From: a virus | UHGV virus genome: UHGV-0037349 | Reading direction: 5' to 3' (one strand) | DNA: 28,385 nt | Shown here: positions 1-28,385 of the stretch, piece by piece | Position numbering within the stretch: the first letter of the stretch is position 1 | Layout: the number at the start of each line of letters is the position of its first letter | The notes under the pieces: generated by a model | The model's database searches: none | Seen by the model: only the letters and a program-made list of their open reading frames with translations | What the model was told of the DNA's origin: nothing | Translations under genes and position numbers: made by a program

Positions 1-10
1 GATAGTTAGC

Positions 11-1069
11 TTGGTGGGCATCGGAGATCACTTATTATCACGAGTATTCATGAAATCACTCCGCGATGATGAAAAATATAAGCACGCTAAATTCACCTTG
101 CTTGGCAACACTGCATTCAAAGATTTTTCTCTCAAGTTTGATATGAATATATTTAATCATTTCATTTGGGTTGATTGTAATAAGGTTACTCCTTATGTGC
201 AAACCAAAGAGAGCACATATACTAAGATTAAAAATAAAGCCATCAGGTTTTACATCAGAAATTTAATTAAGCACTCAAATTTCGATGAGATTATAGTTCC
301 AGATTGGTGGGGTGCGTCAACTACTTTGCGTGTTACTCCATTTATCTCTAGTGTGAGGGATAGAGCCATCATCAATGGTATGAATATACCTGACCATCAA
401 AGGGAGTTTTTTGGCTATTCCACAAAGCCGGATATTGATTTTTCAAAGCATGTCCTGGATATGAATAAAGAGTTTTTCTCTGAGATTATACCATTTCCTA
501 AATTCGAAGTTGAAATTCCACTAAAAAATAAAAATAAAGACAGTGGCAAGATTGATATTTGCATTTCACTGGGAGCCTCTGCGCCTTTTAAAAAATACCC
601 TGTATTACAATTAGCAAATGTAATAAACAGCATATCATCTTCATACAATGCCAATTTTAAAATCATTGGCTCCAATGATGAAATTTCAGATTACAATGTT
701 CTTATTGAGCATATCGATAACAAGGATATTGTAGCAGGTTTTGTTGGAAGGACTACATTATCTGAGTCGTGCGATATTGTTCTTTCATCTGAACTTTTGA
801 TTGCAAACGACACAGGCATGTTCCATGTTGGTGCTCTGGCAGGGATTAAAACTGTTTGTATTTCGAATGGTACTGGTTTGCATGCATTTGTGCCATACCC
901 TGAGGAATTTTCGAACTGTATTACGGTTTTCCCACCAGAGATACAAAACAAGGTAGGCACAAAAGATTTTATAAATGCACATGGCTGGTCTGGCTCAGCA
1001 ATTCCGATGTCGAATATATCACCAGACGATGTTCTTGCGGCTTGTTATAAATTGCTAAATAAAAAATAG
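11..1069 (+). CDS. Glycosyltransferase family 9 (LPS heptosyltransferase-like) protein; start uncertain and possibly 5'-truncated by the window edge
   Basis: Translation carries GT9-like motifs: GASAPFKKYP mid-protein and LLIANDTGMFHVGALAGIKTVCISNGTG near the C-terminus (compare recalled WaaC/WaaF/WaaQ pattern NDSGxMHxAAAL). The reading frame is open to position 2 with no in-frame stop, and the first start is a TTG at 11. Strongly AT-rich compared with the phage backbone. Confidence 0.55.
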   Translation: MVGIGDHLLSRVFMKSLRDDEKYKHAKFTLLGNTAFKDFSLKFDMNIFNHFIWVDCNKVTPYVQTKESTYTKIKNKAIRFYIRNLIKHSNFDEIIVPDWWGASTTLRVTPFISSVRDRAIINGMNIPDHQREFFGYSTKPDIDFSKHVLDMNKEFFSEIIPFPKFEVEIPLKNKNKDSGKIDICISLGASAPFKKYPVLQLANVINSISSSYNANFKIIGSNDEISDYNVLIEHIDNKDIVAGFVGRTTLSESCDIVLSSELLIANDTGMFHVGALAGIKTVCISNGTGLHAFVPYPEEFSNCITVFPPEIQNKVGTKDFINAHGWSGSAIPMSNISPDDVLAACYKLLNKK

Positions 1070-1079
1070 ATGAAGTAAT

Positions 1080-1475
1080 TCAAGCTGGCTTTTCCGGCCA
1101 GCTAATCTCTGCATTAGTGTTAGCGTCAATCCTGCTCAGCAATACCCGGTATTGCTTCCACAATGGCAGCGCTACGGTTTCTGCATCTGTCGCCATACTC
1201 AAATCAACAGCATCCTGTAAAACGCTAATCTGTTGTGTCGCCTCACTCATCAGTGCGTTTTTTGTAGCCAGATTATTGGCTATTTTCTGCTGTTTTGCTG
1301 CCTCAAGTTCTTTATTAGTTGGCGGTGGCGCACTAAAAACATCGTTATCGTAATGCCAGCCGATACCAACACCATCGGTAGAGAGAATGGCACTTGCTGA
1401 TTCGGGCCACTCTGACTCGCCATCCCAGATAACAATATTTTCTACGATACCATTTTTGATAATTGCATAGTTCAT
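1080..1475 (-). CDS. Tail fibre assembly protein (P2 G-like chaperone)
   Basis: 131-aa ORF immediately downstream of the tail fibre gene on the same strand; position and size fit the P2-family tail fibre assembly gene. Confidence 0.7.
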   Translation of the reverse strand: MNYAIIKNGIVENIVIWDGESEWPESASAILSTDGVGIGWHYDNDVFSAPPPTNKELEAAKQQKIANNLATKNALMSEATQQISVLQDAVDLSMATDAETVALPLWKQYRVLLSRIDANTNAEISWPEKPA

Positions 1476-3164
1476 TTACGCATACTCCATAACAATAACC
1501 ACACCCGCAGAGCCATTACCGCCATTAACGTTTTGATTTCCACTGATTGTTGCCGCGCCATTACCACCCGCACCATACCCACCAGGGCCAGAAATAAAGC
1601 TGCCGCCGCCAAGACCGGAACCTACAGTCCCTCCGACTGCTGTTGGGGTTGCCATCACACCGGGTAGCCCGGCGTACCCGTTGCACAAAAGGGCACCCAC
1701 GGTCGAAGTGCCACCATGACCGCCCATGCCACATGACGCAGAGGCGCCTGACGCGGTGCAGCCGTTGCCTGGCTGGCCTCCACCTGCTGAGAGATAAGAG
1801 CCAAAAGTCGTCGTGCCGCCCTGTGCGCCATTGGTTATCGTCGACGCAATACCGCCATTACCACCCGCACCAATCGTGACAAGCACGGTTGATATCGCAG
1901 ACAGGTTAAAGAGACCACGTGCCATTCCGCCGCCACCGCCACCACCACCCGCGGCGTTATAGTTTACTGTGGAAGTTGCCCATCCGCCGCCCCCACCGCC
2001 CCCAATAGCGATGACATCCGCGAACATTGCTCCGGGAGTTTTGGTGTAAGTGCCAGACGTCTTGATTATCTGCATGCCAATCAGACGACCGACTGCGCCG
2101 TTATTTACTAAACCAAGGTATGTGAGAAGACCAGTTACATCCTTTCCACTCAAATTAGTCAGCGTATTGTCCAGCGGTTGTTTACCTGCCAGTGCATTAA
2201 GCATTGTCGTGGCAAAGTTCGGGTCATTCCCCAGCGCCGCCGCCAGTTCGTTCAGTGTATCCAGTGCCGCAGGTGCAGAACCCACCATTGCCGCAATCGC
2301 CGATTTCACAAATGCCGTGGTGGCAATTTGTGTATTGTTGACCGACTGTGCCGCAGTAGGTGCGGTTGGCGTTCCGGTGAGTGCCGGACTCGACAGCGGC
2401 GCTTTCAGTGCCAGCGCATTGTTAATGGTGGTACTGAATTTCGGATCATTGTTAATGGCTGCGGCTATTTCTTTCAGCGTGTCCAGCGTGGCTGGCGCAC
2501 CATTAATAAGAGCCGTCAGAGCCGCCTGAACAAACTCGGTGGTCGCAATCTGCGTGGTGTTATTCCCTGCTGCTGGCGTTGGCGCTTTGGGTGTCCCGGT
2601 AAACGTCGGACTTTCTTTGGGTGCATACTGTGAATGCGGGTCCGGTGCGGCAAGATGTTTTGCCATCTGATCATCCGCGTACACCTTCAGCTCCAGTGCC
2701 TTGTCATCCACATACTTGCGGGGTGCCAGCACTACAGCAGGGTCGATTTTCAGGGTGATATTGTCCGTGCTACTGGTAATCAGCACCATGCGCACGGTCT
2801 GAGTGCGCCCGCTACCTTCAGCCAGTTGCGGCTTATAGCTTTCCGGGCAGTTGCCCACGGCAATCAATGCCCCGGACTCATCAAACAAGCCCACTTCACG
2901 TATCCACCAACCGCCCTCGTTTTCAGGAATCACCTGTTCGGCAATAATCTGACTGCTGTTCTGCGGGTCGATATAGAGCATATTCAGCGCAGCCCGGCGT
3001 TTCTCATTTACCAGTGCAGTCTGCTTTGAGTCTGGCGTTGGCAATACTCCGCCGCCATCGCCGACCGCCATATGGGTAATTTTTAGCGGCACACCGAGCG
3101 CGGCGGCGCTGGCAAGTTTCGCCGCGCCAATATCCGTCAGCAGGGTATAAAATTTTGTGCTCAT
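1476..3164 (-). CDS. Tail fibre protein (P2 H-like)
   Basis: 562-aa ORF; N-terminus MSTKFYTLLTDIGAAKLA resembles the recalled P2 gpH N-terminus; internal tandem ~55-aa repeats (ALDTL..IAAA..NDP.F.TT..NAL twice) and a glycine-rich C-terminal region. Start overlaps the upstream gene stop by 4 bp. Confidence 0.85.
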   Translation of the reverse strand: MSTKFYTLLTDIGAAKLASAAALGVPLKITHMAVGDGGGVLPTPDSKQTALVNEKRRAALNMLYIDPQNSSQIIAEQVIPENEGGWWIREVGLFDESGALIAVGNCPESYKPQLAEGSGRTQTVRMVLITSSTDNITLKIDPAVVLAPRKYVDDKALELKVYADDQMAKHLAAPDPHSQYAPKESPTFTGTPKAPTPAAGNNTTQIATTEFVQAALTALINGAPATLDTLKEIAAAINNDPKFSTTINNALALKAPLSSPALTGTPTAPTAAQSVNNTQIATTAFVKSAIAAMVGSAPAALDTLNELAAALGNDPNFATTMLNALAGKQPLDNTLTNLSGKDVTGLLTYLGLVNNGAVGRLIGMQIIKTSGTYTKTPGAMFADVIAIGGGGGGGWATSTVNYNAAGGGGGGGGMARGLFNLSAISTVLVTIGAGGNGGIASTITNGAQGGTTTFGSYLSAGGGQPGNGCTASGASASCGMGGHGGTSTVGALLCNGYAGLPGVMATPTAVGGTVGSGLGGGSFISGPGGYGAGGNGAATISGNQNVNGGNGSAGVVIVMEYA

Positions 3165-3766
3165 GGATTCACTCTCATTGTGTCAATAACATGGACCGCC
3201 CCGCCTTCATGCGCGGTGCCGCCAGAAATAATTGTTTCGTTGATATACGGATAGATCGTGATTTCTTCGCCAAGATAGCTGGCGGCCCCCACCCAATGCG
3301 GACCGCTGGTCTGCAGATTGATGGACATGCCGATCATGTGACGGCTACATGGTTTGGCATCGCTTATCAGCCGCTCAAGTTCCAGATAGGTATCTTCAGT
3401 GATGCCCTGGTCCTGCACGCCGATATCCAGGCGAAACGTGCCCGGTGCCTCTCCGGTCTGCCACCACTCAATAATGCGGATCAGAAAGCCGAACGGCTCC
3501 ACCACCCGCCGCACGGCACTGGTGGTTCCTTTATGCTGATGAATATAAAAAGCATCCTTCACCACCTGACGTTTGACGCTTTCTGTCCAGCCCTCGTCCC
3601 AGCGATCCACAGAGAACGCCCAAGCGAGATAAGGCAGGAAACTGACCGGACAGGTTGCCGGATTCCACAAGTCACGCAGCGGCACCTGCAGATCAGAAAT
3701 CCCGCTGCAGGTTTGCGCCAGTCGGCGCTCCAGTGGCGTTGAACCCGGTGGCAGCAGACTATTCAT
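3161..3766 (-). CDS. Baseplate/tail protein (P2 I-like)
   Basis: 201-aa ORF between J-like and H-like genes, co-oriented and overlapping; N-terminus LLPPGSTPLERRLAQ is typical of P2 gpI as I recall it. Confidence 0.8.
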   Translation of the reverse strand: MNSLLPPGSTPLERRLAQTCSGISDLQVPLRDLWNPATCPVSFLPYLAWAFSVDRWDEGWTESVKRQVVKDAFYIHQHKGTTSAVRRVVEPFGFLIRIIEWWQTGEAPGTFRLDIGVQDQGITEDTYLELERLISDAKPCSRHMIGMSINLQTSGPHWVGAASYLGEEITIYPYINETIISGGTAHEGGAVHVIDTMRVNP

Positions 3767-4667
3767 CCGTACCCCCGTTGGTCACGCTCCACTGCGTACA
3801 TGATGCCGCCTGCGTTTTGTTCAGGACCACATCCGCCAGCGGGGAAGCCAGTTCCACACGCTGAACACCCTCAACATGCAGCGCGGCAAAAATGGCGCTA
3901 CGGCGAATATCCCGACCAAGCCGCGTCTGACTGGCGATGTACCTCTGCAGGCTGGCTTTTGCCTCTGCCATTACCGGCTCTGCTTCCGGCCCCGGATAGA
4001 GAAAAATGGTGGCTTCCACGCGGTACGGGATGATTTCCGCGCTGCGAACCGTCAGACGGTCAGCCACCGGGCGGACGTTCTCACTGTTCAGGGCTTTCTC
4101 CACCACATCCAGCAGGTCTTTTTCTGCTGTTCCATCGCCTTCACGGCTTAGGACCGTAAGCACCACCTCTGCAGGTGCCGGACTGGTTGCACTGGCATCC
4201 GCCACCCGACCGTCGGCGCTTCGTGCATGAAACTCATAAGCGGCAGTTGGCCCAGCAACAGAAAGCCCTTCAAAGGCTGCAGGCACACGCAGGCGTAACG
4301 CTTCATCACTTTCCATCACAGCCGCAACGGGCGGTACAGCGTCATCATCAGCAGGTGTCACCGTCAGGCGTTTCACGTTGTAGTTAGCAGCGAGATGGTC
4401 AAGATCGCCGCCCATCGCGTAAGCCACCATCACAGCCTGCGCGGCTTCGTTAATGCGCTGGCGCAGAAGCAACTCACGGTAAGCGTTCTCCTGCAGCAAT
4501 TTGGTGACGGGTTCAGATTCCAGTTCCAGCGTACGCATCACTGCTTCCTGCTCATCTTTCGGATGAAGCGCCACAAATTCTGCCTTGCGTTCGGCAAGCA
4601 GTGTCTCAAAGTCCGGCACATCCACAATCTGCGGCGCAGGTAACTGCGAAAGGTCAATCACTGCCAT
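3759..4667 (-). CDS. Baseplate assembly protein (P2 J-like)
   Basis: ORF track gives 3759..4706; I place the start at the internal ATG (4667) giving MAVIDLSQLPAP, which matches the recalled P2 gpJ N-terminus and removes most of the overlap with W. Confidence 0.8.
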   Translation of the reverse strand: MAVIDLSQLPAPQIVDVPDFETLLAERKAEFVALHPKDEQEAVMRTLELESEPVTKLLQENAYRELLLRQRINEAAQAVMVAYAMGGDLDHLAANYNVKRLTVTPADDDAVPPVAAVMESDEALRLRVPAAFEGLSVAGPTAAYEFHARSADGRVADASATSPAPAEVVLTVLSREGDGTAEKDLLDVVEKALNSENVRPVADRLTVRSAEIIPYRVEATIFLYPGPEAEPVMAEAKASLQRYIASQTRLGRDIRRSAIFAALHVEGVQRVELASPLADVVLNKTQAASCTQWSVTNGGTDE

Positions 4668-5013
4668 TCTCTGCTCCTGTTGATACGGAAAGGGAAACAG
4701 GCACACCGTTATTCCGCCGCCCGGTCAGCTCCACCACCATTGAACCGTCAAAATTGCTGTTGATGGTGATGGAATCCAGCGTCAGCCGTGGCTCCCAGCG
4801 ACTCAGCGCCACATACACTGCCGACATGACCTGCAGGCGTAATGCCGGATTTTGTGGCTGATCTATCAGTGCCGACAGCAGGGAACCATATTCCCGGCGA
4901 GCAATGCGGCTACCCTGCGGTGTCAGCAGAATGTCCCGCACCGACTGGCGCAGATGGTCAATATCAGTAATGGCTTTACCGCTGGTATTGTTCATCCCGC
5001 TATAAAGCGTCAT
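4654..5013 (-). CDS. Baseplate wedge protein (P2 W-like, gp25-like)
   Basis: 119-aa ORF; start ATG overlaps the V stop (ATGA); gene order V-W-J-I-H-G matches P2. Confidence 0.8.
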   Translation of the reverse strand: MTLYSGMNNTSGKAITDIDHLRQSVRDILLTPQGSRIARREYGSLLSALIDQPQNPALRLQVMSAVYVALSRWEPRLTLDSITINSNFDGSMVVELTGRRNNGVPVSLSVSTGAENGSD

Positions 5014-5588
5014 ACCGGGCCTCCGGTTGTATCGCCGCCTTTCAGGACGCCAGTATGCTGATGCACATCAACCACGATCCCGTTAGAACTCATCGCACCG
5101 CCGCCCTGGGTAACGCCGCCATTGATCACTACTTCACTATTAATACGCGTGCGGTCAGCCTCCAGCACAAACTCACTGGTTTTCAGGGTGATATTGTCGG
5201 CAGCCTCAATAACCATGGATTTGATGCCCCTGACATACCAGCGCCCGGTGGCGGGTTCGTATTCAAACCAGCCACCGTCAGGATGTTCTGTCACGCAGGC
5301 GTCCGCCGACGTCGACGGTGGTGCGAACTGATTCGAATAGACAGCGGGCAGCGCAAAGGCGGTCTCCAGATTGCCGCCCAGACTCAGCACCACCACCTGC
5401 TCACCTTCCGATGGTCGCCACCATGTCCGGGCATTCCCGGCACGCAGGGTCAGCCAGCTGATCCAGTTGGTTTCTAAGTCGCCTGTTTTCACCCGGCAAA
5501 GCCAGTTTTCCCTGTCCACTTCCGTGACTACACCAGTGCGGATCAGGTTGGTGATAAGGCGCATGATTTCGGTTAGTTGTGCATTCAT
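5010..5588 (-). CDS. Baseplate spike/assembly protein (P2 V-like)
   Basis: ORF track gives 5010..5609; the internal ATG at 5588 gives MNAQLTEIMRLITNLIRTGVV, matching the recalled P2 gpV N-terminal pattern. Confidence 0.8.
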   Translation of the reverse strand: MNAQLTEIMRLITNLIRTGVVTEVDRENWLCRVKTGDLETNWISWLTLRAGNARTWWRPSEGEQVVVLSLGGNLETAFALPAVYSNQFAPPSTSADACVTEHPDGGWFEYEPATGRWYVRGIKSMVIEAADNITLKTSEFVLEADRTRINSEVVINGGVTQGGGAMSSNGIVVDVHQHTGVLKGGDTTGGPV

Positions 5589-5632
5589 CCTTCTATAGTT
5601 GCAAAGCAAGATTTTTTTTCATCGTTGTGGCA

Positions 5633-5650
5633 GTGTATGATTTTTGGCAC
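5633..5650. promoter_or_regulatory. TGT-N12-ACA element (possible Ogr-type late promoter activator site upstream of V)
   Basis: Sequence TGTatgatttttggcACA lies ~50 bp upstream of the V start. The motif is short and several copies are expected by chance in 28 kb, so this is weak. Confidence 0.2.
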
Positions 5651-6825
5651 AATTGAATTCTCATATGGAGATGACTGAAATGATCTTTGCTGCACGTTAC
5701 TTGGTCGAGTTGCCTTATGTCCTCAATATTCCAGATGGTGATTATGATTTTCTATATGAAAATAACCATTTACGCTTAACAGTTCACAACGATTACTATG
5801 CACTATTTAAAGATGCAAGCTTATTCCCTCAAACCCTATTAATCGGTACCAGAGAACAACTACTACCACATCACACAAATGAAAGAGGGATAATGAAATG
5901 CCGGACTATTATTTCTCTCGCCAACTATTGGGAATGTTTTGACCTTTTAGAAATATCACATGAAGAACTAATCAACTCTATAAGAAACCAAATAAGGAAA
6001 GAAGATAACTTCCCATCTGTGGAAGATGCTGAGATGCTCCTATCCAAAATGAGCCAGCAAGATATAGATAAAAAAATAGAGTTGGAGAGAAAAATAAAAA
6101 CTGCTAGAGAGATATTTCCACCTAAAAGATCAGAGGAATGTATCGGAATAATAAACCACTTTATAAAACAGTATAGAGTTGCCTTTAAAGATCAATTTGC
6201 AGACGAGATATCTCTTTATCAAGTTGGCTCAGGATTTACCAACGGAGTGTTACAAGAGCATTATTGCGATGGTATTAAGATAAGTGCAATTCCTTTAGTT
6301 GGAGTAATCACCCCATTAATGAGAGAAAGCTGGTATAAACACGATGAAAGTCTCATTGATAATTTCAAAAAACGTTTAATGTCAAATGAATTCAATGAAC
6401 ATCCTGAACTATTATTGATTAGAGCAGACAATCTTGTTCATAAAGGTGCATTTAGATCAGCCGTAATTGAAGCATCAGCAGGCCTTGAAAGCTATATTCT
6501 CAGAAAAATTATTAATGCCTTTCATCGCAATGGTATCAATGAATGCCAGACAAAAGAAACATTAAATAAAAACTGGAAGTTCGATGATAGATGTAAAAAA
6601 CTATTCAAACAACTCTTTAACATCTCTGTACCCGAAATTGCGCCACTTGAGTGGCAACATGCAAATAAAAACAGGAAAGAATTACGTGACAAAATAGCTC
6701 ATACATCACATGAACCAACAGAGAAAGAAACAAAAGAATTTATAAAAAGCATCAATTTATTAATTGAAAAAATAGACTCATACTTTAAGAAAATTAATGA
6801 ATCTAACGAATCAAAAAATTTATGA
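5644..6825 (+). CDS. Hypothetical protein, AT-rich cargo gene inserted between V and S; possible HEPN-like C-terminal motif
   Basis: 393-aa ORF on the opposite strand to the tail operon, markedly AT-rich. True start may be ATG 5665, 5671 or 5680 (GGAG at 5667-5670). C-terminal RKELRDKIAHTSHE contains an Rx4H arrangement. No other motif recognised. Confidence 0.6.
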   Translation: MAQLNSHMEMTEMIFAARYLVELPYVLNIPDGDYDFLYENNHLRLTVHNDYYALFKDASLFPQTLLIGTREQLLPHHTNERGIMKCRTIISLANYWECFDLLEISHEELINSIRNQIRKEDNFPSVEDAEMLLSKMSQQDIDKKIELERKIKTAREIFPPKRSEECIGIINHFIKQYRVAFKDQFADEISLYQVGSGFTNGVLQEHYCDGIKISAIPLVGVITPLMRESWYKHDESLIDNFKKRLMSNEFNEHPELLLIRADNLVHKGAFRSAVIEASAGLESYILRKIINAFHRNGINECQTKETLNKNWKFDDRCKKLFKQLFNISVPEIAPLEWQHANKNRKELRDKIAHTSHEPTEKETKEFIKSINLLIEKIDSYFKKINESNESKNL

Positions 6826-7249
6826 TTATCTCTTCTATAATATCAAAATCAGTATCATAAATTCCAAGTAACCTACGTTTAGCATAACGTATCTGTGGCC
6901 CCTTACGGCTGACGCGATCACGCAAGCCGTAATGGTGAACACGGGCAATGCGCTGTACCTTGCCTTCAAACTGCACGCTGGCAGAATCGGCGCTGGCGGC
7001 AGTTTTCAGGTATTTTGTGGTTCGCAGCTTTGCAAACATCTGACGTTTGATGCGCCCCTTTTTACTGCGTGCTGTTACCCGTCGCGGTTCATAACTACTG
7101 CCATCTGGATTGCGTTGCATCCTGATGTTCTGCTGCTGTATCCGGCGCAGTTCCTGCGCCAGCTGGCGCATCATGCGGCTTCTTGCGGCTGGCTCCAGAT
7201 TCGCCAGCAAGGCACTCAGCCAGTCGTCCACTTTCTGCAGTTCAGCCAC
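6803..7249 (-). CDS. Tail completion protein (P2 S-like)
   Basis: 148-aa ORF; sequence MAELQKVDDWLSALLANLEPAARSRMMRQLAQELRR and position between R and V fit P2 gpS. Confidence 0.8.
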   Translation of the reverse strand: MAELQKVDDWLSALLANLEPAARSRMMRQLAQELRRIQQQNIRMQRNPDGSSYEPRRVTARSKKGRIKRQMFAKLRTTKYLKTAASADSASVQFEGKVQRIARVHHYGLRDRVSRKGPQIRYAKRRLLGIYDTDFDIIEEIIINFLIR

Positions 7250-7673
7250 GTTTCACCGTCCACATTTCTTCAGGTTCATCAGGTTCCGCTATAGCTTCAA
7301 CGCTCGACACACTACCGTCAGTGCTGACCAGCACACGCTCCGTCAGTTGCAGGTTCAGGCTGATATCACAGACATCGTTGCGCAGAATATCCACCTCAAA
7401 GGTGAATAGTTTTTCCCGTAACGCCGGGTTATTGATGGCATCGGGCTGGTTATCCCTCAGCCACAGCAAAACCGGGGCCATCAGCAGATTCTGGTCGCCG
7501 CTGAAATCCTCAATCACCGCGTTCAGGGTGTAACGGTACTCCCACGACATGGAGTTGGCCCCCGTGGCAACCAGCGAACCGTTATCCACAAACAGATGCA
7601 GTTTGTCCGGGTTATTGCGGACATAAGGTACCGCTTTATTGAGGGCGTGGCGCAGGGATTGTGGTTTGTTCAC
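7242..7673 (-). CDS. Tail completion protein (P2 R-like)
   Basis: ORF track gives 7242..7694 from a TTG; a GTG at 7673 is preceded by GGAG at about 8 nt spacing and gives NKPQSLRHALNKAV, resembling the recalled P2 gpR N-terminus. Confidence 0.75.
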   Translation of the reverse strand: MNKPQSLRHALNKAVPYVRNNPDKLHLFVDNGSLVATGANSMSWEYRYTLNAVIEDFSGDQNLLMAPVLLWLRDNQPDAINNPALREKLFTFEVDILRNDVCDISLNLQLTERVLVSTDGSVSSVEAIAEPDEPEEMWTVKRG

Positions 7674-7926
7674 TGTTTCGCTCCTGACACGCAATAATCA
7701 TGTCCACTTTGTCTGCACAGACCGCCCAGGCGGCCTCCGTTTCATCCAGCAACGCGTTCAGATCACCGTTAGTGCGCGGCGCTGCCTGATCCAGCCGACA
7801 CGGCGTCACTCGCGGACAACCACTGACGGTAAGCTGCACCTCCGGTGAGTGCCGGACGTTCCCGCAGCCGGATAATGTCAGCAGGCAAAGGAGTATCAGC
7901 CCAGCGGCGTAAACCCTCGTTCTCAC
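7636..7926 (-). CDS. Rz1/LysC-like outer-membrane lipoprotein (o-spanin)
   Basis: 96-aa ORF with signal sequence and lipobox LTLSGC, proline-rich; overlaps the 3' part of the Rz/LysB-like gene in another frame, the classic spanin arrangement. Confidence 0.6.
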   Translation of the reverse strand: MRTRVYAAGLILLCLLTLSGCGNVRHSPEVQLTVSGCPRVTPCRLDQAAPRTNGDLNALLDETEAAWAVCADKVDMIIACQERNSEQTTIPAPRPQ

Positions 7927-8197
7927 GCTTCAGTTCCTCAATTCGGTGTTGTCGTTGTCTCAGCTGCGCGCTGGTCTGTTCTGCGTCGGCATAGAGCCGC
8001 GCCTGCTCCCGGTTATTGGTTTCAGTCAGAATGGACAGGCTGATAAGCTGACTGTTGCTCTTTGCCAGTGCCTGGCTTTTGCTCTGCAGCTCGTCTGCCT
8101 GCGTGCTGATGGTCTGGCTGGCATCAGCCAGCCGCCACGTCTGCCAGCCCAGCGCCGCCAGTAATAACGCCAGCACAACCAGCAGCAACCGGTTCAT
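7769..8197 (-). CDS. Rz/LysB-like inner-membrane spanin
   Basis: 142-aa ORF with N-terminal TM segment (LLLVVLALLLAALGW) followed by a charged helical region rich in Q/R/E; sits in the lysis cassette. Confidence 0.7.
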   Translation of the reverse strand: MNRLLLVVLALLLAALGWQTWRLADASQTISTQADELQSKSQALAKSNSQLISLSILTETNNREQARLYADAEQTSAQLRQRQHRIEELKRENEGLRRWADTPLPADIIRLRERPALTGGAAYRQWLSASDAVSAGSGSAAH

Positions 8198-8571
8198 GCT
8201 GATACCTGTTGCGCAATCTGATTACGGGTCATCCAGAAGGCAATAACGGTCAGCAGATAAAAGACCAGGGTAATAGCCCACCCCGTCCAGGCGAGACTGA
8301 CGACAATCAGCAATCGCATCACCCAGCTGATAAATACGTTTTCTTTTCGGGTAATTGTCTTCAGCAAAGATGCCCTCAACTCCTGCCAGAGCGGGCCATT
8401 CTTAATTAACGCAGCCAGTGCTACCGGAATTACCGCCCATGTCAGCAAACAGGCTACCCAAACGCCGGACGCTGCCAGTACCGGAAAAATCCCCTGCGGA
8501 TACACCATTGCTTCGATTAACAGCGCCATCCATAACATCAGAAACAGCCCGCTGATTAATTTCTTTTTCAT
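8194..8571 (-). CDS. LysA-like membrane protein (lysis timing/antiholin-like)
   Basis: Multi-TM small protein downstream of the endolysin. Start placed at ATG 8571 (MKKKLISG...) with AGGGAG upstream, rather than the ORF-track start at 8643. Confidence 0.6.
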   Translation of the reverse strand: MKKKLISGLFLMLWMALLIEAMVYPQGIFPVLAASGVWVACLLTWAVIPVALAALIKNGPLWQELRASLLKTITRKENVFISWVMRLLIVVSLAWTGWAITLVFYLLTVIAFWMTRNQIAQQVSA

Positions 8572-8572
8572 T

Positions 8573-9085
8573 TCAGTTTGCTCCCTGTAAGCACCAGGCC
8601 ATCTCCCGCGCACGGCGGTTATCCAGCCCCTGATTAAACACACCTTTCACGTAAACCCAGCGCGGCAACTGTCGGCACGCATCCGCCCAGCGCCGCTGAT
8701 TGAGTAATTTCACCAGCGTGGAGCTGCAGGCATTACCTGTCCCCACGTTGAAGGCAAATGACACCACCGCGTCATACACTTTCTGCGGTGGCTGTTGCTT
8801 CACACACCTTTCCAGTGACCGCTCCACACGCAGCACGTTGGAGATAAGCCCTTCTGCTGCCTGTCGTTCCGTAATGGTTTTGCCGGGAATGACGCCAGAT
8901 GTATTACCAATGCCGTCAGTCCATACACCCGCGCTGCACTGATACGGCTGCAGACGACAGCCTTCGTAATCGGCAATCAGTTTCAGCCCCTCCACGGAGG
9001 TGTGAAGCTGCTGAAAACCCGGCAGCGTGGCAGCAATAGCCAGCACGGTCCCGACAAGGCAGCGTTTAACGATTGATGGATTCAT
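8573..9085 (-). CDS. Endolysin, T4/lambda-type lysozyme (GH24-like), probable signal-anchor-release type
   Basis: 170-aa ORF with E-x8-D-x5-T-like catalytic region (ADYEGCRLQPYQCSAGVWTDGIGNT) and a hydrophobic N-terminal segment (CLVGTVLAIAATLPG). Confidence 0.8.
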   Translation of the reverse strand: MNPSIVKRCLVGTVLAIAATLPGFQQLHTSVEGLKLIADYEGCRLQPYQCSAGVWTDGIGNTSGVIPGKTITERQAAEGLISNVLRVERSLERCVKQQPPQKVYDAVVSFAFNVGTGNACSSTLVKLLNQRRWADACRQLPRWVYVKGVFNQGLDNRRAREMAWCLQGAN

Positions 9086-9281
9086 AGTCCTCCCGCGAGA
9101 TCTGCCCGTCGCGCAGAAGCTGGTAGGCTTTGTGTTTGTAGTACCAGTTGATAGCCAGCATCAGCACACCAATCATCAGGCCGCCCAGCGTTGAGGCATC
9201 CTTGATGGACAAATCGCCCAGCCAGGCCAGGACAACGGCGATGCAGTACGTGATAAAGGCGCTGATTCGCTCAAGCGTCAT
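9066..9281 (-). CDS. Holin
   Basis: 71-aa protein with two hydrophobic segments and a charged C-terminus, immediately upstream of the endolysin and overlapping its start. Confidence 0.7.
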   Translation of the reverse strand: MTLERISAFITYCIAVVLAWLGDLSIKDASTLGGLMIGVLMLAINWYYKHKAYQLLRDGQISREDYESINR

Positions 9282-9284
9282 AAT

Positions 9285-9488
9285 TCAGTCCCATAGCTGG
9301 ACGGTCTGCACGGTGGTGGTTGTCGGTATGTCCGGCAGCTCCACCTGCAGCCCGTGAGGTAAAAAGGGGCCGTATTCGGCAAGCCCCGGATTTGCCTTCA
9401 GTACCTGCTCCGTGACACCCTGCGTGCGCCCGTAATGACGCCAGCAAAGCGCGTCCACCGTGTCATACTGATACGCACGCACTTTCAT
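9285..9488 (-). CDS. Tail protein X-like (LysM-like)
   Basis: 67-aa ORF between head completion gene and holin, as in P2 (L-X-Y-K order); size matches P2 gpX. Confidence 0.7.
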   Translation of the reverse strand: MKVRAYQYDTVDALCWRHYGRTQGVTEQVLKANPGLAEYGPFLPHGLQVELPDIPTTTTVQTVQLWD

Positions 9489-10015
9489 CAGATAAGCTCC
9501 ACTGTGCAGTGCGGCGCATCCTGCACCCGGCTGATGGCCCAGCGGGCGTCACGCCACAAATCACCGCTTGCTTCCGCCAGTTCCTCGCCTCGCTTCACAC
9601 CAGACGCTGTGGCGTCATAGTCCTGATAACGCTCGTTGAGCATGGCGCGTGCCCAGCAGTAAACCGCGTTGAAATAGTGCTGAATGCGCTCACTTTTGCC
9701 GTCCAGCTGTTCCGCCGGAACCTCTGCCAGCGAGGCATACCCCAGCATCTGCTGGCGTCTGCGAAACTCATACAGCTCTGCGTTGACCTCCGAAATTGCC
9801 GACAGGGCAACCTGCTTTAAACGCGGCTGCGTCACCGTGCCGTCAGTGCGCATCACGCTGCGAAACTCCGACAGGTCCACATCAGGCCAGAACGGCGTAT
9901 TTCTGATGATTTCCGCCTGTTCCGGTGCCTGTTCTGGCGCAACAAACTTCATGCTGCTTTCTCCTGAAATAGAGGGCGGTGGACGAGGTTTTGATGTGGC
10001 GGTGCCTTTCGCCAC
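9488..10015 (-). CDS. Head completion/stabilisation protein (P2 L-like)
   Basis: 175-aa ORF following the M-like gene; order and size fit P2 gpL. Confidence 0.75.
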   Translation of the reverse strand: MAKGTATSKPRPPPSISGESSMKFVAPEQAPEQAEIIRNTPFWPDVDLSEFRSVMRTDGTVTQPRLKQVALSAISEVNAELYEFRRRQQMLGYASLAEVPAEQLDGKSERIQHYFNAVYCWARAMLNERYQDYDATASGVKRGEELAEASGDLWRDARWAISRVQDAPHCTVELI

Positions 10016-10047
10016 CCCGTGCCGCCCGTGCGCGGGGGCACGTTCTG

Positions 10048-10698
10048 TCAGCGACTGTCATTGCGCAATCTGCGCTCCAGCTGCTGTTTGTCTTTTTTCA
10101 CGCCACAGCGGGGATCGAGCTGTAACGCATGGTTGAGATGATTAAGGGCGGAAGCCGGATTACTTTCACTCAGGACAGTGCCAATCGCTTTATGCAGACG
10201 CGCCCGTGACTGGTCCGGCATATCCAGACCGTCTGTCAGCTCCAGCGTCTGCAGCAACAGATCGGCATCAAAGCCGGTAGTGGCAAGCATTGCGCTCTGC
10301 GCAGCGTCTGCCATTTCCTCTGCCAGCACGGTCTGCACGTTGCGGTTACCCAGCGGCATCACCCAGCCATGACGCAGGGCATGACGCCCGATCTCCAGCG
10401 CCCCGGCATAATCTCCGGCATCAATGCGCCACAGCATCACGTACATCAGCACGTCATCCTGTTGAGCGCCTCCGGCAGCCAGTACACCCTCAGCCCAGGC
10501 GGCGTACTTCGGCAGCAGCTCCACCTTGATTTCCGCTTTTTTGACCGTGGACTGAACGCCCTTGAGACGGCGGCGGTCTTCCGCCAGTTGCAGCAGCATC
10601 AGGTCATAGCCCGACGCGTGGCGAACGCTGCCGCCCTCGCGGGCGGCCTGTTCAGCCTGAACGCGCAGGCGATGCTGCCGTGCGGGACTCAGGCTCAT
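10048..10698 (-). CDS. Terminase endonuclease (small) subunit (P2 M-like)
   Basis: 216-aa ORF directly downstream of the capsid gene; gene order O-N-M-L is conserved. Confidence 0.75.
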   Translation of the reverse strand: MSLSPARQHRLRVQAEQAAREGGSVRHASGYDLMLLQLAEDRRRLKGVQSTVKKAEIKVELLPKYAAWAEGVLAAGGAQQDDVLMYVMLWRIDAGDYAGALEIGRHALRHGWVMPLGNRNVQTVLAEEMADAAQSAMLATTGFDADLLLQTLELTDGLDMPDQSRARLHKAIGTVLSESNPASALNHLNHALQLDPRCGVKKDKQQLERRLRNDSR

Positions 10699-10701
10699 GG
10701 A

Positions 10702-11760
10702 TTACGCTCCGGTTTCTACTGCGACGGCGCTGAAGTCGCCAATCTGGATGTTTTCCACCAGTGCTGCGCAGCGGTAGTCCTCAACCACATAGGCTTCGTT
10801 AACGGATTCAAAGTTTTCAATCCGGTCACGTTTCGGGTTGTCGATAACTGAACGGCGGCGGGTGTCTTCCTGCCAGTAGATGGACAGGTTATCCAGACGG
10901 GTGATCAGCAGCGCATTCGGCGGGAAAAACGGCGCACGCACGGCCTGCAGGCCCCCCATGCGCTTCTGACTGATGATCATATCGGCAGCCAGTTTTTCAC
11001 TGTTTTCCTGCTCTTTGTTGACCAGCGGGAAATACTTGTCAGACAGCAGTTCACGGCCGCAAATCACCACCAGATCGTCATCGTCCTGGTAGACCACGTC
11101 GATAAGCTCATTGACGGCATCCATCACCACGGCGTCCAGGTTGGCATATTCGCCACCTTTCCCGACTTTCAGCGCGCCCGGTGTGGTTTCACCGCCCGTG
11201 GTGGTGCTGCCCATGACATGATCCGGTGCATCCTCACGGATTTTCTGCAGCCAGCCTTTGTTCACATCCTGCAGCAGCGGGTTTTCGCTACGGTTGGAGG
11301 TTTTCGCACGCTTCACGCCGTTAAAGCCGATCATGATGCGGTCCAGTGCCTGACGTTTCACGATGGCGTCACGGATACGCACCTGGAAATCCTGAAACTT
11401 CGCCCACAGGTCCAGCTTCGCGTAGGTCAGTACCGTGTCAAAGTTGGTCTGCTCGCATTTGTATTCCACATCGACCATCAGCGTAGGATCGACAGGTTCA
11501 CGCTCTTTCGCGGTGGTGTCAGTGGTTCCGGCAATGGTGCTACCAACACCCAACCCCAGCAGCTGACCGGACTGCTCAGTCACTGGCGTGACGTTAATCA
11601 GCGTCAGGAAAGCGGCGGACTGCTGGATCTGGTCTTCCAATGTCTGCTGCACGGACGGCTCTACGGTGAACTTGCTGGACAGTTCTTCAACTGCCACACC
11701 GTTCAGACGCGCCAGTTGCTGCAGGTAAGCGTTAAAAGCAAAGCGGGTATTCTTCTTCAT
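10702..11760 (-). CDS. Major capsid protein (P2 N-like)
   Basis: 352-aa ORF (P2 gpN is about 357 aa as recalled), preceded by the scaffold gene; typical composition and position. Confidence 0.9.
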   Translation of the reverse strand: MKKNTRFAFNAYLQQLARLNGVAVEELSSKFTVEPSVQQTLEDQIQQSAAFLTLINVTPVTEQSGQLLGLGVGSTIAGTTDTTAKEREPVDPTLMVDVEYKCEQTNFDTVLTYAKLDLWAKFQDFQVRIRDAIVKRQALDRIMIGFNGVKRAKTSNRSENPLLQDVNKGWLQKIREDAPDHVMGSTTTGGETTPGALKVGKGGEYANLDAVVMDAVNELIDVVYQDDDDLVVICGRELLSDKYFPLVNKEQENSEKLAADMIISQKRMGGLQAVRAPFFPPNALLITRLDNLSIYWQEDTRRRSVIDNPKRDRIENFESVNEAYVVEDYRCAALVENIQIGDFSAVAVETGA

Positions 11761-11776
11761 CAGGTTTTGTGCTCCA

Positions 11777-12610
11777 TCAGCAATTGGTCAGAGTGTCAGC
11801 GGGGGCGTTACCGCCTGTTGCACGCTGGCGGTAGTCCTGGCGGCTGTCTTCATGACTCAGCTTGTCCACCAGTTCGTTAAAGGCGGTCTGCTGTGCCTGC
11901 AGGGCAGTCTCCAGCTCAGACAGACGTTCTTCCTGCTCAGACAGGGATTTTTCGGTGCGCGCACTCAGGTTCTGCTGCTCAATGGCGACCAGTTCCACGG
12001 CCTTATGCACATCAGAGAACCGGGCGTCATCGGACTGCTCTTTTTTGGTGAACAGCGCCGTGACACGGGCAAACAGGGACGGTTTGTCATCCTGGATTTC
12101 TTCCAGTTCGATCACCGTTTCCTCTGCAGCGGTAAAAAGATTGGCGGGATTCTGCTTGCGGTTTGCCAGCGGGTTATGGGCTGCACTGGCGCTGAATGTC
12201 AGCATTTCAGTGCCCAGACTGGCAGGGTCATCAGTGGCAGCCAGGCCGACCAGGTAGGCTTTGCCCGTATCAGCGAACTTCGGGCTGACTTCCATAGAGG
12301 TGAATAATTTCTGGCCTTTTTTCACCAGTTCCACCAGGGACTCCGTTGGCTCAACGTCGGCATACAGCGCCATCTTGCCTGCCAGCGGACCTTCCGTGAT
12401 TTCTTCAGCAAACAGCGCCGTCACCTTGCCGTAGCGGTTAAAGGTGCTGTCCGGCAGATAAGACTTGATGTGCTCAAGGTTAATCAGCGCGGTATACACC
12501 GCCGGGTTGTAGCTGGCTGCCATCTGTTCCAGCCATTCACGCTGGATTTCGCGTCCGTCGGTGGTGGCACCTTCCACCCCGATGCGAAAACGCTTTGCTT
12601 TCACTGTCAT
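11777..12610 (-). CDS. Capsid scaffolding protein (P2 O-like)
   Basis: 277-aa ORF, first gene of the O-N-M-L operon, divergent from the terminase gene. Confidence 0.85.
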   Translation of the reverse strand: MTVKAKRFRIGVEGATTDGREIQREWLEQMAASYNPAVYTALINLEHIKSYLPDSTFNRYGKVTALFAEEITEGPLAGKMALYADVEPTESLVELVKKGQKLFTSMEVSPKFADTGKAYLVGLAATDDPASLGTEMLTFSASAAHNPLANRKQNPANLFTAAEETVIELEEIQDDKPSLFARVTALFTKKEQSDDARFSDVHKAVELVAIEQQNLSARTEKSLSEQEERLSELETALQAQQTAFNELVDKLSHEDSRQDYRQRATGGNAPADTLTNC

Positions 12611-12688
12611 GAGCCGTGCTCCGTTAGAAAAAACTTACTGGAGCCTTATGGTTGCGGTGATGGGGGCAGTGAAACAATGCGCGGTATT

Positions 12689-12706
12689 TGTACCGACAAC
12701 CACACA
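12689..12706. promoter_or_regulatory. TGT-N12-ACA element in the divergent O/P intergenic region (possible Ogr-type late promoter site)
   Basis: TGTaccgacaaccacACA lies in the 142-bp O/P intergenic region, ~85 bp upstream of the O start. The motif is short and expected by chance several times per window. Confidence 0.25.
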
Positions 12707-12752
12707 AACCGCAGGCGGGGAAAGCCTTCATTCAAGGCTGTAGGTTTGTGCC

Positions 12753-14519
12753 ATGAACACCACACTGACACCCGCAGATCTCGATCCCCGTCGGCAGGCC
12801 ATGCTGCTGTACTTTCAGGGATACCGCGTAGCCCGCATTGCTGAAATGCTGGGCGAGAAAGTTGCAACCGTTCACAGCTGGAAAAAACGCGACAAGTGGG
12901 GTGACTATGGGCCGCTGGATCAGATGCAGCTCACCACCGCCGCACGCTACTGCCAGCTCATTATGAAGGAGCACAAAGAAGGGAAAGATTTCAAAGAGAT
13001 TGACCTGCTGGCGCGCCAGTCTGAGCGCCACGCGCGGATCGGCAAGTTTAACAATGGCGGCAACGAAGCCGACTTAAATCCTAACGTCGCCAACCGCAAC
13101 AAAGGCCCGCGCCGTCAGCCGGAAAAGAACGTTTTCACCGATGAACAGATTGAGAAGCTGGAAGAAATCTTCCATTCCTCCATGTTCAACTACCAGCGCC
13201 ACTGGTGGGAAGCCGGAAAAACCAACCGCATCCGCAACCTGCTGAAGTCACGCCAGATCGGCGCGACCTTTTACTTTGCCCGTGAAGCCCTGATTGACGC
13301 CCTGCTTACCGGGCGTAACCAGATTTTTCTTTCCGCCAGTAAGGCACAGGCCCACGTCTTTAAGCAGTACATCATCGACTTCGCCAAAGAAGTGGAGGTG
13401 GAGCTGAAAGGCGATCCGATGGTGCTTCCTAACGGGGCCACGCTTTACTTCCTCGGCACCAATGCCCGCACGGCCCAGAGTTATCACGGCAACCTGTATC
13501 TGGATGAATATTTCTGGATACCGAAATTTCAGGAGCTACGCAAAGTGGCTTCCGGTATGGCTATTCACAAGAAATGGCGGCAGACCTATTTTTCCACACC
13601 ATCCAGTCTGACCCACAGTGCTTATCCGTTCTGGTCCGGTGCGCTGTTCAACCGTGGGCGCAACAAAGCTGACAAGGTGGACATCGACCTGTCCCACAGC
13701 AATCTGGCCCCCGGCCTGCTGTGCGCAGACGGGCAATACCGTCAGATAGTCACCGTGGAAGATGCGGTGCGCGGCGGCTGTAACCTGTTCGACCTCGACC
13801 AGTTGCGCATGGAGTACAGCCCGGACGAATACCAGAACCTGCTGATGTGTGAGTTCGTGGACGATCTCGCGTCCGTGTTCCCGCTCAGCGAGCTGCAGGC
13901 GTGCATGGTGGACAGCTGGGAAGTCTGGACCGACTTTCATGCACTGGCGCTGCGCCCGTTTGGCTGGCGCGAAGTGTGGATCGGTTATGACCCGGCAAAA
14001 GGTACGCAGAACGGCGACAGTGCCGGATGCGTGGTGGTGGCTCCGCCAGCCGTGCCGGGTGGTAAGTTCCGCATTCTTGAGCGTCACCAGTGGCGCGGGA
14101 TGGACTTCCGCGCCCAGGCTGACGCCATCAAAAAACTCACCGAACAGTACAACGTTACGTATATCGGTATCGACTCGACCGGCGTTGGTCACGGGGTTTA
14201 TGAGAACGTGAAAGCGTTCTTTCCTGCCGTCCGGGAGTTTGTCTATAACCCCAATGTTAAAAATGCCCTGGTACTCAAGGCCTACGACATTATCAGCCAC
14301 CGCCGTCTGGAGTTTGACGCCGGACACACCGACATTGCGCAGTCATTCATGGCAATCCGTCGCGCAACCACCGCCAGCGGCAACCGCCCGACCTATGAAG
14401 CCAGCCGCAGCGAAGAAGCCAGCCACGCCGATCTGGCCTGGGCAACAATGCACGCACTGTTTAACGAACCGCTGCAGGGCGAATCCGCCAATACCAGCAA
14501 TATTGTGGAGATTTTTTGA
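12753..14519 (+). CDS. Terminase large (ATPase) subunit (P2 P-like)
   Basis: 588-aa ORF divergent from the capsid operon; N-terminus with LLYFQGYRVARIAEMLG is characteristic of P2-family gpP as I recall it. Confidence 0.9.
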   Translation: MNTTLTPADLDPRRQAMLLYFQGYRVARIAEMLGEKVATVHSWKKRDKWGDYGPLDQMQLTTAARYCQLIMKEHKEGKDFKEIDLLARQSERHARIGKFNNGGNEADLNPNVANRNKGPRRQPEKNVFTDEQIEKLEEIFHSSMFNYQRHWWEAGKTNRIRNLLKSRQIGATFYFAREALIDALLTGRNQIFLSASKAQAHVFKQYIIDFAKEVEVELKGDPMVLPNGATLYFLGTNARTAQSYHGNLYLDEYFWIPKFQELRKVASGMAIHKKWRQTYFSTPSSLTHSAYPFWSGALFNRGRNKADKVDIDLSHSNLAPGLLCADGQYRQIVTVEDAVRGGCNLFDLDQLRMEYSPDEYQNLLMCEFVDDLASVFPLSELQACMVDSWEVWTDFHALALRPFGWREVWIGYDPAKGTQNGDSAGCVVVAPPAVPGGKFRILERHQWRGMDFRAQADAIKKLTEQYNVTYIGIDSTGVGHGVYENVKAFFPAVREFVYNPNVKNALVLKAYDIISHRRLEFDAGHTDIAQSFMAIRRATTASGNRPTYEASRSEEASHADLAWATMHALFNEPLQGESANTSNIVEIF

Positions 14520-15547
14520 TGGGAAAGAGTAAGAAGAACCGCGCTGCGGCGACGAAACAGATCCAGCTTAAAAGCCAGACTACAGCCGAAGCATTCAGCT
14601 TCGGCGATCCCGTTCCTGTTCTGGACCGCCGCGAACTGCTGGACTATGTGGAATGCGTACAGACAGATCGCTGGTATGAGCCACCAGTAAGCTTTGACGG
14701 ACTGGCGCGCACCTTCCGCGCTGCCGTGCATCACAGTTCACCAATTGCGGTGAAATGCAACATTCTGACCAGTACCTACATCCCTCACCCGCTGCTCAGC
14801 CAGCAGGCTTTTTCACGTTTTGTGCAGGACTATCTGGTTTTTGGTAACGCCTACCTGGAAAAACGCACGAACCGCTTCGGAGAGGTCATCGCTCTTGAGC
14901 CTGCGCTGGCAAAATACACCCGACGCGGATTAGACCTGGATACCTACTGGTTTGTGCAATACGGCATGACTACGCAGCCGTATCAGTTCACGAAAGGCAG
15001 CATTTTTCATCTGATGGAACCGGACATCAACCAGGAGATCTACGGCCTGCCCGGTTATCTTTCTGCCATTCCGTCAGCCCTGCTCAACGAGTCCGCCACG
15101 CTGTTCCGTCGAAAGTATTACATTAACGGCAGTCATGCAGGCTTCATCATGTATATGACCGATGCCGCGCAGAACCAGGAGGATGTGAACAACCTCCGCA
15201 ATGCGATGAAAAGCGCCAAAGGCCCTGGCAACTTCCGCAATCTGTTTATGTACTCGCCTAACGGCAAAAAGGACGGACTTCAGATTATCCCGTTGTCAGA
15301 AGTCGCAGCGAAGGATGAGTTTCTGAATATCAAGAACGTGAGCCGTGATGACATGATGGCTGCGCACCGCGTGCCGCCGCAAATGATGGGGATAATGCCT
15401 AATAATGTTGGGGGGTTTGGGGATGTGGAGAAGGCAAGCCTTGTTTTTGTGAGGAATGAGTTAATACCATTACAGAGAAGACTAGAAGAGTTAAATAACT
15501 GGATAGGAGATAAAATCATATCCTTTGGAATATACACATTAAATTAA
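14516..15547 (+). CDS. Portal protein (P2 Q-like), with AT-rich, possibly replaced C-terminal tail
   Basis: 343-aa ORF overlapping the P stop by 4 bp. The last ~40 codons are strikingly AT-rich compared with the rest of the gene. Confidence 0.85.
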   Translation: MMGKSKKNRAAATKQIQLKSQTTAEAFSFGDPVPVLDRRELLDYVECVQTDRWYEPPVSFDGLARTFRAAVHHSSPIAVKCNILTSTYIPHPLLSQQAFSRFVQDYLVFGNAYLEKRTNRFGEVIALEPALAKYTRRGLDLDTYWFVQYGMTTQPYQFTKGSIFHLMEPDINQEIYGLPGYLSAIPSALLNESATLFRRKYYINGSHAGFIMYMTDAAQNQEDVNNLRNAMKSAKGPGNFRNLFMYSPNGKKDGLQIIPLSEVAAKDEFLNIKNVSRDDMMAAHRVPPQMMGIMPNNVGGFGDVEKASLVFVRNELIPLQRRLEELNNWIGDKIISFGIYTLN

Positions 15548-15575
15548 ATGAGTAAGGGCTAGGCCCTTACTCATT
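15547..15575. terminator. Perfect 13-bp inverted repeat between convergent portal and RT genes (probable bidirectional terminator or junction palindrome)
   Basis: aATGAGTAAGGGC-tag-GCCCTTACTCATt overlaps the stop codons of both Q (plus) and the RT (minus). Flanking sequence is AT-rich but has no clean U-tract. Confidence 0.4.
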
Positions 15576-16544
15576 CAATCTATCAATATATTCACTATAG
15601 TTAACATGCCCCTTAATTTTATCAAAATCCTTCTCAACTATTTTCCCAGTCCTCAATAAATGTTTATATGCTCTAATTTTATTTCGATAGCCTTTAGTCA
15701 ATCTAGGTTTATTTTCATGAACTAGAAAACCATGTACTTTTAATCTATTAGGAATCCTAGCTATTCTGAGTTTTTCCTCAGCCACAACCCAATTATCAGA
15801 TAGTAACAACTCTACAACATTATCTTTAAGTTCCTCGATATCAAATGTTTCATCATCACCGGAGAAGGTCAAATCATCAGCATATCTAGTATATTTAATA
15901 CCCGTATTAGAAATCAACTCATTAATCTTTAAGTCAGTTGACCTAAATACTAAATTTGAGATAACAGGGCTACTTGGCGCACCTTGCGGAAGTCTCTGAT
16001 TAAAGGTAAGTAATTCACTCAATTTAGCAGCCTGATCGGCTCTATATCCTATTTCAACTAATGTTGAAATCACTATATCTGAAGTGATCGTATGGAAAAA
16101 ATCTCTTAAATCAATAGACAGGATCCATTTTGCACCACAATGTTTACTTGCAGCTTCATATATCCCATTCTTACCTGGGATAAAAGCATATGCATTTTCA
16201 CTTATGCCAAGACTATGATTAATGCTTAAATGATGAGCGACCCAAGACTGAATGATTTTTATACTAACCTTGGGTGCTTCAATAATTCTTTTTTTCTTTC
16301 CTCTTCCTTTGGAAATAGAAAAAACACGATAGTATTTTGACTTATTCTTAATTAACGAAGTAATAAATTGTGGGCTTACACCAATGGCAACAGACAAGAT
16401 ACTCCAAGAAACTAATGGGGGAAGCCTGAGGCCTTGTAGTCGAATAAGTTCCGCATAATATCTATCTCTCAGCGGTGTGCTCAACGCCTTAAGAAACTGT
16501 TCGGCATCAGTGAATGTGAAAAATAAGGGTAGTGGCGTTTTCAT
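15567..16544 (-). CDS. Retron-type reverse transcriptase
   Basis: 325-aa ORF with RT motifs: FIPGKNGIYEAASKHCGAKWILSIDLRDFF (retron-like F-x-G ... H ... DIxxFF block), LPQGAPSSPVISNLV, YTRYADDLTFS (YADD catalytic box), and a downstream VHGFLV segment resembling the retron VTG region. Size fits retron RTs (about 300-330 aa) and is too small for the Abi-type RTs I recall. Confidence 0.8.
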   Translation of the reverse strand: MKTPLPLFFTFTDAEQFLKALSTPLRDRYYAELIRLQGLRLPPLVSWSILSVAIGVSPQFITSLIKNKSKYYRVFSISKGRGKKKRIIEAPKVSIKIIQSWVAHHLSINHSLGISENAYAFIPGKNGIYEAASKHCGAKWILSIDLRDFFHTITSDIVISTLVEIGYRADQAAKLSELLTFNQRLPQGAPSSPVISNLVFRSTDLKINELISNTGIKYTRYADDLTFSGDDETFDIEELKDNVVELLLSDNWVVAEEKLRIARIPNRLKVHGFLVHENKPRLTKGYRNKIRAYKHLLRTGKIVEKDFDKIKGHVNYSEYIDRLNE

Positions 16545-16715
16545 AAGGTCAATCCTTAAGCAAAGCTGATGAAAACTTTCGTTGATGACGCCTGCGAATC
16601 AGCAGACGTTTCGAAGGAACGACTGCTGATTCGCAGGCGCACATTCTGTCCGCGACCTTCACAAATGAGCATGATGCATACTCTCGTGAACGCCACTACC
16701 AACGTGAATATACCA
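16545..16715 (-). ncRNA. Candidate retron msr-msd non-coding RNA (intergenic region with long perfect hairpin)
   Basis: 171-bp gap between the upstream ORF and the RT. It contains a 17-bp perfect inverted repeat (CGCCTGCGAATCAGCAG / CTGCTGATTCGCAGGCG, 16589-16605 and 16623-16639) with a 17-nt loop and no U-tract behind it. Exact RNA ends and the a1/a2 repeats were not resolved by eye. Confidence 0.4.
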
Positions 16716-17459
16716 CTATAGATGTTTGCGTGCAAGATAAAGGACCCTCTCTATATCAGAACTTTGCCTAGATTTAGTCACTGGAACTATTTCTAACCCT
16801 GACAATGTCATTCTATAAGTTCCGTCATGGCTTCTTAATAAAAATCCTTTCTTACGTAAGTTGTCTAGCTTCCCATTCAGCCAATCAAGTGATTCAATAT
16901 GATAATCGCCATTATCAAGTTGACTGAACAATCTTGGAAGATCAAAGGGCTGACATTTTTTTGCCGCTCTTAAAATAACCATCATTGTAGGTTCAGGATT
17001 GTTTTTAGCCTCATATACAAATGAAGTCACTTTTATATTAAAACCGTTTAATATCCCTACAACTAACGACTCCCACTTCTCGCGTTCTGATAATGTAAGG
17101 TTTTTACAAAAGACATAAAGCACTGCGTTTTGCGAATCAAAGAAAGATAAATTCAAATCAGATATCTTCCCTTTTTTAAAATTACTTCTCGCTAATGCCA
17201 CTAAAGCCGCTTCAATATTGTCTTTATCTGAAAATGGTGAGTAACTAATCAACACTCTTACATTTAGCTTTTCTGTTATTCGTTTCACCAATAAAGATAT
17301 CTGGCGTTTTGTTATACTATTCGAAGCAGACAATGGCACTATTTTGTTAATTGGGATGATCAACAGAATTGTATCCATAAAATCTGTTACATCTTTAACT
17401 TTTATGAACGGGAATTTTACCAACAATTCTGATAATATTTTCTGGTTAGACAAAGCCAA
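16716..17459 (-). CDS. Hypothetical protein, retron-associated (candidate effector/accessory protein)
   Basis: 247-aa ORF co-oriented with the RT, AT-rich, and overlapping the upstream ORF by 14 bp. No catalytic motif recognised; the C-terminal segment (LRKKGFLLRSHDGTYRMTLSGLEIV) could be a winged-helix-like region, which is speculative. Confidence 0.55.
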   Translation of the reverse strand: MALSNQKILSELLVKFPFIKVKDVTDFMDTILLIIPINKIVPLSASNSITKRQISLLVKRITEKLNVRVLISYSPFSDKDNIEAALVALARSNFKKGKISDLNLSFFDSQNAVLYVFCKNLTLSEREKWESLVVGILNGFNIKVTSFVYEAKNNPEPTMMVILRAAKKCQPFDLPRLFSQLDNGDYHIESLDWLNGKLDNLRKKGFLLRSHDGTYRMTLSGLEIVPVTKSRQSSDIERVLYLARKHL

Positions 17460-17970
17460 TCTCCTTCATAATTCTGGTAACCTTCGATCTTTCTGAATTA
17501 ATGGTTTGTAGCCACCCCTTAGCCGAAGCCACTGATGTTTTATTAATCGAAAAACTGCCATTACAGAATATCATCTCAATTTCCGGCTCATAATCAACAA
17601 CTCCCCTAATTGTATATGCCAATGCCATAGTTGAAGCCATATTGTTCAGTGAAGTACGTATTAAGCTCTTTTTAGATTTATATTCACATAAAGTTATATC
17701 GCCAATTTTTTCTGATTTTTGGAGCTCAACTTCTATCTTTCTACTTACACTATCACGTAATAATTTTGGAACATCTGCATGCTTGACCTTGCCCCAATTG
17801 GAATCAATAGTTGAAACAAACTCACGGACGTTAAGAAAACAAGCATAATAATACCGATTAAAAGCAGAACGACCATATGCATCTGCTAATATTGCGTGCA
17901 CCTCCCCCTTTCTATGGGTTGTATTAGCCTGCTTAACAAGGTGGTCTGCTACAAGGTGTAAAACAGTCAT
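17446..17970 (-). CDS. Hypothetical protein, first gene of the retron-associated operon
   Basis: 174-aa ORF, AT-rich, start preceded by AAGGGTAGG. Contains HRKGEVH (an Rx4H arrangement) near the N-terminus; function unknown. Confidence 0.5.
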   Translation of the reverse strand: MTVLHLVADHLVKQANTTHRKGEVHAILADAYGRSAFNRYYYACFLNVREFVSTIDSNWGKVKHADVPKLLRDSVSRKIEVELQKSEKIGDITLCEYKSKKSLIRTSLNNMASTMALAYTIRGVVDYEPEIEMIFCNGSFSINKTSVASAKGWLQTINSERSKVTRIMKEIGFV

Positions 17971-18029
17971 AGTGGTGCCTACCCTTTTAATATCTCTCCT
18001 ATATATAACAAAACGCGGCTAATTTCCAT

Positions 18030-18065
18030 ATTTGCGCGCGCTCGTATCCCCGCCACGCCTGCCCG
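18030..18065. other. Probable cos site (cohesive end region)
   Basis: Minus-strand reading GGCGTGGCGGGGATACGAGCGCGCGC resembles my recollection of P2/186 cohesive ends (GGCG(A/T)GGCGGGGAAAGCA...). Position between portal-side genes and the early region is as expected. Recalled from memory, not verified. Confidence 0.45.
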
Positions 18066-18102
18066 CTTTATGTAGTGGTTTTCATGCAGGTGCATGATCT
18101 AC

Positions 18103-18128
18103 GCAAAAGCCCGCCAGTTCTGGCGGGC
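18103..18128 (-). terminator. Rho-independent terminator-like hairpin
   Basis: GCCCGCCAG-ttc-CTGGCGGGC perfect 9-bp GC-rich stem; on the minus strand it is followed by TTTTG. Lies ~270 bp downstream of the 219-aa gene. Confidence 0.35.
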
Positions 18129-18398
18129 TTCAGCTAAAACGATCCTCAAACGATCATGCGGATTCATGCAGCATAGACATGCACCTGTGCGCCTTTAATC
18201 AAACAGGGAATAATTATTTGTTCAGCGGGAGTAGCAATATAGCGGCGGCTATTGGTTTGGAAGGGCTTATGATGACTGTTTTTGGTTAGAGTTTGAACGC
18301 CCAACATCGCCGGGCGGTGGTATTACTACATCATGGCAATGAGAAGGGTGAACCCTTTGCCAGTTTGTCCGACGATGATGTCCATCCAGAGTAAGCGT

Positions 18399-19058
18399 TT
18401 ATTCTGTTGAGATTGTAGATATTTCGGCTTGTTTTTTCTCTATGTAGATCCGACATTCCGCAAGGCATTTACCTACGGCACCACCGAAGTTTGGCCCTGA
18501 CGAAAGCAGCAATGCATCGACATTCTTGATTGATTCAAAGAAGGAAGGTGAGGTTTCAGGATTAAGGTATGTCATCAATAACATCCTTGCTGAAAGGGTG
18601 CGATGCGATGATGTAATGTAGCTTTCATGTGCTGCATTTCTCTTATCAATAAAATCGTTATTACCCTTAAGAATGTAATCCATTGCAAGGTTATAATCGT
18701 TTTTGTACCTATTAGATTCAAGCGCTAAGGATAGGTACTGGGCACATGATTCCCGCACGTTCCGACATTCTTCTTTTTTTATCTCAATTTCCGTAGCAAT
18801 TTGAGTTTGCACTTTCAGTGCTTTGGTTTGCTGCGCAATATTTTTGTCGAATTCAGATGCTTGCCGTTTTGAGGTGATTTCAAATTGGCGGTGTGAACGA
18901 TTCATAGCCCGCCATGCAACAAAAGCAGTTGCCGCAGCTGGCAGAACAGCTTTTGCGAGGTCAAACCATGGAGTCAGGGGCTCCTTTTGACTCGCAATTT
19001 GTACCGTTACCACGTCTTTAGCGGGCTTCAGTACTTCCAATAACTGAATGATGTCCAT
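18399..19058 (-). CDS. Hypothetical single-pass membrane protein (cargo between cos and the DinI-like module)
   Basis: 219-aa ORF with one predicted TM helix (LAKAVLPAAATAFVAWRAM) followed by a charged helical region; AGGAAAAAGG upstream of the ATG. No homology recognised. Confidence 0.55.
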   Translation of the reverse strand: MDIIQLLEVLKPAKDVVTVQIASQKEPLTPWFDLAKAVLPAAATAFVAWRAMNRSHRQFEITSKRQASEFDKNIAQQTKALKVQTQIATEIEIKKEECRNVRESCAQYLSLALESNRYKNDYNLAMDYILKGNNDFIDKRNAAHESYITSSHRTLSARMLLMTYLNPETSPSFFESIKNVDALLLSSGPNFGGAVGKCLAECRIYIEKKQAEISTISTE

Positions 19059-19259
19059 TGCCTTTTTCCTGAGAAAAAGAAACCATCATAGCAAAAAGCC
19101 TGCCGCTTGCTAGGGGCTTCCCACGCCTAACCCTTCACGAAATTGAATCCTCTCCGGCCTTTTCGTTATCTGTCCGCATTGAGGGCGGCTAACGCCTCGT
19201 ACGGCTCGTTGTTCAACCTTGCTGGCGCCAGAAGCAAGTTCAGACGCCAGCAACGTTTC

Positions 19260-19493
19260 TTAATGCAGCCAGCTGTCGTCTTCCCACACCTTCTGCATAA
19301 TTTTCATCACTTGTTTTCTTTCTTCGTCCAGTTGCAGTCCGGTCAGTTCCACACCGTTAGAGCTACCTTTGCGGATACGAATTACCGTTTTGGGATACAG
19401 GGGGCGCAGATTGCGGTAAAGCTCGGATTCAAGGGCGTCCAGGATAGACTGGCTAATCTTCTGCTCTTTATCGATCATTATTTCAATGCGCAT
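19260..19493 (-). CDS. DinI-family protein
   Basis: Start taken at internal ATG 19493 (MRIEIMIDKEQ...) with GAGGTGA upstream. The C-terminus IMQKVWEDDSWL resembles the DinI C-terminus as I recall it (ETWESADDWF). The ORF track extends it to 19565. Confidence 0.6.
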   Translation of the reverse strand: MRIEIMIDKEQKISQSILDALESELYRNLRPLYPKTVIRIRKGSSNGVELTGLQLDEERKQVMKIMQKVWEDDSWLH

Positions 19494-19503
19494 AAAAGTC
19501 ACC

Positions 19504-19692
19504 TCAACTGATGACATCCATTGAGCGGTTGTATTCGTGGGTTCTGATTTTTGCCATGAGTTCATCTGTTAGTTCAGAAATCCACTGCAAAGCCAGCCCC
19601 TTCTCTTCATCACTACACTCACTAGCCGCTACAAGCTTAAGAAAAAAATCAATGCGCTGGAGCTTCAAAGACTCCAAAAAATAGTCCTGCAT
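19504..19692 (-). CDS. Small hypothetical protein, first gene downstream of the LexA box (Tum-region-like)
   Basis: 62-aa ORF immediately upstream of the DinI-like gene; the upstream extension of the DinI ORF overlaps it in another frame. Confidence 0.35.
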   Translation of the reverse strand: MQDYFLESLKLQRIDFFLKLVAASECSDEEKGLALQWISELTDELMAKIRTHEYNRSMDVIS

Positions 19693-19732
19693 CTTTCCTC
19701 CTATGACACCAAAGCAATGCTGTATACATAAC

Positions 19733-19752
19733 CACTGTTTATATTTACAGTA
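19733..19752. promoter_or_regulatory. LexA (SOS) box
   Basis: caCTGTttatatttACAGta matches the CTGT-N8-ACAG LexA consensus and lies ~45 bp upstream of the minus-strand small ORF/DinI-like genes, in an AT-rich promoter-like region. Confidence 0.55.
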
Positions 19753-19844
19753 TATAATAATCTTACTGATGTAAAACGTTTTTTTACGTTCATCAGCCTG
19801 AAATGCCTGGTATTATTAAGAGCACGAATTGTTAACCCGCGTAA

Positions 19845-22259
19845 TTAATACAGGTTCCGCCACTTATCATCTTCCTGCAAACGCTGGTTCCGATAGAAGA
19901 TACGCAGGCCTGCTCCTGACGGAATACTGCCGCCACGAAGGAGTAAATAGACCTCTTTCTCGCTGCCATCAAATCCTCTGGACTTCAGTTCATAGACGAG
20001 CTGCTGTCGCTGATGGTCTGTAATTCGCTGTTTGTAGTCTTTACGCCGTTTCGGTTTCACCAAGCGTAACCTTGCAGCCAATTCCCGGCGCTCTTTTTTG
20101 CTCATACTGTGCAGGTATTCGTGCAACTCCTTGTCATCCATGCGGGTAATGTCCGTTCTGGTATCCCCATCAGCTGATTTGTCTTTCCCTTGTTGGTTCA
20201 AATTTTCAGCCAGGGGACAGTTATTGCCACGAGTCCAAGGGGCGCAAGCGCCCTGGTCGGCTGCCGCCTCCTGAACGTCAACGGCCTTACGAACCATTTT
20301 CCACTTCACTGCATGAGTGCAGATCTTGCCCTCTGCAATGGGTGACCAGATGCCATAAATACGAATACCGTGATCACCATAGGCGGTCGGCTCTTCGTTG
20401 ATTTCATAAGCGGTTCTGATCAAGTGATATTTGCGGGGAACCAACACGCCGCCCTGCTTCATAATGTAGGTGGCAAAACAGCCAGCATCAGCAGCAGCCA
20501 GAATGGCATCAAGACGCGGATCATCCAGTACCGGCGCACCTGCTTTTTTGTCACCCTGCTGCCTTGCCGCCTGACCAGCCAGCAATCGCAGTTCACGGTA
20601 AGCCTGACGCCCCGGAATGCCAAAGAAGCGGAATTGCTGAACACGATGCAGAGACGCCCAAGCATTAACGTATTCAGCGTTATCACGCAGGGATTTACCC
20701 GTTTCCTTGCTGATCTCGCCAGCCAGACCACGCCCGTCAATGTTCTTACTGATGTATTTCGCGATGTAGCTTGTCGGCGTTCCTTTGCGCGGGTTAATCA
20801 GCTCAGACTTAAAGCGTGGCCCCGTGTTATTGCCCAGTTCCTCGCGGTCTTCACGGATGGCAAACTTACGCAGTAATGCAGTGATGGCGCGGCGGTCTTT
20901 TTTACGCATGAAGCACATGAGATGCCAGTGCACAGTACCGTCATGATGCGGCTCAGCCACCCGCACGCCATACCACCGCAATCCGGCTTTGTGCATCGCC
21001 TTACGAAATGCAGCAAACATGCCGACCAGATAATCACTGCTTTGTCTTACCGTCGCATTTGTCCAGGTCGGGTTTGGTCTGCCGTTATTGAGCGTGGAAT
21101 GGAAACGTGACGGACAGGTGATGGTGTAGAAAACGGCGCAGTCACCGCGCATTTCCGCGATAAGCTCCAGACCTTTAACGCAGGCCATCATCTCATTGCG
21201 GCGATGTGCCGGGTTGCTGCTGCTGGCGTTTACCACATCTTCCATATCCAGCGTGTCTCCGTCTTCGTTCACCAGTTCATGAGAACGGAAAAACTCCAGC
21301 GACTTGCGGCGCTGCTCACGTTTATGCGTCACTGCTTCATAGCTGACATAGGGAGATGCTTTTTTGCTGACCAGACAGACAGCACGCAACTGCTCTTCCC
21401 GCCATTCGCAACGCATCTTCCACAATTTTCGATACCACCAGTCGGCGCAAAGCATACGTGCCAGCGAACCCGGTATGAGTTCATAGGGCACAGGTTTGCG
21501 GCGGTTTCTTTTCCGACGAAGTTTCTCAAACGCAGGCGGGATAACATCCAGACGCAGGGTTTCCGCAGCCACCTTTTCCCATGTCTTGCGGATTTCTTCT
21601 GGCTTAACGTCATCGGTGGCGTACAAATCACCACAAGCGGCCTCAAGACACATGCTCATATGCGCTGCTACCAGGGTGGACAGGCGTTTCACCTGATCCT
21701 GGCTCATTTCAGGCAGGATCAGCAGCCCCTCCAGCCCTTGATGGCTTGCCATAAAACGGAAAGAAACAGATAGCTGACTGTCACGTACACAATCCAGTCG
21801 CTCCAGACATGGCTTAATCGTCTCACGCAAATAGCGGGAATAAGCCTTTGGCCTGCCCAGGCTGCTGAAGTATTCGATACGTTGCATCAGCGGCTTGCTG
21901 ATATGAGAAGGCTGGGCGCTGACATCTGCCAGAATGACCATGTCCGGGTTAAAACGCTGCTGCTCATGCGCCAGCTTTGCCCGGCTAATGAGCTTATCCT
22001 GCTCCATTTCGCGCTGGACAGGATCACGGGATTCATTAAAGAAATAACGCTCCCAGACCTGCTCACTCAGTGCCTCGCGGCGCAGTTGTTCCTGCTCGTT
22101 ATCGGCAGCGTACAGAGTGATCAGGTTTGAAAGTGCAGACTCCGGCGCAACTTCCGCCGGATCCAGATAAGGGTTAATGGCCTTTTTCGGGCCGTTCCAT
22201 GAAAATGCTGCGGCAGCCTCGTTAAAGCCGCTAGAGTTGCTCATATCGTCATGACTCAT
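19845..22259 (-). CDS. Replication initiation endonuclease (P2 A-like rolling-circle initiator)
   Basis: 804-aa ORF with HUH-like motif (TVHWHLMCF) and a downstream tyrosine motif (YIAKYISK); start overlaps the Dam stop. Confidence 0.85.
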
Positions 22260-23113
22260 ACACGCACCTCGTACACAGCAGAACTATCCACGCCACGCGA
22301 AGGATCAAATCCCATCCAGCAGCGCGACCCGGAAACAGCAATGATTTCTGTTGCAGATTTACTCTCGCCAGCTGACACGCCGATGCTGCGTTTTGCCTTG
22401 ATGTAGTGGTGAGTGAAATTGCGATACAGCGAACGGATCAGGGATGTGTCACTGTTAGAAACAATGACCGGATGACCTTCTGATGATCGATATTCAAGAA
22501 CGGATGCCAGGTGATACTGGTCATCTTCAGTGAAGCCGTCAGTGTGATAACCGGAAAACGTGCCGTCATACGGCGGATCGCAATACACCACATCCCCCGC
22601 CTTCAACATCGCCAGCGTTTCATCAAAGCTGGCGCAGATAAACGTTGCCCGCTGGGCTTTTTCTGCAAATGCGCGAATTTCTTTTTCAGGGAAATACGGA
22701 TTTTTATAATTACCGTAGGGAATGTTGAAATGCCCGCTCTTGTTATAGCGACATAACCCACGGTAACCATGACGATTGAGATACAGGAAATATATCGCTT
22801 TCATGAAATCAGTAATTTCAGTTGAGTAATTAAACTCCTGCCTTATGTTGTAATAAGCTAGGTCACTGTTTGCTTCCTCAAACAAAGTTCTGGTCCGCGA
22901 TATAAACGCCTCGCAATCAGCGGCAATCTTTTTATAGAGGTTGATTAAATCAGGATTAATATCCGCAACCAGATAGCTGGGGTAATCCGTCTCCATCATC
23001 ACAGCACAGGAACCCGCGAAAGGTTCAACCAGTCGCGGGCCAGCAGGTAGGTATTTTTTCAGTTCGGACATAATTGCGGTTTTATTTCCCGCCCATTTCA
23101 GGATGGTGCTCAT
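22256..23113 (-). CDS. dam: DNA adenine methyltransferase (Dam-like, N6-adenine)
   Basis: Start taken at ATG 23113 ([11 protein letters not shown]...), preceded by GGAGGTG. Contains the FxGxG-like SAM region (EPFAGSCAV) and the DPPY catalytic motif (VYCDPPYDG); overall pattern matches E. coli Dam as recalled. Confidence 0.85.
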
Positions 23114-23337
23114 ACAGCACCTCCGTTGTAATGTTTGCCTTTCAGCTCTGCGATTTCCTGACAGGTAATGCAAAGCTGCACTCCAGGAATGGCACGGCGG
23201 CGTGCTGGCGGAATTGGTGCTTCACATTCAATGCAAAGCACGCGAGACACGCCCGGTGTTTTGGCACGGGCAGCACGGATATGGCGCTGGCGTTCTTCTT
23301 CAACGCGCTGCTGTACGAGATCCATTGCATCAGCCAT
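23110..23337 (-). CDS. TraR/DksA-family C4-type zinc-finger protein
   Basis: 75-aa ORF with CIECEAPIPPARRRAIPGVQLCITCQ (Cys-x2-Cys ... Cys-x2-Cys); stop overlaps the Dam start (translational coupling). Confidence 0.65.
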   Translation of the reverse strand: MADAMDLVQQRVEEERQRHIRAARAKTPGVSRVLCIECEAPIPPARRRAIPGVQLCITCQEIAELKGKHYNGGAV

Positions 23338-23576
23338 TAGTGGATCTCCTGCGCTTCGTTCTGGATTGCTTCAGCGGTCACACGCAGCAGTTCTGCTGCT
23401 TCGACGTGGTTTAGCTGGCGGGATGTGATATGACACGCCAGGCTATCAAGGCGGGCAGCCATTGCCTCAGCCCTTGCCCGACGTTCTTCAAGTCGGGCCT
23501 CTGTCAGTAAAAGATTAAGACCTGCATCATCCGGTCCGGTTTTAGTCGTGAGGGTTTCAATATTACGCATAATCAA
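23337..23576 (-). CDS. Hypothetical early-region protein
   Basis: 79-aa ORF co-oriented and abutting neighbouring early genes; no motif recognised. Confidence 0.45.
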   Translation of the reverse strand: MIMRNIETLTTKTGPDDAGLNLLLTEARLEERRARAEAMAARLDSLACHITSRQLNHVEAAELLRVTAEAIQNEAQEIH

Positions 23577-23637
23577 TTCTCCTGAATTTAGATAAAGGGA
23601 TGCCCGGCGGGTTTACGCCATGAATTTTATTTATTGG

Positions 23638-23979
23638 TTAATTCGGCATGGTTAGCCGTCTGGGAAATAAGCTCACCACTGCACGAAAATGATTCATTGC
23701 TTTAATCAACTCCCGCTTTTCGTCAGTGGTCAGCTCATTAATGCTGATGCTATGACGTTCAGCTGGAATTTTTGCCATAAAGAATATGGCAGCCAGTGCT
23801 CGTTTATTTTGTTCGTTATTGATATCCCGTGGATCACGCATATCTTTAATAAACCGCTCAAGCTCTGACTCAATATTCAGGCCAAATACTTTCGCCCTTA
23901 ACTCCGCAATGTGATTAAGTCCATTCAGGCGTTCACCGGGGCTTAATGGAACAGTCGCCGCAGCGCCATTAATTGCCAT
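23638..23979 (-). CDS. Hypothetical early-region protein
   Basis: 113-aa ORF co-oriented in the early operon; no motif recognised. Confidence 0.45.
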   Translation of the reverse strand: MAINGAAATVPLSPGERLNGLNHIAELRAKVFGLNIESELERFIKDMRDPRDINNEQNKRALAAIFFMAKIPAERHSISINELTTDEKRELIKAMNHFRAVVSLFPRRLTMPN

Positions 23980-24001
23980 AATTCATATCCCCAAAACGCA
24001 A

Positions 24002-24226
24002 CTATCGTTCTTTGTTCTTACGGTAACGTTCAAGAGGAGATACATTTTTTCGTATCGTTTCTTTAACCTGCTCTCCCCGTAAAAACGTCCCATCCCTTAG
24101 CGTGAAAAAGTAACTGCCATCGCCCGACAACGACGGATAACAACAGAGCAAATCATCTTCAGGTACTGAATAACTTTCCCCTCTGTAACGAAACTGATAA
24201 ACCACTTCACTTTCCGCTGCATACAT
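24002..24226 (-). CDS. Hypothetical small protein
   Basis: 74-aa ORF with GGAGAAAG upstream of its ATG; overlaps the preceding ORF in another frame. Confidence 0.35.
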   Translation of the reverse strand: MYAAESEVVYQFRYRGESYSVPEDDLLCCYPSLSGDGSYFFTLRDGTFLRGEQVKETIRKNVSPLERYRKNKER

Positions 24227-24393
24227 TTTGACTTTCTCCGTTTCCTCGTGGTCAATTCAGACAGCAATTCATCTTGTGAATGACATGGATGCCAGCGTTT
24301 ACCATCCTCACCCATGATCCAGCCGTGACCGTAGTGCATTGCCGGGCTTTGTTTTACCAGCAGCGATGCAAATGATGGTTCTTTCGTCAGCAT
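24097..24393 (-). CDS. Hypothetical protein downstream of CII-like gene
   Basis: Start taken at ATG 24393 (MLTKEP...) with GAGGTG upstream. Overlaps ORF 24002..24226 in a different frame for ~130 bp, so one of the two (or a frameshift) may be the real product. Confidence 0.35.
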   Translation of the reverse strand: MLTKEPSFASLLVKQSPAMHYGHGWIMGEDGKRWHPCHSQDELLSELTTRKRRKSKCMQRKVKWFISFVTEGKVIQYLKMICSVVIRRCRAMAVTFSR

Positions 24394-24400
24394 AAGCACC

Positions 24401-24919
24401 TCACAGCAAACCGAATGAAGCACCGAGGCCAGTTACGGTATCAACTGCACTCGCCATCGCAGGGTTAGCCTGTAAACGGGCCTGCAATGAAACAGCAGCC
24501 AGTGCCATCAGTCGTGTTACAGAGTTAATGCTGCTGATGGCATCACGACGACCTGCACTGGTTTTTACATCGCCAGATACCGCACCTGCAGCAACACGCC
24601 CGATCTCTGCGGTTGCACTCATGACGTAATGTGGCAGTTTCTCTTTTGCCACCTCATTAATCGGTACACATGGCAGACAATGAATCTGTGCCAGAAAACC
24701 GTCTACCAGCGTTGAATCTTCAGTCAGATCGGTAAGCAGCCAGATTTCTGGTGCGGTTAATAAATGAGGTTGAGCTGGGTTCAGCTTGTTCCGCAGAATC
24801 TGCACATTCATGCCTGCACGTTCTGCCAGTTGCACCAGGTTGTGGCGCAGTGCGAATGCACGACAGGCTTCATCAAAATGTGGATGTTTGGAAACTTGGT
24901 AATCAAACATGGTTTTCAA
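24401..24919 (-). CDS. cII: CII-like transcriptional activator (phage 186 CII-like)
   Basis: 172-aa protein. Size, position (second gene of the lytic-direction operon after the Apl-like gene) and sequence character ([12 protein letters not shown] ... [24 protein letters not shown]) match my recollection of 186 CII; not verified by alignment. Confidence 0.65.
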
Positions 24920-24974
24920 CTCCGAACTTATCGCAAAATCGAACTCAGCGTCTTATTGTGAAAATAGACGTCTA

Positions 24975-25178
24975 TTAAGCAGACAAAGCATCAACAGTCA
25001 GAGCAGCCAGGTTAATCATTACCTTTTCACGTTTTTTGTCTTTACGAAGACGATGACGAGGTAGTCGGCCATCAGCCAACATGTCGTTAATCGTATCAAT
25101 AGAAAGGCCAGTCAGTTCGCTATAACGTTCGATTGTGACATGTGGTGTATTCAGAGTAATTGAAATGTTAGGTGTCAT
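24975..25178 (-). CDS. Apl/Cox-like excisionase / lytic-operon regulator
   Basis: 67-aa ORF, first gene divergent from the repressor; small basic protein with helix-turn-helix-like character, as for P2 Cox / 186 Apl. Confidence 0.6.
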
Positions 25179-25267
25179 AAGGCAACATTCCTTCTAGATA
25201 TGGCTTGTGGCGAGCCGTTGTTTGTCGTGATTAGTAGTGAAGGCTCCAAAAGAACACTTCTGGTTCA

Positions 25268-25296
25268 ACTTTAAGATCGCTTTTGGAATCTGTCAA
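25268..25296 (-). promoter_or_regulatory. Candidate early lytic promoter (pR-like) in the immunity switch region
   Basis: Minus-strand TTGACA (25291-25296) and TAAAGT (25268-25273) with 17-bp spacing, ~80 bp upstream of the Apl-like gene and facing the repressor leader. By-eye prediction only. Confidence 0.25.
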
Positions 25297-25323
25297 CGAA
25301 TTTTGGATTTCTTTGGAGGACTT

Positions 25324-25893
25324 GTGGATTTCAATAGCGGCGGTAAGAAAGCCATAGAACGTTTAGTTGAAGCATATGGGTTCGGTACCCGTCAGGCTCT
25401 CTGTGATCATTTAGGTGTTTCTAAGAGCACCATGGCAACGCGCTATATGCGTGATATTTTTCCAGCAGATTGGGTAATCCAGTGCGCCCTTGAAACGGGC
25501 ACCTCGCTTAATTGGCTAACAACAGGGCATGGTTCAAAGCAAGCATCAGCAAATACAAATACTATAGAAGTAGAAAAATATTTATTGTCTGATGGAGCAT
25601 TGCAGAAAGACGGTTTTTATATTTTTGATAAGGGATTTCTACCCTCTACGTTTAAAAAACCTTTTGTCATCACAGATAACAATTCTGAATTTATTTGTGA
25701 TAAAGAATTTGATGATATACGTGATGGTAAATGGGTAATAAGTATTGATGGCGAAATAACGATCCGTGACATTACTCGTTTACCCGGTGGAAGAATCTTC
25801 GTCGAGGGTGGAAACAGAGCCTTCGAATGCAAGATAGAAGACATTGAAATAATTGGTAAAATTATAAGTTTAACAGTCAAGTATGTTAAATAG
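25324..25893 (+). CDS. cI: CI-type immunity repressor (186 CI-like)
   Basis: ORF track gives 25237..25893; I place the start at in-frame GTG 25324 so the protein begins near ERLVEAYGFGTRQALCDHLGVSKSTMATRYMR, which resembles the recalled 186 CI N-terminal HTH (ICEAYGF...CALETGANLQWLLTG). The start is uncertain. C-terminal half is AT-rich. Confidence 0.65.
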   Translation: MDFNSGGKKAIERLVEAYGFGTRQALCDHLGVSKSTMATRYMRDIFPADWVIQCALETGTSLNWLTTGHGSKQASANTNTIEVEKYLLSDGALQKDGFYIFDKGFLPSTFKKPFVITDNNSEFICDKEFDDIRDGKWVISIDGEITIRDITRLPGGRIFVEGGNRAFECKIEDIEIIGKIISLTVKYVK

Positions 25894-25908
25894 TACCGGG
25901 AGGAAACT

Positions 25909-26100
25909 ATGCTTGGTAAGGTATTTTTTGTGGTTTTGTCATGTTCTTTGTTATTAAACCCACTAACTACCTATGCTAGAAATTATCCCTGCTCAGGGAA
26001 AAAGGGAGGTGTTTCTCACTGTACCTCAGATGGCAAATTCGTTTGCAATGATGGAACTATTAGTAAATCCAAAAAAATCTGTACTAAAAACTCACGATAA
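25909..26100 (+). CDS. Small Cys-containing secreted protein or lipoprotein (moron between repressor and integrase)
   Basis: 63-aa ORF with a strong RBS (GGGAGG), an N-terminal signal peptide ([19 protein letters not shown]) and four Cys in the mature part; AT-rich. Confidence 0.5.
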
Positions 26101-26288
26101 CTTTTGCTTTTATATCTGCGTCTAAAATAAAAATGAGCCGCATGTTAACCGCAAAAGTTACATGCTCACATAGCAAAAAGAATAGCCAACTTCATTATGG
26201 CTTCAGTGAGATGTATGGTCGTAGGATTTCATACATTGACACTGGTTATACATACAGTAAAAATGCTCTCTACTGGAGGGCATTTTTT

Positions 26289-27320
26289 ATGGCAGTACGA
26301 AAACTCACCACAGGGAAATGGCTTTGCGAATGTTACCCCGCCGGAAGAAGTGGGCGTCGTGTGCGTAAACAATTCGCCACCAAAGGCGAAGCTCTGGCTT
26401 TTGAGCGTCACACGATGGAAGAAACCGAATCAAAGCCCTGGCTGGGCGAATCAGTGGATCGTCGAACCCTGAAAGACGTGGTTGAGCTATGGTTCAAATT
26501 ACATGGTAAATCTCTGACTGCTGGGCAGCATGTCTATGACAAATTGCTGCTGATGGTTGACGCTCTAGGCAATCCTCTTGCAACCAATCTCACCTCTAAA
26601 ATGTTTGCCCACTATCGAGATAAACGCCTGACAGGTGAGATCTACTTCAGCGAGAAATGGAAGAAAGGAGCCAGCCCGGTCACCATTAACCTGGAGCAAA
26701 GCTATCTAAGTAGTGTTTTTAGCGAACTATCCCGCCAGGGCGAATGGTCGTATCCAAACCCACTGGAGAACATGCGAAAATTCACCATCGCAGAAAAAGA
26801 GATGGCATGGCTTACCCATGAGCAGATTGTTGAATTGCTGGCTGATTGCAAACGTCAGGACCCAATTCTGGCACTGGTAGTTAAGATATGCTTAAGCACA
26901 GGCGCACGTTGGCGTGAAGCCGTAAATCTTACCCGCTCACAGGTGACCAAATACCGAATTACCTTTGTAAGAACGAAGGGGAAGAAAAACAGAAGCATCC
27001 CTATCAGTAAAGAGCTTTACGAAGAGATCATGGCGCTTGATGGGTTCAATTTCTTTACAGACTGCTATTTTCAATTTTTATCCGTGATGGAAAAAACGTC
27101 TATCGTGCTCCCTCGCGGTCAACTGACACACGTTCTGCGCCATACGTTTGCGGCGCACTTCATGATGTCGGGTGGAAATATCCTGGCCTTACAAAAAATT
27201 CTCGGGCATCACGATATAAAAATGACTATGCGTTACGCACATCTGGCACCGGATCACCTGGAAACTGCATTACGGTTTAATCCGCTGGCAACACTACCAA
27301 CATCAATAGCAAGTTTTTGA
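26289..27320 (+). CDS. int: Tyrosine integrase (P2/186 Int-like)
   Basis: Start taken at internal ATG 26289 (MAVRKLTTGKWLCECYPAGR...), matching the recalled P2-family Int N-terminus. C-terminal catalytic region HVLRHTFAAHFMMSGGNILALQKILGHHDIKMTMRYAHL contains the R-H-R-Y hallmark residues. Confidence 0.9.
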   Translation: MAVRKLTTGKWLCECYPAGRSGRRVRKQFATKGEALAFERHTMEETESKPWLGESVDRRTLKDVVELWFKLHGKSLTAGQHVYDKLLLMVDALGNPLATNLTSKMFAHYRDKRLTGEIYFSEKWKKGASPVTINLEQSYLSSVFSELSRQGEWSYPNPLENMRKFTIAEKEMAWLTHEQIVELLADCKRQDPILALVVKICLSTGARWREAVNLTRSQVTKYRITFVRTKGKKNRSIPISKELYEEIMALDGFNFFTDCYFQFLSVMEKTSIVLPRGQLTHVLRHTFAAHFMMSGGNILALQKILGHHDIKMTMRYAHLAPDHLETALRFNPLATLPTSIASF

Positions 27321-27378
27321 AAATGCGTATTTTGCCCTGTTGAGCTAATATTCTTTTTTTTCACATGGAGCACTATCA

Positions 27379-27648
27379 ATGAATAAGTTTCAGCATCAGG
27401 GAGCGGAATTGCGCAACAGAGCCAAAGAATTGGCTTTATCCGTACTTAAAACTCACCCAGATGCCCAAAAAAACGGCAACGGCGTTAAGCAAGCTGAGGT
27501 ATTTCGTCTAAGCGGCCTCGATTGGGGAGAAAAACGGAAAGCAACAAGTTCGAACCAACAATATTGGGTTGTTGCACTATTGCGTGAACTAGAAGAGGAG
27601 GGGTTAGTCGAACAGATTGAAGATAGAGGCCCCTGGCGTTTAAGGTAA
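27379..27648 (+). CDS. Hypothetical protein between integrase and host junction
   Basis: 89-aa ORF with GGAG RBS; unknown function. Unclear whether it is phage- or host-derived. Confidence 0.4.
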   Translation: MNKFQHQGAELRNRAKELALSVLKTHPDAQKNGNGVKQAEVFRLSGLDWGEKRKATSSNQQYWVVALLRELEEEGLVEQIEDRGPWRLR

Positions 27649-27715
27649 AACAAGTGGCGACAAAGTGGCGGCAGCGGTTGGCATTACCCCGTAATAACCA
27701 CCACTGACCACCAAC

Positions 27716-27749
27716 CTAACTTATTGTTTTTAATCTAACTTATTGTTTT
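27716..27749. repeat. Tandem direct repeat (2 x 15 bp CTAACTTATTGTTTT) in the att-proximal region
   Basis: CTAACTTATTGTTTT at 27716-27730 and again at 27735-27749, immediately before a terminator hairpin and ~400 bp past the integrase gene. Confidence 0.5.
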
Positions 27750-27753
27750 CATT

Positions 27754-27780
27754 AACCCATTTACATAAATGGGTTTTTTG
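27754..27780 (+). terminator. Rho-independent terminator
   Basis: AACCCATTT-acat-AAATGGGTT hairpin followed by TTTTTTG on the plus strand. Confidence 0.5.
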
Positions 27781-27798
27781 TTATCTAAAACTTATCTA

Positions 27799-28335
27799 CT
27801 ACCCTGCAACCCTCTCAACCATCCTCAAAATCTCCTCGCGCGATAGCGGCTTACGGTCGGTGACAAAATGCAGCGTCATCCCCTCAATAAACGCATCAAG
27901 CGCGCGGGCGGTTCCGGGTTCAAACCATTGTTCGAGCGTTTGCTGACTGCGCTGCATCCAGTTTTGCATTACCGTTTTTAATAGCGGTTTTCGGCTAGCC
28001 AGCGCGTAGAGCTGGTACATCAGCTCCATGTTATCCGGCGTTGCAACCTGTGAGCTGTAGATCATATCGGTGATAGCCTGGCATGCGCCCGGAGCATCAC
28101 TAACATCGCTAAAAAATGCCTGATATTGCCGGGACATGATCTCAGTAAAACTGCTGAACGCCTCCAGTAACAACTCATCAATTCCTGAAAAATAGTAGGT
28201 CATCGATCCCAACGGTACCCCGGCAAGGGTAGCAATTTTGCGGTGCGTAACAGCATGTATTCCGTAAAGTTTCACCGCCTCCAGCGTGGCCTGGATAATT
28301 TTTTCTCGCCGTTGCGGATCGTTAGCGCGACGCAT
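27799..28335 (-). CDS. TetR-family transcriptional regulator (probable host gene; possibly RcdA/YbjK-like)
   Basis: ORF track gives 27799..28365; start taken at ATG 28335 ([35 protein letters not shown]...), preceded by GAGAGAGG. N-terminal TetR-type HTH. Resembles my memory of E. coli RcdA (178 aa), but this is unverified. Confidence 0.75.
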
Positions 28336-28355
28336 GTCATTTCCTCTCTCTGCAA

Positions 28356-28375
28356 TTGTGTACAAATGTACACAA
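28356..28375. promoter_or_regulatory. Palindromic operator-like site upstream of the TetR-family gene
   Basis: TTGTGTACA-aa-TGTACACAA, a perfect 9-bp inverted repeat ~20 bp upstream of the TetR gene start; typical of an autoregulatory TetR-family operator. Confidence 0.45.
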
Positions 28376-28385
28376 CCTTGCTAAT

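What the first reader, a model, noticed from the sequence alone, without database searches (positions are those of the whole stretch)
11..1069. GT9 (heptosyltransferase-like) glycosyltransferase gene beside the tail fibre assembly gene
The position next to the tail fibre assembly gene is where P2-family phages carry variable cargo. The AT-rich ORF carries GT9-type motifs, suggesting a phage-borne enzyme that modifies LPS core or another glycan. That could alter the receptor for superinfecting phages or the cell surface of the lysogen. The N-terminus does not look like a canonical GT9 start and the frame is open to the window edge, so the gene may be truncated here or fused.
Basis: partly seen in the sequence, partly recalled or inferred. 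Interest (0 to 1): 0.5.

Follow-up and report, generated by a model that had tools for sequence, protein, structure and literature searches.

The report
Glycosyltransferase gene inside invertible tail-fibre segment
The ORF is a real, intact, foreign family-9 glycosyltransferase gene in an E. coli P2/186-like prophage, and it sits in one arm of a flip-flop (invertible) tail-fibre DNA segment, where related phages carry a second fibre tip.

Summary
Window 2-1069 (+) is a 36%-GC ORF with a Pfam GT9 hit above threshold, a GT-B fold closest to GT9 structures, and the catalytic Asp and nucleotide-sugar motifs retained. It is not truncated or fused: the full gene is 360 codons and only 5 lie off-window. 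It is not an ortholog of WaaC, WaaF or WaaQ. Its nearest relatives (38% identity or less) sit in polysaccharide clusters of environmental bacteria.

The gene occupies one arm of a 2.23-kb Pin/Gin-type invertible tail-fibre segment. One crossover site lies in fibre gene H (window 2101-2129). The partner lies 101 nt upstream of the ATG, off-window. Related prophages show both orientations. In one, H is complete and GT9 is antisense. In the other, H is cut at 353 aa and GT9 follows it in the late operon. Canonical relatives carry a second tip plus chaperone in this arm. Other relatives with a 96-97% identical tip carry an O-acetyltransferase-family gene there instead.

In the nearest genome (NH-21), IS3 has replaced the invertase gene, so the segment is probably locked.

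The likely function is envelope-glycan (LPS) modification. Neither that function nor the route of expression has been shown.

The parts
1..1069 (+). GT9-family glycosyltransferase gene, codons 6-360 plus stop. The ATG lies 14 nt before window position 1. The full gene is L001 11987-13069 (360 aa, WP_032277884.1).
   Evidence: ORF. Pfam PF01075, 30.5 bits against a cut-off of 22. AlphaFold model with pTM 0.81; Foldseek top hits are the GT9 structures 3tov, WaaC 2h1h and WaaF 1psw, TM about 0.7. D14, K201, E232, D275-T-G and H280 align with WaaC D13, K192, E222, D261-T-G and H266. GC is 0.356.
1080..1475 (-). Tail-fibre assembly (chaperone) gene. It is convergent with GT9, with a 10-nt gap between the two stop codons.
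   Evidence: Pfam Caudo_TAP, 82.5 bits. PHROG tail fibre assembly families. Annotated WP_032277885.1.
1476..2114 (-). Variable, glycine-rich receptor-binding tip of tail-fibre gene H (about aa 350-562). This is the part of H that lies inside the invertible segment.
   Evidence: Pfam Gly_rich_2, aa 370-558. The same tip (90-97% identical) is fused to other fibre N-termini, or stands silent as 225-226-aa ORFs, in other prophages.
2101..2129 (.). Crossover (pix/gix-like) site inside H: TTATTTACTAAACC|AA|GGTATGTGAGAAG, with the core dinucleotide at 2115-2116. Its inverted partner GCATTTTCATAAACG|TT|GCTTTAAGATGAGAG lies off-window at L001 11869-11900, about window -131 to -100.
   Evidence: The blastn breakpoints of the inverted block between L002 and L004 fall on these sites.
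1..2116 (.). In-window part of the 2.23-kb invertible segment (GT9 | tfa | fibre tip). The segment extends 116 nt beyond the left window edge.
   Evidence: L002 5881-8116 is 99.7% identical but inverted in L004, while the flanks are collinear at about 95%. The same segment lies in the opposite relative orientation in e14/Mu-like prophages.
2117..3164 (-). Constant N-terminal part of tail-fibre gene H (aa 1 to about 349), outside the invertible segment.
   Evidence: Pfam Phage_tail_fib, aa 1-149, 213.7 bits. In the flipped state (L004) this part ends as a 353-aa ORF, 4 codons past the core.

Best explanation
Window 1-1069 is an intact gene (5 codons off-window) for a divergent GT9-family, GT-B-fold glycosyltransferase. 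It was acquired from an AT-rich donor. It occupies one arm of a 2.23-kb Pin/Gin-type invertible tail-fibre segment of a P2/186-like prophage, in the slot where most relatives carry an alternative fibre tip plus chaperone.

Shown by comparison of loci: recombination between a site inside fibre gene H and a site 101 nt upstream of the GT9 ATG flips the block [GT9 | tfa | tip]. In the window's orientation H is complete, the tip and chaperone are in the late operon, and GT9 is antisense to that operon, facing the invertase side. In the flipped orientation H ends 4 codons past the crossover (353 aa). GT9, with its own GAGG ribosome-binding site, then lies sense in the late tail operon. The tip and chaperone are silent.

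Inferred: the enzyme transfers a sugar (heptose is typical for GT9, but the donor is unknown) from a nucleotide sugar onto the LPS core or another envelope glycan at the cytoplasmic face of the inner membrane. This would change the cell surface, and possibly the receptor for phages that carry the linked glycine-rich tip. This is a lysogenic-conversion or self-exclusion function that travels with the tip as one portable cassette.

In the genome nearest to the window (NH-21), IS3 has precisely replaced the invertase gene. In Gin, Hin and Cin systems the recombinational enhancer lies inside the invertase gene, so the enhancer has probably gone too. This copy is therefore probably locked fibre-ON, with the IS3 transposase reading towards GT9. 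How GT9 is transcribed in a lysogen is unresolved.
For: GT9 identity: Pfam hit above threshold. PDB sequence and profile hits are only to the GT9 entries 3tov, WaaF and WaaC. The fold matches the same entries. D14 and H280 are invariant in a 46-member family alignment, and the K, E and D-T-G motifs align to the WaaC ligand-binding residues.

Intactness.

Foreign origin and rarity: GC is 0.36. The gene occurs in 5 of 5426 complete E. coli genomes. There is no hit in 50,697 phage records. The next-best relatives are 38% identical or less and lie in polysaccharide clusters.

Invertible segment: a serine invertase (Resolvase + HTH_7; phrog_125 'DNA invertase') is adjacent in L002, L003, L004, L011 and L012. 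The crossover sites share the same core dinucleotide. Both orientations occur within about 95%-identical P2-like backbones (L002 versus L004). Inversion restores the reading frame of stfP, giving ...ALENL|GLVNNGAVGRL (read).

Slot normally holds a second tip: CE10 and 663 genomes carry the same invertase, and L021 is a further example.

Parallel cargo: an Acyl_transf_3 / phrog O-acetyltransferase gene sits in the same slot, with the same inner half-site TTGCTTTAAGATG, next to a 96-97% identical tip. It is found in both phage backbones and both orientations.

IS3 replacement of the invertase.

Precedents: neaT (PMC3573123); Xenorhabdus tailocin glycosyltransferases with a proposed LPS self-resistance role (bioRxiv 10.1101/2025.04.19.648921).
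Against: There is no experimental or expression evidence. No convincing sigma-70 promoter lies between the crossover site and the ATG. The only consensus match overlaps the start codon, and the count is no higher than in shuffled sequence. Lysogenic expression in the fibre-ON state is therefore unsupported.

The only evident transcription route is the late operon after inversion. That route coincides with a truncated fibre, which fits a receptor-masking benefit poorly.

Donor and acceptor are unknown. The distant relatives lie in O-antigen/EPS-type clusters rather than waa core clusters.

The gene is nucleotide-identical in 7 of 8 loci, so purifying selection cannot be assessed. It could be a recent, neutral passenger.

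Only 8 loci are known, and inversion is inferred from comparisons between strains, not observed within one culture.
Confidence: 0.6

Rival explanations
1. Ordinary hotspot moron. GT9 is a free-standing lysogenic-conversion gene in the P2 Z/fun hotspot, like neaT, expressed from its own promoter in the lysogen. The invertible context is incidental and has no bearing on its function.
For: The position between G and FI, the opposite strand, the AT-richness and the rarity mirror neaT in CFT073 (PMC3573123). In the window's lineage the invertase is gone, so here the gene effectively is a static moron. The hotspot is known to hold mixed cargo and invertases (bioRxiv 10.1101/2024.10.15.618418).
Against: The gene lies strictly between the two crossover sites and is found flipped in 4 of 8 loci. 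No promoter of its own is evident. A second, unrelated glycan-modifying gene occupies the identical slot with the identical inner half-site. This points to an established cargo arm rather than a random insertion.
Confidence: 0.25
2. Silent passenger or decay product. A foreign fragment destroyed the alternative tip arm. GT9 is not expressed at useful levels (for example H-NS-silenced), and the flipped state is simply a defective-fibre state tolerated in prophages.
For: No promoter is detectable. The gene is extremely rare and near nucleotide-identical, so the event is recent. IS elements lock or erode the switch in several copies: IS3 in NH-21 and IS1 in L013 and L014.
Against: The ORF is intact with catalytic residues retained in all 8 loci. 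It has a good ribosome-binding site. The cassette has spread between two unrelated prophage backbones and between strains from at least four countries. The same slot has independently been filled by an O-acetyltransferase-family gene.
Confidence: 0.15
3. Protein glycosyltransferase. GT9 glycosylates a virion protein, for example the Gly/Ser/Thr-rich fibre tip, in the way that TibC/Aah heptosylate autotransporters.
For: The GT9 superfamily includes protein heptosyltransferases (my own knowledge of the BAHT family). The gene sits next to a glycine-rich tip. One BFVD match is annotated 'Aah/TibC', at TM 0.51.
Against: GT9 and the tip plus chaperone are on opposite strands inside the segment. They can never be in the late transcript together in either orientation. 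No TibC or Aah structure appears among the PDB sequence/profile hits or the top 50 Foldseek PDB hits, whereas LPS-type GT9 enzymes do. The parallel cargo is a membrane O-acetyltransferase type that acts on glycans.
Confidence: 0.05

Closest known systems
Invertible tail-fibre segments driven by Gin/Pin/Cin serine invertases (Mu G segment, P1 C segment, e14 P segment)
   Same: An adjacent Resolvase + HTH_7 invertase. Two inverted crossover sites of about 26 bp with an identical central dinucleotide, one of them inside the fibre gene at the constant/variable junction. Inversion swaps what is fused to the constant fibre N-terminus. Both orientations are seen in nature.
   Different: Only one arm encodes a fibre tip plus chaperone. 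The other arm encodes a complete glycosyltransferase gene with its own start codon and ribosome-binding site. One orientation therefore gives a truncated fibre (353 aa in P2-like phages, 98 aa for stfP) instead of an alternative host range. In the window's lineage the invertase has been replaced by IS3.
[quoted passage not shown]
   Same: A single AT-rich, phyletically rare, envelope-related enzyme gene. It lies between the tail-fibre assembly gene G and the sheath gene FI and is transcribed opposite to the tail genes.
   Different: NeaT is an Acyl_transf_3 acyltransferase, not a GT9 enzyme. That paper does not describe an invertible context. Here the cargo is bounded by crossover sites and flips. 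I did not test whether neaT itself lies in such a segment.
LPS heptosyltransferases WaaC, WaaF and WaaQ (CAZy GT9)
   Same: The Pfam family, the GT-B fold, the catalytic Asp in the first beta-alpha loop, and the K / E / D-T-G-x-x-H nucleotide-sugar motifs.
   Different: Identity in structure-based alignments is only 13-18%. Scores are far below the NCBIfam equivalog cut-offs. The closer relatives (24-38%) lie in O-antigen/EPS-like clusters, not waa clusters. Donor and acceptor are unknown.
Glycosyltransferase genes in the hypervariable tail-fibre region of the Xenorhabdus xenorhabdicin (P2-like tailocin) locus (bioRxiv 10.1101/2025.04.19.648921)
   Same: Glycosyltransferase genes embedded among tail-fibre genes of a P2-type contractile tail, on a fragment found inverted between strains. 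The authors propose LPS 'self-resistance' to the linked receptor-binding domains.
   Different: A different host and a different element (a tailocin). Those loci have no invertase gene, the repeats described are short (AAAGGAA), the fragments carry several genes, and the glycosyltransferase families differ.
Serotype-converting phage genes (gtrABC; oac of Sf6)
   Same: Prophage-borne enzymes that modify LPS and block re-adsorption. The parallel cargo found here belongs to the Oac-type family (PF01757, phrog_3333).
   Different: There is no GtrA/GtrB/Gtr-specific trio. The location is in the tail-fibre switch rather than next to int/att. GT9 enzymes act at the cytoplasmic face, not in the periplasm.

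Membership tests
CAZy GT9 / Pfam PF01075 Glyco_transf_9 | Significant match to the family HMM above the curated threshold | tested here: met
   30.5 bits against a gathering score of 22, E 3e-7. A profile of its 46-member subfamily hits only GT9 entries in the PDB: 3tov at 3.6e-18, WaaF at 2.7e-15, WaaC at 7e-8.
CAZy GT9 / Pfam PF01075 Glyco_transf_9 | GT-B fold (two Rossmann-like domains) closest to GT9 structures | tested here: met
   AlphaFold2 model with pLDDT 76 and pTM 0.81. Foldseek PDB ranks 1-9 are 3tov, WaaC and WaaF, with E from 4e-17 to 1e-10 and TM 0.62-0.77. The N-domain loops 108-150 and 172-184 are of low confidence.
CAZy GT9 / Pfam PF01075 Glyco_transf_9 | Catalytic Asp in the beta1-alpha1 loop (WaaC D13) and the C-domain K / E / D-T-G-x-x-H ligand-binding residues | tested here: met
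   D14 and H280 are invariant in alignment A2. FKKY, NDE and NDTGMFH align to WaaC DDKHW (K192), PHEEE and VDTGLSH (D261) through the profile alignment. The roles of these residues in WaaC come from my own knowledge of the literature.
LPS heptosyltransferase I/II/III orthologs (WaaC, WaaF, WaaQ) | Score at or above the NCBIfam equivalog cut-off | tested here: not met
   TIGR02195: 33.9 against 134.6. TIGR02193: 25 against 185.3. TIGR02201: 15 against 170.2. NF008162: 15 against 569.
LPS heptosyltransferase I/II/III orthologs (WaaC, WaaF, WaaQ) | ADP-heptose donor and Kdo2-lipid A / inner-core acceptor | not testable with these tools
   This needs enzyme assays or LPS mass spectrometry. The gene context of distant relatives (polysaccharide clusters) does not point to the inner core.
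Gin/Pin/Cin/Hin-type invertible tail-fibre segment | Adjacent small serine recombinase (Resolvase + HTH_7) | tested here: inconclusive
   Present next to the segment in L002, L003, L004, L011 and L012. Pfam Resolvase 179 bits and HTH_7 57.5 bits; phrog_125 DNA invertase. Absent in the genome nearest to the window, where IS3 takes its exact place. The window itself ends before this region.
Gin/Pin/Cin/Hin-type invertible tail-fibre segment | Two inverted crossover sites with an identical core dinucleotide, one inside the fibre gene | tested here: met
   Window 2101-2129 and L001 11869-11900 / L002 5869-5900. The recombinant junctions predicted from these sites are exactly those read in L004, L003 and L021.
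Gin/Pin/Cin/Hin-type invertible tail-fibre segment | Both orientations exist | tested here: met
   L002 against L004: the flanks are collinear at about 95% and the 2236-bp block is inverted at 99.7%. Census: fibre-ON in L001, L002, L009 and L011; GT9-sense in L003, L004, L010 and L012. This is between-strain evidence only. Switching within one culture was not observed.
Gin/Pin/Cin/Hin-type invertible tail-fibre segment | Each arm encodes an alternative fibre C-terminus plus chaperone | tested here: not met
   One arm is the GT9 gene. The flipped state gives H' of 353 aa or StfP' of 98 aa with a stop 4 codons past the core. Canonical two-tip relatives: L008 and L021.
Gin/Pin/Cin/Hin-type invertible tail-fibre segment | Fis-dependent enhancer within the invertase gene | not tested
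   Assumed from knowledge of the Gin, Hin and Cin systems. No scan was made.
P2 hotspot moron (Z/fun position, 'moron position 2') | Non-essential, compositionally foreign gene between G and FI with its own regulatory signals | tested here: inconclusive
   Position, strand and AT-richness are met. A promoter and terminator of its own were not found: the only consensus promoter overlaps the ATG, and counts are no higher than in shuffles.
BAHT protein heptosyltransferases (TibC / Aah) | Specific sequence or fold similarity to TibC/Aah rather than to LPS-type GT9 enzymes | tested here: not met
   No TibC or Aah chain appears among the PDB profile hits at E <= 1e-3 or in the top 50 Foldseek PDB matches. 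There is only a weak BFVD match annotated Aah/TibC, at TM 0.51.

The most novel reading that the evidence does not exclude
The segment is a portable, invertase-flanked 'receptor-binding tip plus receptor-modifying enzyme' cassette. The DNA inversion is a genuine two-state switch. In one state the prophage can build an infective fibre. In the other it forgoes the fibre and places an envelope-glycan-modifying enzyme (GT9 here, an O-acetyltransferase in sister segments) under late-operon or junction-dependent control. This would give phase-variable surface modification or self-exclusion matched to the linked tip. The same crossover sites would also let the cassette move between unrelated prophages (P2-like and e14/Mu-like).
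Probability: 0.2. Interest if true: 0.7.

Novelty: new variant of a known kind. Interest (0 to 1): 0.5.

Why it matters
Invertible tail-fibre segments are a textbook device for switching phage host range between two fibre tips. Here one of the two alternatives is a complete cell-envelope enzyme gene, not a fibre. The same slot is filled by two unrelated glycan-modifying enzyme families, next to nearly the same receptor-binding tip, in two unrelated prophage backbones, and in both orientations.

If the enzyme masks the receptor of the linked tip, these cassettes would pair a receptor-binding protein with its matching receptor modifier. They would also offer a simple genetic handle (locked orientations) for testing phase-variable LPS modification and superinfection exclusion in E. 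coli.

If the enzyme has no such role, the locus still shows how the silent arm of an inversion switch serves as a safe landing pad for cargo. It also shows how IS elements then lock the switch.

For annotation: the 'incomplete' fibre genes (stfP, the 'phage tail protein' pseudogenes) next to such cargo are orientation states, not decay.

Tried and rejected
1. Truncation or fusion of the ORF: rejected. Complete genomes show a 360-codon gene starting 14 nt upstream of the window.

2. Core heptosyltransferase ortholog: rejected by the NCBIfam cut-offs.

3. Known phage family: no PHROG hit, no tblastn hit in 50,697 phage records, and only two remote hits on non-enterobacterial plasmids.

4. Defence-system component: no PADLOC hit.

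5. Automatic inverted-repeat search: it missed the crossover sites because they are short and imperfect. I found them by reading the junctions.

6. Promoter search for GT9, in the invertase-side, IS3-side and AT3 contexts: only consensus matches overlapping the start codons, no more frequent than in shuffles. Uninformative.

7. Search for further cargo types through the shared half-site (AWACSTTGCTTTAAGATG) in IMG/VR and in the GTDB species representatives: apart from L010, the IMG/VR hits had no invertase, fibre, tfa, GT9 or AT3 similarity by tblastn. The 24 GTDB hits all lie in unrelated, non-enterobacterial taxa and were judged chance matches from their record titles alone.

8. Protein-pattern scans for GT9 relatives in the GTDB representatives and in JGI metagenomes: none.

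9. Other 'hypothetical' or 'integrase' neighbours of the invertase in sister prophages (H10, H13, H19): these turned out to be ordinary mis-annotated alternative tip and chaperone arms.

10. AFDB50 fold search: the library was unavailable.

11. P2 late-promoter (Ogr-type TGT-N12-ACA) motif upstream of GT9: none seen by eye in the sequences.
Full report
**1. The observation**

The + strand frame is open from window position 2 to the stop at 1067-1069. The ORF tool's 'TTG at 11' is an edge artefact. The ORF has GC 0.359. With that composition, 355 stop-free codons have a probability of about 4e-12.

Pfam gives Glyco_transf_9 at 30.5 bits (gathering score 22).
- a Caudo_TAP tail-fibre assembly gene at 1080-1475 (-);
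- a P2-type fibre gene at 1476-3164 (-), with an N-terminal Phage_tail_fib domain and a C-terminal Gly_rich_2 domain.

**2. Where the window comes from, and the true gene**

Bases 1-13,500 of the window differ at two positions from the E. coli NH-21 chromosome. There the gene starts 14 nt upstream of window position 1. It encodes 360 aa (WP_032277884.1, 'glycosyltransferase family 9 protein') beginning MKKVLIVSLVGIGDHLL. Only five codons are missing from the window, so the gene is neither truncated nor fused.

The N-terminus aligns with the start of the GT9 structure 3tov. The prophage is P2/186-like: P2-type capsid, terminase, baseplate, sheath and tube genes, replication gene A, a 186-type CI repressor and an integrase.

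**3. What the protein is**

- PDB matches: sequence and profile searches hit only GT9 entries. The single sequence hits 3tov at 3.5e-5. The 46-member family profile hits 3tov at 3.6e-18, WaaF at 2.7e-15 and WaaC at 7e-8.
- Fold: an AlphaFold2 model (pLDDT 76, pTM 0.81) has its nine best Foldseek PDB matches in 3tov, WaaC and WaaF, with TM 0.62-0.77.
- Catalytic residues: D14 and H280 are invariant in the family alignment. Through the profile alignment, FKKY, NDE and NDTGMFH align with the WaaC stretches DDKHW, PHEEE and VDTGLSH. From my knowledge of WaaC, these stretches hold K192, E222, D261 and H266. The enzyme therefore looks catalytically competent.
- Not a core heptosyltransferase: it scores 15-34 bits against NCBIfam equivalog cut-offs of 135-569.
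- An outlier: among 5.8 billion proteins the word-indexed search found seven relatives, the best at 27% identity. The exhaustive HMMER search found 2277 hits at E <= 1e-3, but only three at E <= 1e-30: the protein itself, a 114-aa fragment of it, and one protein at 38% identity.
- Context of relatives: three relatives examined lie in polysaccharide clusters with GT2, GT1, GT61, methyltransferase and pyruvyl-transferase genes. One named relative comes from a Bacteroidota MAG.
- Absent from phage collections: no PHROG family, no match in 50,697 deposited phages, and only weak GT9-like viral folds in BFVD.
- Rarity: the gene occurs in 5 of 5426 complete E. coli genomes.
- A caveat on P0001: the database protein used for the searches and the model differs from the window's protein by one residue, K154N, in a low-confidence loop.

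**4. The context: an invertible tail-fibre segment**

In the P2-like prophages of EC21Z-137 and CT29, a 188-aa serine recombinase lies between the sheath gene and GT9. It has Resolvase and HTH_7 domains and matches phrog_125 'DNA invertase'.

In strains TUM14664 and 102651 the identical GT9 and chaperone proteins lie in an e14/Mu-like prophage. The gene order there is: YmfQ, StfP (annotated 'missing C-terminus'), GT9 (+), tfa (-), glycine-rich ORF (-), invertase (+).

Reading the junctions gives Gin/Pin-like crossover sites:

| Locus and junction | Sequence (outer or inner half \| core \| other half) |
|---|---|
| L002, invertase \| GT9 | GCATTTTCTTAAACG \| TT \| GCTTTAAGATGAGAG |
| L002, tip \| H | GTTATTTACTAAACC \| AA \| GGTATGCGAGAAG |
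| L003, stfP \| GT9 | TCTCGAAAACC \| TT \| GCTTTAAGATGA |
| L003, tip \| invertase | TTATTTACTAAACC \| AA \| CGTTTATGAAAATG |

The fibre-internal site is at window 2101-2129. Its partner is off-window at L001 11869-11900.

A metagenomic P2-like scaffold (L004) carries the flipped state. Its order is H' of 353 aa (+), GT9 (+), tfa (-), Gly_rich_2 (-), invertase (+), sheath (+). In a blastn comparison of L002 with L004, the flanks are collinear at about 95% identity. The 2236-bp block L002 5881-8116 is 99.7% identical and inverted. The H|GT9 junction in L004 reads cttctcacatacc|tt|gctttaagatgagag, exactly as predicted.

The two states are as follows.
- Flipped state: the fibre frame stops 4 codons past the core (...LALR*). 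After a further 84 nt come a GAGG ribosome-binding site and the GT9 ATG.
- Flipping back restores the frame...ALENL|GLVNNGAVGRL..., which is the sequence of the window's H protein.

Census of the eight loci:
- Fibre-ON: NH-21, EC21Z-137, CT29 and IMG/VR L009. The L009 contig ends at the crossover site.
- GT9-sense: L004, TUM14664, 102651 and IMG/VR L010.

**5. What normally sits in that arm, and a parallel cargo**

The same sheath-adjacent invertase region occurs in 663 E. coli genomes. In the five sister prophages I opened (CE10, SW071618, NRZ14408, VCSW8 and L021), the arm next to the invertase holds an alternative fibre tip plus a second chaperone. In L021 the silent arm is this same glycine-rich tip. 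GT9 therefore replaces an alternative tip/chaperone pair.

The glycine-rich tip has 96-97% identical relatives (P0156, P0158) in other e14/Mu-like prophages of E. coli and Citrobacter. There the GT9 slot is occupied by a 381-aa Acyl_transf_3 gene (82 bits; phrog_3333 'O-acetyltransferase'). The layout is the same convergent one, with an invertase beyond it.

In a second, P2-like prophage of TUM14664, that acyltransferase variant is in the cargo-sense state: truncated H, then AT3, then silent tfa and tip, then the invertase (junctions).

The GT9 and AT3 arms share the inner half-site TTGCTTTAAGATG but nothing else in their leaders. So two unrelated glycan-modifying enzyme families occupy the same arm, in two phage backbones and in both orientations.

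**6. The copy in the window**

In NH-21, IS3 sits exactly where the invertase gene lies in EC21Z-137. The flanks match to the base on both sides...aaaataa[IS3]gatcaatcccc.... The GT9-side crossover site is retained.

In Gin, Hin and Cin systems the recombinational enhancer lies in the 5' part of the invertase gene (my knowledge; not tested here). This copy is therefore probably locked in the fibre-ON orientation. The IS3 transposase reads towards GT9, and no terminator is predicted between them, so read-through is possible but unproven.

**7. Mechanism: shown and inferred**

Shown:
- the gene is intact;
- it belongs to the GT9 family and has the GT9 fold;
- the catalytic motifs are retained;
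- it lies inside an invertible segment;
- both orientation states exist, with the coding consequences described;
- it replaces an alternative tip;
- a parallel acyltransferase cargo exists;
- IS3 has replaced the invertase.

Inferred:
- the enzyme glycosylates LPS or another envelope glycan;
- this alters the cell surface or the receptor of the linked tip;
- the inversion changes its expression.

The weak point is expression. No credible promoter lies between the crossover site and the ATG. The only evident transcription route is the late operon after inversion, and that state also abolishes the fibre.

Rivals considered:
- a static hotspot moron like neaT (PMC3573123);
- a silent passenger in a decaying switch;
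- a protein glycosyltransferase acting on the fibre. This is unlikely, because GT9 and the tip can never share a late transcript, and the protein resembles LPS-type GT9 enzymes rather than TibC/Aah.

**8. Comparison with what is known, and novelty**

- Invertible fibre segments (Mu G, P1 C, e14 P) are classical.
- The P2 Z/fun hotspot is known to carry mixed cargo and, often, an invertase with inverted neighbouring genes (bioRxiv 10.1101/2024.10.15.618418).
- neaT is an AT-rich acyltransferase at this position in CFT073.
- Xenorhabdus tailocin loci carry glycosyltransferase genes on an inverted fragment, with a proposed LPS self-resistance role.
- GT9 genes have been listed in Pseudomonas prophages.

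I found no description of a complete envelope-enzyme gene serving as one arm of a Pin/Gin-type fibre switch. The searched library lacks most subscription-journal papers.

I rate this a new variant of a known kind, of moderate interest (0.5). The architecture is solid and somewhat surprising. The function and the biological meaning of the switch are untested, and the element is rare and recent: 7 of the 8 loci are nucleotide-identical.

Noticed in passing
window 15567-17970 (-): An AT-rich (GC 0.33-0.41) three-gene set matches the PADLOC type IX retron-like defence models: RT_IX at 15567-16544 (E 6e-129; Pfam RVT_1), HTH_IX at 16716-17459 (E 1.5e-61) and HEPN_IX at 17446-17970 (E 1.4e-52). It lies between the portal-side end of the late genes and replication gene A, which is the P2 old/tin cargo hotspot.
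   Followed up: partly
window 5644-6825 (+): An AT-rich (GC about 0.35-0.38) 393-aa ORF on the strand opposite to the tail genes, inserted between baseplate gene V and virion-morphogenesis gene S. It matches phrog_28299 (unknown function, E 3e-277). It has no PADLOC hit and only sub-threshold Pfam/NCBIfam matches. EC21Z-137 has a different 219-aa hypothetical gene at this position (L002 11681-12340), so this is a third variable cargo slot.
   Followed up: partly
L001 10563-11820 (off-window, immediately upstream of window position 1): In NH-21, IS3 precisely replaces the 567-bp invertase gene found in EC21Z-137 and CT29. The GT9-side crossover site remains intact. IS1 similarly truncates or interrupts the acyltransferase-bearing sister segments (L013, L014).
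   Followed up: yes
window 1490-1554 (-), extreme C-terminus of fibre gene H: A dense cluster of about 27 substitutions relative to EC21Z-137, CT29 and L009. The adjacent tfa and GT9 are identical or differ by 1 nt. This looks like a small recombinant patch at the very tip of the receptor-binding domain.
   Followed up: no
L023 (E. coli TUM14664, NZ_CP135649.1 14703-24098) and L003 (same genome, 1981669-1995166): One strain carries both cargo variants. A P2-like prophage holds the O-acetyltransferase arm in the cargo-sense state, and an e14/Mu-like prophage at the rcl locus holds the GT9 arm, also cargo-sense. RefSeq annotates the truncated fibre genes as pseudogenes ('missing C-terminus'), although they are orientation states.
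   Followed up: partly
L017 7298-8067 (Citrobacter sp. RHBSTW-00903, CP056251.1): The acyltransferase gene in this segment is split by an insertion of about 770 bp relative to L014. I did not identify the insert.
   Followed up: no
window 22256-23173 (-): A D12-class N6-adenine DNA methyltransferase gene (Pfam 255.8 bits) directly downstream of replication gene A in the prophage early region.
   Followed up: no

Follow-up and report, generated by a model that had tools for sequence, protein, structure and literature searches.

A predicted single-protein HEPN ribonuclease encoded by cargo in the orf30 slot of a P2-like prophage

Results

The window analyzed here, a 28,385-nucleotide stretch of DNA from the virus genome UHGV-0037349, carries a foreign-looking cargo gene between the tail genes V and S. 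We infer that this gene encodes a self-contained, single-protein HEPN RNase that occupies the P2 orf30 slot and that probably, though by no means certainly, serves the lysogen as an abortive-infection or superinfection-exclusion factor.

The cargo gene and its flanks

The mechanical ORF list confirms an open reading frame on the plus strand that runs from a TTG at 5644 to 6825 (5644..6825, 393 amino acids). The frame of the preliminary description is therefore present, but the TTG is probably not its true start, because PGAP, phrog_28299, and most homologs all begin downstream. In the identical prophage of E. coli NH-21, PGAP places the start at the ATG at 5671 (384 amino acids), as does phrog_28299, whereas the ATG at 5680 (381 amino acids; MIFAARY...) encodes the residue where most homologs begin and is preceded at a distance of 9 nt by a GGAG (5667-5670). 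The real start is probably one of these two ATGs, and we place the cargo gene at 5671..6825 (plus strand), with ATG 5680 as the alternative.

The cargo gene is divergent from the core gene for the baseplate spike gpV (5010..5588, minus strand, PGAP coordinates; Pfam Phage_base_V, 5e-18) and convergent with that for gpS, which acts in tail completion and virion morphogenesis (6803..7249, minus strand; Phage_tail_S, 3.3e-41). According to the ORF and gpS coordinates, the cargo gene and S overlap tail to tail by 23 bp (6803..6825), so that a terminator cannot fit between them; the homolog loci vary at this junction between a 37-bp gap and a 16-bp overlap. The G+C content is 0.315-0.352 across 5601-6800 compared with 0.49-0.58 in the neighboring segments (∼0.33 for the gene versus ∼0.55 for its flanks). 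ORF coordinates, composition, and the Pfam matches of the flanks thus bear out the earlier picture of an AT-rich, opposite-strand frame that fills the V-S gap and overlaps the end of S by 23 bp.

An exchangeable cassette in the orf30 slot

Comparison with prophages whose slot is empty or holds other cargo revealed a variable cassette (5589..6881) that takes in the region of the pV promoter, the whole cargo gene, and the final ∼26 codons of gpS. Its edges are sharp (5588/5589 and 6881/6882). Homology with other prophages ends exactly at the V ATG (5588) and restarts at 6882 (6897 in a single locus), and the C-terminal tails of gpS vary between cassettes.

P2-like phages have three classical regions of horizontally acquired DNA (PMC3091744, PMC6823313), and the slot is one of them; the two further variable regions hold the exclusion genes old/tin and fun. 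P2 itself carries orf30 here, a nonessential, AT-rich gene that lies on the opposite strand between pV and the end of the O-operon (S) and so resembles the cargo gene in position, orientation, and composition. Orf30, however, shows no sequence similarity to the cargo protein and has no known function. According to the preliminary description, V and S adjoin each other in phages of the P2 family. This holds for 28 of 48 evenly sampled E. coli P2-like prophages (∼58%), but not for P2 with its orf30, nor for the 20 of 48 (∼40%) in which some other single gene lies between V and S.

The cargo gene is present in 21 of the 1041 E. coli genomes having the flanks, and all enterobacterial homologs, down to 33% identity, occupy the same V-S slot. 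Identities of the cargo protein, gpV, and gpS across homolog loci are 100/99/99, ∼44/65/58, and 33/50/43%, respectively. The gene is an exchangeable occupant of the P2 orf30 variable region. Its sources are chromosomal prophages and predicted viral contigs from genomes and metagenomes (IMG/VR) and include no isolated, sequenced phages; a tblastn search of 50,697 deposited phage genomes gave no match.

Alternative cargo of the slot includes FRG/PDC-S15 (9e-32), DUF2971/PDC-S31 (3e-24), and a TIR protein, all of which are defense candidates. The G+C content is 0.33-0.37 in all slot cargo examined, and 10 of 11 cargo types lie on the opposite strand in a tail-to-tail arrangement. Most slot genes in the sampled E. 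coli P2-like prophages are unannotated, and guilt by association is a weak argument here because 7 of the 10 alternative cargo genes lack a defense annotation.

The enterobacterial family is confined to a single late-region slot of P2-like phages and co-diverges with V and S, as might also be expected of a gene that serves the life cycle of the phage or counter-defense. Such a protein could process transcripts of the phage or the host, interfere with satellite P4, or, like some HEPN and ring-nuclease proteins, degrade a cyclic-oligonucleotide immune signal, and some HEPN nucleases do deplete cyclic oligoadenylates. However, the gene is dispensable, the slot being empty in ∼58% of the sampled related prophages and filled by unrelated genes in the others. 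Like the known exclusion genes of P2, it is AT-rich and oriented against the late operons, and its deep-branch homologs are solo chromosomal genes in non-phage contexts. We therefore regard a phage function as unlikely.

A module without partner genes

The cargo gene is a single-gene module without a partner. This bears on a reading as the toxin of a toxin-antitoxin or addiction module, in which a protein or RNA antitoxin would restrain the HEPN RNase and the prophage would be stabilized without any sensing of phages. Many HEPN proteins are indeed toxins of this kind (HepT/MNT, RnlA/LsoA, and AbiF with its RNA antitoxin), and an antisense RNA could conceivably arise from the convergent overlap with S. 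However, no second gene lies within the cassette, and no antisense ORF is conserved among the homologs. No neighbor, MNT gene or other, is conserved in any locus, be it a P2 locus or one of the distant solo loci outside prophages, and no MNT antitoxin gene adjoins the cargo gene in the cassette itself. An Rfam scan over the whole window gave no match, and there is no tandem repeat or repeat array near the gene that could provide a tandem-repeat RNA. Because an antitoxin candidate is missing, this reading is weak, and we judge it quite improbable.

On the upstream side, a TGT-N12-ACA dyad (5634..5651) lies 20-29 bp before the cargo start codon. Its geometry matches that expected for the Ogr-type late-activator site of pV: the center of the dyad is 54.5 bp from the V ATG (54.5-56.5 bp in loci L007, L008, and L003-L005), and the annotated pV activator site of P2 is centered 55.5 bp from the V start. 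By analogy with P2, we predict that the dyad is the activator site of pV. A promoter consensus scan of the 82-bp intergenic region between V and the cargo gene identified no promoter, and the corresponding terminator scan identified weak terminator-like sites only, which lie inside the gene.

The C-terminal HEPN domain

The AF2 model of the cargo protein (pLDDT 84), the conserved motif, and the Pfam matches of relatives delimit a C-terminal HEPN domain of residues 223-384 (6337..6822, plus strand). Anantharaman et al. (2013, PMC3710099) defined HEPN domains as four-helix up-and-down bundles of two α-hairpins. In this definition, helix 3 ends with an Rx4-6H motif whose arginine is directly followed by a polar residue (mostly N, D, or H), helix 2 carries a conserved acidic residue, and a helical insert separates helices 2 and 3. 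In the alignments and the model, the domain displays each of these elements, namely the four-helix bundle, the position of the motif, the polar residue after the arginine, the acidic residue of helix 2, and the insert. A helix of residues 261-286 carries Glu-267, and a helix of residues 325-344 closes at His-344 and is followed by a loop (345-350) and the helix 351-383. The insert (291-323) places three short helices (291-300, 304-316, and 320-323) between the two hairpins and is less conserved than helices 2 and 3.

The motif RDKIAH (6685..6702, plus strand; translation verified) forms the end of helix 325-344 and contributes the predicted catalytic residues, Arg-339 and His-344. Both are invariant in alignments A1, A2, and A3, and in an alignment of 36 domain sequences with identities down to ∼20%, no other column is invariant. 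The residue after the arginine is an aspartate in the window protein and H, N, or D among 45 family representatives, with Q in three. The block RSAVIEASAGLE of helix 2 (R262...E267...E273; 6454..6489, plus strand; translation verified) provides the acidic residue expected beside a HEPN active site; in the 45 representatives, Arg-262 is invariant, and Glu-267 is kept in at least 90%. The block follows the pattern R262-S-A-x2-E-A-S-A-x2-E.

The motif alone was rejected as evidence for a HEPN domain. Because an Rx4H string arises in 53% of shuffles of the cargo protein (Rx4-6H in 89%), the assignment cannot rest on it. Of the five Rx4-6H strings in the protein, that at 339-344 alone is conserved. 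As a mere string, the RDKIAH motif of the preliminary description is thus not significant, but its site is conserved and lies at the end of helix 3.

Pfam matches of the domain relatives provide a further line of evidence. These are to HEPN_RiboL-PSP (8 members, best 9e-7), HEPN (7 members), Hypoth_Ymh (5 members, best 4e-7), and HEPN_Apea (5 members, best 2.8e-4), as well as to DUF4145, Swt1, Csm6, AbiV, and AbiU2. The cargo protein itself scores below the cut-off of 28.4 bits against HEPN_RiboL-PSP (15.3 bits, E 0.02), and its best PADLOC match, to Csx20-HEPN (E 0.31), is likewise sub-threshold.

Because Arg-339 and His-344 occupy the canonical site where helix 3 ends, because no other column is invariant, and because relatives match Pfam families of the HEPN clan, alignments and model together support a genuine HEPN ribonuclease-type domain in the C-terminal half, for which RNase activity is predicted. 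The same observations uphold the earlier suggestion, put forward as speculative, of a HEPN-like domain around RDKIAH. The model indeed places a helical bundle around the motif, and no homolog was found in a setting with a known unrelated function. An affiliation with the Abi_2/AbiD/AbiF family, which had also been considered, found no support, as this family was matched neither by the protein in Pfam and PADLOC nor among the families matched by the domain relatives.

The HEPN fold also occurs in proteins that do not cleave RNA. The cargo protein could in this case be a ligand- or RNA-binding regulator like MtlR or like the HEPN partners of nucleotidyltransferases, or it could act in lysogenic conversion without any link to RNA cleavage. 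Such non-catalytic HEPN families, however, typically lose the Rx4-6H motif, whereas the domain is here strictly invariant at the arginine and the histidine alone and retains the acidic residue of helix 2 as well. We consider a non-catalytic role very unlikely.

N-terminal domain and middle module

The HEPN domain is preceded by two further regions. The N-terminal domain, residues 1-148 (5671..6114, plus strand), consists of a seven-strand antiparallel β-sheet region (4-89), which is interrupted by one short helix (61-67), and a variable helical segment (97-148). No relative is known for the fold of these ∼150 residues, which form a candidate sensor or regulatory domain.

A conserved middle module, residues 149-222 (6115..6336, plus strand), follows with a helix, a β-hairpin, and a linker; Asn-162 and Gly-192 are invariant. 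Profile matches extend from position ∼150 onward in proteins with unrelated N termini, and the module accompanies the HEPN domain in some proteins whose domain architecture differs.

Conservation and database searches

The cargo gene is under purifying selection. Its dN/dS is 0.10-0.16 relative to homologs of 74-87% identity, similar to that of V and S, and is lowest in the middle module (0.06) and highest in the N-terminal domain (0.34), which is the least constrained region. The 90%-identity cluster of the protein has 278 members, and there are ∼45 full-length clusters at 50% identity, spread across phyla. The protein is called hypothetical in every database and its gene is of foreign composition, as would be expected if the ORF were spurious or decaying and lay without function in AT-rich junk DNA, but this reading, to which we assign practically no weight, is already contradicted by the dN/dS values, the size and spread of the family, the confidently predicted structure, and the family-wide invariance of the motifs.

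Scans of the protein with Pfam, NCBIfam, and PADLOC yielded nothing above threshold, and none of these collections holds a model for the family; its only entry, and the sole match in PHROGs, is a family of unknown function (phrog_28299). Among the known and candidate defense systems of PADLOC-DB v2.0.0, no system model was matched (best E 0.31). The same library detects a type IX retron elsewhere in the window with values of 1e-52 to 6e-129, so PADLOC works on the window sequence. An hhalign comparison of the domain profile with the HEPN protein of this retron revealed no similarity.

When PDB sequences were searched with profiles built from the full-length and the C-terminal alignment, no HEPN chain was retrieved, and Foldseek against the viral structures of BFVD retrieved nothing at E <= 0.001. 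Matches of the PDB profile searches to annexin and designed repeats were discarded as spurious low-complexity helical hits, and weak matches of the protein to CysS and a group II RT were discarded as noise. No relative was found by profile searches of genome contigs with alignment A1 or of viral contigs with alignment A5, and accession searches of the literature returned no paper that mentions the cargo protein.

Discussion

Most likely, the cargo gene represents a new family of an already well-known type, the one-gene anti-phage module. Single HEPN defense proteins encoded by prophages are known from HepS (PMC13043305) and Tha (PMC11087260), and further single-protein HEPN defense nucleases are ApeA and DARNA/PD-T7-3 (bioRxiv 10.64898/2026.01.26.701840 and 10.64898/2026.02.22.705581). 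In HepS, ApeA, DARNA, and Tha, cleavage of RNA halts translation and aborts infection.

A similar course can be proposed for the cargo protein. The lysogen would transcribe the gene from its own promoter, opposite to the silent late operons, and the protein would be inactive at rest. A cue from an infecting phage might then be sensed via the N-terminal or middle region, upon which HEPN domains would pair to form a composite, metal-independent RNase site. By cutting the anticodon loops of tRNAs or some other RNA, this site would stop translation and abort the infection. Late transcription of the prophage itself would probably damp expression of the cargo gene, because the cargo promoter must overlap the late-activator site of pV and the 3′ end of the gene abuts the O-operon.

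A bolder version of this proposal, which we hold only tentatively and think rather doubtful, regards the orf30 slot as a purpose-built, "self-silencing" immunity dock and the protein within it as a new HEPN abortive-infection family whose N-terminal domain recognizes a component of competing phages. Every cassette would come with a pV promoter region and a gpS tail of its own, with the cargo promoter nested in the Ogr site and the 3′ end of the cargo running head-on into the O-operon. The cargo would thus be on in the lysogen and would be turned off by promoter occlusion and convergent transcription when the late genes fire, and this architecture would solve the problem of autoimmunity without an inhibitor protein.

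With regard to self-silencing, a parallel to our preferred reading as a single-protein abortive-infection or exclusion factor is the Tha/Ith pair of S. aureus prophages (PMC11087260), in which a prophage HEPN defense gene likewise lies antisense to, or is transcribed convergently with, phage genes. This layout was proposed to turn immunity off upon induction of the prophage itself (PMC11087260). Tha, however, has the inhibitor Ith, which is encoded by a small overlapping antisense gene, whereas the cargo gene has no conserved antisense ORF. Any self-silencing of the cargo gene would, unlike that of Tha, presumably operate by promoter occlusion or transcriptional interference.

The other known systems resemble the cargo protein in part. 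No sequence relationship was detected with HepS of the Gifsy-1 prophage of Salmonella (PMC13043305), chains of which should be included in the PDB library. Compared with HepS, the cargo protein has ∼220 further residues at the N terminus, and the two genes sit in different slots of different carriers, a lambdoid prophage for HepS and a P2-like myovirus for the cargo gene. The tRNases ApeA and DARNA/PD-T7-3 likewise combine a non-catalytic sensing region and a HEPN RNase in one polypeptide, and the matches of five domain relatives to HEPN_Apea are weak, but the ApeA and PD-T7-3 models of Pfam and PADLOC were not matched by the window protein. The HEPN domain is N-terminal in DARNA and C-terminal in the cargo protein, and the N-terminal domain of ApeA is mostly β and comprises ∼300 residues, whereas that of the cargo protein is shorter and has no detectable relative. 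PrrC/RloC and RnlA/LsoA are HEPN anticodon or mRNA nucleases that also possess N-terminal regulatory domains. In contrast to these, the cargo protein lacks an ABC-ATPase domain, and its gene is linked to neither a restriction-modification system nor an antitoxin gene.

The general picture is unchanged by these observations, as HEPN abortive-infection proteins and the cargo hotspots of P2 are both well established. If the protein is an active defense nuclease, however, an uncatalogued family joins the single-protein HEPN abortive-infection systems and brings with it a sensor domain without a known fold relative. Because the cargo promoter would be nested in the activator site of pV and the gene is convergent with gpS, the architecture of the cassette also suggests a route by which a prophage can avoid targeting itself without an inhibitor. 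The old, tin, and fun(Z) genes of P2 exclude other phages, and the cargo gene is the same kind of cargo. The TO and Z regions are experimentally explored defense hotspots, and the orf30 slot has not been among them; with an active nuclease in place, orf30, the third classical variable region of P2-like phages, would count as a defense hotspot beside TO and Z/fun.

Cargo gene and its start site

The window derives from a P2/186-like prophage of Escherichia coli, and positions 5000-7300 are 100% identical to E. coli strain NH-21. Between the minus-strand genes for the baseplate spike gpV (Pfam Phage_base_V, 5e-18) and the tail completion protein gpS (Phage_tail_S, 3.3e-41) lies a plus-strand cargo ORF (5644..6825), which comprises 393 amino acids if started at TTG. 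As stated in the preliminary description, this opposite-strand ORF is AT-rich (G+C 0.315-0.352 over 5601-6800, compared with 0.49-0.58 on both sides), and its last 23 bp overlap the stop-codon end of S. PGAP places the start in NH-21 at ATG 5671, giving 384 residues, and the PHROG family phrog_28299 (unknown function) starts at the same codon; we number residues from this position. The start residue of the majority of homologues corresponds to ATG 5680, 9 nt after a GGAG.

HEPN domain of the cargo protein

The motif RDKIAH (R339 to H344, plus-strand codons 6685..6702) had been read tentatively as the Rx4H arrangement of HEPN RNases. By itself, the string means nothing in this protein, as Rx4H is present in 53% of its shuffles and Rx4-6H in 89%. 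Scans of the protein against Pfam, NCBIfam, and PADLOC returned no significant match, so that the suggested relation to Abi_2, AbiD, or AbiF was not borne out; matches to a Csx20-type HEPN model (E 0.31) and to HEPN_RiboL-PSP (E 0.02) were sub-significant.

The AlphaFold2 model, calculated with 20 homologues as input, is confident (pLDDT 84.2, pTM 0.77). It consists of a β-rich N-terminal region of strands (residues 4-89), helices from residues 97 to 172, a β-hairpin (residues 193-210), and a C-terminal helical domain (residues 226-383) that provides the helical bundle expected around the motif. [quoted passage not shown] In agreement with this definition, R262, E267, and E273 are located on helix 261-286, which corresponds to HEPN helix 2, short helices (291-323) form the insert, and H344 closes helix 325-344.

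An exhaustive profile search yielded 198 relatives at E <= 0.001, with the full-length sequences falling into about 45 clusters at 50% identity. Many of the others match over the C-terminal ~150 residues alone, or over residues ~150-384, and carry unrelated N termini. In a 36-sequence alignment of the domain, extending down to about 20% identity, R339 and H344 are the only invariant columns, and the position after the arginine is usually D, H, or N. When the domain relatives were scanned singly against Pfam, families of the HEPN clan were the commonest matches: RiboL-PSP (eight relatives, best 9e-7), HEPN (seven), Ymh (five, best 4e-7), Apea (five), and DUF4145 (five), besides Swt1, Csm6, AbiV, AbiU2, and HepT-like families. 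Because fold, motif position, motif invariance, and these transitive sequence links concur, the C-terminal half of the protein is assigned as a HEPN domain whose predicted catalytic signature is intact. By all structural and motif criteria tested, the modeled protein belongs to the HEPN superfamily. One distant relative of 632 amino acids (P0120) has a tandem-HEPN organization, with the domain studied here at 258-404 followed by a separate HEPN_AbiU2 domain at 439-625 (6.8e-9).

Homologues and selection

All enterobacterial homologues with readable flanks, drawn from Citrobacter, Pantoea, and metagenomic and IMG/VR contigs, occupy the V/S slot in identical orientation, from 87% down to 33% identity. 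The cargo gene diverges together with V and S, only faster (cargo/V/S identities of 100/99/99, about 44/65/58, and 33/50/43%), and its G+C content stays at 0.32-0.37 even beside flanks at 0.59-0.62. Members of a deeper branch (25-36% identity to the sub-alignment of that branch) stand alone in the chromosomes of four distant bacteria, namely Pseudoalteromonas (where it adjoins an IS110 transposase), a planctomycete, a verrucomicrobium, and a Firmicute, with a composition near the local value in three of the four. Neither a P2 context nor a common partner gene was found among the neighbors in the Pseudoalteromonas and planctomycete loci, which points to the single gene as the unit of function.

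The dN/dS of the cargo gene is 0.16 against the 87%-identity homologue and 0.10 against the 74%-identity homologue, similar to the values for the essential neighbors, V (0.09-0.13) and S (0.12-0.16). The 71%-identity homologue gives no ratio, its dS being saturated over the whole gene. Within the protein, constraint in the closest pair is weakest over the N-terminal domain (0.34) and strongest over the middle module (0.06). This single comparison would fit a conserved effector joined to a faster-evolving recognition surface.

The orf30 slot

V and S had been described as adjacent in the P2-family layout. This holds for 28 of 48 prophages in an even sample of the ranking, with a gap of 68 bp, whereas another single gene sits at this position in the remaining 20 and P2 itself carries orf30. 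V/S flanks occur in 1041 complete E. coli genomes, only 21 of which contain the cargo gene studied here. Homology between filled, empty, and otherwise filled slots ends exactly at the V ATG (5588/5589) and resumes at 6882, about 26 codons ahead of the S stop. Therefore, the exchangeable cassette (5589-6881) consists of the region of the late V promoter pV, the cargo, and the last ~26 codons of S, an essential gene (6803..6881, minus strand). The C-terminal tail of gpS encoded there varies with the cargo type (...GIYDTDFDIIEEIIINFLIR in the window), implying that wholesale replacement of the gpS C terminus is probably tolerated.

In P2, the slot holds the nonessential opposite-strand orf30, with the O-operon terminator on one side and the pV activator site on the other. 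P2-like phages acquire genes horizontally in three regions, the orf30 position, TO (tin/old), and Z (fun) (PMC3091744, PMC6823313); functional defense screens in the literature cover TO and Z, not the orf30 slot. Of the eleven kinds of slot cargo observed, ten lie opposite to V/S and tail-to-tail with S, a TIR-domain gene being the sole co-directional one. Every cargo checked is AT-rich (G+C 0.33-0.37). Three of the ten alternative cargo proteins matched candidate-defense families in PADLOC: an FRG protein (PDC-S15, 9e-32), a DUF2971 protein (PDC-S31, 3e-24), and, weakly, the TIR protein (PDC-S66, SpbK, ThsB). No defense-related match in PADLOC was obtained for the remaining seven, among them P2 Orf30 and a DUF6216 protein. 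The DUF6216 gene is a recurrent occupant that overlaps gpS by 59 bp in NZ_AP024687.1 (L036) and is also present in the prophage of the E. coli B-derived strains NEBExpress and B95. In the EPEC reference strain E2348/69 (NC_011601.1 870628-884509; L026), the prophage segment from V to the tail-fibre genes, together with the cargo gene, has the opposite orientation with respect to R/S. The annotation marks the truncated S as incomplete; the cargo gene is intact and is directly followed by a gene of the recombinase family.

Predicted regulatory layout

A TGT-N12-ACA dyad at 5634-5651 is centered 54.5 bp from the V ATG, in agreement with the annotated pV activator site of P2 (centered 55.5 bp from the V start and transcription start). 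Loci of distant homologues and prophages carrying other cargo keep this distance at 54.5-56.5 bp (L003-L005, L007, L008, L032), although the surrounding promoter sequence is non-homologous between cassettes. In the empty slot, 4 bp separate the dyad from the S stop codon. The locus of the 33%-identity homologue (L011) yielded a single dyad, 16.5 bp from the V ATG; this phage may use a different site.

The cargo start codon lies 20-29 bp past the dyad, and the entire intergenic region to V measures 82 bp; therefore, the predicted cargo promoter must overlap the pV activator region. A consensus scan of these 82 bp found no consensus promoter. At the other end, the cargo gene and S are separated by up to 37 bp or overlap by up to 16 bp in homologue loci, and they overlap by 23 bp in the window, leaving no space for a terminator. 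The cargo gene would be expressed in the lysogen while the late operons are silent, and once the late genes of the prophage fire, activator binding and convergent transcription would damp it. Such self-damping is a reasonable inference from the layout. In Tha-encoding staphylococcal prophages, an antisense arrangement protects from autoimmunity (PMC11087260); the likeness would lie in this outcome.

Proposed function

The best-supported reading of the cargo gene is a prophage-expressed, single-protein HEPN RNase that would act by abortive infection. It draws on the domain architecture, the intact and selected motif, the lack of partners, purifying selection, and an exchangeable-cargo context with defense-candidate neighbors. 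From these features, we infer lysogen expression, RNase activity, a trigger, an RNA target, and an abortive outcome: the nuclease would rest inactive until a cue from an infecting phage, sensed via the N-terminal or middle region, switches it on to cleave tRNA or other RNA. HepS, ApeA, DARNA, and Tha are precedents, and the likeness to such single-protein HEPN nucleases would be one of mode of action. A role in phage benefit or counter-defense is improbable, as it fits poorly with the dispensability of the gene, its orientation, and its solo chromosomal relatives. Slightly less probable still is a toxin of a toxin-antitoxin module, as the searches turned up neither a second gene nor a conserved antisense ORF, and no repeat array or match in Rfam. 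The R and H predicted to be catalytic are the sole residues invariant across the domain, which makes a non-catalytic HEPN protein unlikely.

Assignment to HepT/MNT was rejected, the cassette having no second gene. Membership in ApeA or DARNA was likewise rejected, as their models in Pfam and PADLOC gave no match, and so was membership in HepS, to which PDB sequence searches showed no relationship, or in any PADLOC system. The protein is hypothetical in all databases, and a literature search with its accessions found no paper mentioning them. HEPN Abi proteins and P2 cargo hotspots are already known; the family and its N-terminal domain are uncatalogued, and the orf30 slot appears to be an under-explored cargo/defense dock with a layout suggestive of self-silencing.

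Other features of the prophage

A complete type IX retron (15567..17970, minus strand) occupies the gpA/portal (old-tin) hotspot of the window, with RT_IX (15567..16544, 6e-129), HTH_IX (16716..17459, 1.5e-61), and HEPN_IX (17446..17970, 1.4e-52) assigned by PADLOC. Together with the cargo gene, the prophage therefore has two unrelated putative effectors of HEPN type. No Rfam match above threshold to a retron ncRNA (msr/msd) was found in the whole window. An AT-rich family-9 glycosyltransferase gene (11..1069, plus strand; Pfam Glyco_transf_9, 2.9e-7) adjoins the tail-fibre assembly gene, in the Z/fun position of P2, and is possibly an LPS-modifying lysogenic-conversion gene; in NH-21, it neighbors an IS3 element. 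The early/immunity regions contain further patches of reduced G+C (0.35-0.42) at 18401..20000 and 25201..26000, the latter covering the CI repressor gene (25237..25893).

Follow-up and report, generated by a model that had tools for sequence, protein, structure and literature searches.

Evidence for an intact type IX retron as cargo of an Escherichia coli P2-like prophage

Type IX retrons and their proposed mode of action

Type IX retrons were given their gene order by Mestre et al. (2020; PMC7736814): a HEPN gene and a wHTH gene overlapping by about 8 bp, then the non-coding RNA (ncRNA) and the reverse transcriptase (RT). Three members are described in preprints of July 2026, all unreviewed (10.64898/2026.07.14.737667, PMC13405049 and 10.64898/2026.07.14.738597). 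They are Retron-Sen3 of Salmonella enterica subsp. arizonae (Carabias et al. 2026, 10.64898/2026.07.14.737667), Retron-Kva2 of Klebsiella variicola (PDB 36ht; PMC13405049; 10.64898/2026.07.14.738597) and Retron-Yin1 of Yersinia intermedia, which has the same architecture and for which Carabias et al. (2026) report a ring structure. For Sen3 and Kva2, abortive infection has been shown and depends on the RT and HEPN active sites.

Transferred by homology from the Kva2, Sen3 and Yin1 studies, the mechanism would begin with binding of the ncRNA by the RT, which would copy nt 45-120 into an msDNA hairpin of about 71-76 nt. RT-msDNA and the winged-helix (WH) protein would then gather around HEPN dimers to form a higher-order complex, within which the KH domains and the msDNA would block the composite H64/R122 active site, so that the RNase is proposed to be held inactive. 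On infection, a phage DNA-processing protein would cut or remodel the msDNA; a PD-(D/E)XK or lambda-Exo-like nuclease is known to act as trigger, and with Kva2 T5 D5, a DNA-binding protein, does so too. The freed HEPN would cut tRNA anticodon loops and rRNA, translation would stop and the infected cell would arrest ahead of any phage progeny. The assembly is described differently in the three studies (a ring of 8-10 units, a sheet and an asymmetric 4:3:2 complex), as is the trigger, and the detailed mechanism for any one allele is therefore uncertain.

A cargo block between portal and cos and its three genes

The locus described here lies in the virus genome UHGV-0037349, and the window denotes the whole stretch of 28,385 nucleotides that was analysed. 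An AT-rich block between portal and cos had been noted in it, and this was borne out: the retron block has 36% GC, against 54% for terminase and portal and 53% for gpA (19845-22259), and extends between the portal stop at 15547 and a cos-like sequence at 18041-18059. The portal gene carries PF04860 in relatives and is annotated as portal. The P2 cos 19-mer was not found at up to 3 mismatches; a related motif, GGCGTGGCGGGGA, was spotted by eye at 18041-18059, and the cos assignment is therefore a tentative one based on position.

Homology with P2-like prophages that carry other cargo breaks off at 15502 and picks up again at 18034, which delimits a variable cargo block at 15503..18033 on the portal side of cos. 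The comparison prophage that gave these edges carries STAS-domain cargo, and the right-hand edge recurred in further comparisons. The flanks are common to 1278 E. coli genomes, only three of which hold the cargo of the window; DUF262, TIR, PIN or P-loop NTPase genes occupy the same position in others. The retron locus is rare (3 of 5426 complete E. coli genomes), and its three copies are 99.3-99.9% identical to the window with reading frames annotated intact, that of strain MFDS1016424 at 99.3%. P2-like phages have a cos-proximal gpQ-gpA defence hotspot with retrons among its reported contents (Rousset et al. 2022, PMC9122126). Variable cargo between gpQ (portal) and gpA, adjoining cos, is what defines that hotspot, and the interruption of the portal-cos junction seen here is this known site.

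The convergent portal and RT stop codons are separated by a hairpin at 15540..15582 (inverted repeat I2, 20-nt arms, core AATGAGTAAGGGC/GCCCTTACTCATT), a candidate bidirectional terminator. A promoter and terminator scan gave no more sites than shuffled sequence, and a consensus promoter scan upstream of the HEPN gene gave no convincing sigma-70 site. Structure prediction and Foldseek gave no significant match for a neighbouring 219-aa protein.

The 325-aa RT with retron-type motifs that the original prediction described is present on the minus strand at 15567..16544 and carries FIPGK, IDLRDFF, LPQGAPSSPVISNLV and YADD (residues 221-224). The profile search proposed for it returned PADLOC RT_IX (6.2e-129, 427.6 bits, protein residues 1-324 against positions 1-316 of the 317 in the model), the next-best RT model being RT_II-A at 224 bits, and places the enzyme with retrons rather than with group II intron, DGR or Abi RTs. 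In the PDB it aligned end to end with 36ht_A, 'Retron-Kva2 Reverse Transcriptase' (2.6e-145, 64% identity); the retron RTs of Ec86, Ec67, Ec83 and Ec78 were further matches. Residues R73, F75, D223 and D224, important by mutation or structure in the type IX studies, are kept. Table S1 of 10.64898/2026.07.14.737667 already includes a near-identical E. coli RT (MFDS1016424, WP_088551309.1) as a type IX homologue.

The 174-aa protein, encoded on the minus strand at 17446..17970, matched PADLOC HEPN_IX over its full length (1.4e-52) and PDB 36ht_I, 'Retron-Kva2 HEPN', from residues 1-174 to 1-174 (5e-67, 60% identity). It is HEPN-like without the canonical Rx4-6H motif and has the distant catalytic histidine and arginine (H64, R122) of the type IX effectors; H10, Q14 and Y40-42 are kept as well. 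This homology makes it the non-canonical HEPN RNase that serves type IX retrons as effector or toxin.

Two overlapping ORFs of 174 and 247 aa had been predicted and both are present, but the second is most likely shorter. Its longest form (16716-17459, TTG start) has 247 aa, whereas a start at the TTG at 17453 gives 245 aa (16716..17453, minus strand) and an 8-bp overlap with the HEPN gene, as in the RefSeq annotation and in relatives. The protein matched PADLOC HTH_IX over its full length (1.5e-61) and PDB 36ht_B, 'Retron-Kva2 WH', end to end (3.6e-78, 51% identity), consistent with a C-terminal winged helix; the tandem N-terminal KH domains are an assignment taken from 10.64898/2026.07.14.737667. 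We conclude by homology that it is the KH-KH-winged-helix partner of type IX retrons. Residues R50, Q51, K57, D190, N193, D197, R200, K201 and R207 are kept; the sole checked validated residue that is not is N54, a backbone contact in the Kva2 WH protein, which is L in the window.

Close relatives were obtained individually by encoding contig, giving 12 loci; a search of genome contigs with the single RT protein gave no confirmed relative, and a contig search with an alignment gave, among the matches listed, distant relatives at no more than 44% identity and other retron types. The order HEPN, wHTH, ncRNA, RT on one strand is found in the window and all 12 relatives. Eleven of the 12 share the spacing 174 aa, 245 aa, about 171 bp and RT in varied genomic contexts; the exception is a Morganella locus (L088), whose middle gene is annotated with a shorter length of 200 aa. 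Prophages, satellite-like islands and chromosomal sites alike keep the three genes and the RNA together. A Kva2-like relative (L082) has an RT 98% identical to that of 36ht, and a Sen3-like relative (L085) is 98% identical to the published Sen3 primers.

Retron-Sen3 has the same four parts in the same order, with the same lengths (174/245/325 aa) and the same residue numbering as the window (H64, R122, D223/D224, D197/R200/K201/R207). The window proteins are 87% (RT, against P0002/L085), 87% (HEPN) and 92% (WH) identical to those of the Sen3-like locus, and nucleotide divergence from Retron-Sen3 is about 12% over primer stretches. The carriers differ, being an E. coli P2-like prophage for the window and an integrase/AlpA/DUF927 island for the Sen3-like loci that were fetched. 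Homology to Retron-Kva2 is full length for all three proteins; the RT there has 327 aa. Retron-Yin1 is more remote: its RT in Table S1 is clearly diverged, judged by eye, its msDNA measures 70 nt and R116 is the catalytic arginine of its HEPN, while its HTH residues D199/R202/K203/R209 correspond to D197/R200/K201/R207 here. Ec67, Ec73 and Ec86, of P2/P4-type elements, are likewise retron cargo next to the cos of a P2-family element; their effectors are presumably TOPRIM-fused RT and NDT-like, unlike those of the window. Their RTs match the window RT only at E 1e-21 to 1e-34.

The msr-msd RNA

The original prediction had set a 171-bp gap at 16545-16715 as the zone in which to look for msr-msd. 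The gap exists and holds a structured RNA, but the ncRNA runs from 16700 to 16528 and enters the RT gene. Conservation, a consensus fold and a covariance model delimit it as a 173-nt retron ncRNA (16528..16700, minus strand), in which nt n is window coordinate 16701 minus n; this numbering was checked against the published Kva2 positions through L082. Across 10 loci, the Kva2-like and Sen3-like ones among them, the conserved stretch spans precisely nt 1 to nt 173, with a mean identity of 91%. The single-sequence fold has z = -6.5, and the consensus fold of the close relatives comprises 61 pairs, eight of them with compensatory changes. The covariance search, which had been proposed, found the same RNA upstream of the RT in nine distant loci, where 38 of the 61 pairs covary in an alignment fitted to the model (0 of 500 shuffles as high).

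The a1 arm of the closing stem (nt 1-12, GGUAGUGGCGUU; 16689..16700, minus strand) is a perfect 12-nt complement of the a2 arm (nt 162-173, AACGCCACUACC; 16528..16539, minus strand), which lies inside RT codons 2-6 and is supported by complementarity, conservation and covariation. RNAalifold draws 11 pairs of this stem; all are invariant among close relatives, and both sides have changed in 10 of the 11 in the distant loci. A single-sequence fold had instead closed the RNA by pairing an upstream 'CGUUGGUAGUG' with nt 111-121, and was rejected because the upstream bases are not conserved and show no covariation, whereas nt 1-12/162-173 are perfect and covarying. That the a2 arm falls on RT codons 2-6 is a conserved feature, and helix 4 is situated between the Shine-Dalgarno sequence and the AUG.

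Msr stem-loop 1 (nt 18-34; 16667..16683, minus strand) corresponds to Kva2 G18-C34, the hairpin contacted by the RT thumb, and has compensatory or wobble changes at three pairs among relatives. The msd template (nt 45-120; 16581..16656, minus strand) was mapped by homology to G45-C120, which is reverse-transcribed in Kva2; the predicted 76-nt msdDNA would read GTTGATGACGCCTGCGAATCAGCAGACGTTTCGAAGGAACGACTGCTGATTCGCAGGCGCACATTCTGTCCGCGAC. It holds a 22-nt inverted repeat (16589-16610/16618-16639), and its loop tip TCCTTCGAAAC is invariant in 10 loci and identical to that of Retron-Sen3. Direct comparison of the msd with the Sen3 primer sequence for this region shows 3 differences over 65 positions, two of them a compensatory pair. 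Stem-loop 3 (nt 121-140; 16561..16580, minus strand) is a conserved hairpin homologous to Kva2 stem-loop 3, and would supply the branching G at nt 140 (16561) and the opposing G at nt 121 (16580). For Kva2, Hayashi et al. (10.64898/2026.07.14.738597) give G139 and G121, which were themselves inferred.

The RNA can be numbered position for position with that of Kva2 across a1/a2, stem-loop 1, the msd base-triple region, the linker and stem-loop 3, with one extra U in the stem-loop 3 loop and one nucleotide fewer before the AUG. The a1/a2 stem, stem-loop 1, the msd hairpin with its invariant tip and stem-loop 3 are common to the window and its relatives. The RT adjoins a structured ncRNA with the a1/a2 repeat, msr hairpin and msd hairpin that mark a retron, and the 91% ncRNA identity to msDNA-making relatives suggests that an msDNA branched from a guanosine 2'-OH would be produced. 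An Rfam scan of 15000-19500 gave no ncRNA match, only spurious hairpin matches (MIR405, produced by the hairpin at 15540..15582, RsaD and a CRISPR repeat), which indicates that Rfam has no usable type IX model.

Competing readings and what the locus means

We put at roughly 92% the probability that an E. coli P2-like prophage carries here, in its cos-proximal hotspot, an intact type IX retron, a defence system of four parts that would act by abortive infection. The gene order can be read from the DNA itself, and the four parts are close, full-length homologues of experimentally characterised systems. Anti-phage abortive infection by the window allele would be expected from homology to Sen3, Kva2 and Yin1. 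Reading the block as an anti-phage module, a retron whose ncRNA is accompanied by two partner genes, was correct, consistent with PADLOC, 36ht and the published order (PMC7736814). The partners had further been proposed as a new effector pair, a toxin/sensor combination unrelated to catalogued effectors, on the ground that their order and sizes fell outside known retron effectors. Pfam returned no domain and PHROGs no family for either protein, RefSeq labels both 'hypothetical protein', and the statement that they have no recognisable catalytic domains holds for Pfam, but matches in PADLOC and the PDB mark the 174-aa protein as a HEPN RNase. The proposal of a new pair is refuted, since both proteins match type IX-specific models full length, are 51-60% identical to named chains of the solved complex and stand in an architecture published in 2020. 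The remote-homology search proposed for them yielded the known type IX HEPN and WH proteins, and type IX had been missing from the list of effectors considered.

An RT of another class (group II intron, DGR or Abi/UG-DRT) beside unrelated phage morons is scarcely credible. The PDB also gave weak matches to RTs of group II introns (E 1e-6 to 8e-5), but these are outweighed by RT_IX on top at 427 bits, and the best 25 of 73 PADLOC matches are all retron RT models. Pfam gives RVT_1 only, without a maturase (GIIM) domain, no Rfam intron family was found in 15000-19500, and 14500-19900 has no direct repeat longer than 34 nt and no long one of the template/variable type. On these data and the synteny, which argues against independent morons, we rejected the intron, DGR and moron readings. 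A silent or decayed passenger, type IX by descent yet either not expressed or incapable of assembly or triggering, and hence giving no defence, is improbable too. It would fit the lack of a clear promoter match upstream of the HEPN gene, the N54L change and the rarity of the locus in E. coli, but each of the three ORFs is intact over its full length, nearly all tested catalytic and contact residues are kept, the a1/a2 stem and msd tip are invariant and the three E. coli copies retain intact annotated frames. HEPN alone is toxic in published type IX data, so that a system that had decayed or lost its guard while its HEPN stayed intact would be counter-selected.

Taken as an intact type IX retron, the E. 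coli P2-borne allele may still differ functionally from Sen3, Kva2 and Yin1. The overlap of a2 with the RT gene, with helix 4, could make ncRNA folding and RT translation mutually exclusive, an idea not found in the parts of the three July 2026 preprints that were consulted; if true, this would amount to built-in control of RT dosage. We regard this two-part reading as unlikely. The divergence cited for a functional difference comprises about 12% of protein sequence from Sen3, three msd-stem changes and WH N54L, and the published systems themselves vary in trigger and assembly.

The locus is an intact but ordinary copy of an already known type IX retron: the family was defined in 2020, its structure was solved in 2026, standard defence-finder models detect it and the E. 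coli allele is already tabulated. For defence genes, missing Pfam domains are no evidence of novelty, and it was PADLOC and PDB sequence searches that resolved identity here. The locus adds one documented cargo to the gpQ-cos hotspot. Being a type IX retron native to E. coli and borne by a P2-like prophage, it also lends itself to coliphage experiments in its own host.

A type IX retron with two known partners

The block between portal and cos carries, on the minus strand, a HEPN gene (17446-17970, 174 aa), a WH gene (16716-17459, 247 aa from TTG as the longest ORF) and an RT gene (15567-16544, 325 aa), in agreement with the two overlapping ORFs, 171-bp gap and RT of the original prediction. 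Every RT motif that it quoted was found, with YADD at residues 221-224. In profile searches, the RT matched RVT_1 in Pfam (4.3e-23) and RT_IX in PADLOC over its full length (6.2e-129, 427.6 bits), ahead of the next retron type at 224 bits. The two partners had been described as lacking recognisable catalytic domains. Pfam and PHROGs indeed contain no match to the HEPN or WH protein, which is why they had appeared unrecognisable, but PADLOC identifies both over their full length as HEPN_IX (1.4e-52) and HTH_IX (1.5e-61). A PDB sequence search further aligned all three proteins end-to-end with chains of the Retron-Kva2 complex (PDB: 36ht), at 60% identity for HEPN (5e-67), 51% for WH (3.6e-78) and 64% for RT (2.6e-145). 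The reading of the block as a retron thus stands, whereas the proposal of a new effector pair does not. Type IX was defined by Mestre et al. 2020 as a HEPN gene and an overlapping wHTH gene followed by ncRNA and RT (PMC7736814).

The likeliest start of the WH gene is the TTG at 17453, giving 245 aa and an 8-bp overlap with the HEPN gene, as in the RefSeq annotation and likewise in Kva2 and most relatives fetched. We evaluated residues that matter by mutation or structure in three preprints (10.64898/2026.07.14.737667; PMC13405049; 10.64898/2026.07.14.738597). HEPN keeps H64 and R122 of the composite active site, Y40-42, H10 and Q14; RT keeps R73, F75, D223 and D224; and WH keeps R50, Q51, K57, D190, N193, D197, R200, K201 and R207. 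The sole exception among those checked is WH N54, a reported backbone contact in Kva2 (10.64898/2026.07.14.738597; PMC13405049), which is leucine in the window.

The ncRNA and its overlap with the RT start

A structure and covariance search at the gap had been proposed for msr-msd. Alignment of the intergenic region with nine relatives (10 loci in all) showed that conservation begins sharply at GGTAGTGGCGTT (16700) and ends at AACGCCACTACC (16528), 17 nt into the RT ORF, delimiting a 173-nt minus-strand ncRNA. Its mean identity across these loci (91%) exceeds the protein identities, and its termini are perfect complements that form an a1/a2 closing stem. Numbering was calibrated on L082, a Kva2-like metagenomic locus whose RT shares 98% identity with 36ht_A, using Kva2 positions from Hayashi et al. 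(10.64898/2026.07.14.738597). RNA positions G1, A17, G18-C34, A35, A42, G44, G45, A52, G121, G139 and C173 all fit, as do msdDNA positions dG1, dA5, dT6, dA8, C9, G10, C58, G59, C60, A61, A63, T64-T69 and A70-C76; no checkable published position misfits. The transferred map places the a1 arm at nt 1-12 (16700-16689), msr stem-loop 1 at nt 18-34 (16683-16667), the msd template at nt 45-120 (16656-16581), stem-loop 3 at nt 121-140 (16580-16561) and the a2 arm at nt 162-173 (16539-16528), within RT codons 2-6. The msd template contains a 22-nt inverted repeat (16589-16639), and its RNA loop tip, TCCTTCGAAAC, is invariant among the aligned loci. Its complement as DNA contains GAAGGA and corresponds to the msDNA tip that WH residues D197/R200/K201 read. 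An unusual branching G is proposed in Kva2 at G139, the 3' end of stem-loop 3 (10.64898/2026.07.14.738597), and we infer that its counterpart in the window would be nt 140 (16561).

RNAalifold on the ten loci gave 61 pairs, 8 with compensatory changes. A covariance model made from this alignment found the same RNA in nine distant loci (RT identity 38-44%; E-values 8e-25 to 8e-9), directly 5' of the RT start and extending over it. Loci with RTs of other retron types (L011-L020) gave no full-length sense-strand match; one of them, L014, had a partial antisense match to the msd stem only. With the distant loci aligned by fitting to the model, 88% of cells pair (33-44% with partners slid), both sides change in 38 of 61 pairs, and none of 500 shuffles matched these values.

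Within 16528-16556 (minus strand), the position of a2 in RT codons 2-6 agrees with M1, P4 and P6 being invariant across the RT family. Another helix joins nt 43-48 to nt 151-156 and falls between the Shine-Dalgarno AAGGA and the AUG, and the a1/a2 stem covaries in the distant loci with its RT-start overlap retained. Together these features raise the possibility that ncRNA folding may compete with, and so be coupled to, initiation of RT translation.

Prophage setting and neighbouring genes

The window is a P2/186-like prophage of E. coli, carrying genes for the tail fibre, baseplate, gpS/gpR, capsid, terminase, portal, gpA, Dam methylase, CI repressor and integrase. As predicted, the retron block is AT-rich (36% GC, against 54% in the adjoining terminase and portal genes and 53% in gpA). 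Homology to another P2-like prophage, whose cargo differs, ends at 15502 and restarts at 18034, the latter edge being reproduced in further genome comparisons. Just past it lies a GGCGTGGCGGGGA motif (18041-18059), spotted by eye, which we take to be cos from its resemblance to that of P2/186. A RefSeq pseudogene in L001, a near-identical E. coli PSJ-12 record ('hypothetical protein, internal stop'; 8580-8768, window 17979-18167, minus strand), spans this region and probably reflects misannotation of packaging sequence that is non-coding. At the other edge, a near-perfect hairpin (15540-15582, core AATGAGTAAGGGC-tag-GCCCTTACTCATT) lies precisely between the stops of the convergent portal (15547) and RT (15567) genes and is likely a bidirectional terminator; it produced spurious Rfam matches to MIR405 and RsaD.

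P2-like prophages of Pantoea and Klebsiella variicola carry the module at this portal-side position too, and the Klebsiella locus is collinear with the window from terminase to cos at 80% identity. Elsewhere the module lies in integrase/AlpA/DUF927 islands, near conjugation genes and at plain chromosomal sites. Because the four-part module moves as one unit through these varied contexts, the alternative that the partner ORFs are independently carried morons is ruled out. Only 3 of 5426 complete E. coli genomes have the module, and 1278 E. coli genomes carry other cargo between the same flanks (DUF262, TIR, PIN, P-loop NTPase, STAS). In P2-like phages, the gpQ-gpA region near cos is a described defence hotspot, retrons included (Rousset et al. 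2022, PMC9122126). A SIR2_2-domain gene pair directly downstream of the L082 retron (4720-7984) and a CcdA/CcdB pair in the Musicola locus L091 (4641-5167) agree with the reported clustering of type IX near defence and toxin-antitoxin genes.

On the gpA side of cos, the same hotspot holds a 219-aa orphan ORF (18399-19058, minus strand), at the tin/old position of P2. Searches of Pfam, PADLOC and PHROGs found no match to it; of its 27 homologue clusters, those named in their source are enterobacterial 'hypothetical' proteins and the others are nameless. Two of its three carriers among 5426 E. coli genomes have STAS-domain cargo and no retron, which makes it independent of the retron. In the AlphaFold2 model (pLDDT 79), a disordered N-terminus is followed by a hydrophobic stretch and then by a long helix that packs into a four-helix bundle, for which the best Foldseek matches in the PDB, Tar/Tsr-type sensor bundles, are not significant (E at least 0.07). 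The protein is a candidate for single-gene exclusion or defence. A 393-aa ORF (5644-6825, plus strand), part of a 35% GC island, sits between gpV (5010-5609) and gpS (6803-7249) and runs on the opposite strand; this is where P2 has its 'orf30' moron. The ORF matches phrog_28299 of unknown function (3e-277) and, sub-threshold, a class I tRNA-synthetase catalytic domain, with no PADLOC match. A 352-aa ORF (11-1069, plus strand) in a 36% GC island adjoining the tail-fibre assembly gene (1080-1475) matches Glyco_transf_9 (heptosyltransferase; 2.9e-7, above the cut-off of Pfam) and is possibly an LPS-modifying lysogenic-conversion gene.

Closest relatives and mechanism by homology

Retron-Sen3 stretches in the primer table of Carabias et al. 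(10.64898/2026.07.14.737667) are 98% identical to the Sen3-like locus L085 and 88% to the window. Between L085 and the window, protein identity is 87% for HEPN, 92% for WH and 87% for RT; the window msd differs from that of Sen3 at 3 of 65 positions, two of which form a compensatory pair when the sequences are compared directly. Type IX RTs in Table S1 of that preprint include WP_088551309.1 of E. coli MFDS1016424, whose visible N-terminal sequence is one residue off the window RT. Since the MFDS1016424 locus is also 99.3% identical to the window, this allele is already catalogued. Judged by sequence, the retron is an intact member of a family that has been defined, solved structurally and studied mechanistically, and both the module and its hotspot are already known.

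The three July 2026 preprints share a core logic and differ in assembly and trigger (10.64898/2026.07.14.737667; PMC13405049; 10.64898/2026.07.14.738597). HEPN alone is toxic and is neutralised by WH or RT-msDNA-WH (10.64898/2026.07.14.738597); in the higher-order complex, msDNA and KH domains occlude the HEPN dimer active site (10.64898/2026.07.14.737667; PMC13405049). The assembly is a ring of 8-10 units in Yin1 (10.64898/2026.07.14.737667), and a sheet or an asymmetric 4 RT : 3 WH : 2 HEPN particle in Kva2 (PMC13405049; 10.64898/2026.07.14.738597). HEPN is set free when a phage factor acts on the msDNA. Reported triggers are the Bas14 PD-(D/E)XK nuclease B14T, a Bas24 lambda-Exo-like exonuclease and T5 D5 as a winged-helix mimic (10.64898/2026.07.14.737667; PMC13405049; 10.64898/2026.07.14.738597). 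HEPN then cleaves tRNA anticodon loops, and in one study rRNA too, with growth arrest and zero phage burst as the outcome (10.64898/2026.07.14.737667; 10.64898/2026.07.14.738597). By analogy, HEPN in this prophage would be held inactive by msDNA and KH domains blocking its dimer active site until a phage factor acts on the msDNA and releases it; the freed HEPN would then cut tRNA anticodon loops, arresting growth and yielding no phage burst.

Follow-up and report, generated by a model that had tools for sequence, protein, structure and literature searches.

A probable type IX retron msd stem-loop in the cos-proximal hotspot of a P2-like prophage

Type IX retrons combine a clade 7 (type IX) reverse transcriptase (RT) with an upstream HEPN-like gene and a winged-helix (WH) gene, which overlap each other by about 8 bp (Mestre et al. 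2020, PMC7736814). The HEPN-like proteins of this type do not carry the canonical Rx4-6H motif and have a conserved histidine and a conserved arginine (PMC7736814). In July 2026, preprints described three members of the type: Retron-Kva2 from Klebsiella variicola (Hayashi et al.; Hibshman et al.; bioRxiv 10.64898/2026.07.14.738597 and 10.64898/2026.07.11.737809) and, from Salmonella enterica subsp. arizonae and Yersinia intermedia, Sen3 and Yin1 (Carabias et al., bioRxiv 10.64898/2026.07.14.737667). For all three, the production of msDNA and an anti-phage defence that depends on RT and HEPN have been demonstrated. The msDNAs of Kva2 and Sen3 were sequenced, and Kva2 was solved by cryo-EM (PDB 36ht). 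In these homologues, defence is lost with a YADD mutant, with an H64A mutant and upon deletion of the msd loop; in Kva2, deletion of the msd stem-loop likewise abolishes it.

The msDNA of Kva2 has been mapped by sequencing: nucleotides G45-C120 of the non-coding RNA (ncRNA) are reverse-transcribed, and dG1-dA5 of the product are trimmed by ExoVII (Hayashi et al.). The msdDNA stem-loop spans dT6-dA63 in the cryo-EM model. The cDNA starts at C120, which adjoins a small third stem-loop and lies away from the long terminal repeat. From cDNA 5'-end sequencing, Hayashi et al. proposed a branching G just after stem-loop 3 (their G139), facing G121, whereas the other Kva2 paper describes priming at the inverted repeat. 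The former proposal sets type IX, with its cDNA start by stem-loop 3 and a branch 3' of the msd, apart from the canonical retrons (Ec86/Eco1, Ec78/Eco7 and others), in which the branching G stands just after a2 and reverse transcription begins beside a1.

The window analysed here, a 28,385-nt stretch of the virus genome UHGV-0037349, very probably contains a further member of this type, located in the cos-proximal hotspot of a P2-like prophage, and a long hairpin upstream of its RT gene is read here as the msd stem-loop. Its features are collected in Table 1.

Table 1. Features of the retron locus in window coordinates
Feature	Position	Strand	Remarks
HEPN-like RNase effector (toxin), 174 aa	17446-17970	-	PADLOC HEPN_IX, 1.4e-52
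Winged-helix / KH-HTH accessory protein, 245 aa	16716-17453	-	TTG start; PADLOC HTH_IX, 1.5e-61
Promoter-like element	16707-16735	-	TTGCAC (16735-16730), 17-nt spacer, TGgTATATT extended -10 (16715-16707)
Whole retron ncRNA (msr-msd), 173 nt	16528-16700	-	bounded by a 12-nt inverted repeat; same length as the Kva2 ncRNA
Terminal repeat, 5' arm (a2-like), GGUAGUGGCGUU	16689-16700	-	from repeat search; invariant in 10 enterobacterial loci
msr stem-loop, ncRNA G18-C34	16667-16683	-	homologue of the element held by the Kva2 RT thumb
msd template, ncRNA nt 45-120	16581-16656	-	Kva2 mapping by homology
msd stem-loop (probable)	16589-16639	-	17 perfect pairs, U.U mismatch (A.A in cDNA), 4 pairs
msd hairpin loop, CCUUCGA	16617-16611	-	7 nt
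Stem-loop 3, ncRNA 122-139	16561-16580	-	flanked by G121 (16580) and G140 (16561); Kva2 homology
Terminal repeat, 3' arm (a1-like), AACGCCACUACC	16528-16539	-	within RT codons 2-6 (KTPLP)
Retron reverse transcriptase, 325 aa	15567-16544	-	YADD 221-224, R73, F75; Pfam RVT_1
Perfect 13-bp hairpin, 3-nt loop	15547-15575		in the 19-nt gap (15548-15566) between the convergent portal and RT stops

The operon runs HEPN, WH, ncRNA, RT, which is the gene order of type IX retrons. The open reading frame directly behind the hairpin, taken for an RT gene in an earlier sequence-only reading, indeed encodes a retron RT: it matches the PADLOC model RT_IX at 6.2e-129 over protein residues 1-324 and model positions 1-316 of 317, while the next best retron type in PADLOC reaches 5.9e-67. 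Against the Retron-Kva2 RT (PDB 36ht_A), it gives 2.6e-145 and 487 bits at about 64% identity. The HEPN protein matches its Kva2 counterpart (PDB 36ht_I) at 5e-67 and conserves H64, R122 and Y40-42. In the WH protein, R50 and K57 are present, as are the residues that contact the msDNA tip (D197, R200, K201, R207), and its TTG start codon (17453) overlaps the HEPN stop codon (17446) by 8 bp. Pfam and NCBIfam returned no matches for the WH and HEPN reading frames; for HEPN, the missing Pfam match is expected of the divergent type IX group. The locus thus has an RT with an intact YADD motif, a HEPN protein with H64 and R122, an 8-bp WH overlap and a structured ncRNA between WH and RT; as in canonical retrons, perfect 12-nt a1/a2 inverted repeats are found at both ncRNA ends. 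At the other end of the RT gene, the arms of the hairpin at 15547-15575 run into both stop codons, that of the portal gene and that of the RT. This hairpin is likely a bidirectional terminator that ends the retron operon.

The resemblance to Kva2 extends from gene order to single nucleotides. Both systems have a HEPN protein of 174 aa, a WH protein of 245 aa, an ncRNA of 173 nt with the same layout, the same catalytic residues, the same loop tip, the same stem-base nucleotides (dA8, C9, G10, C58, G59, C60, A61) and the same termination region (A42, G44, G45). The RT, by contrast, has 327 aa in Kva2 and 325 aa in the window, at about 64% identity. The nucleotide comparison was made with a Kva2-like locus of K. 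variicola (L094), whose RT differs from PDB 36ht_A by five substitutions and whose ncRNA has 173 nt. This locus carries every Kva2 nucleotide named by Hayashi et al. except "A51" (likely a slip), namely G1, A17, G18, C34, A35, A42, G44, G45, A52, A115, C120, G121, G139 and C173 of the ncRNA, and dG1, dA5, dT6, dA8, dC9, dG10, dG16, dT31, dG33, dA34, dG36, dT50, C58-A61, dA63, dT64, dG68, dT69, dA70 and dC76 of the msdDNA. The window agrees with it at all 22 msdDNA positions checked except d70, where it has C and L094 has A. Among the ncRNA positions named, the two differ at U51 (G in the window) and by a shift of one nucleotide at G139/G140: stem-loop 3 is 1 nt longer in the window, so that G139 of Kva2 corresponds to window G140. 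Overall, 157 of 173 ncRNA positions match (16 differ), as do 68 of the 76 in the msd (8 differ). Within the msd, two stem pairs are swapped in a compensatory manner, and one G-C pair below the tip in Kva2 is A.A in the window. The surroundings differ too: L094 adjoins a SIR2-domain gene and does not lie in a P2-like prophage, whereas the window retron does.

K. variicola carries at least two type IX retrons, one in a P2-like prophage with an RT 80% identical to that of the window (L002) and the Kva2-like L094 (about 64%). The species name alone therefore does not identify Kva2. The identification of L002 as Retron-Kva2 was rejected, as 36ht_A reaches only 487 bits against the window RT, while P0018/L094 differs from 36ht_A by five substitutions and fits the nucleotides named by Hayashi et al.

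Sen3 and Yin1 share the operon and even the residue numbering of RT D223/D224, HEPN H64 and WH D197/R200/K201/R207. The msDNA of Sen3, at 71 nt, has the length predicted for the window after trimming, and one of the Sen3 primers holds the a1 sequence of the window, GGTAGTGGCGTT. The primers also reveal synonymous and amino-acid differences, such as "GND" in place of the window's "GDD" behind the YADD region, and I for V102. As far as the primers allow a comparison, Sen3 is therefore a close but distinct allele. With canonical retrons, the window shares an RT of the retron clade (PDB matches between 1e-34 and 1e-15), a terminal inverted repeat, an msr stem-loop on the RT thumb, a long msd hairpin and the principle of an msDNA that restrains a toxic effector. 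It differs from them in having two accessory proteins, HEPN and WH, both encoded upstream of the ncRNA as is usual for type IX, and an a1 arm inside the RT reading frame. The window retron is thus an allele of a family defined in 2020 and structurally dissected in 2026, and brings no new mechanism. That it makes an msDNA with the ends given below and provides defence is inferred from these relatives, with RT identities of 64% (Kva2) or higher (Sen3).

The similarity to active systems also bears on whether the locus is a relic that has kept its RNA structure but makes no msDNA and provides no defence, for example through the stem changes near the tip. The complete retron is rare, with 3 occurrences among 5,426 complete E. 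coli genomes, and the eight msd differences from Kva2 include one mismatch in the upper stem, both of which would suit decay. Against this, all three reading frames are full-length with intact catalytic residues, the nucleotides of the loop tip and the base triples are all kept, and the remaining stem changes are compensatory. Moreover, the ncRNA of an independent Salmonella contig (L004) is identical to that of the window. A relic is thus very improbable. The K. variicola locus L002 differs from the window ncRNA by 5 nt.

The hairpin lies in a 171-nt gap that separates two minus-strand genes. On the minus strand it reads CGCCTGCGAATCAGCAG (16639-16623), TCGTTCCTTCGAAACGT and CTGCTGATTCGCAGGCG (16605-16589), and its arms are exact reverse complements. 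The sequence-only reading had proposed a perfect 17-bp stem with a 17-nt loop as a candidate msd stem. The stem was confirmed, but the loop proved to be shorter: in a repeat search, the arms lengthen to 22 nt (16589-16610 and 16618-16639), are complementary at 95% and enclose 7 nt; the supposed loop therefore holds a U.U mismatch and four further pairs, and the true loop is CCUUCGA. From the end of the stem to the ATG of the RT (16544), 44 nt were measured, close to the 45 nt given before. It is the longest perfect hairpin within the window. Given its base composition, a window of this length should contain about 4.5e-5 perfect stems of 17 bp or more (loop 3-30), and the longest perfect stems in 20 shuffled windows had 9-13 bp, which bears out the earlier judgement that such a stem is unlikely by chance. 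The proposed role as msd stem was, in turn, supported by the type IX genes, the ncRNA layout, covariation and homology to Kva2.

Strong, GC-containing and placed between genes, behind two that share its strand, the stem could also serve as an intrinsic terminator or attenuator of the HEPN-WH transcript, with the RT expressed separately. This alternative is very unlikely. As the sequence-only reading had remarked, the hairpin makes a poor terminator: no U-tract follows the stem, the next bases being UCAUCAACGAAAG, and a terminator scan reported nothing at the site. Nor does a 22-bp stem capped by an invariant loop of 7 nt resemble a terminator; in homologues, the corresponding segment is reverse-transcribed. 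Furthermore, a conserved -10-like element is found ahead of the ncRNA, and not behind the hairpin. This extended -10-like element, TGGTATATT (16715-16707), ends 6 nt before ncRNA nucleotide 1, and its TATATT hexamer is preceded by TTGCAC at a distance of 17 nt. In each of the 10 enterobacterial loci, the pattern TGnTAnnnT stands 6-7 nt ahead of the ncRNA, with varying discriminator bases. The element escaped a consensus promoter scan, because its -35 matches only 3 of 6 positions. The conserved TGnTAnnnT pattern suggests a promoter that would start an ncRNA-RT transcript at about 16700. Such a position, upstream of the ncRNA, would be the opposite of an RT promoter downstream of the hairpin.

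The fold of this presumed transcript is in keeping with a retron RNA. The 177 nt of RNA around the hairpin fold at -82.1 kcal/mol (z = -8.5 against shuffles), and a search for flanking a1/a2 repeats returned a perfect 12-nt terminal inverted repeat, GGTAGTGGCGTT / AACGCCACTACC, at 16700-16689 and 16539-16528, spanning 173 nt. Two of the checks that the sequence-only reading had recommended, folding of the minus-strand transcript and the repeat search, thus came out in favour of a retron. The fold of the 173 nt is made up of four elements, with the long hairpin standing between two small stem-loops (5' and 3') and a helix closing the whole. The RT residues P4 and P6 are invariant among 23 RTs, and the bases at 16528-16544 are therefore under a double constraint, from the RNA helix and from the coding sequence. 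The Shine-Dalgarno sequence and the ATG of the RT also fall inside the ncRNA in this region; processing of the ncRNA would take away the start of the RT mRNA. No family matched the ncRNA region in Rfam at gathering thresholds, and the E-value mode gave only look-alikes of miRNA precursors, at 15-20 bits compared with gathering scores of 49-100, and no retron family. As Rfam holds no family for the type IX ncRNA, there is no match to an independent curated model.

Conservation was examined in 19 type IX loci, comprising 10 enterobacterial loci including the window, with RTs 58-87% identical to the window RT (or the window itself), and 9 distant loci from Chromobacterium, Paraburkholderia, Shewanella, Paracoccaceae and others, with RTs 37-43% identical by tblastn. 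A profile scan of genome contigs with generic peptide patterns gave at least 9 distant type IX loci and about 70 retrons of other types among the matches listed. The close relatives, none of which was among the matches listed in that scan, were gathered by searching contigs that encode related proteins. In all collected type IX loci, HEPN and WH homologues lie upstream of the RT. The ncRNA is conserved far above the proteins in the enterobacterial loci, with a mean column identity of 90% compared with 58-87% for the RT, and RNAalifold recovers four ncRNA helices from them.

The long hairpin covaries throughout. Compensatory changes occur at all 22 pairs of the 19-locus alignment, 91.8% of the cells are paired, a share that drops to 30-46% in controls with the partner shifted by 1-3 columns, and none of 500 column shuffles reached the observed covariation. 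Compared with the window, the distant loci have stems of unrelated sequence, as in Chromobacterium (CAGCCTGTCTAACGGCAGCTG), whereas the loop CCTTCGA is almost invariant and its core CTTCG invariant. Among the other elements, the msr stem-loop is paired in 100% of the cells, with compensatory changes in 3 of its 7 pairs, and stem-loop 3 in 94% (19 loci each). The terminal helix shows compensatory changes in 6 of 11 pairs among type IX loci; distant loci have exchanged the terminal repeat for other self-complementary end sequences. Across Proteobacteria, covariation thus supports all four helices. This pattern of covariation fits a single strand that is forced to fold and whose tip is read by a protein, unlike that of a terminator or of a duplex operator. 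Whether selection acts on the RNA or on the cDNA strand is equivocal from the wobble pairs of the stem: one column has A.C in the RNA (T.G in the DNA) in 6 of 10 enterobacterial loci, and another has G.U in the RNA (C.A in the DNA) in 3 of 10.

The same data weigh on the idea that the hairpin is a palindromic operator in duplex DNA, through which the WH/HTH protein would autoregulate the RT. The base-specific contacts that the WH helix-turn-helix makes with the loop-tip sequence would lend themselves to such a role. However, a stem whose sequence is free to vary while its pairing is kept is the signature of a folded single strand, the conserved bases sit in the non-palindromic loop, and the structures show the helix-turn-helix touching the tip of the single-stranded msDNA hairpin. 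An operator is, therefore, as poor a candidate as a terminator, and the hairpin remains best explained as the msd stem-loop. A template repeat of a diversity-generating retroelement (DGR) was rejected, since no direct repeat of the TR/VR type was found and the RT belongs to the retron clade.

Two smaller structures were noted in the alignments. Stem-loop 3 carries the motif G-AAAG-loop-CUUU-G-C in 17 of the 19 loci. The two exceptions, from Paracoccaceae (L007) and Shewanella (L009), have msd loops that deviate around the CTTCG core (CCCTTCGGG and GCTTCGCT), and may represent a sub-variant with a different priming region. In addition, RNAalifold predicts a 6-bp helix, AGGUCG/UGACCU, between 16653-16658 and 16545-16550 (ncRNA 43-48 and 151-156), which links the stop site of reverse transcription to the spacer preceding the RT ATG. 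Apart from one G-U to A-U change, this helix does not vary among the 10 enterobacterial loci; it is absent from the distant loci, whose ncRNAs do not have that spacer.

By analogy with Kva2, the msdDNA of the window is predicted to be the plus strand from 16581 to 16656, 76 nt in length, GTTGATGACG...CCGCGAC. After trimming by ExoVII, a mature msDNA of 71 nt starting at 16586 would be expected. The 76-nt cDNA folds at -28.8 kcal/mol (z = -8.0), with the hairpin as its stem-loop. The start of the cDNA at C120, assigned by the same homology, lies 41 nt before a1 and adjoins G121 and stem-loop 3. Since the Kva2 cDNA starts beside stem-loop 3, the a1/a2-like repeat may not be the priming duplex. 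The ncRNA could then be a topological permutation of the canonical retron RNA, with priming at G140 (16561), which stands at the foot of stem-loop 3, on the 3' side of the msd; this arrangement is put forward tentatively, at slightly less than even chances. In it, the 12-nt terminal repeat would serve not as a priming duplex but as a clamp, delivering the 5' msr stem-loop to the RT, and the msDNA would be branched to a 3' fragment of the RNA. The one line of support that the present analysis adds is that 17 of 19 loci keep G-AAAG...CUUU-G, a conservation that fits a functional role and does not pinpoint the branch point.

If the window retron works like Kva2, Sen3 and Yin1, its RT would hold the msr stem-loop, prime on the 2'-OH of a guanosine, copy the ncRNA from C120 back to G45 (16581 to 16656 in the window) and then stop. 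RNase H would remove the template and ExoVII would trim 5 nt, leaving an ssDNA of about 71 nt that folds into the msd hairpin. RT, msDNA and WH would wrap a HEPN dimer in a higher-order assembly and thereby block the composite H64/R122 site. The WH helix-turn-helix would build this assembly by reading the invariant loop tip (dT31, dG33, dA34, dG36) of a neighbouring msDNA. Upon infection, the msDNA might be cut by a phage nuclease, such as Exo of Bas24 or B14T of Bas14, or remodelled by a phage DNA-binding protein, such as D5 of T5. B14T is a PD-(D/E)XK nuclease that cuts at the base of the stem. The freed HEPN protein would then cleave tRNA and rRNA, so that growth stops and the phage fails (abortive infection). 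The three preprints differ on the trigger, which is either nuclease cleavage or D5 binding, and on the assembly, which is described as a sheet, a ring or an asymmetric complex.

The msd of the window is a natural variant, whose lower stem is perfect over 17 bp and whose tip has an A.A mismatch beneath it, and it could be compared with those of Kva2 and Sen3 for sensitivity to phage triggers. The analysis further adds an annotation of the ncRNA and of the complete defence operon. In the three E. coli genomes with the complete retron, the RefSeq annotation lists a "reverse transcriptase family protein" and hypothetical proteins, without an RNA feature.

The retron is surrounded by genes of the P2 type: those for the scaffold gpO, the terminase gpP and the portal gpQ (14516-15547, plus strand) on one side, and that for the replication protein gpA (19845-22259, minus strand) on the other. 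Between the HEPN gene and gpA, an 82-nt stretch (18019-18100) is common to more than 1,200 E. coli genomes with P2-like prophages at 92-97% identity, and also occurs in Fels-2-like and Klebsiella P2-like phages. Inspection by eye revealed GGCGTGGCGGGGATACGAG in this stretch (18059-18041, minus strand), which resembles the cohesive-end core of P2 and 186. The P2 cos 19-mer is absent from the window within 3 mismatches. With this cos-like core in the stretch, the retron fills the slot between cos and gpQ, where Fels-2 has an unrelated ORF of 565 aa. The interval between gpA and gpQ is the cos-proximal defence hotspot of P2-like phages (Rousset et al. 2022). The same module occupies the same slot in the K. 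variicola prophage (L002), in the Salmonella contig (L004) and in a Pantoea contig (L090). A type IX retron thus rides in the cos-proximal hotspot of P2-like prophages of E. coli, Salmonella, K. variicola and Pantoea.

The half of the hotspot on the gpA side is occupied by a minus-strand ORF of 219 aa (18399-19058), which lies between a DinI-like gene and cos and has no match in Pfam, PADLOC or NCBIfam. At this place, a different hypothetical gene is found in Fels-2, and the ORF may therefore be further cargo. A terminator-like hairpin (18107-18130) with a T-run lies behind it. The DinI-like ORF itself (19260-19565, minus strand; NCBIfam PRK10597, below the curated cut-off) is located downstream of gpA, as in Fels-2 and PsP3 (TumB), and is an ordinary feature of the P2-like backbone.

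What the first reader, a model, noticed from the sequence alone, without database searches (positions are those of the whole stretch)
18399..19058. Single-pass membrane protein cargo gene between cos and the SOS-regulated module
A 219-aa protein with one TM helix and a long charged helical tail, with its own AT-rich promoter region, sits in the variable segment between cos and the replication genes. Small membrane proteins at such variable prophage positions are often superinfection-exclusion or abortive-infection factors. Nothing in the sequence identifies the function.
Basis: inference. Interest (0 to 1): 0.5.

Follow-up and report, generated by a model that had tools for sequence, protein, structure and literature searches.

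The report
Orphan membrane-protein cargo gene beside cos
A rare, uncharacterised gene for a small membrane-anchored helical protein has been dropped as a self-contained 1-kb cassette into a known cargo slot next to the packaging site of a 186/P2-type E. coli prophage; it is probably a phage-competition factor, but nothing yet proves what it does.

Summary
The 219-aa ORF at 18399-19058 (minus strand) is a real gene: dN/dS is 0.15 against a Klebsiella copy. It lies in a 1,003-bp cassette (18185-19187) between cos and a LexA-box/DinI-like operon of a 186-like prophage. That slot has sharp, re-used boundaries. It is empty (6 bp) in 328 of 1,276 E. coli genomes carrying both flanks and holds other cargo elsewhere. 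Only 3 of 5,426 complete genomes carry this gene.

The family is tiny (34 clusters among 1.84 billion proteins), confined to Enterobacterales, and matches nothing in Pfam, PADLOC, PHROGs, NCBIfam or PDB sequences. Most copies are solitary prophage cargo, in P2-like hotspots and between Q and holin in Yersinia lambdoid prophages.

The predicted protein has a conserved acidic N-tail, one TM segment, a helical stalk and a four-helix bundle with a variable head. The TM segment is weak here but clear in relatives. The fold resembles chemoreceptor sensor bundles, without significant support. Flanking charges predict N-out/C-in.

There is only a conserved extended -10, and the cassette sits upstream of the SOS operon's terminator.

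An anti-phage role (exclusion or abortive infection) is the best guess at about 0.4, resting on position and architecture only. This is an ordinary kind of finding in a known hotspot, from a new family.

The parts
18185..19187 (.). Cargo cassette (1,003 bp) inserted between cos and the DinI-like gene
   Evidence: BLAST of the window against 'empty' 186-like prophages: L016 and L015 have 6 bp in place of 18185-19187. EC590 (L025) and BL21(DE3) (L026) share the same left junction at 18184, and EC590 shares the right junction at 19188/9, with different cargo.
18399..19058 (-). 219-aa ORF (stop codon included): bitopic membrane protein of an uncharacterised family
   Evidence: ORF list. The exact protein is on record as 'hypothetical protein' / UniProt A0A2X1J0R1. 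dN/dS is 0.147 against the Klebsiella copy. No match in Pfam, PADLOC, PHROGs or NCBIfam.
18975..19058 (-). Codons 1-28: acidic N-terminal tail; residues 1-22 (MDIIQLLEVLKPAKDVVTVQIA) are the most conserved part of the family
   Evidence: Alignments A1 and A2. Column entropy is 1.24 bits for residues 1-22 against about 3.0 bits in the head. AlphaFold2 confidence is low here.
18903..18974 (-). Codons 29-52: hydrophobic membrane-anchor segment with conserved Pro40, followed by conserved Ser55 and a basic juxtamembrane stretch
   Evidence: Kyte-Doolittle 19-residue mean is 1.24 here and 1.6-2.9 in 27 of 35 relatives. Flank charges over 35 proteins: N-side 93 K/R against 170 D/E; C-side 108 K/R against 32 D/E.
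18402..18902 (-). Codons 53-219: helical stalk continuous with the TM helix, then a four-helix bundle. Residues 111-162 form a variable head. Four partly conserved Cys (98, 105, 198, 202).
19085..19093 (-). Putative extended -10 promoter element TGcTATGAT, 26 nt upstream of the ATG
   Evidence: Read from the sequence. Conserved in the K. aerogenes copy L008. Not found by the consensus scan, which requires a -35 element. This is inference, not shown.
19061..19070 (-). Shine-Dalgarno-like AGGAAAAAGG just upstream of the ATG
   Evidence: Read from the sequence.
18105..18133 (-). Backbone intrinsic-terminator-like hairpin (GCCCGCCAG-aact-CTGGCGGGC, then TTTT) between the cassette and cos. It is the first such signal downstream of the gene.
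   Evidence: ViennaRNA fold of 18100-18185, minus strand. The sequence is shared with empty prophages. The scan tool did not list it.
18048..18059 (-). cos core GGCGTGGCGGGG
   Evidence: Pattern search. Its identity as the start of the 186/P2 cohesive end is from my own knowledge. Rousset et al. place cos in this gpA-gpQ interval.
19219..19253 (-). Hairpin without a U-tract just after the DinI-like stop codon; it is backbone, not cassette
   Evidence: Also present in empty prophages.
19735..19750 (.). LexA-box-like palindrome CTGT-N8-ACAG upstream of the 62-aa ORF and the DinI-like gene. It defines the SOS-regulated unit whose 3' end holds the cassette.
   Evidence: It is the only such site in the 28-kb window. 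Sequence read. DinI Pfam match at E = 2.5e-22.

Best explanation
Shown: a self-contained single-gene cargo cassette (a 'moron') has been swapped into a sharply bounded slot between cos and the DinI-like/SOS operon of a 186-type (P2-family) prophage. It encodes a member of a very small, unannotated, Enterobacterales-only family that travels alone, mostly in prophages.

Predicted: the protein is a bitopic inner-membrane protein. It has a short, highly conserved acidic N-tail, one TM helix, a basic juxtamembrane stretch, a helical stalk and a four-helix-bundle head whose distal part is the most variable region.

Inferred function: a phage-versus-phage competition factor acting at the inner membrane.
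- The variable head would be the specificity module that binds a component of an incoming or competing phage.
- The conserved N-tail, TM and stalk would be the constant module that anchors the protein. On engagement it would either perturb the membrane (abortive-infection-like) or obstruct the DNA-entry conduit (superinfection exclusion).
- The charge bias predicts N-out/C-in, which puts the head in the cytoplasm. I therefore favour the sensor-plus-membrane-effector (abortive) version at about 0.25 over a periplasmic injection block at about 0.15.

Expression (inferred): a weak constitutive extended -10 promoter, plus read-through from the LexA-controlled operon on SOS induction.
For: Cassette and slot:
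- 18185-19187 is replaced by 6 bp in empty relatives, and the same junctions are re-used by other cargo.
- The slot is empty in 328 of 1,276 genomes with both flanks. The gene is in 3 of 5,426 complete genomes.

Independence from neighbours:
- The gene occurs with retron IX and with a STAS-like pair instead. Retron IX occurs without the gene.
- There is no conserved partner across about 15 contexts.

Phage association. About 11 of 15 contexts are prophages:
- 186-like and P2-like hotspots.
- A P2 remnant retained across Enterobacter.
- Q-to-holin cargo sites in three Yersinia species.
- Next to the small terminase gene in another phage type.

Prior from position:
- The gpA-gpQ/cos region of P2-like phages is a validated defence hotspot. 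[quoted passage not shown]
- 15-32% of unknown P2 hotspot proteins score as antiviral by machine learning (PMC13586616).
- The window's own portal-to-cos slot holds a complete type IX retron.

Gene and protein:
- Real, constrained gene: dN/dS 0.147.
- Architecture: AlphaFold2 pLDDT 84.
- Conserved N-tail and stalk against a variable head.
- TM supported at family level, with a charge bias.
Against: - No sequence or significant structural similarity to any known defence or exclusion protein: PADLOC 0 hits, PHROGs none, Pfam none, BFVD nothing below E = 0.04, Foldseek PDB best E = 0.064.
- No homologue in 50,697 deposited phage genomes or 72,556 plasmids.
- Expression signals point at least as much to induction or lytic growth as to lysogeny. 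The cassette lies inside the SOS operon, upstream of its terminator. The Yersinia copies are the first gene after antiterminator Q.
- The Q-holin site also carries non-defence cargo (own knowledge).
- Some copies sit in ordinary chromosomal neighbourhoods.
- The topology is a charge-rule prediction only. The TM of this particular protein is weak.
- dN/dS in the head is 0.18, so this one pairwise comparison gives no evidence of positive selection.
Confidence: 0.4

Rival explanations
1. A lytic-cycle accessory. The protein is made when the prophage is induced or late in infection. It modulates the host envelope: lysis timing (antiholin-like), cell division, or prevention of re-infection of the already infected cell. 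It would not protect the lysogen.
For: - The cassette sits 72 bp after the DinI-like stop codon and about 50 bp before the operon's terminator-like hairpin. The intervening hairpin has no U-tract, so LexA-controlled transcripts should read into the gene.
- In three Yersinia species the homologue lies between antiterminator Q and the holin: directly upstream of the holin in two, and with two small genes in between in Y. ruckeri.
- The TM of the close subfamily is Ala/Thr-rich and weakly hydrophobic. That is reminiscent of signal-anchor-release domains of lysis regulators (the resemblance is from my own knowledge).
- One relative gave a faint ZapG-like Pfam hit at E = 0.051.
Against: - No match to any holin, antiholin, spanin or division-inhibitor family.
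- In the 186-like phages the gene is far from the lysis genes.
- All phages concerned already carry full lysis cassettes.
- The gene is dispensable for nearly all 186-like prophages.
- A conserved extended -10 suggests expression in the lysogen too.
- Distant relatives have strongly hydrophobic TM segments, unlike signal-anchor-release domains.
Confidence: 0.25
2. A lysogenic-conversion or host-fitness membrane protein unrelated to phage competition, for example envelope-stress tolerance or a signalling decoy. It would be carried as a generic moron and sometimes domesticated by the host.
For: - One clade is fixed in Enterobacter inside a decayed P2 remnant. It is listed in 83 blocks of the collection, on contigs up to 4.9 Mb.
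- Other copies lie next to the cus operon, next to an SslE/T2SS locus, and in an island of unknown genes.
- The closest structural neighbours are sensor four-helix bundles of chemoreceptors and histidine kinases.
- Morons are known to have diverse non-defence roles (PMC3594210).
Against: - No output domain and no second TM, so it is not a conventional sensor.
- Most contexts are prophages, at sites enriched for inter-phage conflict genes.
- Extreme rarity and patchiness fit conflict genes better than a general fitness factor.
Confidence: 0.2
3. It is a component of a multi-gene system with its neighbours: the type IX retron across cos, or the DinI-like SOS module.
For: Physical proximity in this window. 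The same arrangement recurs in strain PSJ-12. It also appears to be listed in Rousset et al. Table S5A (NZ_QRII01000005), where WP_103724289 is probably this gene (not verified).
Against: - Retron IX occurs without the gene in NH-21.
- The gene occurs without the retron in PSS-15 and B27.
- The gene occurs without DinI in K. aerogenes.
- The gene occurs in unrelated phage types.
- cos separates it from the retron in the packaged genome.
Confidence: 0.03
4. It is a chance ORF or a decaying pseudogene.
For: No annotation anywhere. The G+C content (42%) is below the window's 49%.
Against: - dN/dS is 0.147 over 660 bp.
- Full-length homologues extend down to 19% identity, with a conserved N-terminus and motifs.
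- AlphaFold2 gives a confident fold.
Confidence: 0.02

Closest known systems
Cargo of the cos-proximal gpA-gpQ defence hotspot of P2-like phages (old and tin of P2; systems catalogued by Rousset et al. 2022, PMC9122126)
   Same: Same genomic address: between the replication gene A and the portal gene Q, adjacent to cos. Same behaviour: patchy, swappable and mix-and-match with other cargo.
   Different: No sequence relation to old, tin or any PADLOC model. It occupies the cos-to-DinI sub-slot rather than the larger portal-to-cos sub-slot. Its activity is untested.
Small inner-membrane superinfection-exclusion proteins of prophages (HK97 gp15/YebO family, P22 SieA, T4 Imm and Sp)
   Same: A prophage moron encoding a small protein predicted to sit in the inner membrane. 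It is a single gene with no enzymatic domain (PMC3594210; PMC10883804).
   Different: - No detectable homology.
- Larger (219 aa), with about 165 residues in a folded stalk plus four-helix bundle.
- Charge bias puts that domain in the cytoplasm, whereas the injection blockers whose topology I recall (T4 Sp, Sie2009: own knowledge) act at the periplasmic face. SieA has three predicted TM helices.
Four-helix-bundle sensor domains of chemoreceptors and histidine kinases (4HB_MCP type: Tsr/Tar, PcaY, QseE, NarX/NarQ, TorS)
   Same: - The same proteins head the Foldseek list.
- As in those receptors, the first bundle helix is continuous with a TM helix.
   Different: - No sequence match: no hit to any chemoreceptor or histidine-kinase sensor-domain family in Pfam, and Foldseek E >= 0.064.
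- Identity is 5-13%.
- No second TM and no HAMP, kinase or methyl-accepting output.
- A stalk of about 40 residues lies between the membrane and the bundle.
- The predicted side of the membrane is opposite.
Sensor-plus-membrane-effector abortive-infection designs (lambda RexA/RexB; TM effectors of CBASS, Pycsar and retrons; SLATT domains)
   Same: The proposed logic is the same: a variable recognition part coupled to a conserved membrane part. TM proteins in hotspot systems are generally read as suicide effectors (PMC9122126). Two relatives gave faint SLATT_1 and SLATT_5 hits at E = 0.007 and 0.013.
   Different: Here it is one polypeptide with a single TM, whereas SLATT has two and RexB four (own knowledge). 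No partner gene. No significant homology. Pore formation would need oligomerisation, which was not tested.

Membership tests
Phage moron / hotspot cargo cassette | Discrete insertion between conserved backbone genes, absent from close relatives | tested here: met
   18185-19187 corresponds to 6 bp in L015 and L016. Other cargo shares the junctions in L025 and L026. The gene is in 3 of 5,426 genomes, and 328 genomes have an empty slot.
Phage moron / hotspot cargo cassette | Own promoter and own terminator (an independent transcription unit) | tested here: inconclusive
   The consensus scan finds no sigma-70 promoter. A conserved extended -10, TGcTATGAT, is present. There is no terminator inside the cassette; the first one downstream is the backbone hairpin at 18105-18133.
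Known anti-phage defence systems (PADLOC-DB 2.0.0) | Significant match to a model of a known or candidate defence protein | tested here: not met
   0 families at E <= 1 for the 219-aa protein. In the same call its three neighbours hit RT_IX, HTH_IX and HEPN_IX at 1e-52 to 1e-129.
Type IX retron (RT + HTH + HEPN + ncRNA) | Obligate co-occurrence with the retron genes | tested here: not met
   The retron occurs without the gene. The gene occurs without the retron.
Superinfection-exclusion membrane proteins (gp15/YebO, SieA, Imm, Sp) | Sequence homology to a characterised member | tested here: not met
   No Pfam, PHROG or NCBIfam hit for the protein or for 35 family members.
Superinfection-exclusion membrane proteins (gp15/YebO, SieA, Imm, Sp) | Inner-membrane location | tested here: inconclusive
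   One hydrophobic segment, weak here (Kyte-Doolittle 1.24) and 1.6-2.9 in relatives. No signal peptide or lipobox by inspection. Localisation cannot be tested with these tools.
Superinfection-exclusion membrane proteins (gp15/YebO, SieA, Imm, Sp) | Blocks DNA entry of superinfecting phage when expressed from the prophage | not testable with these tools
   Needs plating, adsorption and DNA-injection assays.
4HB_MCP-type sensor domain (chemoreceptor / histidine-kinase ligand-binding domain) | Match to the family's sequence model | tested here: not met
   Pfam scans of the protein and of 35 relatives give no 4HB_MCP or related hit.
4HB_MCP-type sensor domain (chemoreceptor / histidine-kinase ligand-binding domain) | Antiparallel four-helix bundle continuous with a TM helix | tested here: met
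   [not shown]
4HB_MCP-type sensor domain (chemoreceptor / histidine-kinase ligand-binding domain) | Flanked by two TM helices, periplasmic, and coupled to a cytoplasmic output module | tested here: not met
   The protein ends at residue 219 after the fourth helix, with one hydrophobic segment only. Flank charges predict the bundle to be cytoplasmic.
Holin / antiholin / spanin lysis proteins | Match to a lysis-protein family, or a place in a lysis cassette as the only copy of that function | tested here: not met
   No Pfam or PHROG lysis family matches. The Yersinia prophages with a homologue already have a holin and endolysin, plus a predicted spanin (Phage_lysis or LysC).

The most novel reading that the evidence does not exclude
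The family is a previously unrecognised single-gene anti-phage system. A bitopic inner-membrane protein would use a variable cytoplasmic four-helix-bundle head to sense a phage product. Its conserved stalk, TM and periplasmic N-tail would then oligomerise to depolarise the membrane or block the entry conduit. It would be boosted by SOS read-through, so that an induced cell is also protected from competitors.
Probability: 0.3. Interest if true: 0.55.

Novelty: new member of a known kind. Interest (0 to 1): 0.35.

Why it matters
If the gene has anti-phage activity, it adds a compact (660-bp), partner-free, membrane-anchored defence module. It has no relative among catalogued systems and a readily swappable variable head, which makes it a tractable model for how a single-pass membrane protein senses and stops a phage.

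Independently of function, the locus shows that the cos-to-DinI interval of 186-like prophages is a second cargo slot beside the main portal-to-cos hotspot. Its junctions are precise to the base pair. Cargo there is placed inside an SOS-controlled transcript. That is relevant to how prophage cargo is regulated during induction.

If the gene has no such activity, it is one more hypothetical moron.

Tried and rejected
Searches that found nothing:
- Family libraries (Pfam, PADLOC, PHROGs, NCBIfam) for the protein, and Pfam and PHROGs for all 35 aligned relatives. Only sub-threshold noise: Gliadin, DUF7935, single SLATT and ZapG-like hits.
- A profile search of PDB sequences. Nothing below E = 0.08.
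- Foldseek against viral models (BFVD) and PDB. Nothing significant. AFDB50 was not available.
- tblastn of the protein and two distant relatives against 50,697 phage genomes and 72,556 plasmids. No match.
- The scan of species-representative genomes gave one locus only.
- Literature searches by protein accession found nothing. Supplements of the 2026 P2/P4 paper are not held.
- The Rfam scan of the whole window found 0 families.

Ideas considered and rejected:
- Part of the retron. It occurs independently of the retron.
- A spanin or holin. No family match, and the functions are already present.
- A periplasmic disulfide-stapled domain. Only 16 of 35 relatives keep all four Cys, and total Cys is odd in 16 of 35.
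- A coiled-coil stalk. The best heptad register has only 50% hydrophobic a/d positions, against a 36% background.
- An AT-rich promoter. The region is 50% G+C.
Full report
**Setting**

The window is a 186-type (P2-family) prophage of E. coli. Around the finding, the features run in this order:

| Feature | Coordinates | Strand |
|---|---|---|
| Terminase ATPase | 12753-14519 | + |
| Portal | 14516-15547 | + |
| Type IX retron RT | 15567-16544 | - |
| Type IX retron HTH_IX | 16716-17459 | - |
| Type IX retron HEPN_IX | 17446-17970 | - |
| 219-aa ORF | 18399-19058 | - |
| DinI-like gene | within 19260-19565 | - |
| 62-aa ORF | 19504-19692 | - |
| Replication endonuclease A | 19845-22259 | - |

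- The three retron proteins match PADLOC models at E = 6e-129, 1.5e-61 and 1.4e-52.
- The cos core GGCGTGGCGGGG lies at 18059-18048 on the minus strand. Its identity as the start of the 186/P2 cohesive end is from my own knowledge.
- The only CTGT-N8-ACAG (LexA-box-like) site in the window is at 19735-19750. It lies just upstream of the 62-aa ORF and the DinI-like gene.

- The ORF exists at exactly the stated coordinates, on the minus strand, and is 219 aa.
- It is a constrained gene. Against the 87%-identical K. aerogenes copy, dN = 0.072 and dS = 0.49, so dN/dS = 0.147.
- All relatives start MDI..., which supports the start codon.
- The exact protein is on record only as 'hypothetical protein' (UniProt A0A2X1J0R1). 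Its 90%-identity cluster holds 36 distinct sequences; the listed ones were seen on a few hundred E. coli contigs.

**The cassette and its slot**

- Alignment with related prophages shows that 18185-19187 (1,003 bp) is an insertion.
  - Strain NH-21 has the same retron IX but only 6 bp at this place. So does ACN001, which carries a DUF262 gene instead of the retron.
- The left junction (...GACATGCAC| at 18184) is shared exactly by two other prophages with different cargo.
  - EC590 holds a 280-aa and a 71-aa gene there.
  - BL21(DE3) holds a 111-aa gene on the other strand.
- The right junction (|GCTAACGCCTCG at 19188) is shared by EC590.
- Using a query made of the two flanks, 328 of 1,276 E. 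coli genomes with a match have the slot empty. In most of the rest the flanks are separated.
- Only 3 of 5,426 complete genomes carry this gene. One has retron IX across cos. Two have a STAS-like/DUF4325 pair instead.
- The gene is therefore a free-standing module in a variable slot, not a core gene and not a retron component.
- The region between gpA and gpQ next to cos is the published defence hotspot of P2-like phages (PMC9122126).

**Expression signals**

- The consensus scan finds no sigma-70 promoter in 17900-19900.
- The 129 bp upstream of the ORF inside the cassette are 50% G+C. The 'AT-rich promoter' is not confirmed.
- By inspection there is an extended -10, TGcTATGAT (19093-19085, minus strand), 26 nt before the ATG. 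An AGGAAAAAGG ribosome-binding site follows. Both are conserved in the Klebsiella copy.
- The DinI-like stop codon is followed only by a hairpin without a U-tract (19253-19219).
- The first terminator-like hairpin with a U-tract on the minus strand is backbone sequence at about 18133-18105, between the cassette and cos.
- The cassette is thus inserted into the 3' end of the LexA-box operon, upstream of its terminator.
- Read-through on SOS induction is a reasonable inference. It has not been shown.

**The family**

- A word-indexed search of 5.8 billion proteins gave 27 hits.
- An exhaustive profile search of 1.84 billion cluster representatives gave only 34 at E <= 1e-3. Most are about 200-240 aa; a few are shorter fragments and one weak hit is a 633-aa protein.
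- A second profile search added a Yersinia clade.
- Hits that carry a source name come from Escherichia, Klebsiella, Enterobacter, Buttiauxella, Yersinia and one compost metagenome; many others are unnamed metagenomic sequences. Every name given by a source is 'hypothetical' or 'uncharacterised'.
- The sequence libraries listed under Tried and rejected gave no match.

**Genomic contexts of relatives**

| Context | Locus |
|---|---|
| Same slot of a K. aerogenes 186-like prophage, without DinI | L008 |
| P2-like prophage with a Toprim primase, between the replication gene and ogr/portal | L014 |
| Decayed P2 remnant retained across Enterobacter (83 collection blocks) | L003-L005 |
| Y. pseudotuberculosis and Y. 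enterocolitica lambdoid prophages, directly between antiterminator Q and the holin | L019-L021, L024 |
| Y. ruckeri lambdoid prophage, between the Q region and the holin, with a methylase and a hydrolase gene in between | L017, L018 |
| Divergent from the small terminase gene of a Mu_F/portal_3-type phage | L022, L009 |
| Next to an integrated phiX-like microvirus | L010 |
| Non-phage: beside the cus operon | L006 |
| Non-phage: an island with a resolvase | L012 |
| Non-phage: beside SslE/T2SS | L023 |

- No partner gene recurs across these contexts.
- Neighbours of unknown function in two of them have no PADLOC hit.

**The protein**

- With the 35-sequence alignment, AlphaFold2 gives mean pLDDT 84.3 and pTM 0.63.
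  - Residues 1-28 have low confidence.
  - One continuous helix spans 29-130.
  - Further helices span 134-164, 171-186 and 191-216.
  - In other words: a TM segment, a stalk, and a four-helix bundle.
- Foldseek puts the same proteins on top but with non-significant E-values of 0.064 or more.
- The hydrophobic segment is weak in this protein: Kyte-Doolittle 1.24, and a crude Hessa-scale sum of about +7 kcal/mol.
- The aligned segment is 1.6-2.9 in 27 of 35 relatives, and a conserved Pro sits in it.
- Flank charges across the family are strongly asymmetric. The N-side has 93 K/R against 170 D/E. The 15 residues after the segment have 108 K/R against 32 D/E.
  - By the positive-inside rule this predicts N-out/C-in. 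The bundle would then be cytoplasmic and the 28-residue tail periplasmic.
- The four cysteines (98, 105, 198, 202) are all present in only 16 of 35 relatives. Total Cys is odd in 16 of 35. This gives no support to obligatory periplasmic disulfides.
- Conservation is uneven.
  - The N-tail 1-22 is the most conserved region (1.24 bits).
  - The stalk 73-110 comes next (1.78 bits).
  - The distal bundle 111-162 is the most variable (about 3.0 bits, with indels).
  - Pairwise dN/dS there is 0.18, so positive selection is not shown.

**Interpretation**

What is shown: a mobile single-gene cassette in a defined cargo slot of a known hotspot, encoding a new small family of predicted bitopic membrane proteins. 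What it does is inference.

I rank an anti-phage role first, at about 0.4. The reasons are:
- the address of the cassette;
- its mix-and-match behaviour;
- its retention in a decaying prophage;
- the division of the protein into a conserved module and a variable module.

Within that, a cytoplasmic sensor head coupled to a membrane-acting constant part (abortive type) fits the predicted topology better than a periplasmic injection block.

The main rival, at about 0.25, is a lytic-cycle accessory affecting lysis timing, division or the envelope.
- The cassette lies inside the SOS transcript.
- The Yersinia copies sit in the late operon, upstream of the holin.

A phage-unrelated host-fitness moron comes next, at about 0.2. 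Membership of the retron system and a spurious ORF are essentially excluded.

**Comparison with what is known**

- The protein works, at most, like the small inner-membrane exclusion proteins (HK97 gp15, P22 SieA, T4 Imm/Sp), or like sensor-plus-TM-effector abortive systems.
- It fails every sequence-based membership test for them.
- It also lacks the second TM and the output module that define chemoreceptor-type sensors.

**Verdict**

- This is a genuine, well-delimited cargo gene of a new, very rare family, in an already described hotspot.
- The kind of thing is familiar. The family and its mechanism are unknown.
- Interest is moderate (0.35). It would rise if plating assays show defence.

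Noticed in passing
window 15567-17970 (minus strand): A complete type IX retron fills the portal-to-cos slot: RT_IX (E = 6e-129), HTH_IX (1.5e-61) and HEPN_IX (1.4e-52) in PADLOC. The same retron occurs in other 186-like prophages, with or without the 219-aa gene.
   Followed up: partly
window 16545-16715 (minus strand): The 171-bp gap between the retron's HTH gene and its RT folds unusually well as RNA: -77.6 kcal/mol, z = -7.6 against shuffles, with a near-perfect hairpin stem of about 22 pairs. It is a good candidate for the retron's msr-msd non-coding RNA. Rfam has no match.
   Followed up: partly
window 19735-19750: A single LexA-box-like palindrome (TACTGTAAATATAAACAGT) lies upstream of a 62-aa ORF and a DinI-like gene. 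The arrangement recalls, from memory, the LexA-controlled tum (antirepressor) unit of phage 186.
   Followed up: partly
window 17979-18167: RefSeq annotates a 'hypothetical protein, internal stop' pseudogene in the matching genome. It spans the cos core at 18048-18059, so it is probably an annotation artefact rather than a decayed gene.
   Followed up: no
L010 290-5714: A homologue (P0013) lies beside what looks like an integrated phiX174-like microvirus in an enterobacterial metagenome contig. The Pfam hits are Phage_F, Phage_G, Microvir_H, Microvir_J, gpD, Phage_B, Phage_C and a GPA-type replication protein.
   Followed up: no
L008 8-1684 and 9226-11577: The K. aerogenes 186-like prophage carries a 558-aa SNIPE/T5orf172 protein next to its CI repressor. 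It also has three unknown genes (269, 220 and 282 aa) in the portal-to-cos slot, none with a PADLOC hit.
   Followed up: partly
L002 4582-5894: In strain PSS-15 (L002) the portal-to-cos slot holds a STAS-like (DUF4325) protein plus a 324-aa hypothetical protein. Strain B27, the third genome with the gene, gives the same match span and lacks the retron-side flank. A DUF4325 pairing is also listed among P2 hotspot loci by Rousset et al..
   Followed up: no
L019 10136-11628: The Y. pseudotuberculosis lambdoid prophage carrying a homologue also encodes a Ser/Thr protein kinase plus PP2C phosphatase pair, directly after its lysis cassette.
   Followed up: no
L003-L005 3786-5666: The Enterobacter P2-like remnant that retains a homologue also keeps a TIR_2-domain gene. 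One or two small genes follow it, one with a faint Trypsin_2 hit. This may be a defence module.
   Followed up: no

Follow-up and report, generated by a model that had tools for sequence, protein, structure and literature searches.

A probable SOS-induction operon with a naturally split tum gene (tumA/tumB) in a Fels-2/DuoHS-type prophage of Escherichia coli

The DNA analyzed here, which we call the window, is the full 28,385-nt stretch UHGV-0037349. A prophage of E. coli PSJ-12 matches it at 99.9% identity, and the element that hosts the locus is a Fels-2/DuoHS-type, 186-like prophage of the P2 family of E. coli. On the minus strand, the gene for the 804-aa replication protein gpA (stop codon at 19845) lies directly upstream of the locus and is followed by a promoter, by a 62-aa ORF that we call tumA (19504-19692), by a 10-nt gap, and by a 77-aa, 234-nt gene of the DinI family that we call tumB (19260-19493). 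This position downstream of replication gene A is collinear with Fels-2, DuoHS, and PSP3. The Shine-Dalgarno sequence of tumA, AGGAGG (19697-19702, minus strand), was read from the sequence and is kept in all Fels-2-type loci, and that of tumB, GAGGTGA (19499-19505, minus strand), overlaps the tumA stop codon TGA (19504-19506).

What might the 62-aa protein be? Pfam has no family for it, and BLASTP of the 62-aa ORF against 186 Tum gave no match, so profile methods were required to link the two. TumA matches phrog_698 (4.9e-38), phrog_8554, and phrog_1993, and residues 1-70 of 186 Tum find all three of these profiles too (6.7e-6, 3.3e-12, and 2e-23, respectively). With hhalign, a small TumA family profile aligned with 186 Tum, residues 5-42 on residues 5-42 (E = 1.7e-4), at a probability of only 49%. 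The profile matches, taken with genomic context and synteny and set beside this weak pairwise similarity, support the view that TumA is a free-standing homolog of the N-terminal domain of 186 Tum. It is 97% identical to Fels-2 STM2728 and DuoHS ECHS_RS04495. An AlphaFold2 model predicts a two-helix hairpin with a mean pLDDT of 90.7; a Foldseek search of the PDB with this model returned generic helical matches, none with an E-value of 0.001 or less, and a sequence-profile search of the PDB with TumA returned no match. Database versions of 84-109 aa are mostly N-terminal extensions that run through the promoter and LexA box; their extra sequence is hypervariable and the frame is closed in the window, and we did not adopt them. 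A few longer versions extend past the TumA C-terminus, none of them with a DinI domain.

On Pfam DinI (PF06183), which has a cut-off of 24.2 bits, TumB scores 80.4 bits (E = 1.3e-22). It also matches phrog_189 at 2.6e-29 over profile positions 71-148 of 151, it aligns with residues 71-145 of 186 Tum at 41% identity (E = 9e-25), and we read it as a homolog of the C-terminal half of Tum. Its identity is 99% to Fels-2 STM2726.1, 99-100% to the DuoHS protein, 77% to PSP3 TumB, and 30% to E. coli DinI. The motif WEDDSW aligns with WESADDW in what we take to be the sequence of E. coli DinI, and an acidic C-terminal helix is present. These matches place TumB in the DinI family. By analogy with family members that bind RecA filaments, according to literature cited in PMC3121763, TumB presumably also binds RecA filaments and tunes the SOS signal.

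Each ORF matches its own half of Tum, so the locus can be read as both halves of 186 Tum carried as separate genes. The original prediction had likened the pair to 186 Tum, and alignment bears this out, with the 62-aa ORF falling on the N-terminal domain and the DinI gene on the C-terminal domain. It had also described the two ORFs as overlapping in different frames, and allowed for either a single frameshifted tum-like gene or two separate products. The DinI-like frame is, as stated there, literally open back to 19565, and a longest-ORF call gives a 101-aa ORF at 19260-19565, but this is a mechanical extension and not a real gene. DinI homology starts at MRIEI (ATG 19493), as it does in E. 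coli DinI, PSP3 TumB, and Fels-2 STM2726.1; the tumB annotations of relatives are all 234 nt long; and ATG 19493 sits 10 nt past the tumA stop codon, behind GAGGTGA. The overlap is therefore an artifact of longest-ORF calling.

Could the locus nevertheless be one tum gene broken by a frameshift, either as a sequencing error or pseudogene, or with a programmed frameshift that yields a fused Tum? The single 146-aa Tum protein of phage 186 contains both parts, and the open DinI frame does run upstream into the end of the 62-aa ORF. However, the portion of the 101-aa ORF 5' of MRIEI has no DinI homology, and the stop codon, 10-nt spacer, and GAGGTGA are identical in DuoHS and Fels-2. Yersinia and Klebsiella relatives hold separate genes behind different spacers, the PSP3 record annotates both tumA and tumB, split with a 3-nt gap, and phages with TumA only exist. 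The locus is matched in 1125 of 5426 complete E. coli genomes and in 67 phage records, and every one among the matches listed for these E. coli genomes is annotated with two genes. Because the two-gene form is conserved across matching genomes and relatives, a sequencing frameshift is excluded, and because tumA and tumB are out of frame by +1, readthrough of the stop codon would be unable to fuse them. On the ground of this conservation we reject the frameshift or pseudogene reading, to which we give next to no credence, in favor of the two separate products, laid out with a stop codon, spacer, and ribosome-binding site. No single fused Tum of ~146 aa is encoded, the stop codon, the 10-nt gap, and the +1 change of frame intervening, and the locus works like Tum without being a fused Tum.

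The primary LexA (SOS) box, TACTGTAAATATAAACAGTG, lies on the minus strand at 19733-19752 and overlaps a putative -10 hexamer, TACTGT (19747-19752), which a 17-nt spacer separates from a putative -35 hexamer, TTTACA (19770-19775, minus strand), read from the sequence. Within the box, CTGTTTATATTTACAG (19735-19750) is the sole CTGT-N8-ACAG in the window, and this bare 16-mer is weak evidence, since 0.29 would be expected by chance and 26 of 100 shuffles carry at least one. Extended to the 20-mer CACTGTTTATATTTACAGTA (19733-19752), the site departs from the consensus TACTGTATATATATACAGTA by three mismatches and agrees with it at 17 of 20 positions; at this level one site was found against 0.00 expected, the match was reached in none of the 100 shuffles, and no other strong LexA site was found in the window. 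The LexA box that had been predicted ahead of the 62-aa ORF is upheld by this match, and the predicted DinI-family gene by the Pfam score of TumB. A generic sigma-70 scan called no promoter at the tum locus, and we attribute this to TACTGT matching TATAAT at only three of six positions.

The wider conservation of this arrangement is informative. We compared nine tum or tumA loci, those of the window, 186, PSP3, Fels-2, DuoHS, ESSI2_ev015, ESSI-2, Yersinia phage MLG42, and Klebsiella phage phi4.1, which span several Peduoviridae genera and have diverged flanks. All nine have a LexA box, with one to four mismatches to the consensus, 38-68 nt 5' of the start codon, and all nine have TT(T/C)(A/C)CA, a spacer of 17-18 nt, and TACTGT, the left half of the LexA box being the -10 hexamer. 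The annotated p95 promoter of 186 shows the same geometry, and the 186 record marks p95 as SOS-dependent. As a palindrome with a near-consensus sequence placed over the core promoter, the 19733-19752 box has the features by which a LexA operator would be recognized.

A second, degenerate LexA box, GTGGTTATGTATACAG, is found at 19720-19735 on the minus strand, where it has one base in common with the primary box. The window, Fels-2, DuoHS, MLG42, and phi4.1 all keep its half-sites GTGG and ACAG unchanged around an N8 spacer that varies, and the second box is absent, among the nine loci compared, from the 186, PSP3, and ESSI-2 types. The promoter and both boxes of the window are identical in DuoHS and Fels-2. 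This is reminiscent of colicin operators (pColR cra, ColE-type), which are likewise 31 nt long and consist of two 16-mers sharing one base. Set against the operators that precede colicin genes on pColR and pF2_18C_Col, the 31-nt double operator of the window aligns almost base for base, in a shared pattern of CTGT-N8-(A/C)CAG followed by TGG-N8-ACAG. The likeness is confined to the operator, whereas the controlled genes and the -35 regions are unrelated. By geometry and sequence, the window operator can be classed as a colicin-type double SOS operator, and since colicin operators bind two LexA dimers (PMC2994835), it probably does so too, one at the strong box and one at the adjoining degenerate box. 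LexA would then be expected to occupy both boxes of the window.

Two stem-loops flank the module. Between the gpA stop codon and the tum promoter, a hairpin at 19765-19797 (minus strand) holds the -35 hexamer in its 3' arm; a 91-nt stretch containing it folds at -19.8 kcal/mol (z = -3.0), and its sequence is kept in DuoHS and Fels-2. The hairpin may insulate or terminate the early operon; because the stem has no following U-run, the terminator role is one that we infer. Directly 3' of the tumB stop codon is a GC-rich stem-loop (19215-19257, minus strand), a 96-nt stretch with which folds at -38.8 kcal/mol (z = -3.5). No U-run follows this stem either, and a comparable stem with changed bases sits after PSP3 tumB; it is possible that it marks the end of the operon. 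A generic scan found two terminator-like matches against 1.2 expected, which is the chance level. The terminator-like match at 19498-19515, to which we assign no function, consists of a weak stem of 6 bp that covers the ribosome-binding site of tumB. An Rfam search of the window gave no match.

Is the box at the tum promoter then truly an operator? It could be argued that it is fortuitous, and that the genes are expressed by readthrough from gene A or as a constitutive moron of benefit to the host. The frequency of the 16-mer motif in shuffled windows (26%), the failure to call a canonical promoter, and the upstream hairpin without a U-run would all fit such an account. Against it, a 20-mer match this close would very rarely arise by chance, the box stays in position and in register with the -35 element in nine loci that have diverged, the record of 186 marks its homologous p95 promoter as SOS-dependent, and induction of DuoHS needs both a cleavable LexA and tum. 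We consider a fortuitous box very unlikely, and a LexA-controlled promoter is the reading that we carry forward.

The genetic evidence comes from relatives. In DuoHS, a prophage of E. coli HS, delta-tum and lexA(Ind-) each abolish MMC-induced lysis (PMC12055606). The lexA(Ind-) result alone is no proof that LexA acts at the tum promoter, because this allele blocks the whole SOS response. The deletion is informative in its design: the published delta-tum primers (PMC12055606) link the start codon (ATG) of the 62-aa ORF with its stop codon (TGA) and run on into GGTGACTTTTATGCGCATTG, from which it follows that the "tum" of DuoHS is exactly the 62-aa ORF and that tumB and its ribosome-binding site were left intact. 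One primer sequence has 0 mismatches to the window and the other has 1, the 3' primer being an exact match to 19484-19503. That tumA and a cleavable LexA are needed for induction has thus been established by others in orthologs that are 97% identical. A stop codon was noted to split tum in Fels-2 and PSP3 (Lemire et al. 2011, PMC3121763), and the same source, on the authority of Bunny et al. 2002 and a personal communication, attributes antirepressor activity in PSP3 to the upstream gene. Our own literature search for TumA, TumB, and PSP3 found no papers.

What would TumA act on? A CI immunity repressor of the 186 type, on which TumA presumably acts, is encoded on the plus strand at 25237-25893, with its true start codon probably near 25324. 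It carries the Pfam domains Phage_CI_repr (PF07022, 3.3e-31) and Phage_CI_C (PF16452, 4.7e-29), and its match to Peptidase_S24, at 16.1 bits, is under the 23.3-bit cut-off; a CI of the 186 type would not be expected to be cleaved with the help of RecA. On the minus strand lie an Apl/Cox-like gene (24975-25178, Cox/Apl PHROG match) and a CII (CP76) gene (24401-24919, PF06892), and the window, which also contains an integrase gene, holds the 186-type combination of CI, Apl, and CII. The original prediction of a Tum-like, LexA-controlled SOS module is in keeping with these surroundings: the phage is of the 186 type, the module is downstream of gene A, and both ORFs are related to Tum. Binding to CI of this type was shown biochemically only for the fused 186 Tum (Shearwin et al. 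1998, as cited in PMC3121763), and by analogy TumA is likely to be an antirepressor that acts on the 186-type CI.

It might instead be proposed that TumB is the true inducer, for example through RecA, and that the 62-aa protein is accessory. The RecA-filament binding of its family would suit this role, several database records label the gene "SOS induction modulator", and modulation of SOS induction is the annotated role of the short DinI-like forms of 186 Tum. However, deletion of the 62-aa ORF alone abolishes induction of DuoHS with tumB and its ribosome-binding site kept, and the antirepressor activity of PSP3, as far as PMC3121763 relates it, belongs to the upstream gene. In the Gifsy prophages, induction was not significantly affected when dinI was removed by non-polar deletion (PMC3121763). 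In ESSI-2 and ESSI2_ev015 a LexA box and a tumA homolog are present and a DinI gene is missing, which implies that TumA would be self-sufficient, and a CI of the 186 type is not expected to undergo RecA-assisted cleavage. That TumB is the inducer strikes us as highly improbable, and TumA is the protein that we take to be the inducer in what follows.

We put at roughly 90% the probability that the locus is an SOS-induction operon with a natural split tum, tumA/tumB, of a Fels-2/DuoHS-type prophage. In the lysogen, LexA would sit on the operator over the -10 region (TTTACA, 17 nt, TACTGT) and silence the operon. DNA damage would activate RecA and so lead to self-cleavage of LexA, and the derepressed promoter would fire to give one mRNA and two small proteins. 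TumA would bind CI, which RecA does not cause to be cleaved in this scheme, and lift its hold on the lytic promoter, allowing lytic growth. TumB would not be the inducer; most likely it would bind RecA filaments and tune the strength or duration of the SOS signal. The sequence features, homologies, operator conservation, and two-gene architecture on which this scheme draws were observed in this work, whereas LexA occupancy of these particular boxes, direct binding of TumA to CI, and the role of TumB are inferred.

The conservation of TumA and that of its presumed target do not run in parallel. The window CI is 87% identical to DuoHS CI and only 41-43% identical to Fels-2 CI. Compared domain by domain, the CI of the window or DuoHS and that of Fels-2 are 43-48% identical overall, with N-terminal domains that are 67-69% identical and C-terminal domains that are only 30-36% identical. 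Despite this divergence of CI, the TumA of Fels-2 shares 97% identity with that of the window or DuoHS. With TumA so alike and CI best conserved in its N-terminal domain, TumA could be recognizing the conserved CI DNA-binding domain; the comparison hints that it targets this domain, perhaps acting across immunity types. A further proposal is that tumA of the Fels-2 type is under an operator for two LexA dimers and that its product cross-induces heteroimmune P2-like prophages in the same cell, which we offer tentatively, as somewhat short of an even chance. The double operator, if real, would mean no basal expression of tumA and an induction that is late and all-or-none. In the searchable papers we found no description of a double operator in Fels-2-type phages or of TumA acting across immunity.

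How does the locus compare with known systems? The closest are Fels-2 (STM2728/STM2726.1) and DuoHS (ECHS_RS04495/ECHS_RS04500), which have the same gene order and 10-nt gap and differ in the cargo 3' of the module, an Orf97-position gene and others in place of the 219-aa gene, putative cos, and type IX retron of the window. In PSP3, too, tum is split and lies downstream of gene A behind a LexA box, with a tumA product of ~60 aa and a tumB product of 77 aa. Its record describes tumA as "similar to 5' end 186 tum; UV induction of prophage" and tumB as "similar to dinI and 3' end of 186 tum". In PSP3 both genes share one frame, with a stop codon and 3 nt between them, whereas those of the window lie in different frames across 10 nt; PSP3 has a single LexA box, and PSP3 TumA is only ~24% identical to that of the window, with a weak profile match (E = 0.041). 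Phage 186 has the same genomic position, a LexA box over the TACTGT -10 hexamer, and the same two protein modules, in the p95 operon, and it makes the DinI-like part separately as well, from an internal GTG start. It differs in fusing the modules in one 146-aa polypeptide, whose N-terminal domain is only ~18-24% identical to TumA, in having a single LexA box, and in having orf97 downstream, to which the 219-aa gene of the window is unrelated. The Gifsy dinI-gfoA/gftA modules (PMC3121763) resemble the locus in pairing a LexA-controlled DinI homolog with a small antirepressor and a non-cleavable repressor. In the Gifsy prophages, which are lambdoid, dinI comes first and the antirepressor and repressor families are different (PMC3121763).

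The arrangement itself is already known, having been described and genetically tested in near-identical phages, and the additions made here, the colicin-type double operator and the mismatch in conservation between TumA and CI, are modest. The main use of the finding is correct annotation. The 62-aa "hypothetical protein" encoded in about one-fifth of complete E. coli genomes would be the prophage SOS antirepressor TumA, and the gene commonly labeled DinI or "SOS induction modulator" would be its accessory partner and not the inducer. The locus also implies that this prophage should be inducible by DNA damage, which bears on the spread of its cargo, including the type IX retron defense system. 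An Orf97 counterpart downstream, which the original prediction had suggested seeking by alignment, did not materialize: the best BLASTP E-value of the 219-aa gene was 0.1, over 18 residues, and we discarded this homology. The description of the locus as near the genome end is plausible, its basis being a cos-like sequence, GGCGTGGCGGGGA..., at about 18041-18059, some 1.2 kb past the DinI gene, by comparison with what we take to be the 186 cos sequence. Similarity to DuoHS and Fels-2 stops after tumB, where the variable cargo region starts, and in the window this region carries the 219-aa gene, the putative cos site, and the type IX retron.

What might explain why TumA is 97% identical between Fels-2 and either the window or DuoHS, the prophage of E. 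coli HS, when the CI immunity repressor, its presumed target, is only 43-48% identical in the same pairings? The CI comparison set the window gene (25237-25893) against its counterparts at two loci of the DuoHS and Fels-2 comparison, L004 (31891-32523) and L005 (18701-19270). Such a disparity suggests either that the tum module has been exchanged as a mosaic unit, or that TumA recognizes a conserved N-terminal domain of CI.

TumA is also encoded without TumB. Escherichia phage ESSI2_ev015 (701-913) and Cronobacter phage ESSI-2 (701-925) each possess a tumA homologue of 70-74 amino acids that is preceded by a LexA box, and in neither phage is there a DinI-like gene downstream of it; in the ESSI-2 record the gene is present without any annotation. 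In the window, the primary LexA box upstream of tumA is adjoined by a second, degenerate LexA box (19720-19735), and judged from their sequences the two abutting boxes form a putative double SOS operator of the colicin-like kind. The second box is kept in Fels-2-type, Yersinia and Klebsiella relatives, and among the compared tum loci it is absent from 186 and PSP3 and from the phages of ESSI-2 type.

At the other end of the operon, the tumB stop codon is followed on the minus strand by a strong GC-rich stem-loop (19215-19257) that is not accompanied by a U-run. PSP3 has an equivalent stem after its own tumB, although composed of different bases. Since the similarity of the window to DuoHS and Fels-2 stops at this stem-loop, it may mark the end of the operon or the recombination boundary of a cargo hotspot. 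Directly 3' of tumB, also on the minus strand, lies a 219-amino acid ORF (18399-19058) that has no significant family match in Pfam, PHROG or PADLOC. It was considered as a homologue of 186 Orf97 and rejected, the two sequences being unrelated. The ORF occupies a variable cargo slot, is found without the retron described below in some E. coli prophages, and is possibly an accessory or defence gene.

On the minus strand at 15567-17970, with the portal gene Q on one side and the putative cos site on the other, PADLOC identified a type IX retron, a defence system of three genes: RT_IX (15567-16544, 6.2e-129), HTH_IX (16716-17459, 1.5e-61) and HEPN_IX (17446-17970, 1.4e-52). The reverse transcriptase also matches Pfam RVT_1, and an Rfam search of the window gave no match to an msr/msd RNA. 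Among complete E. coli genomes, the entire combination of cargo is found in PSJ-12 alone. Within the 428-nt non-coding stretch 17971-18398, at about 18041-18059 on the minus strand, is the sequence GGCGTGGCGGGGATACGAG, whose first 13 nt match the cohesive-end sequence of phage 186. More than 1000 E. coli genomes have short matches at either end of the cargo region. The sequence is probably a cos site, in which case the packaged genome would have the tum operon approximately 1.2 kb from one of its ends and the retron at the opposite one.

Upstream of gpA, a further minus-strand ORF (22256-23173) lies where Fels-2, DuoHS and phage 813R9 each have an annotated DNA adenine methylase gene.
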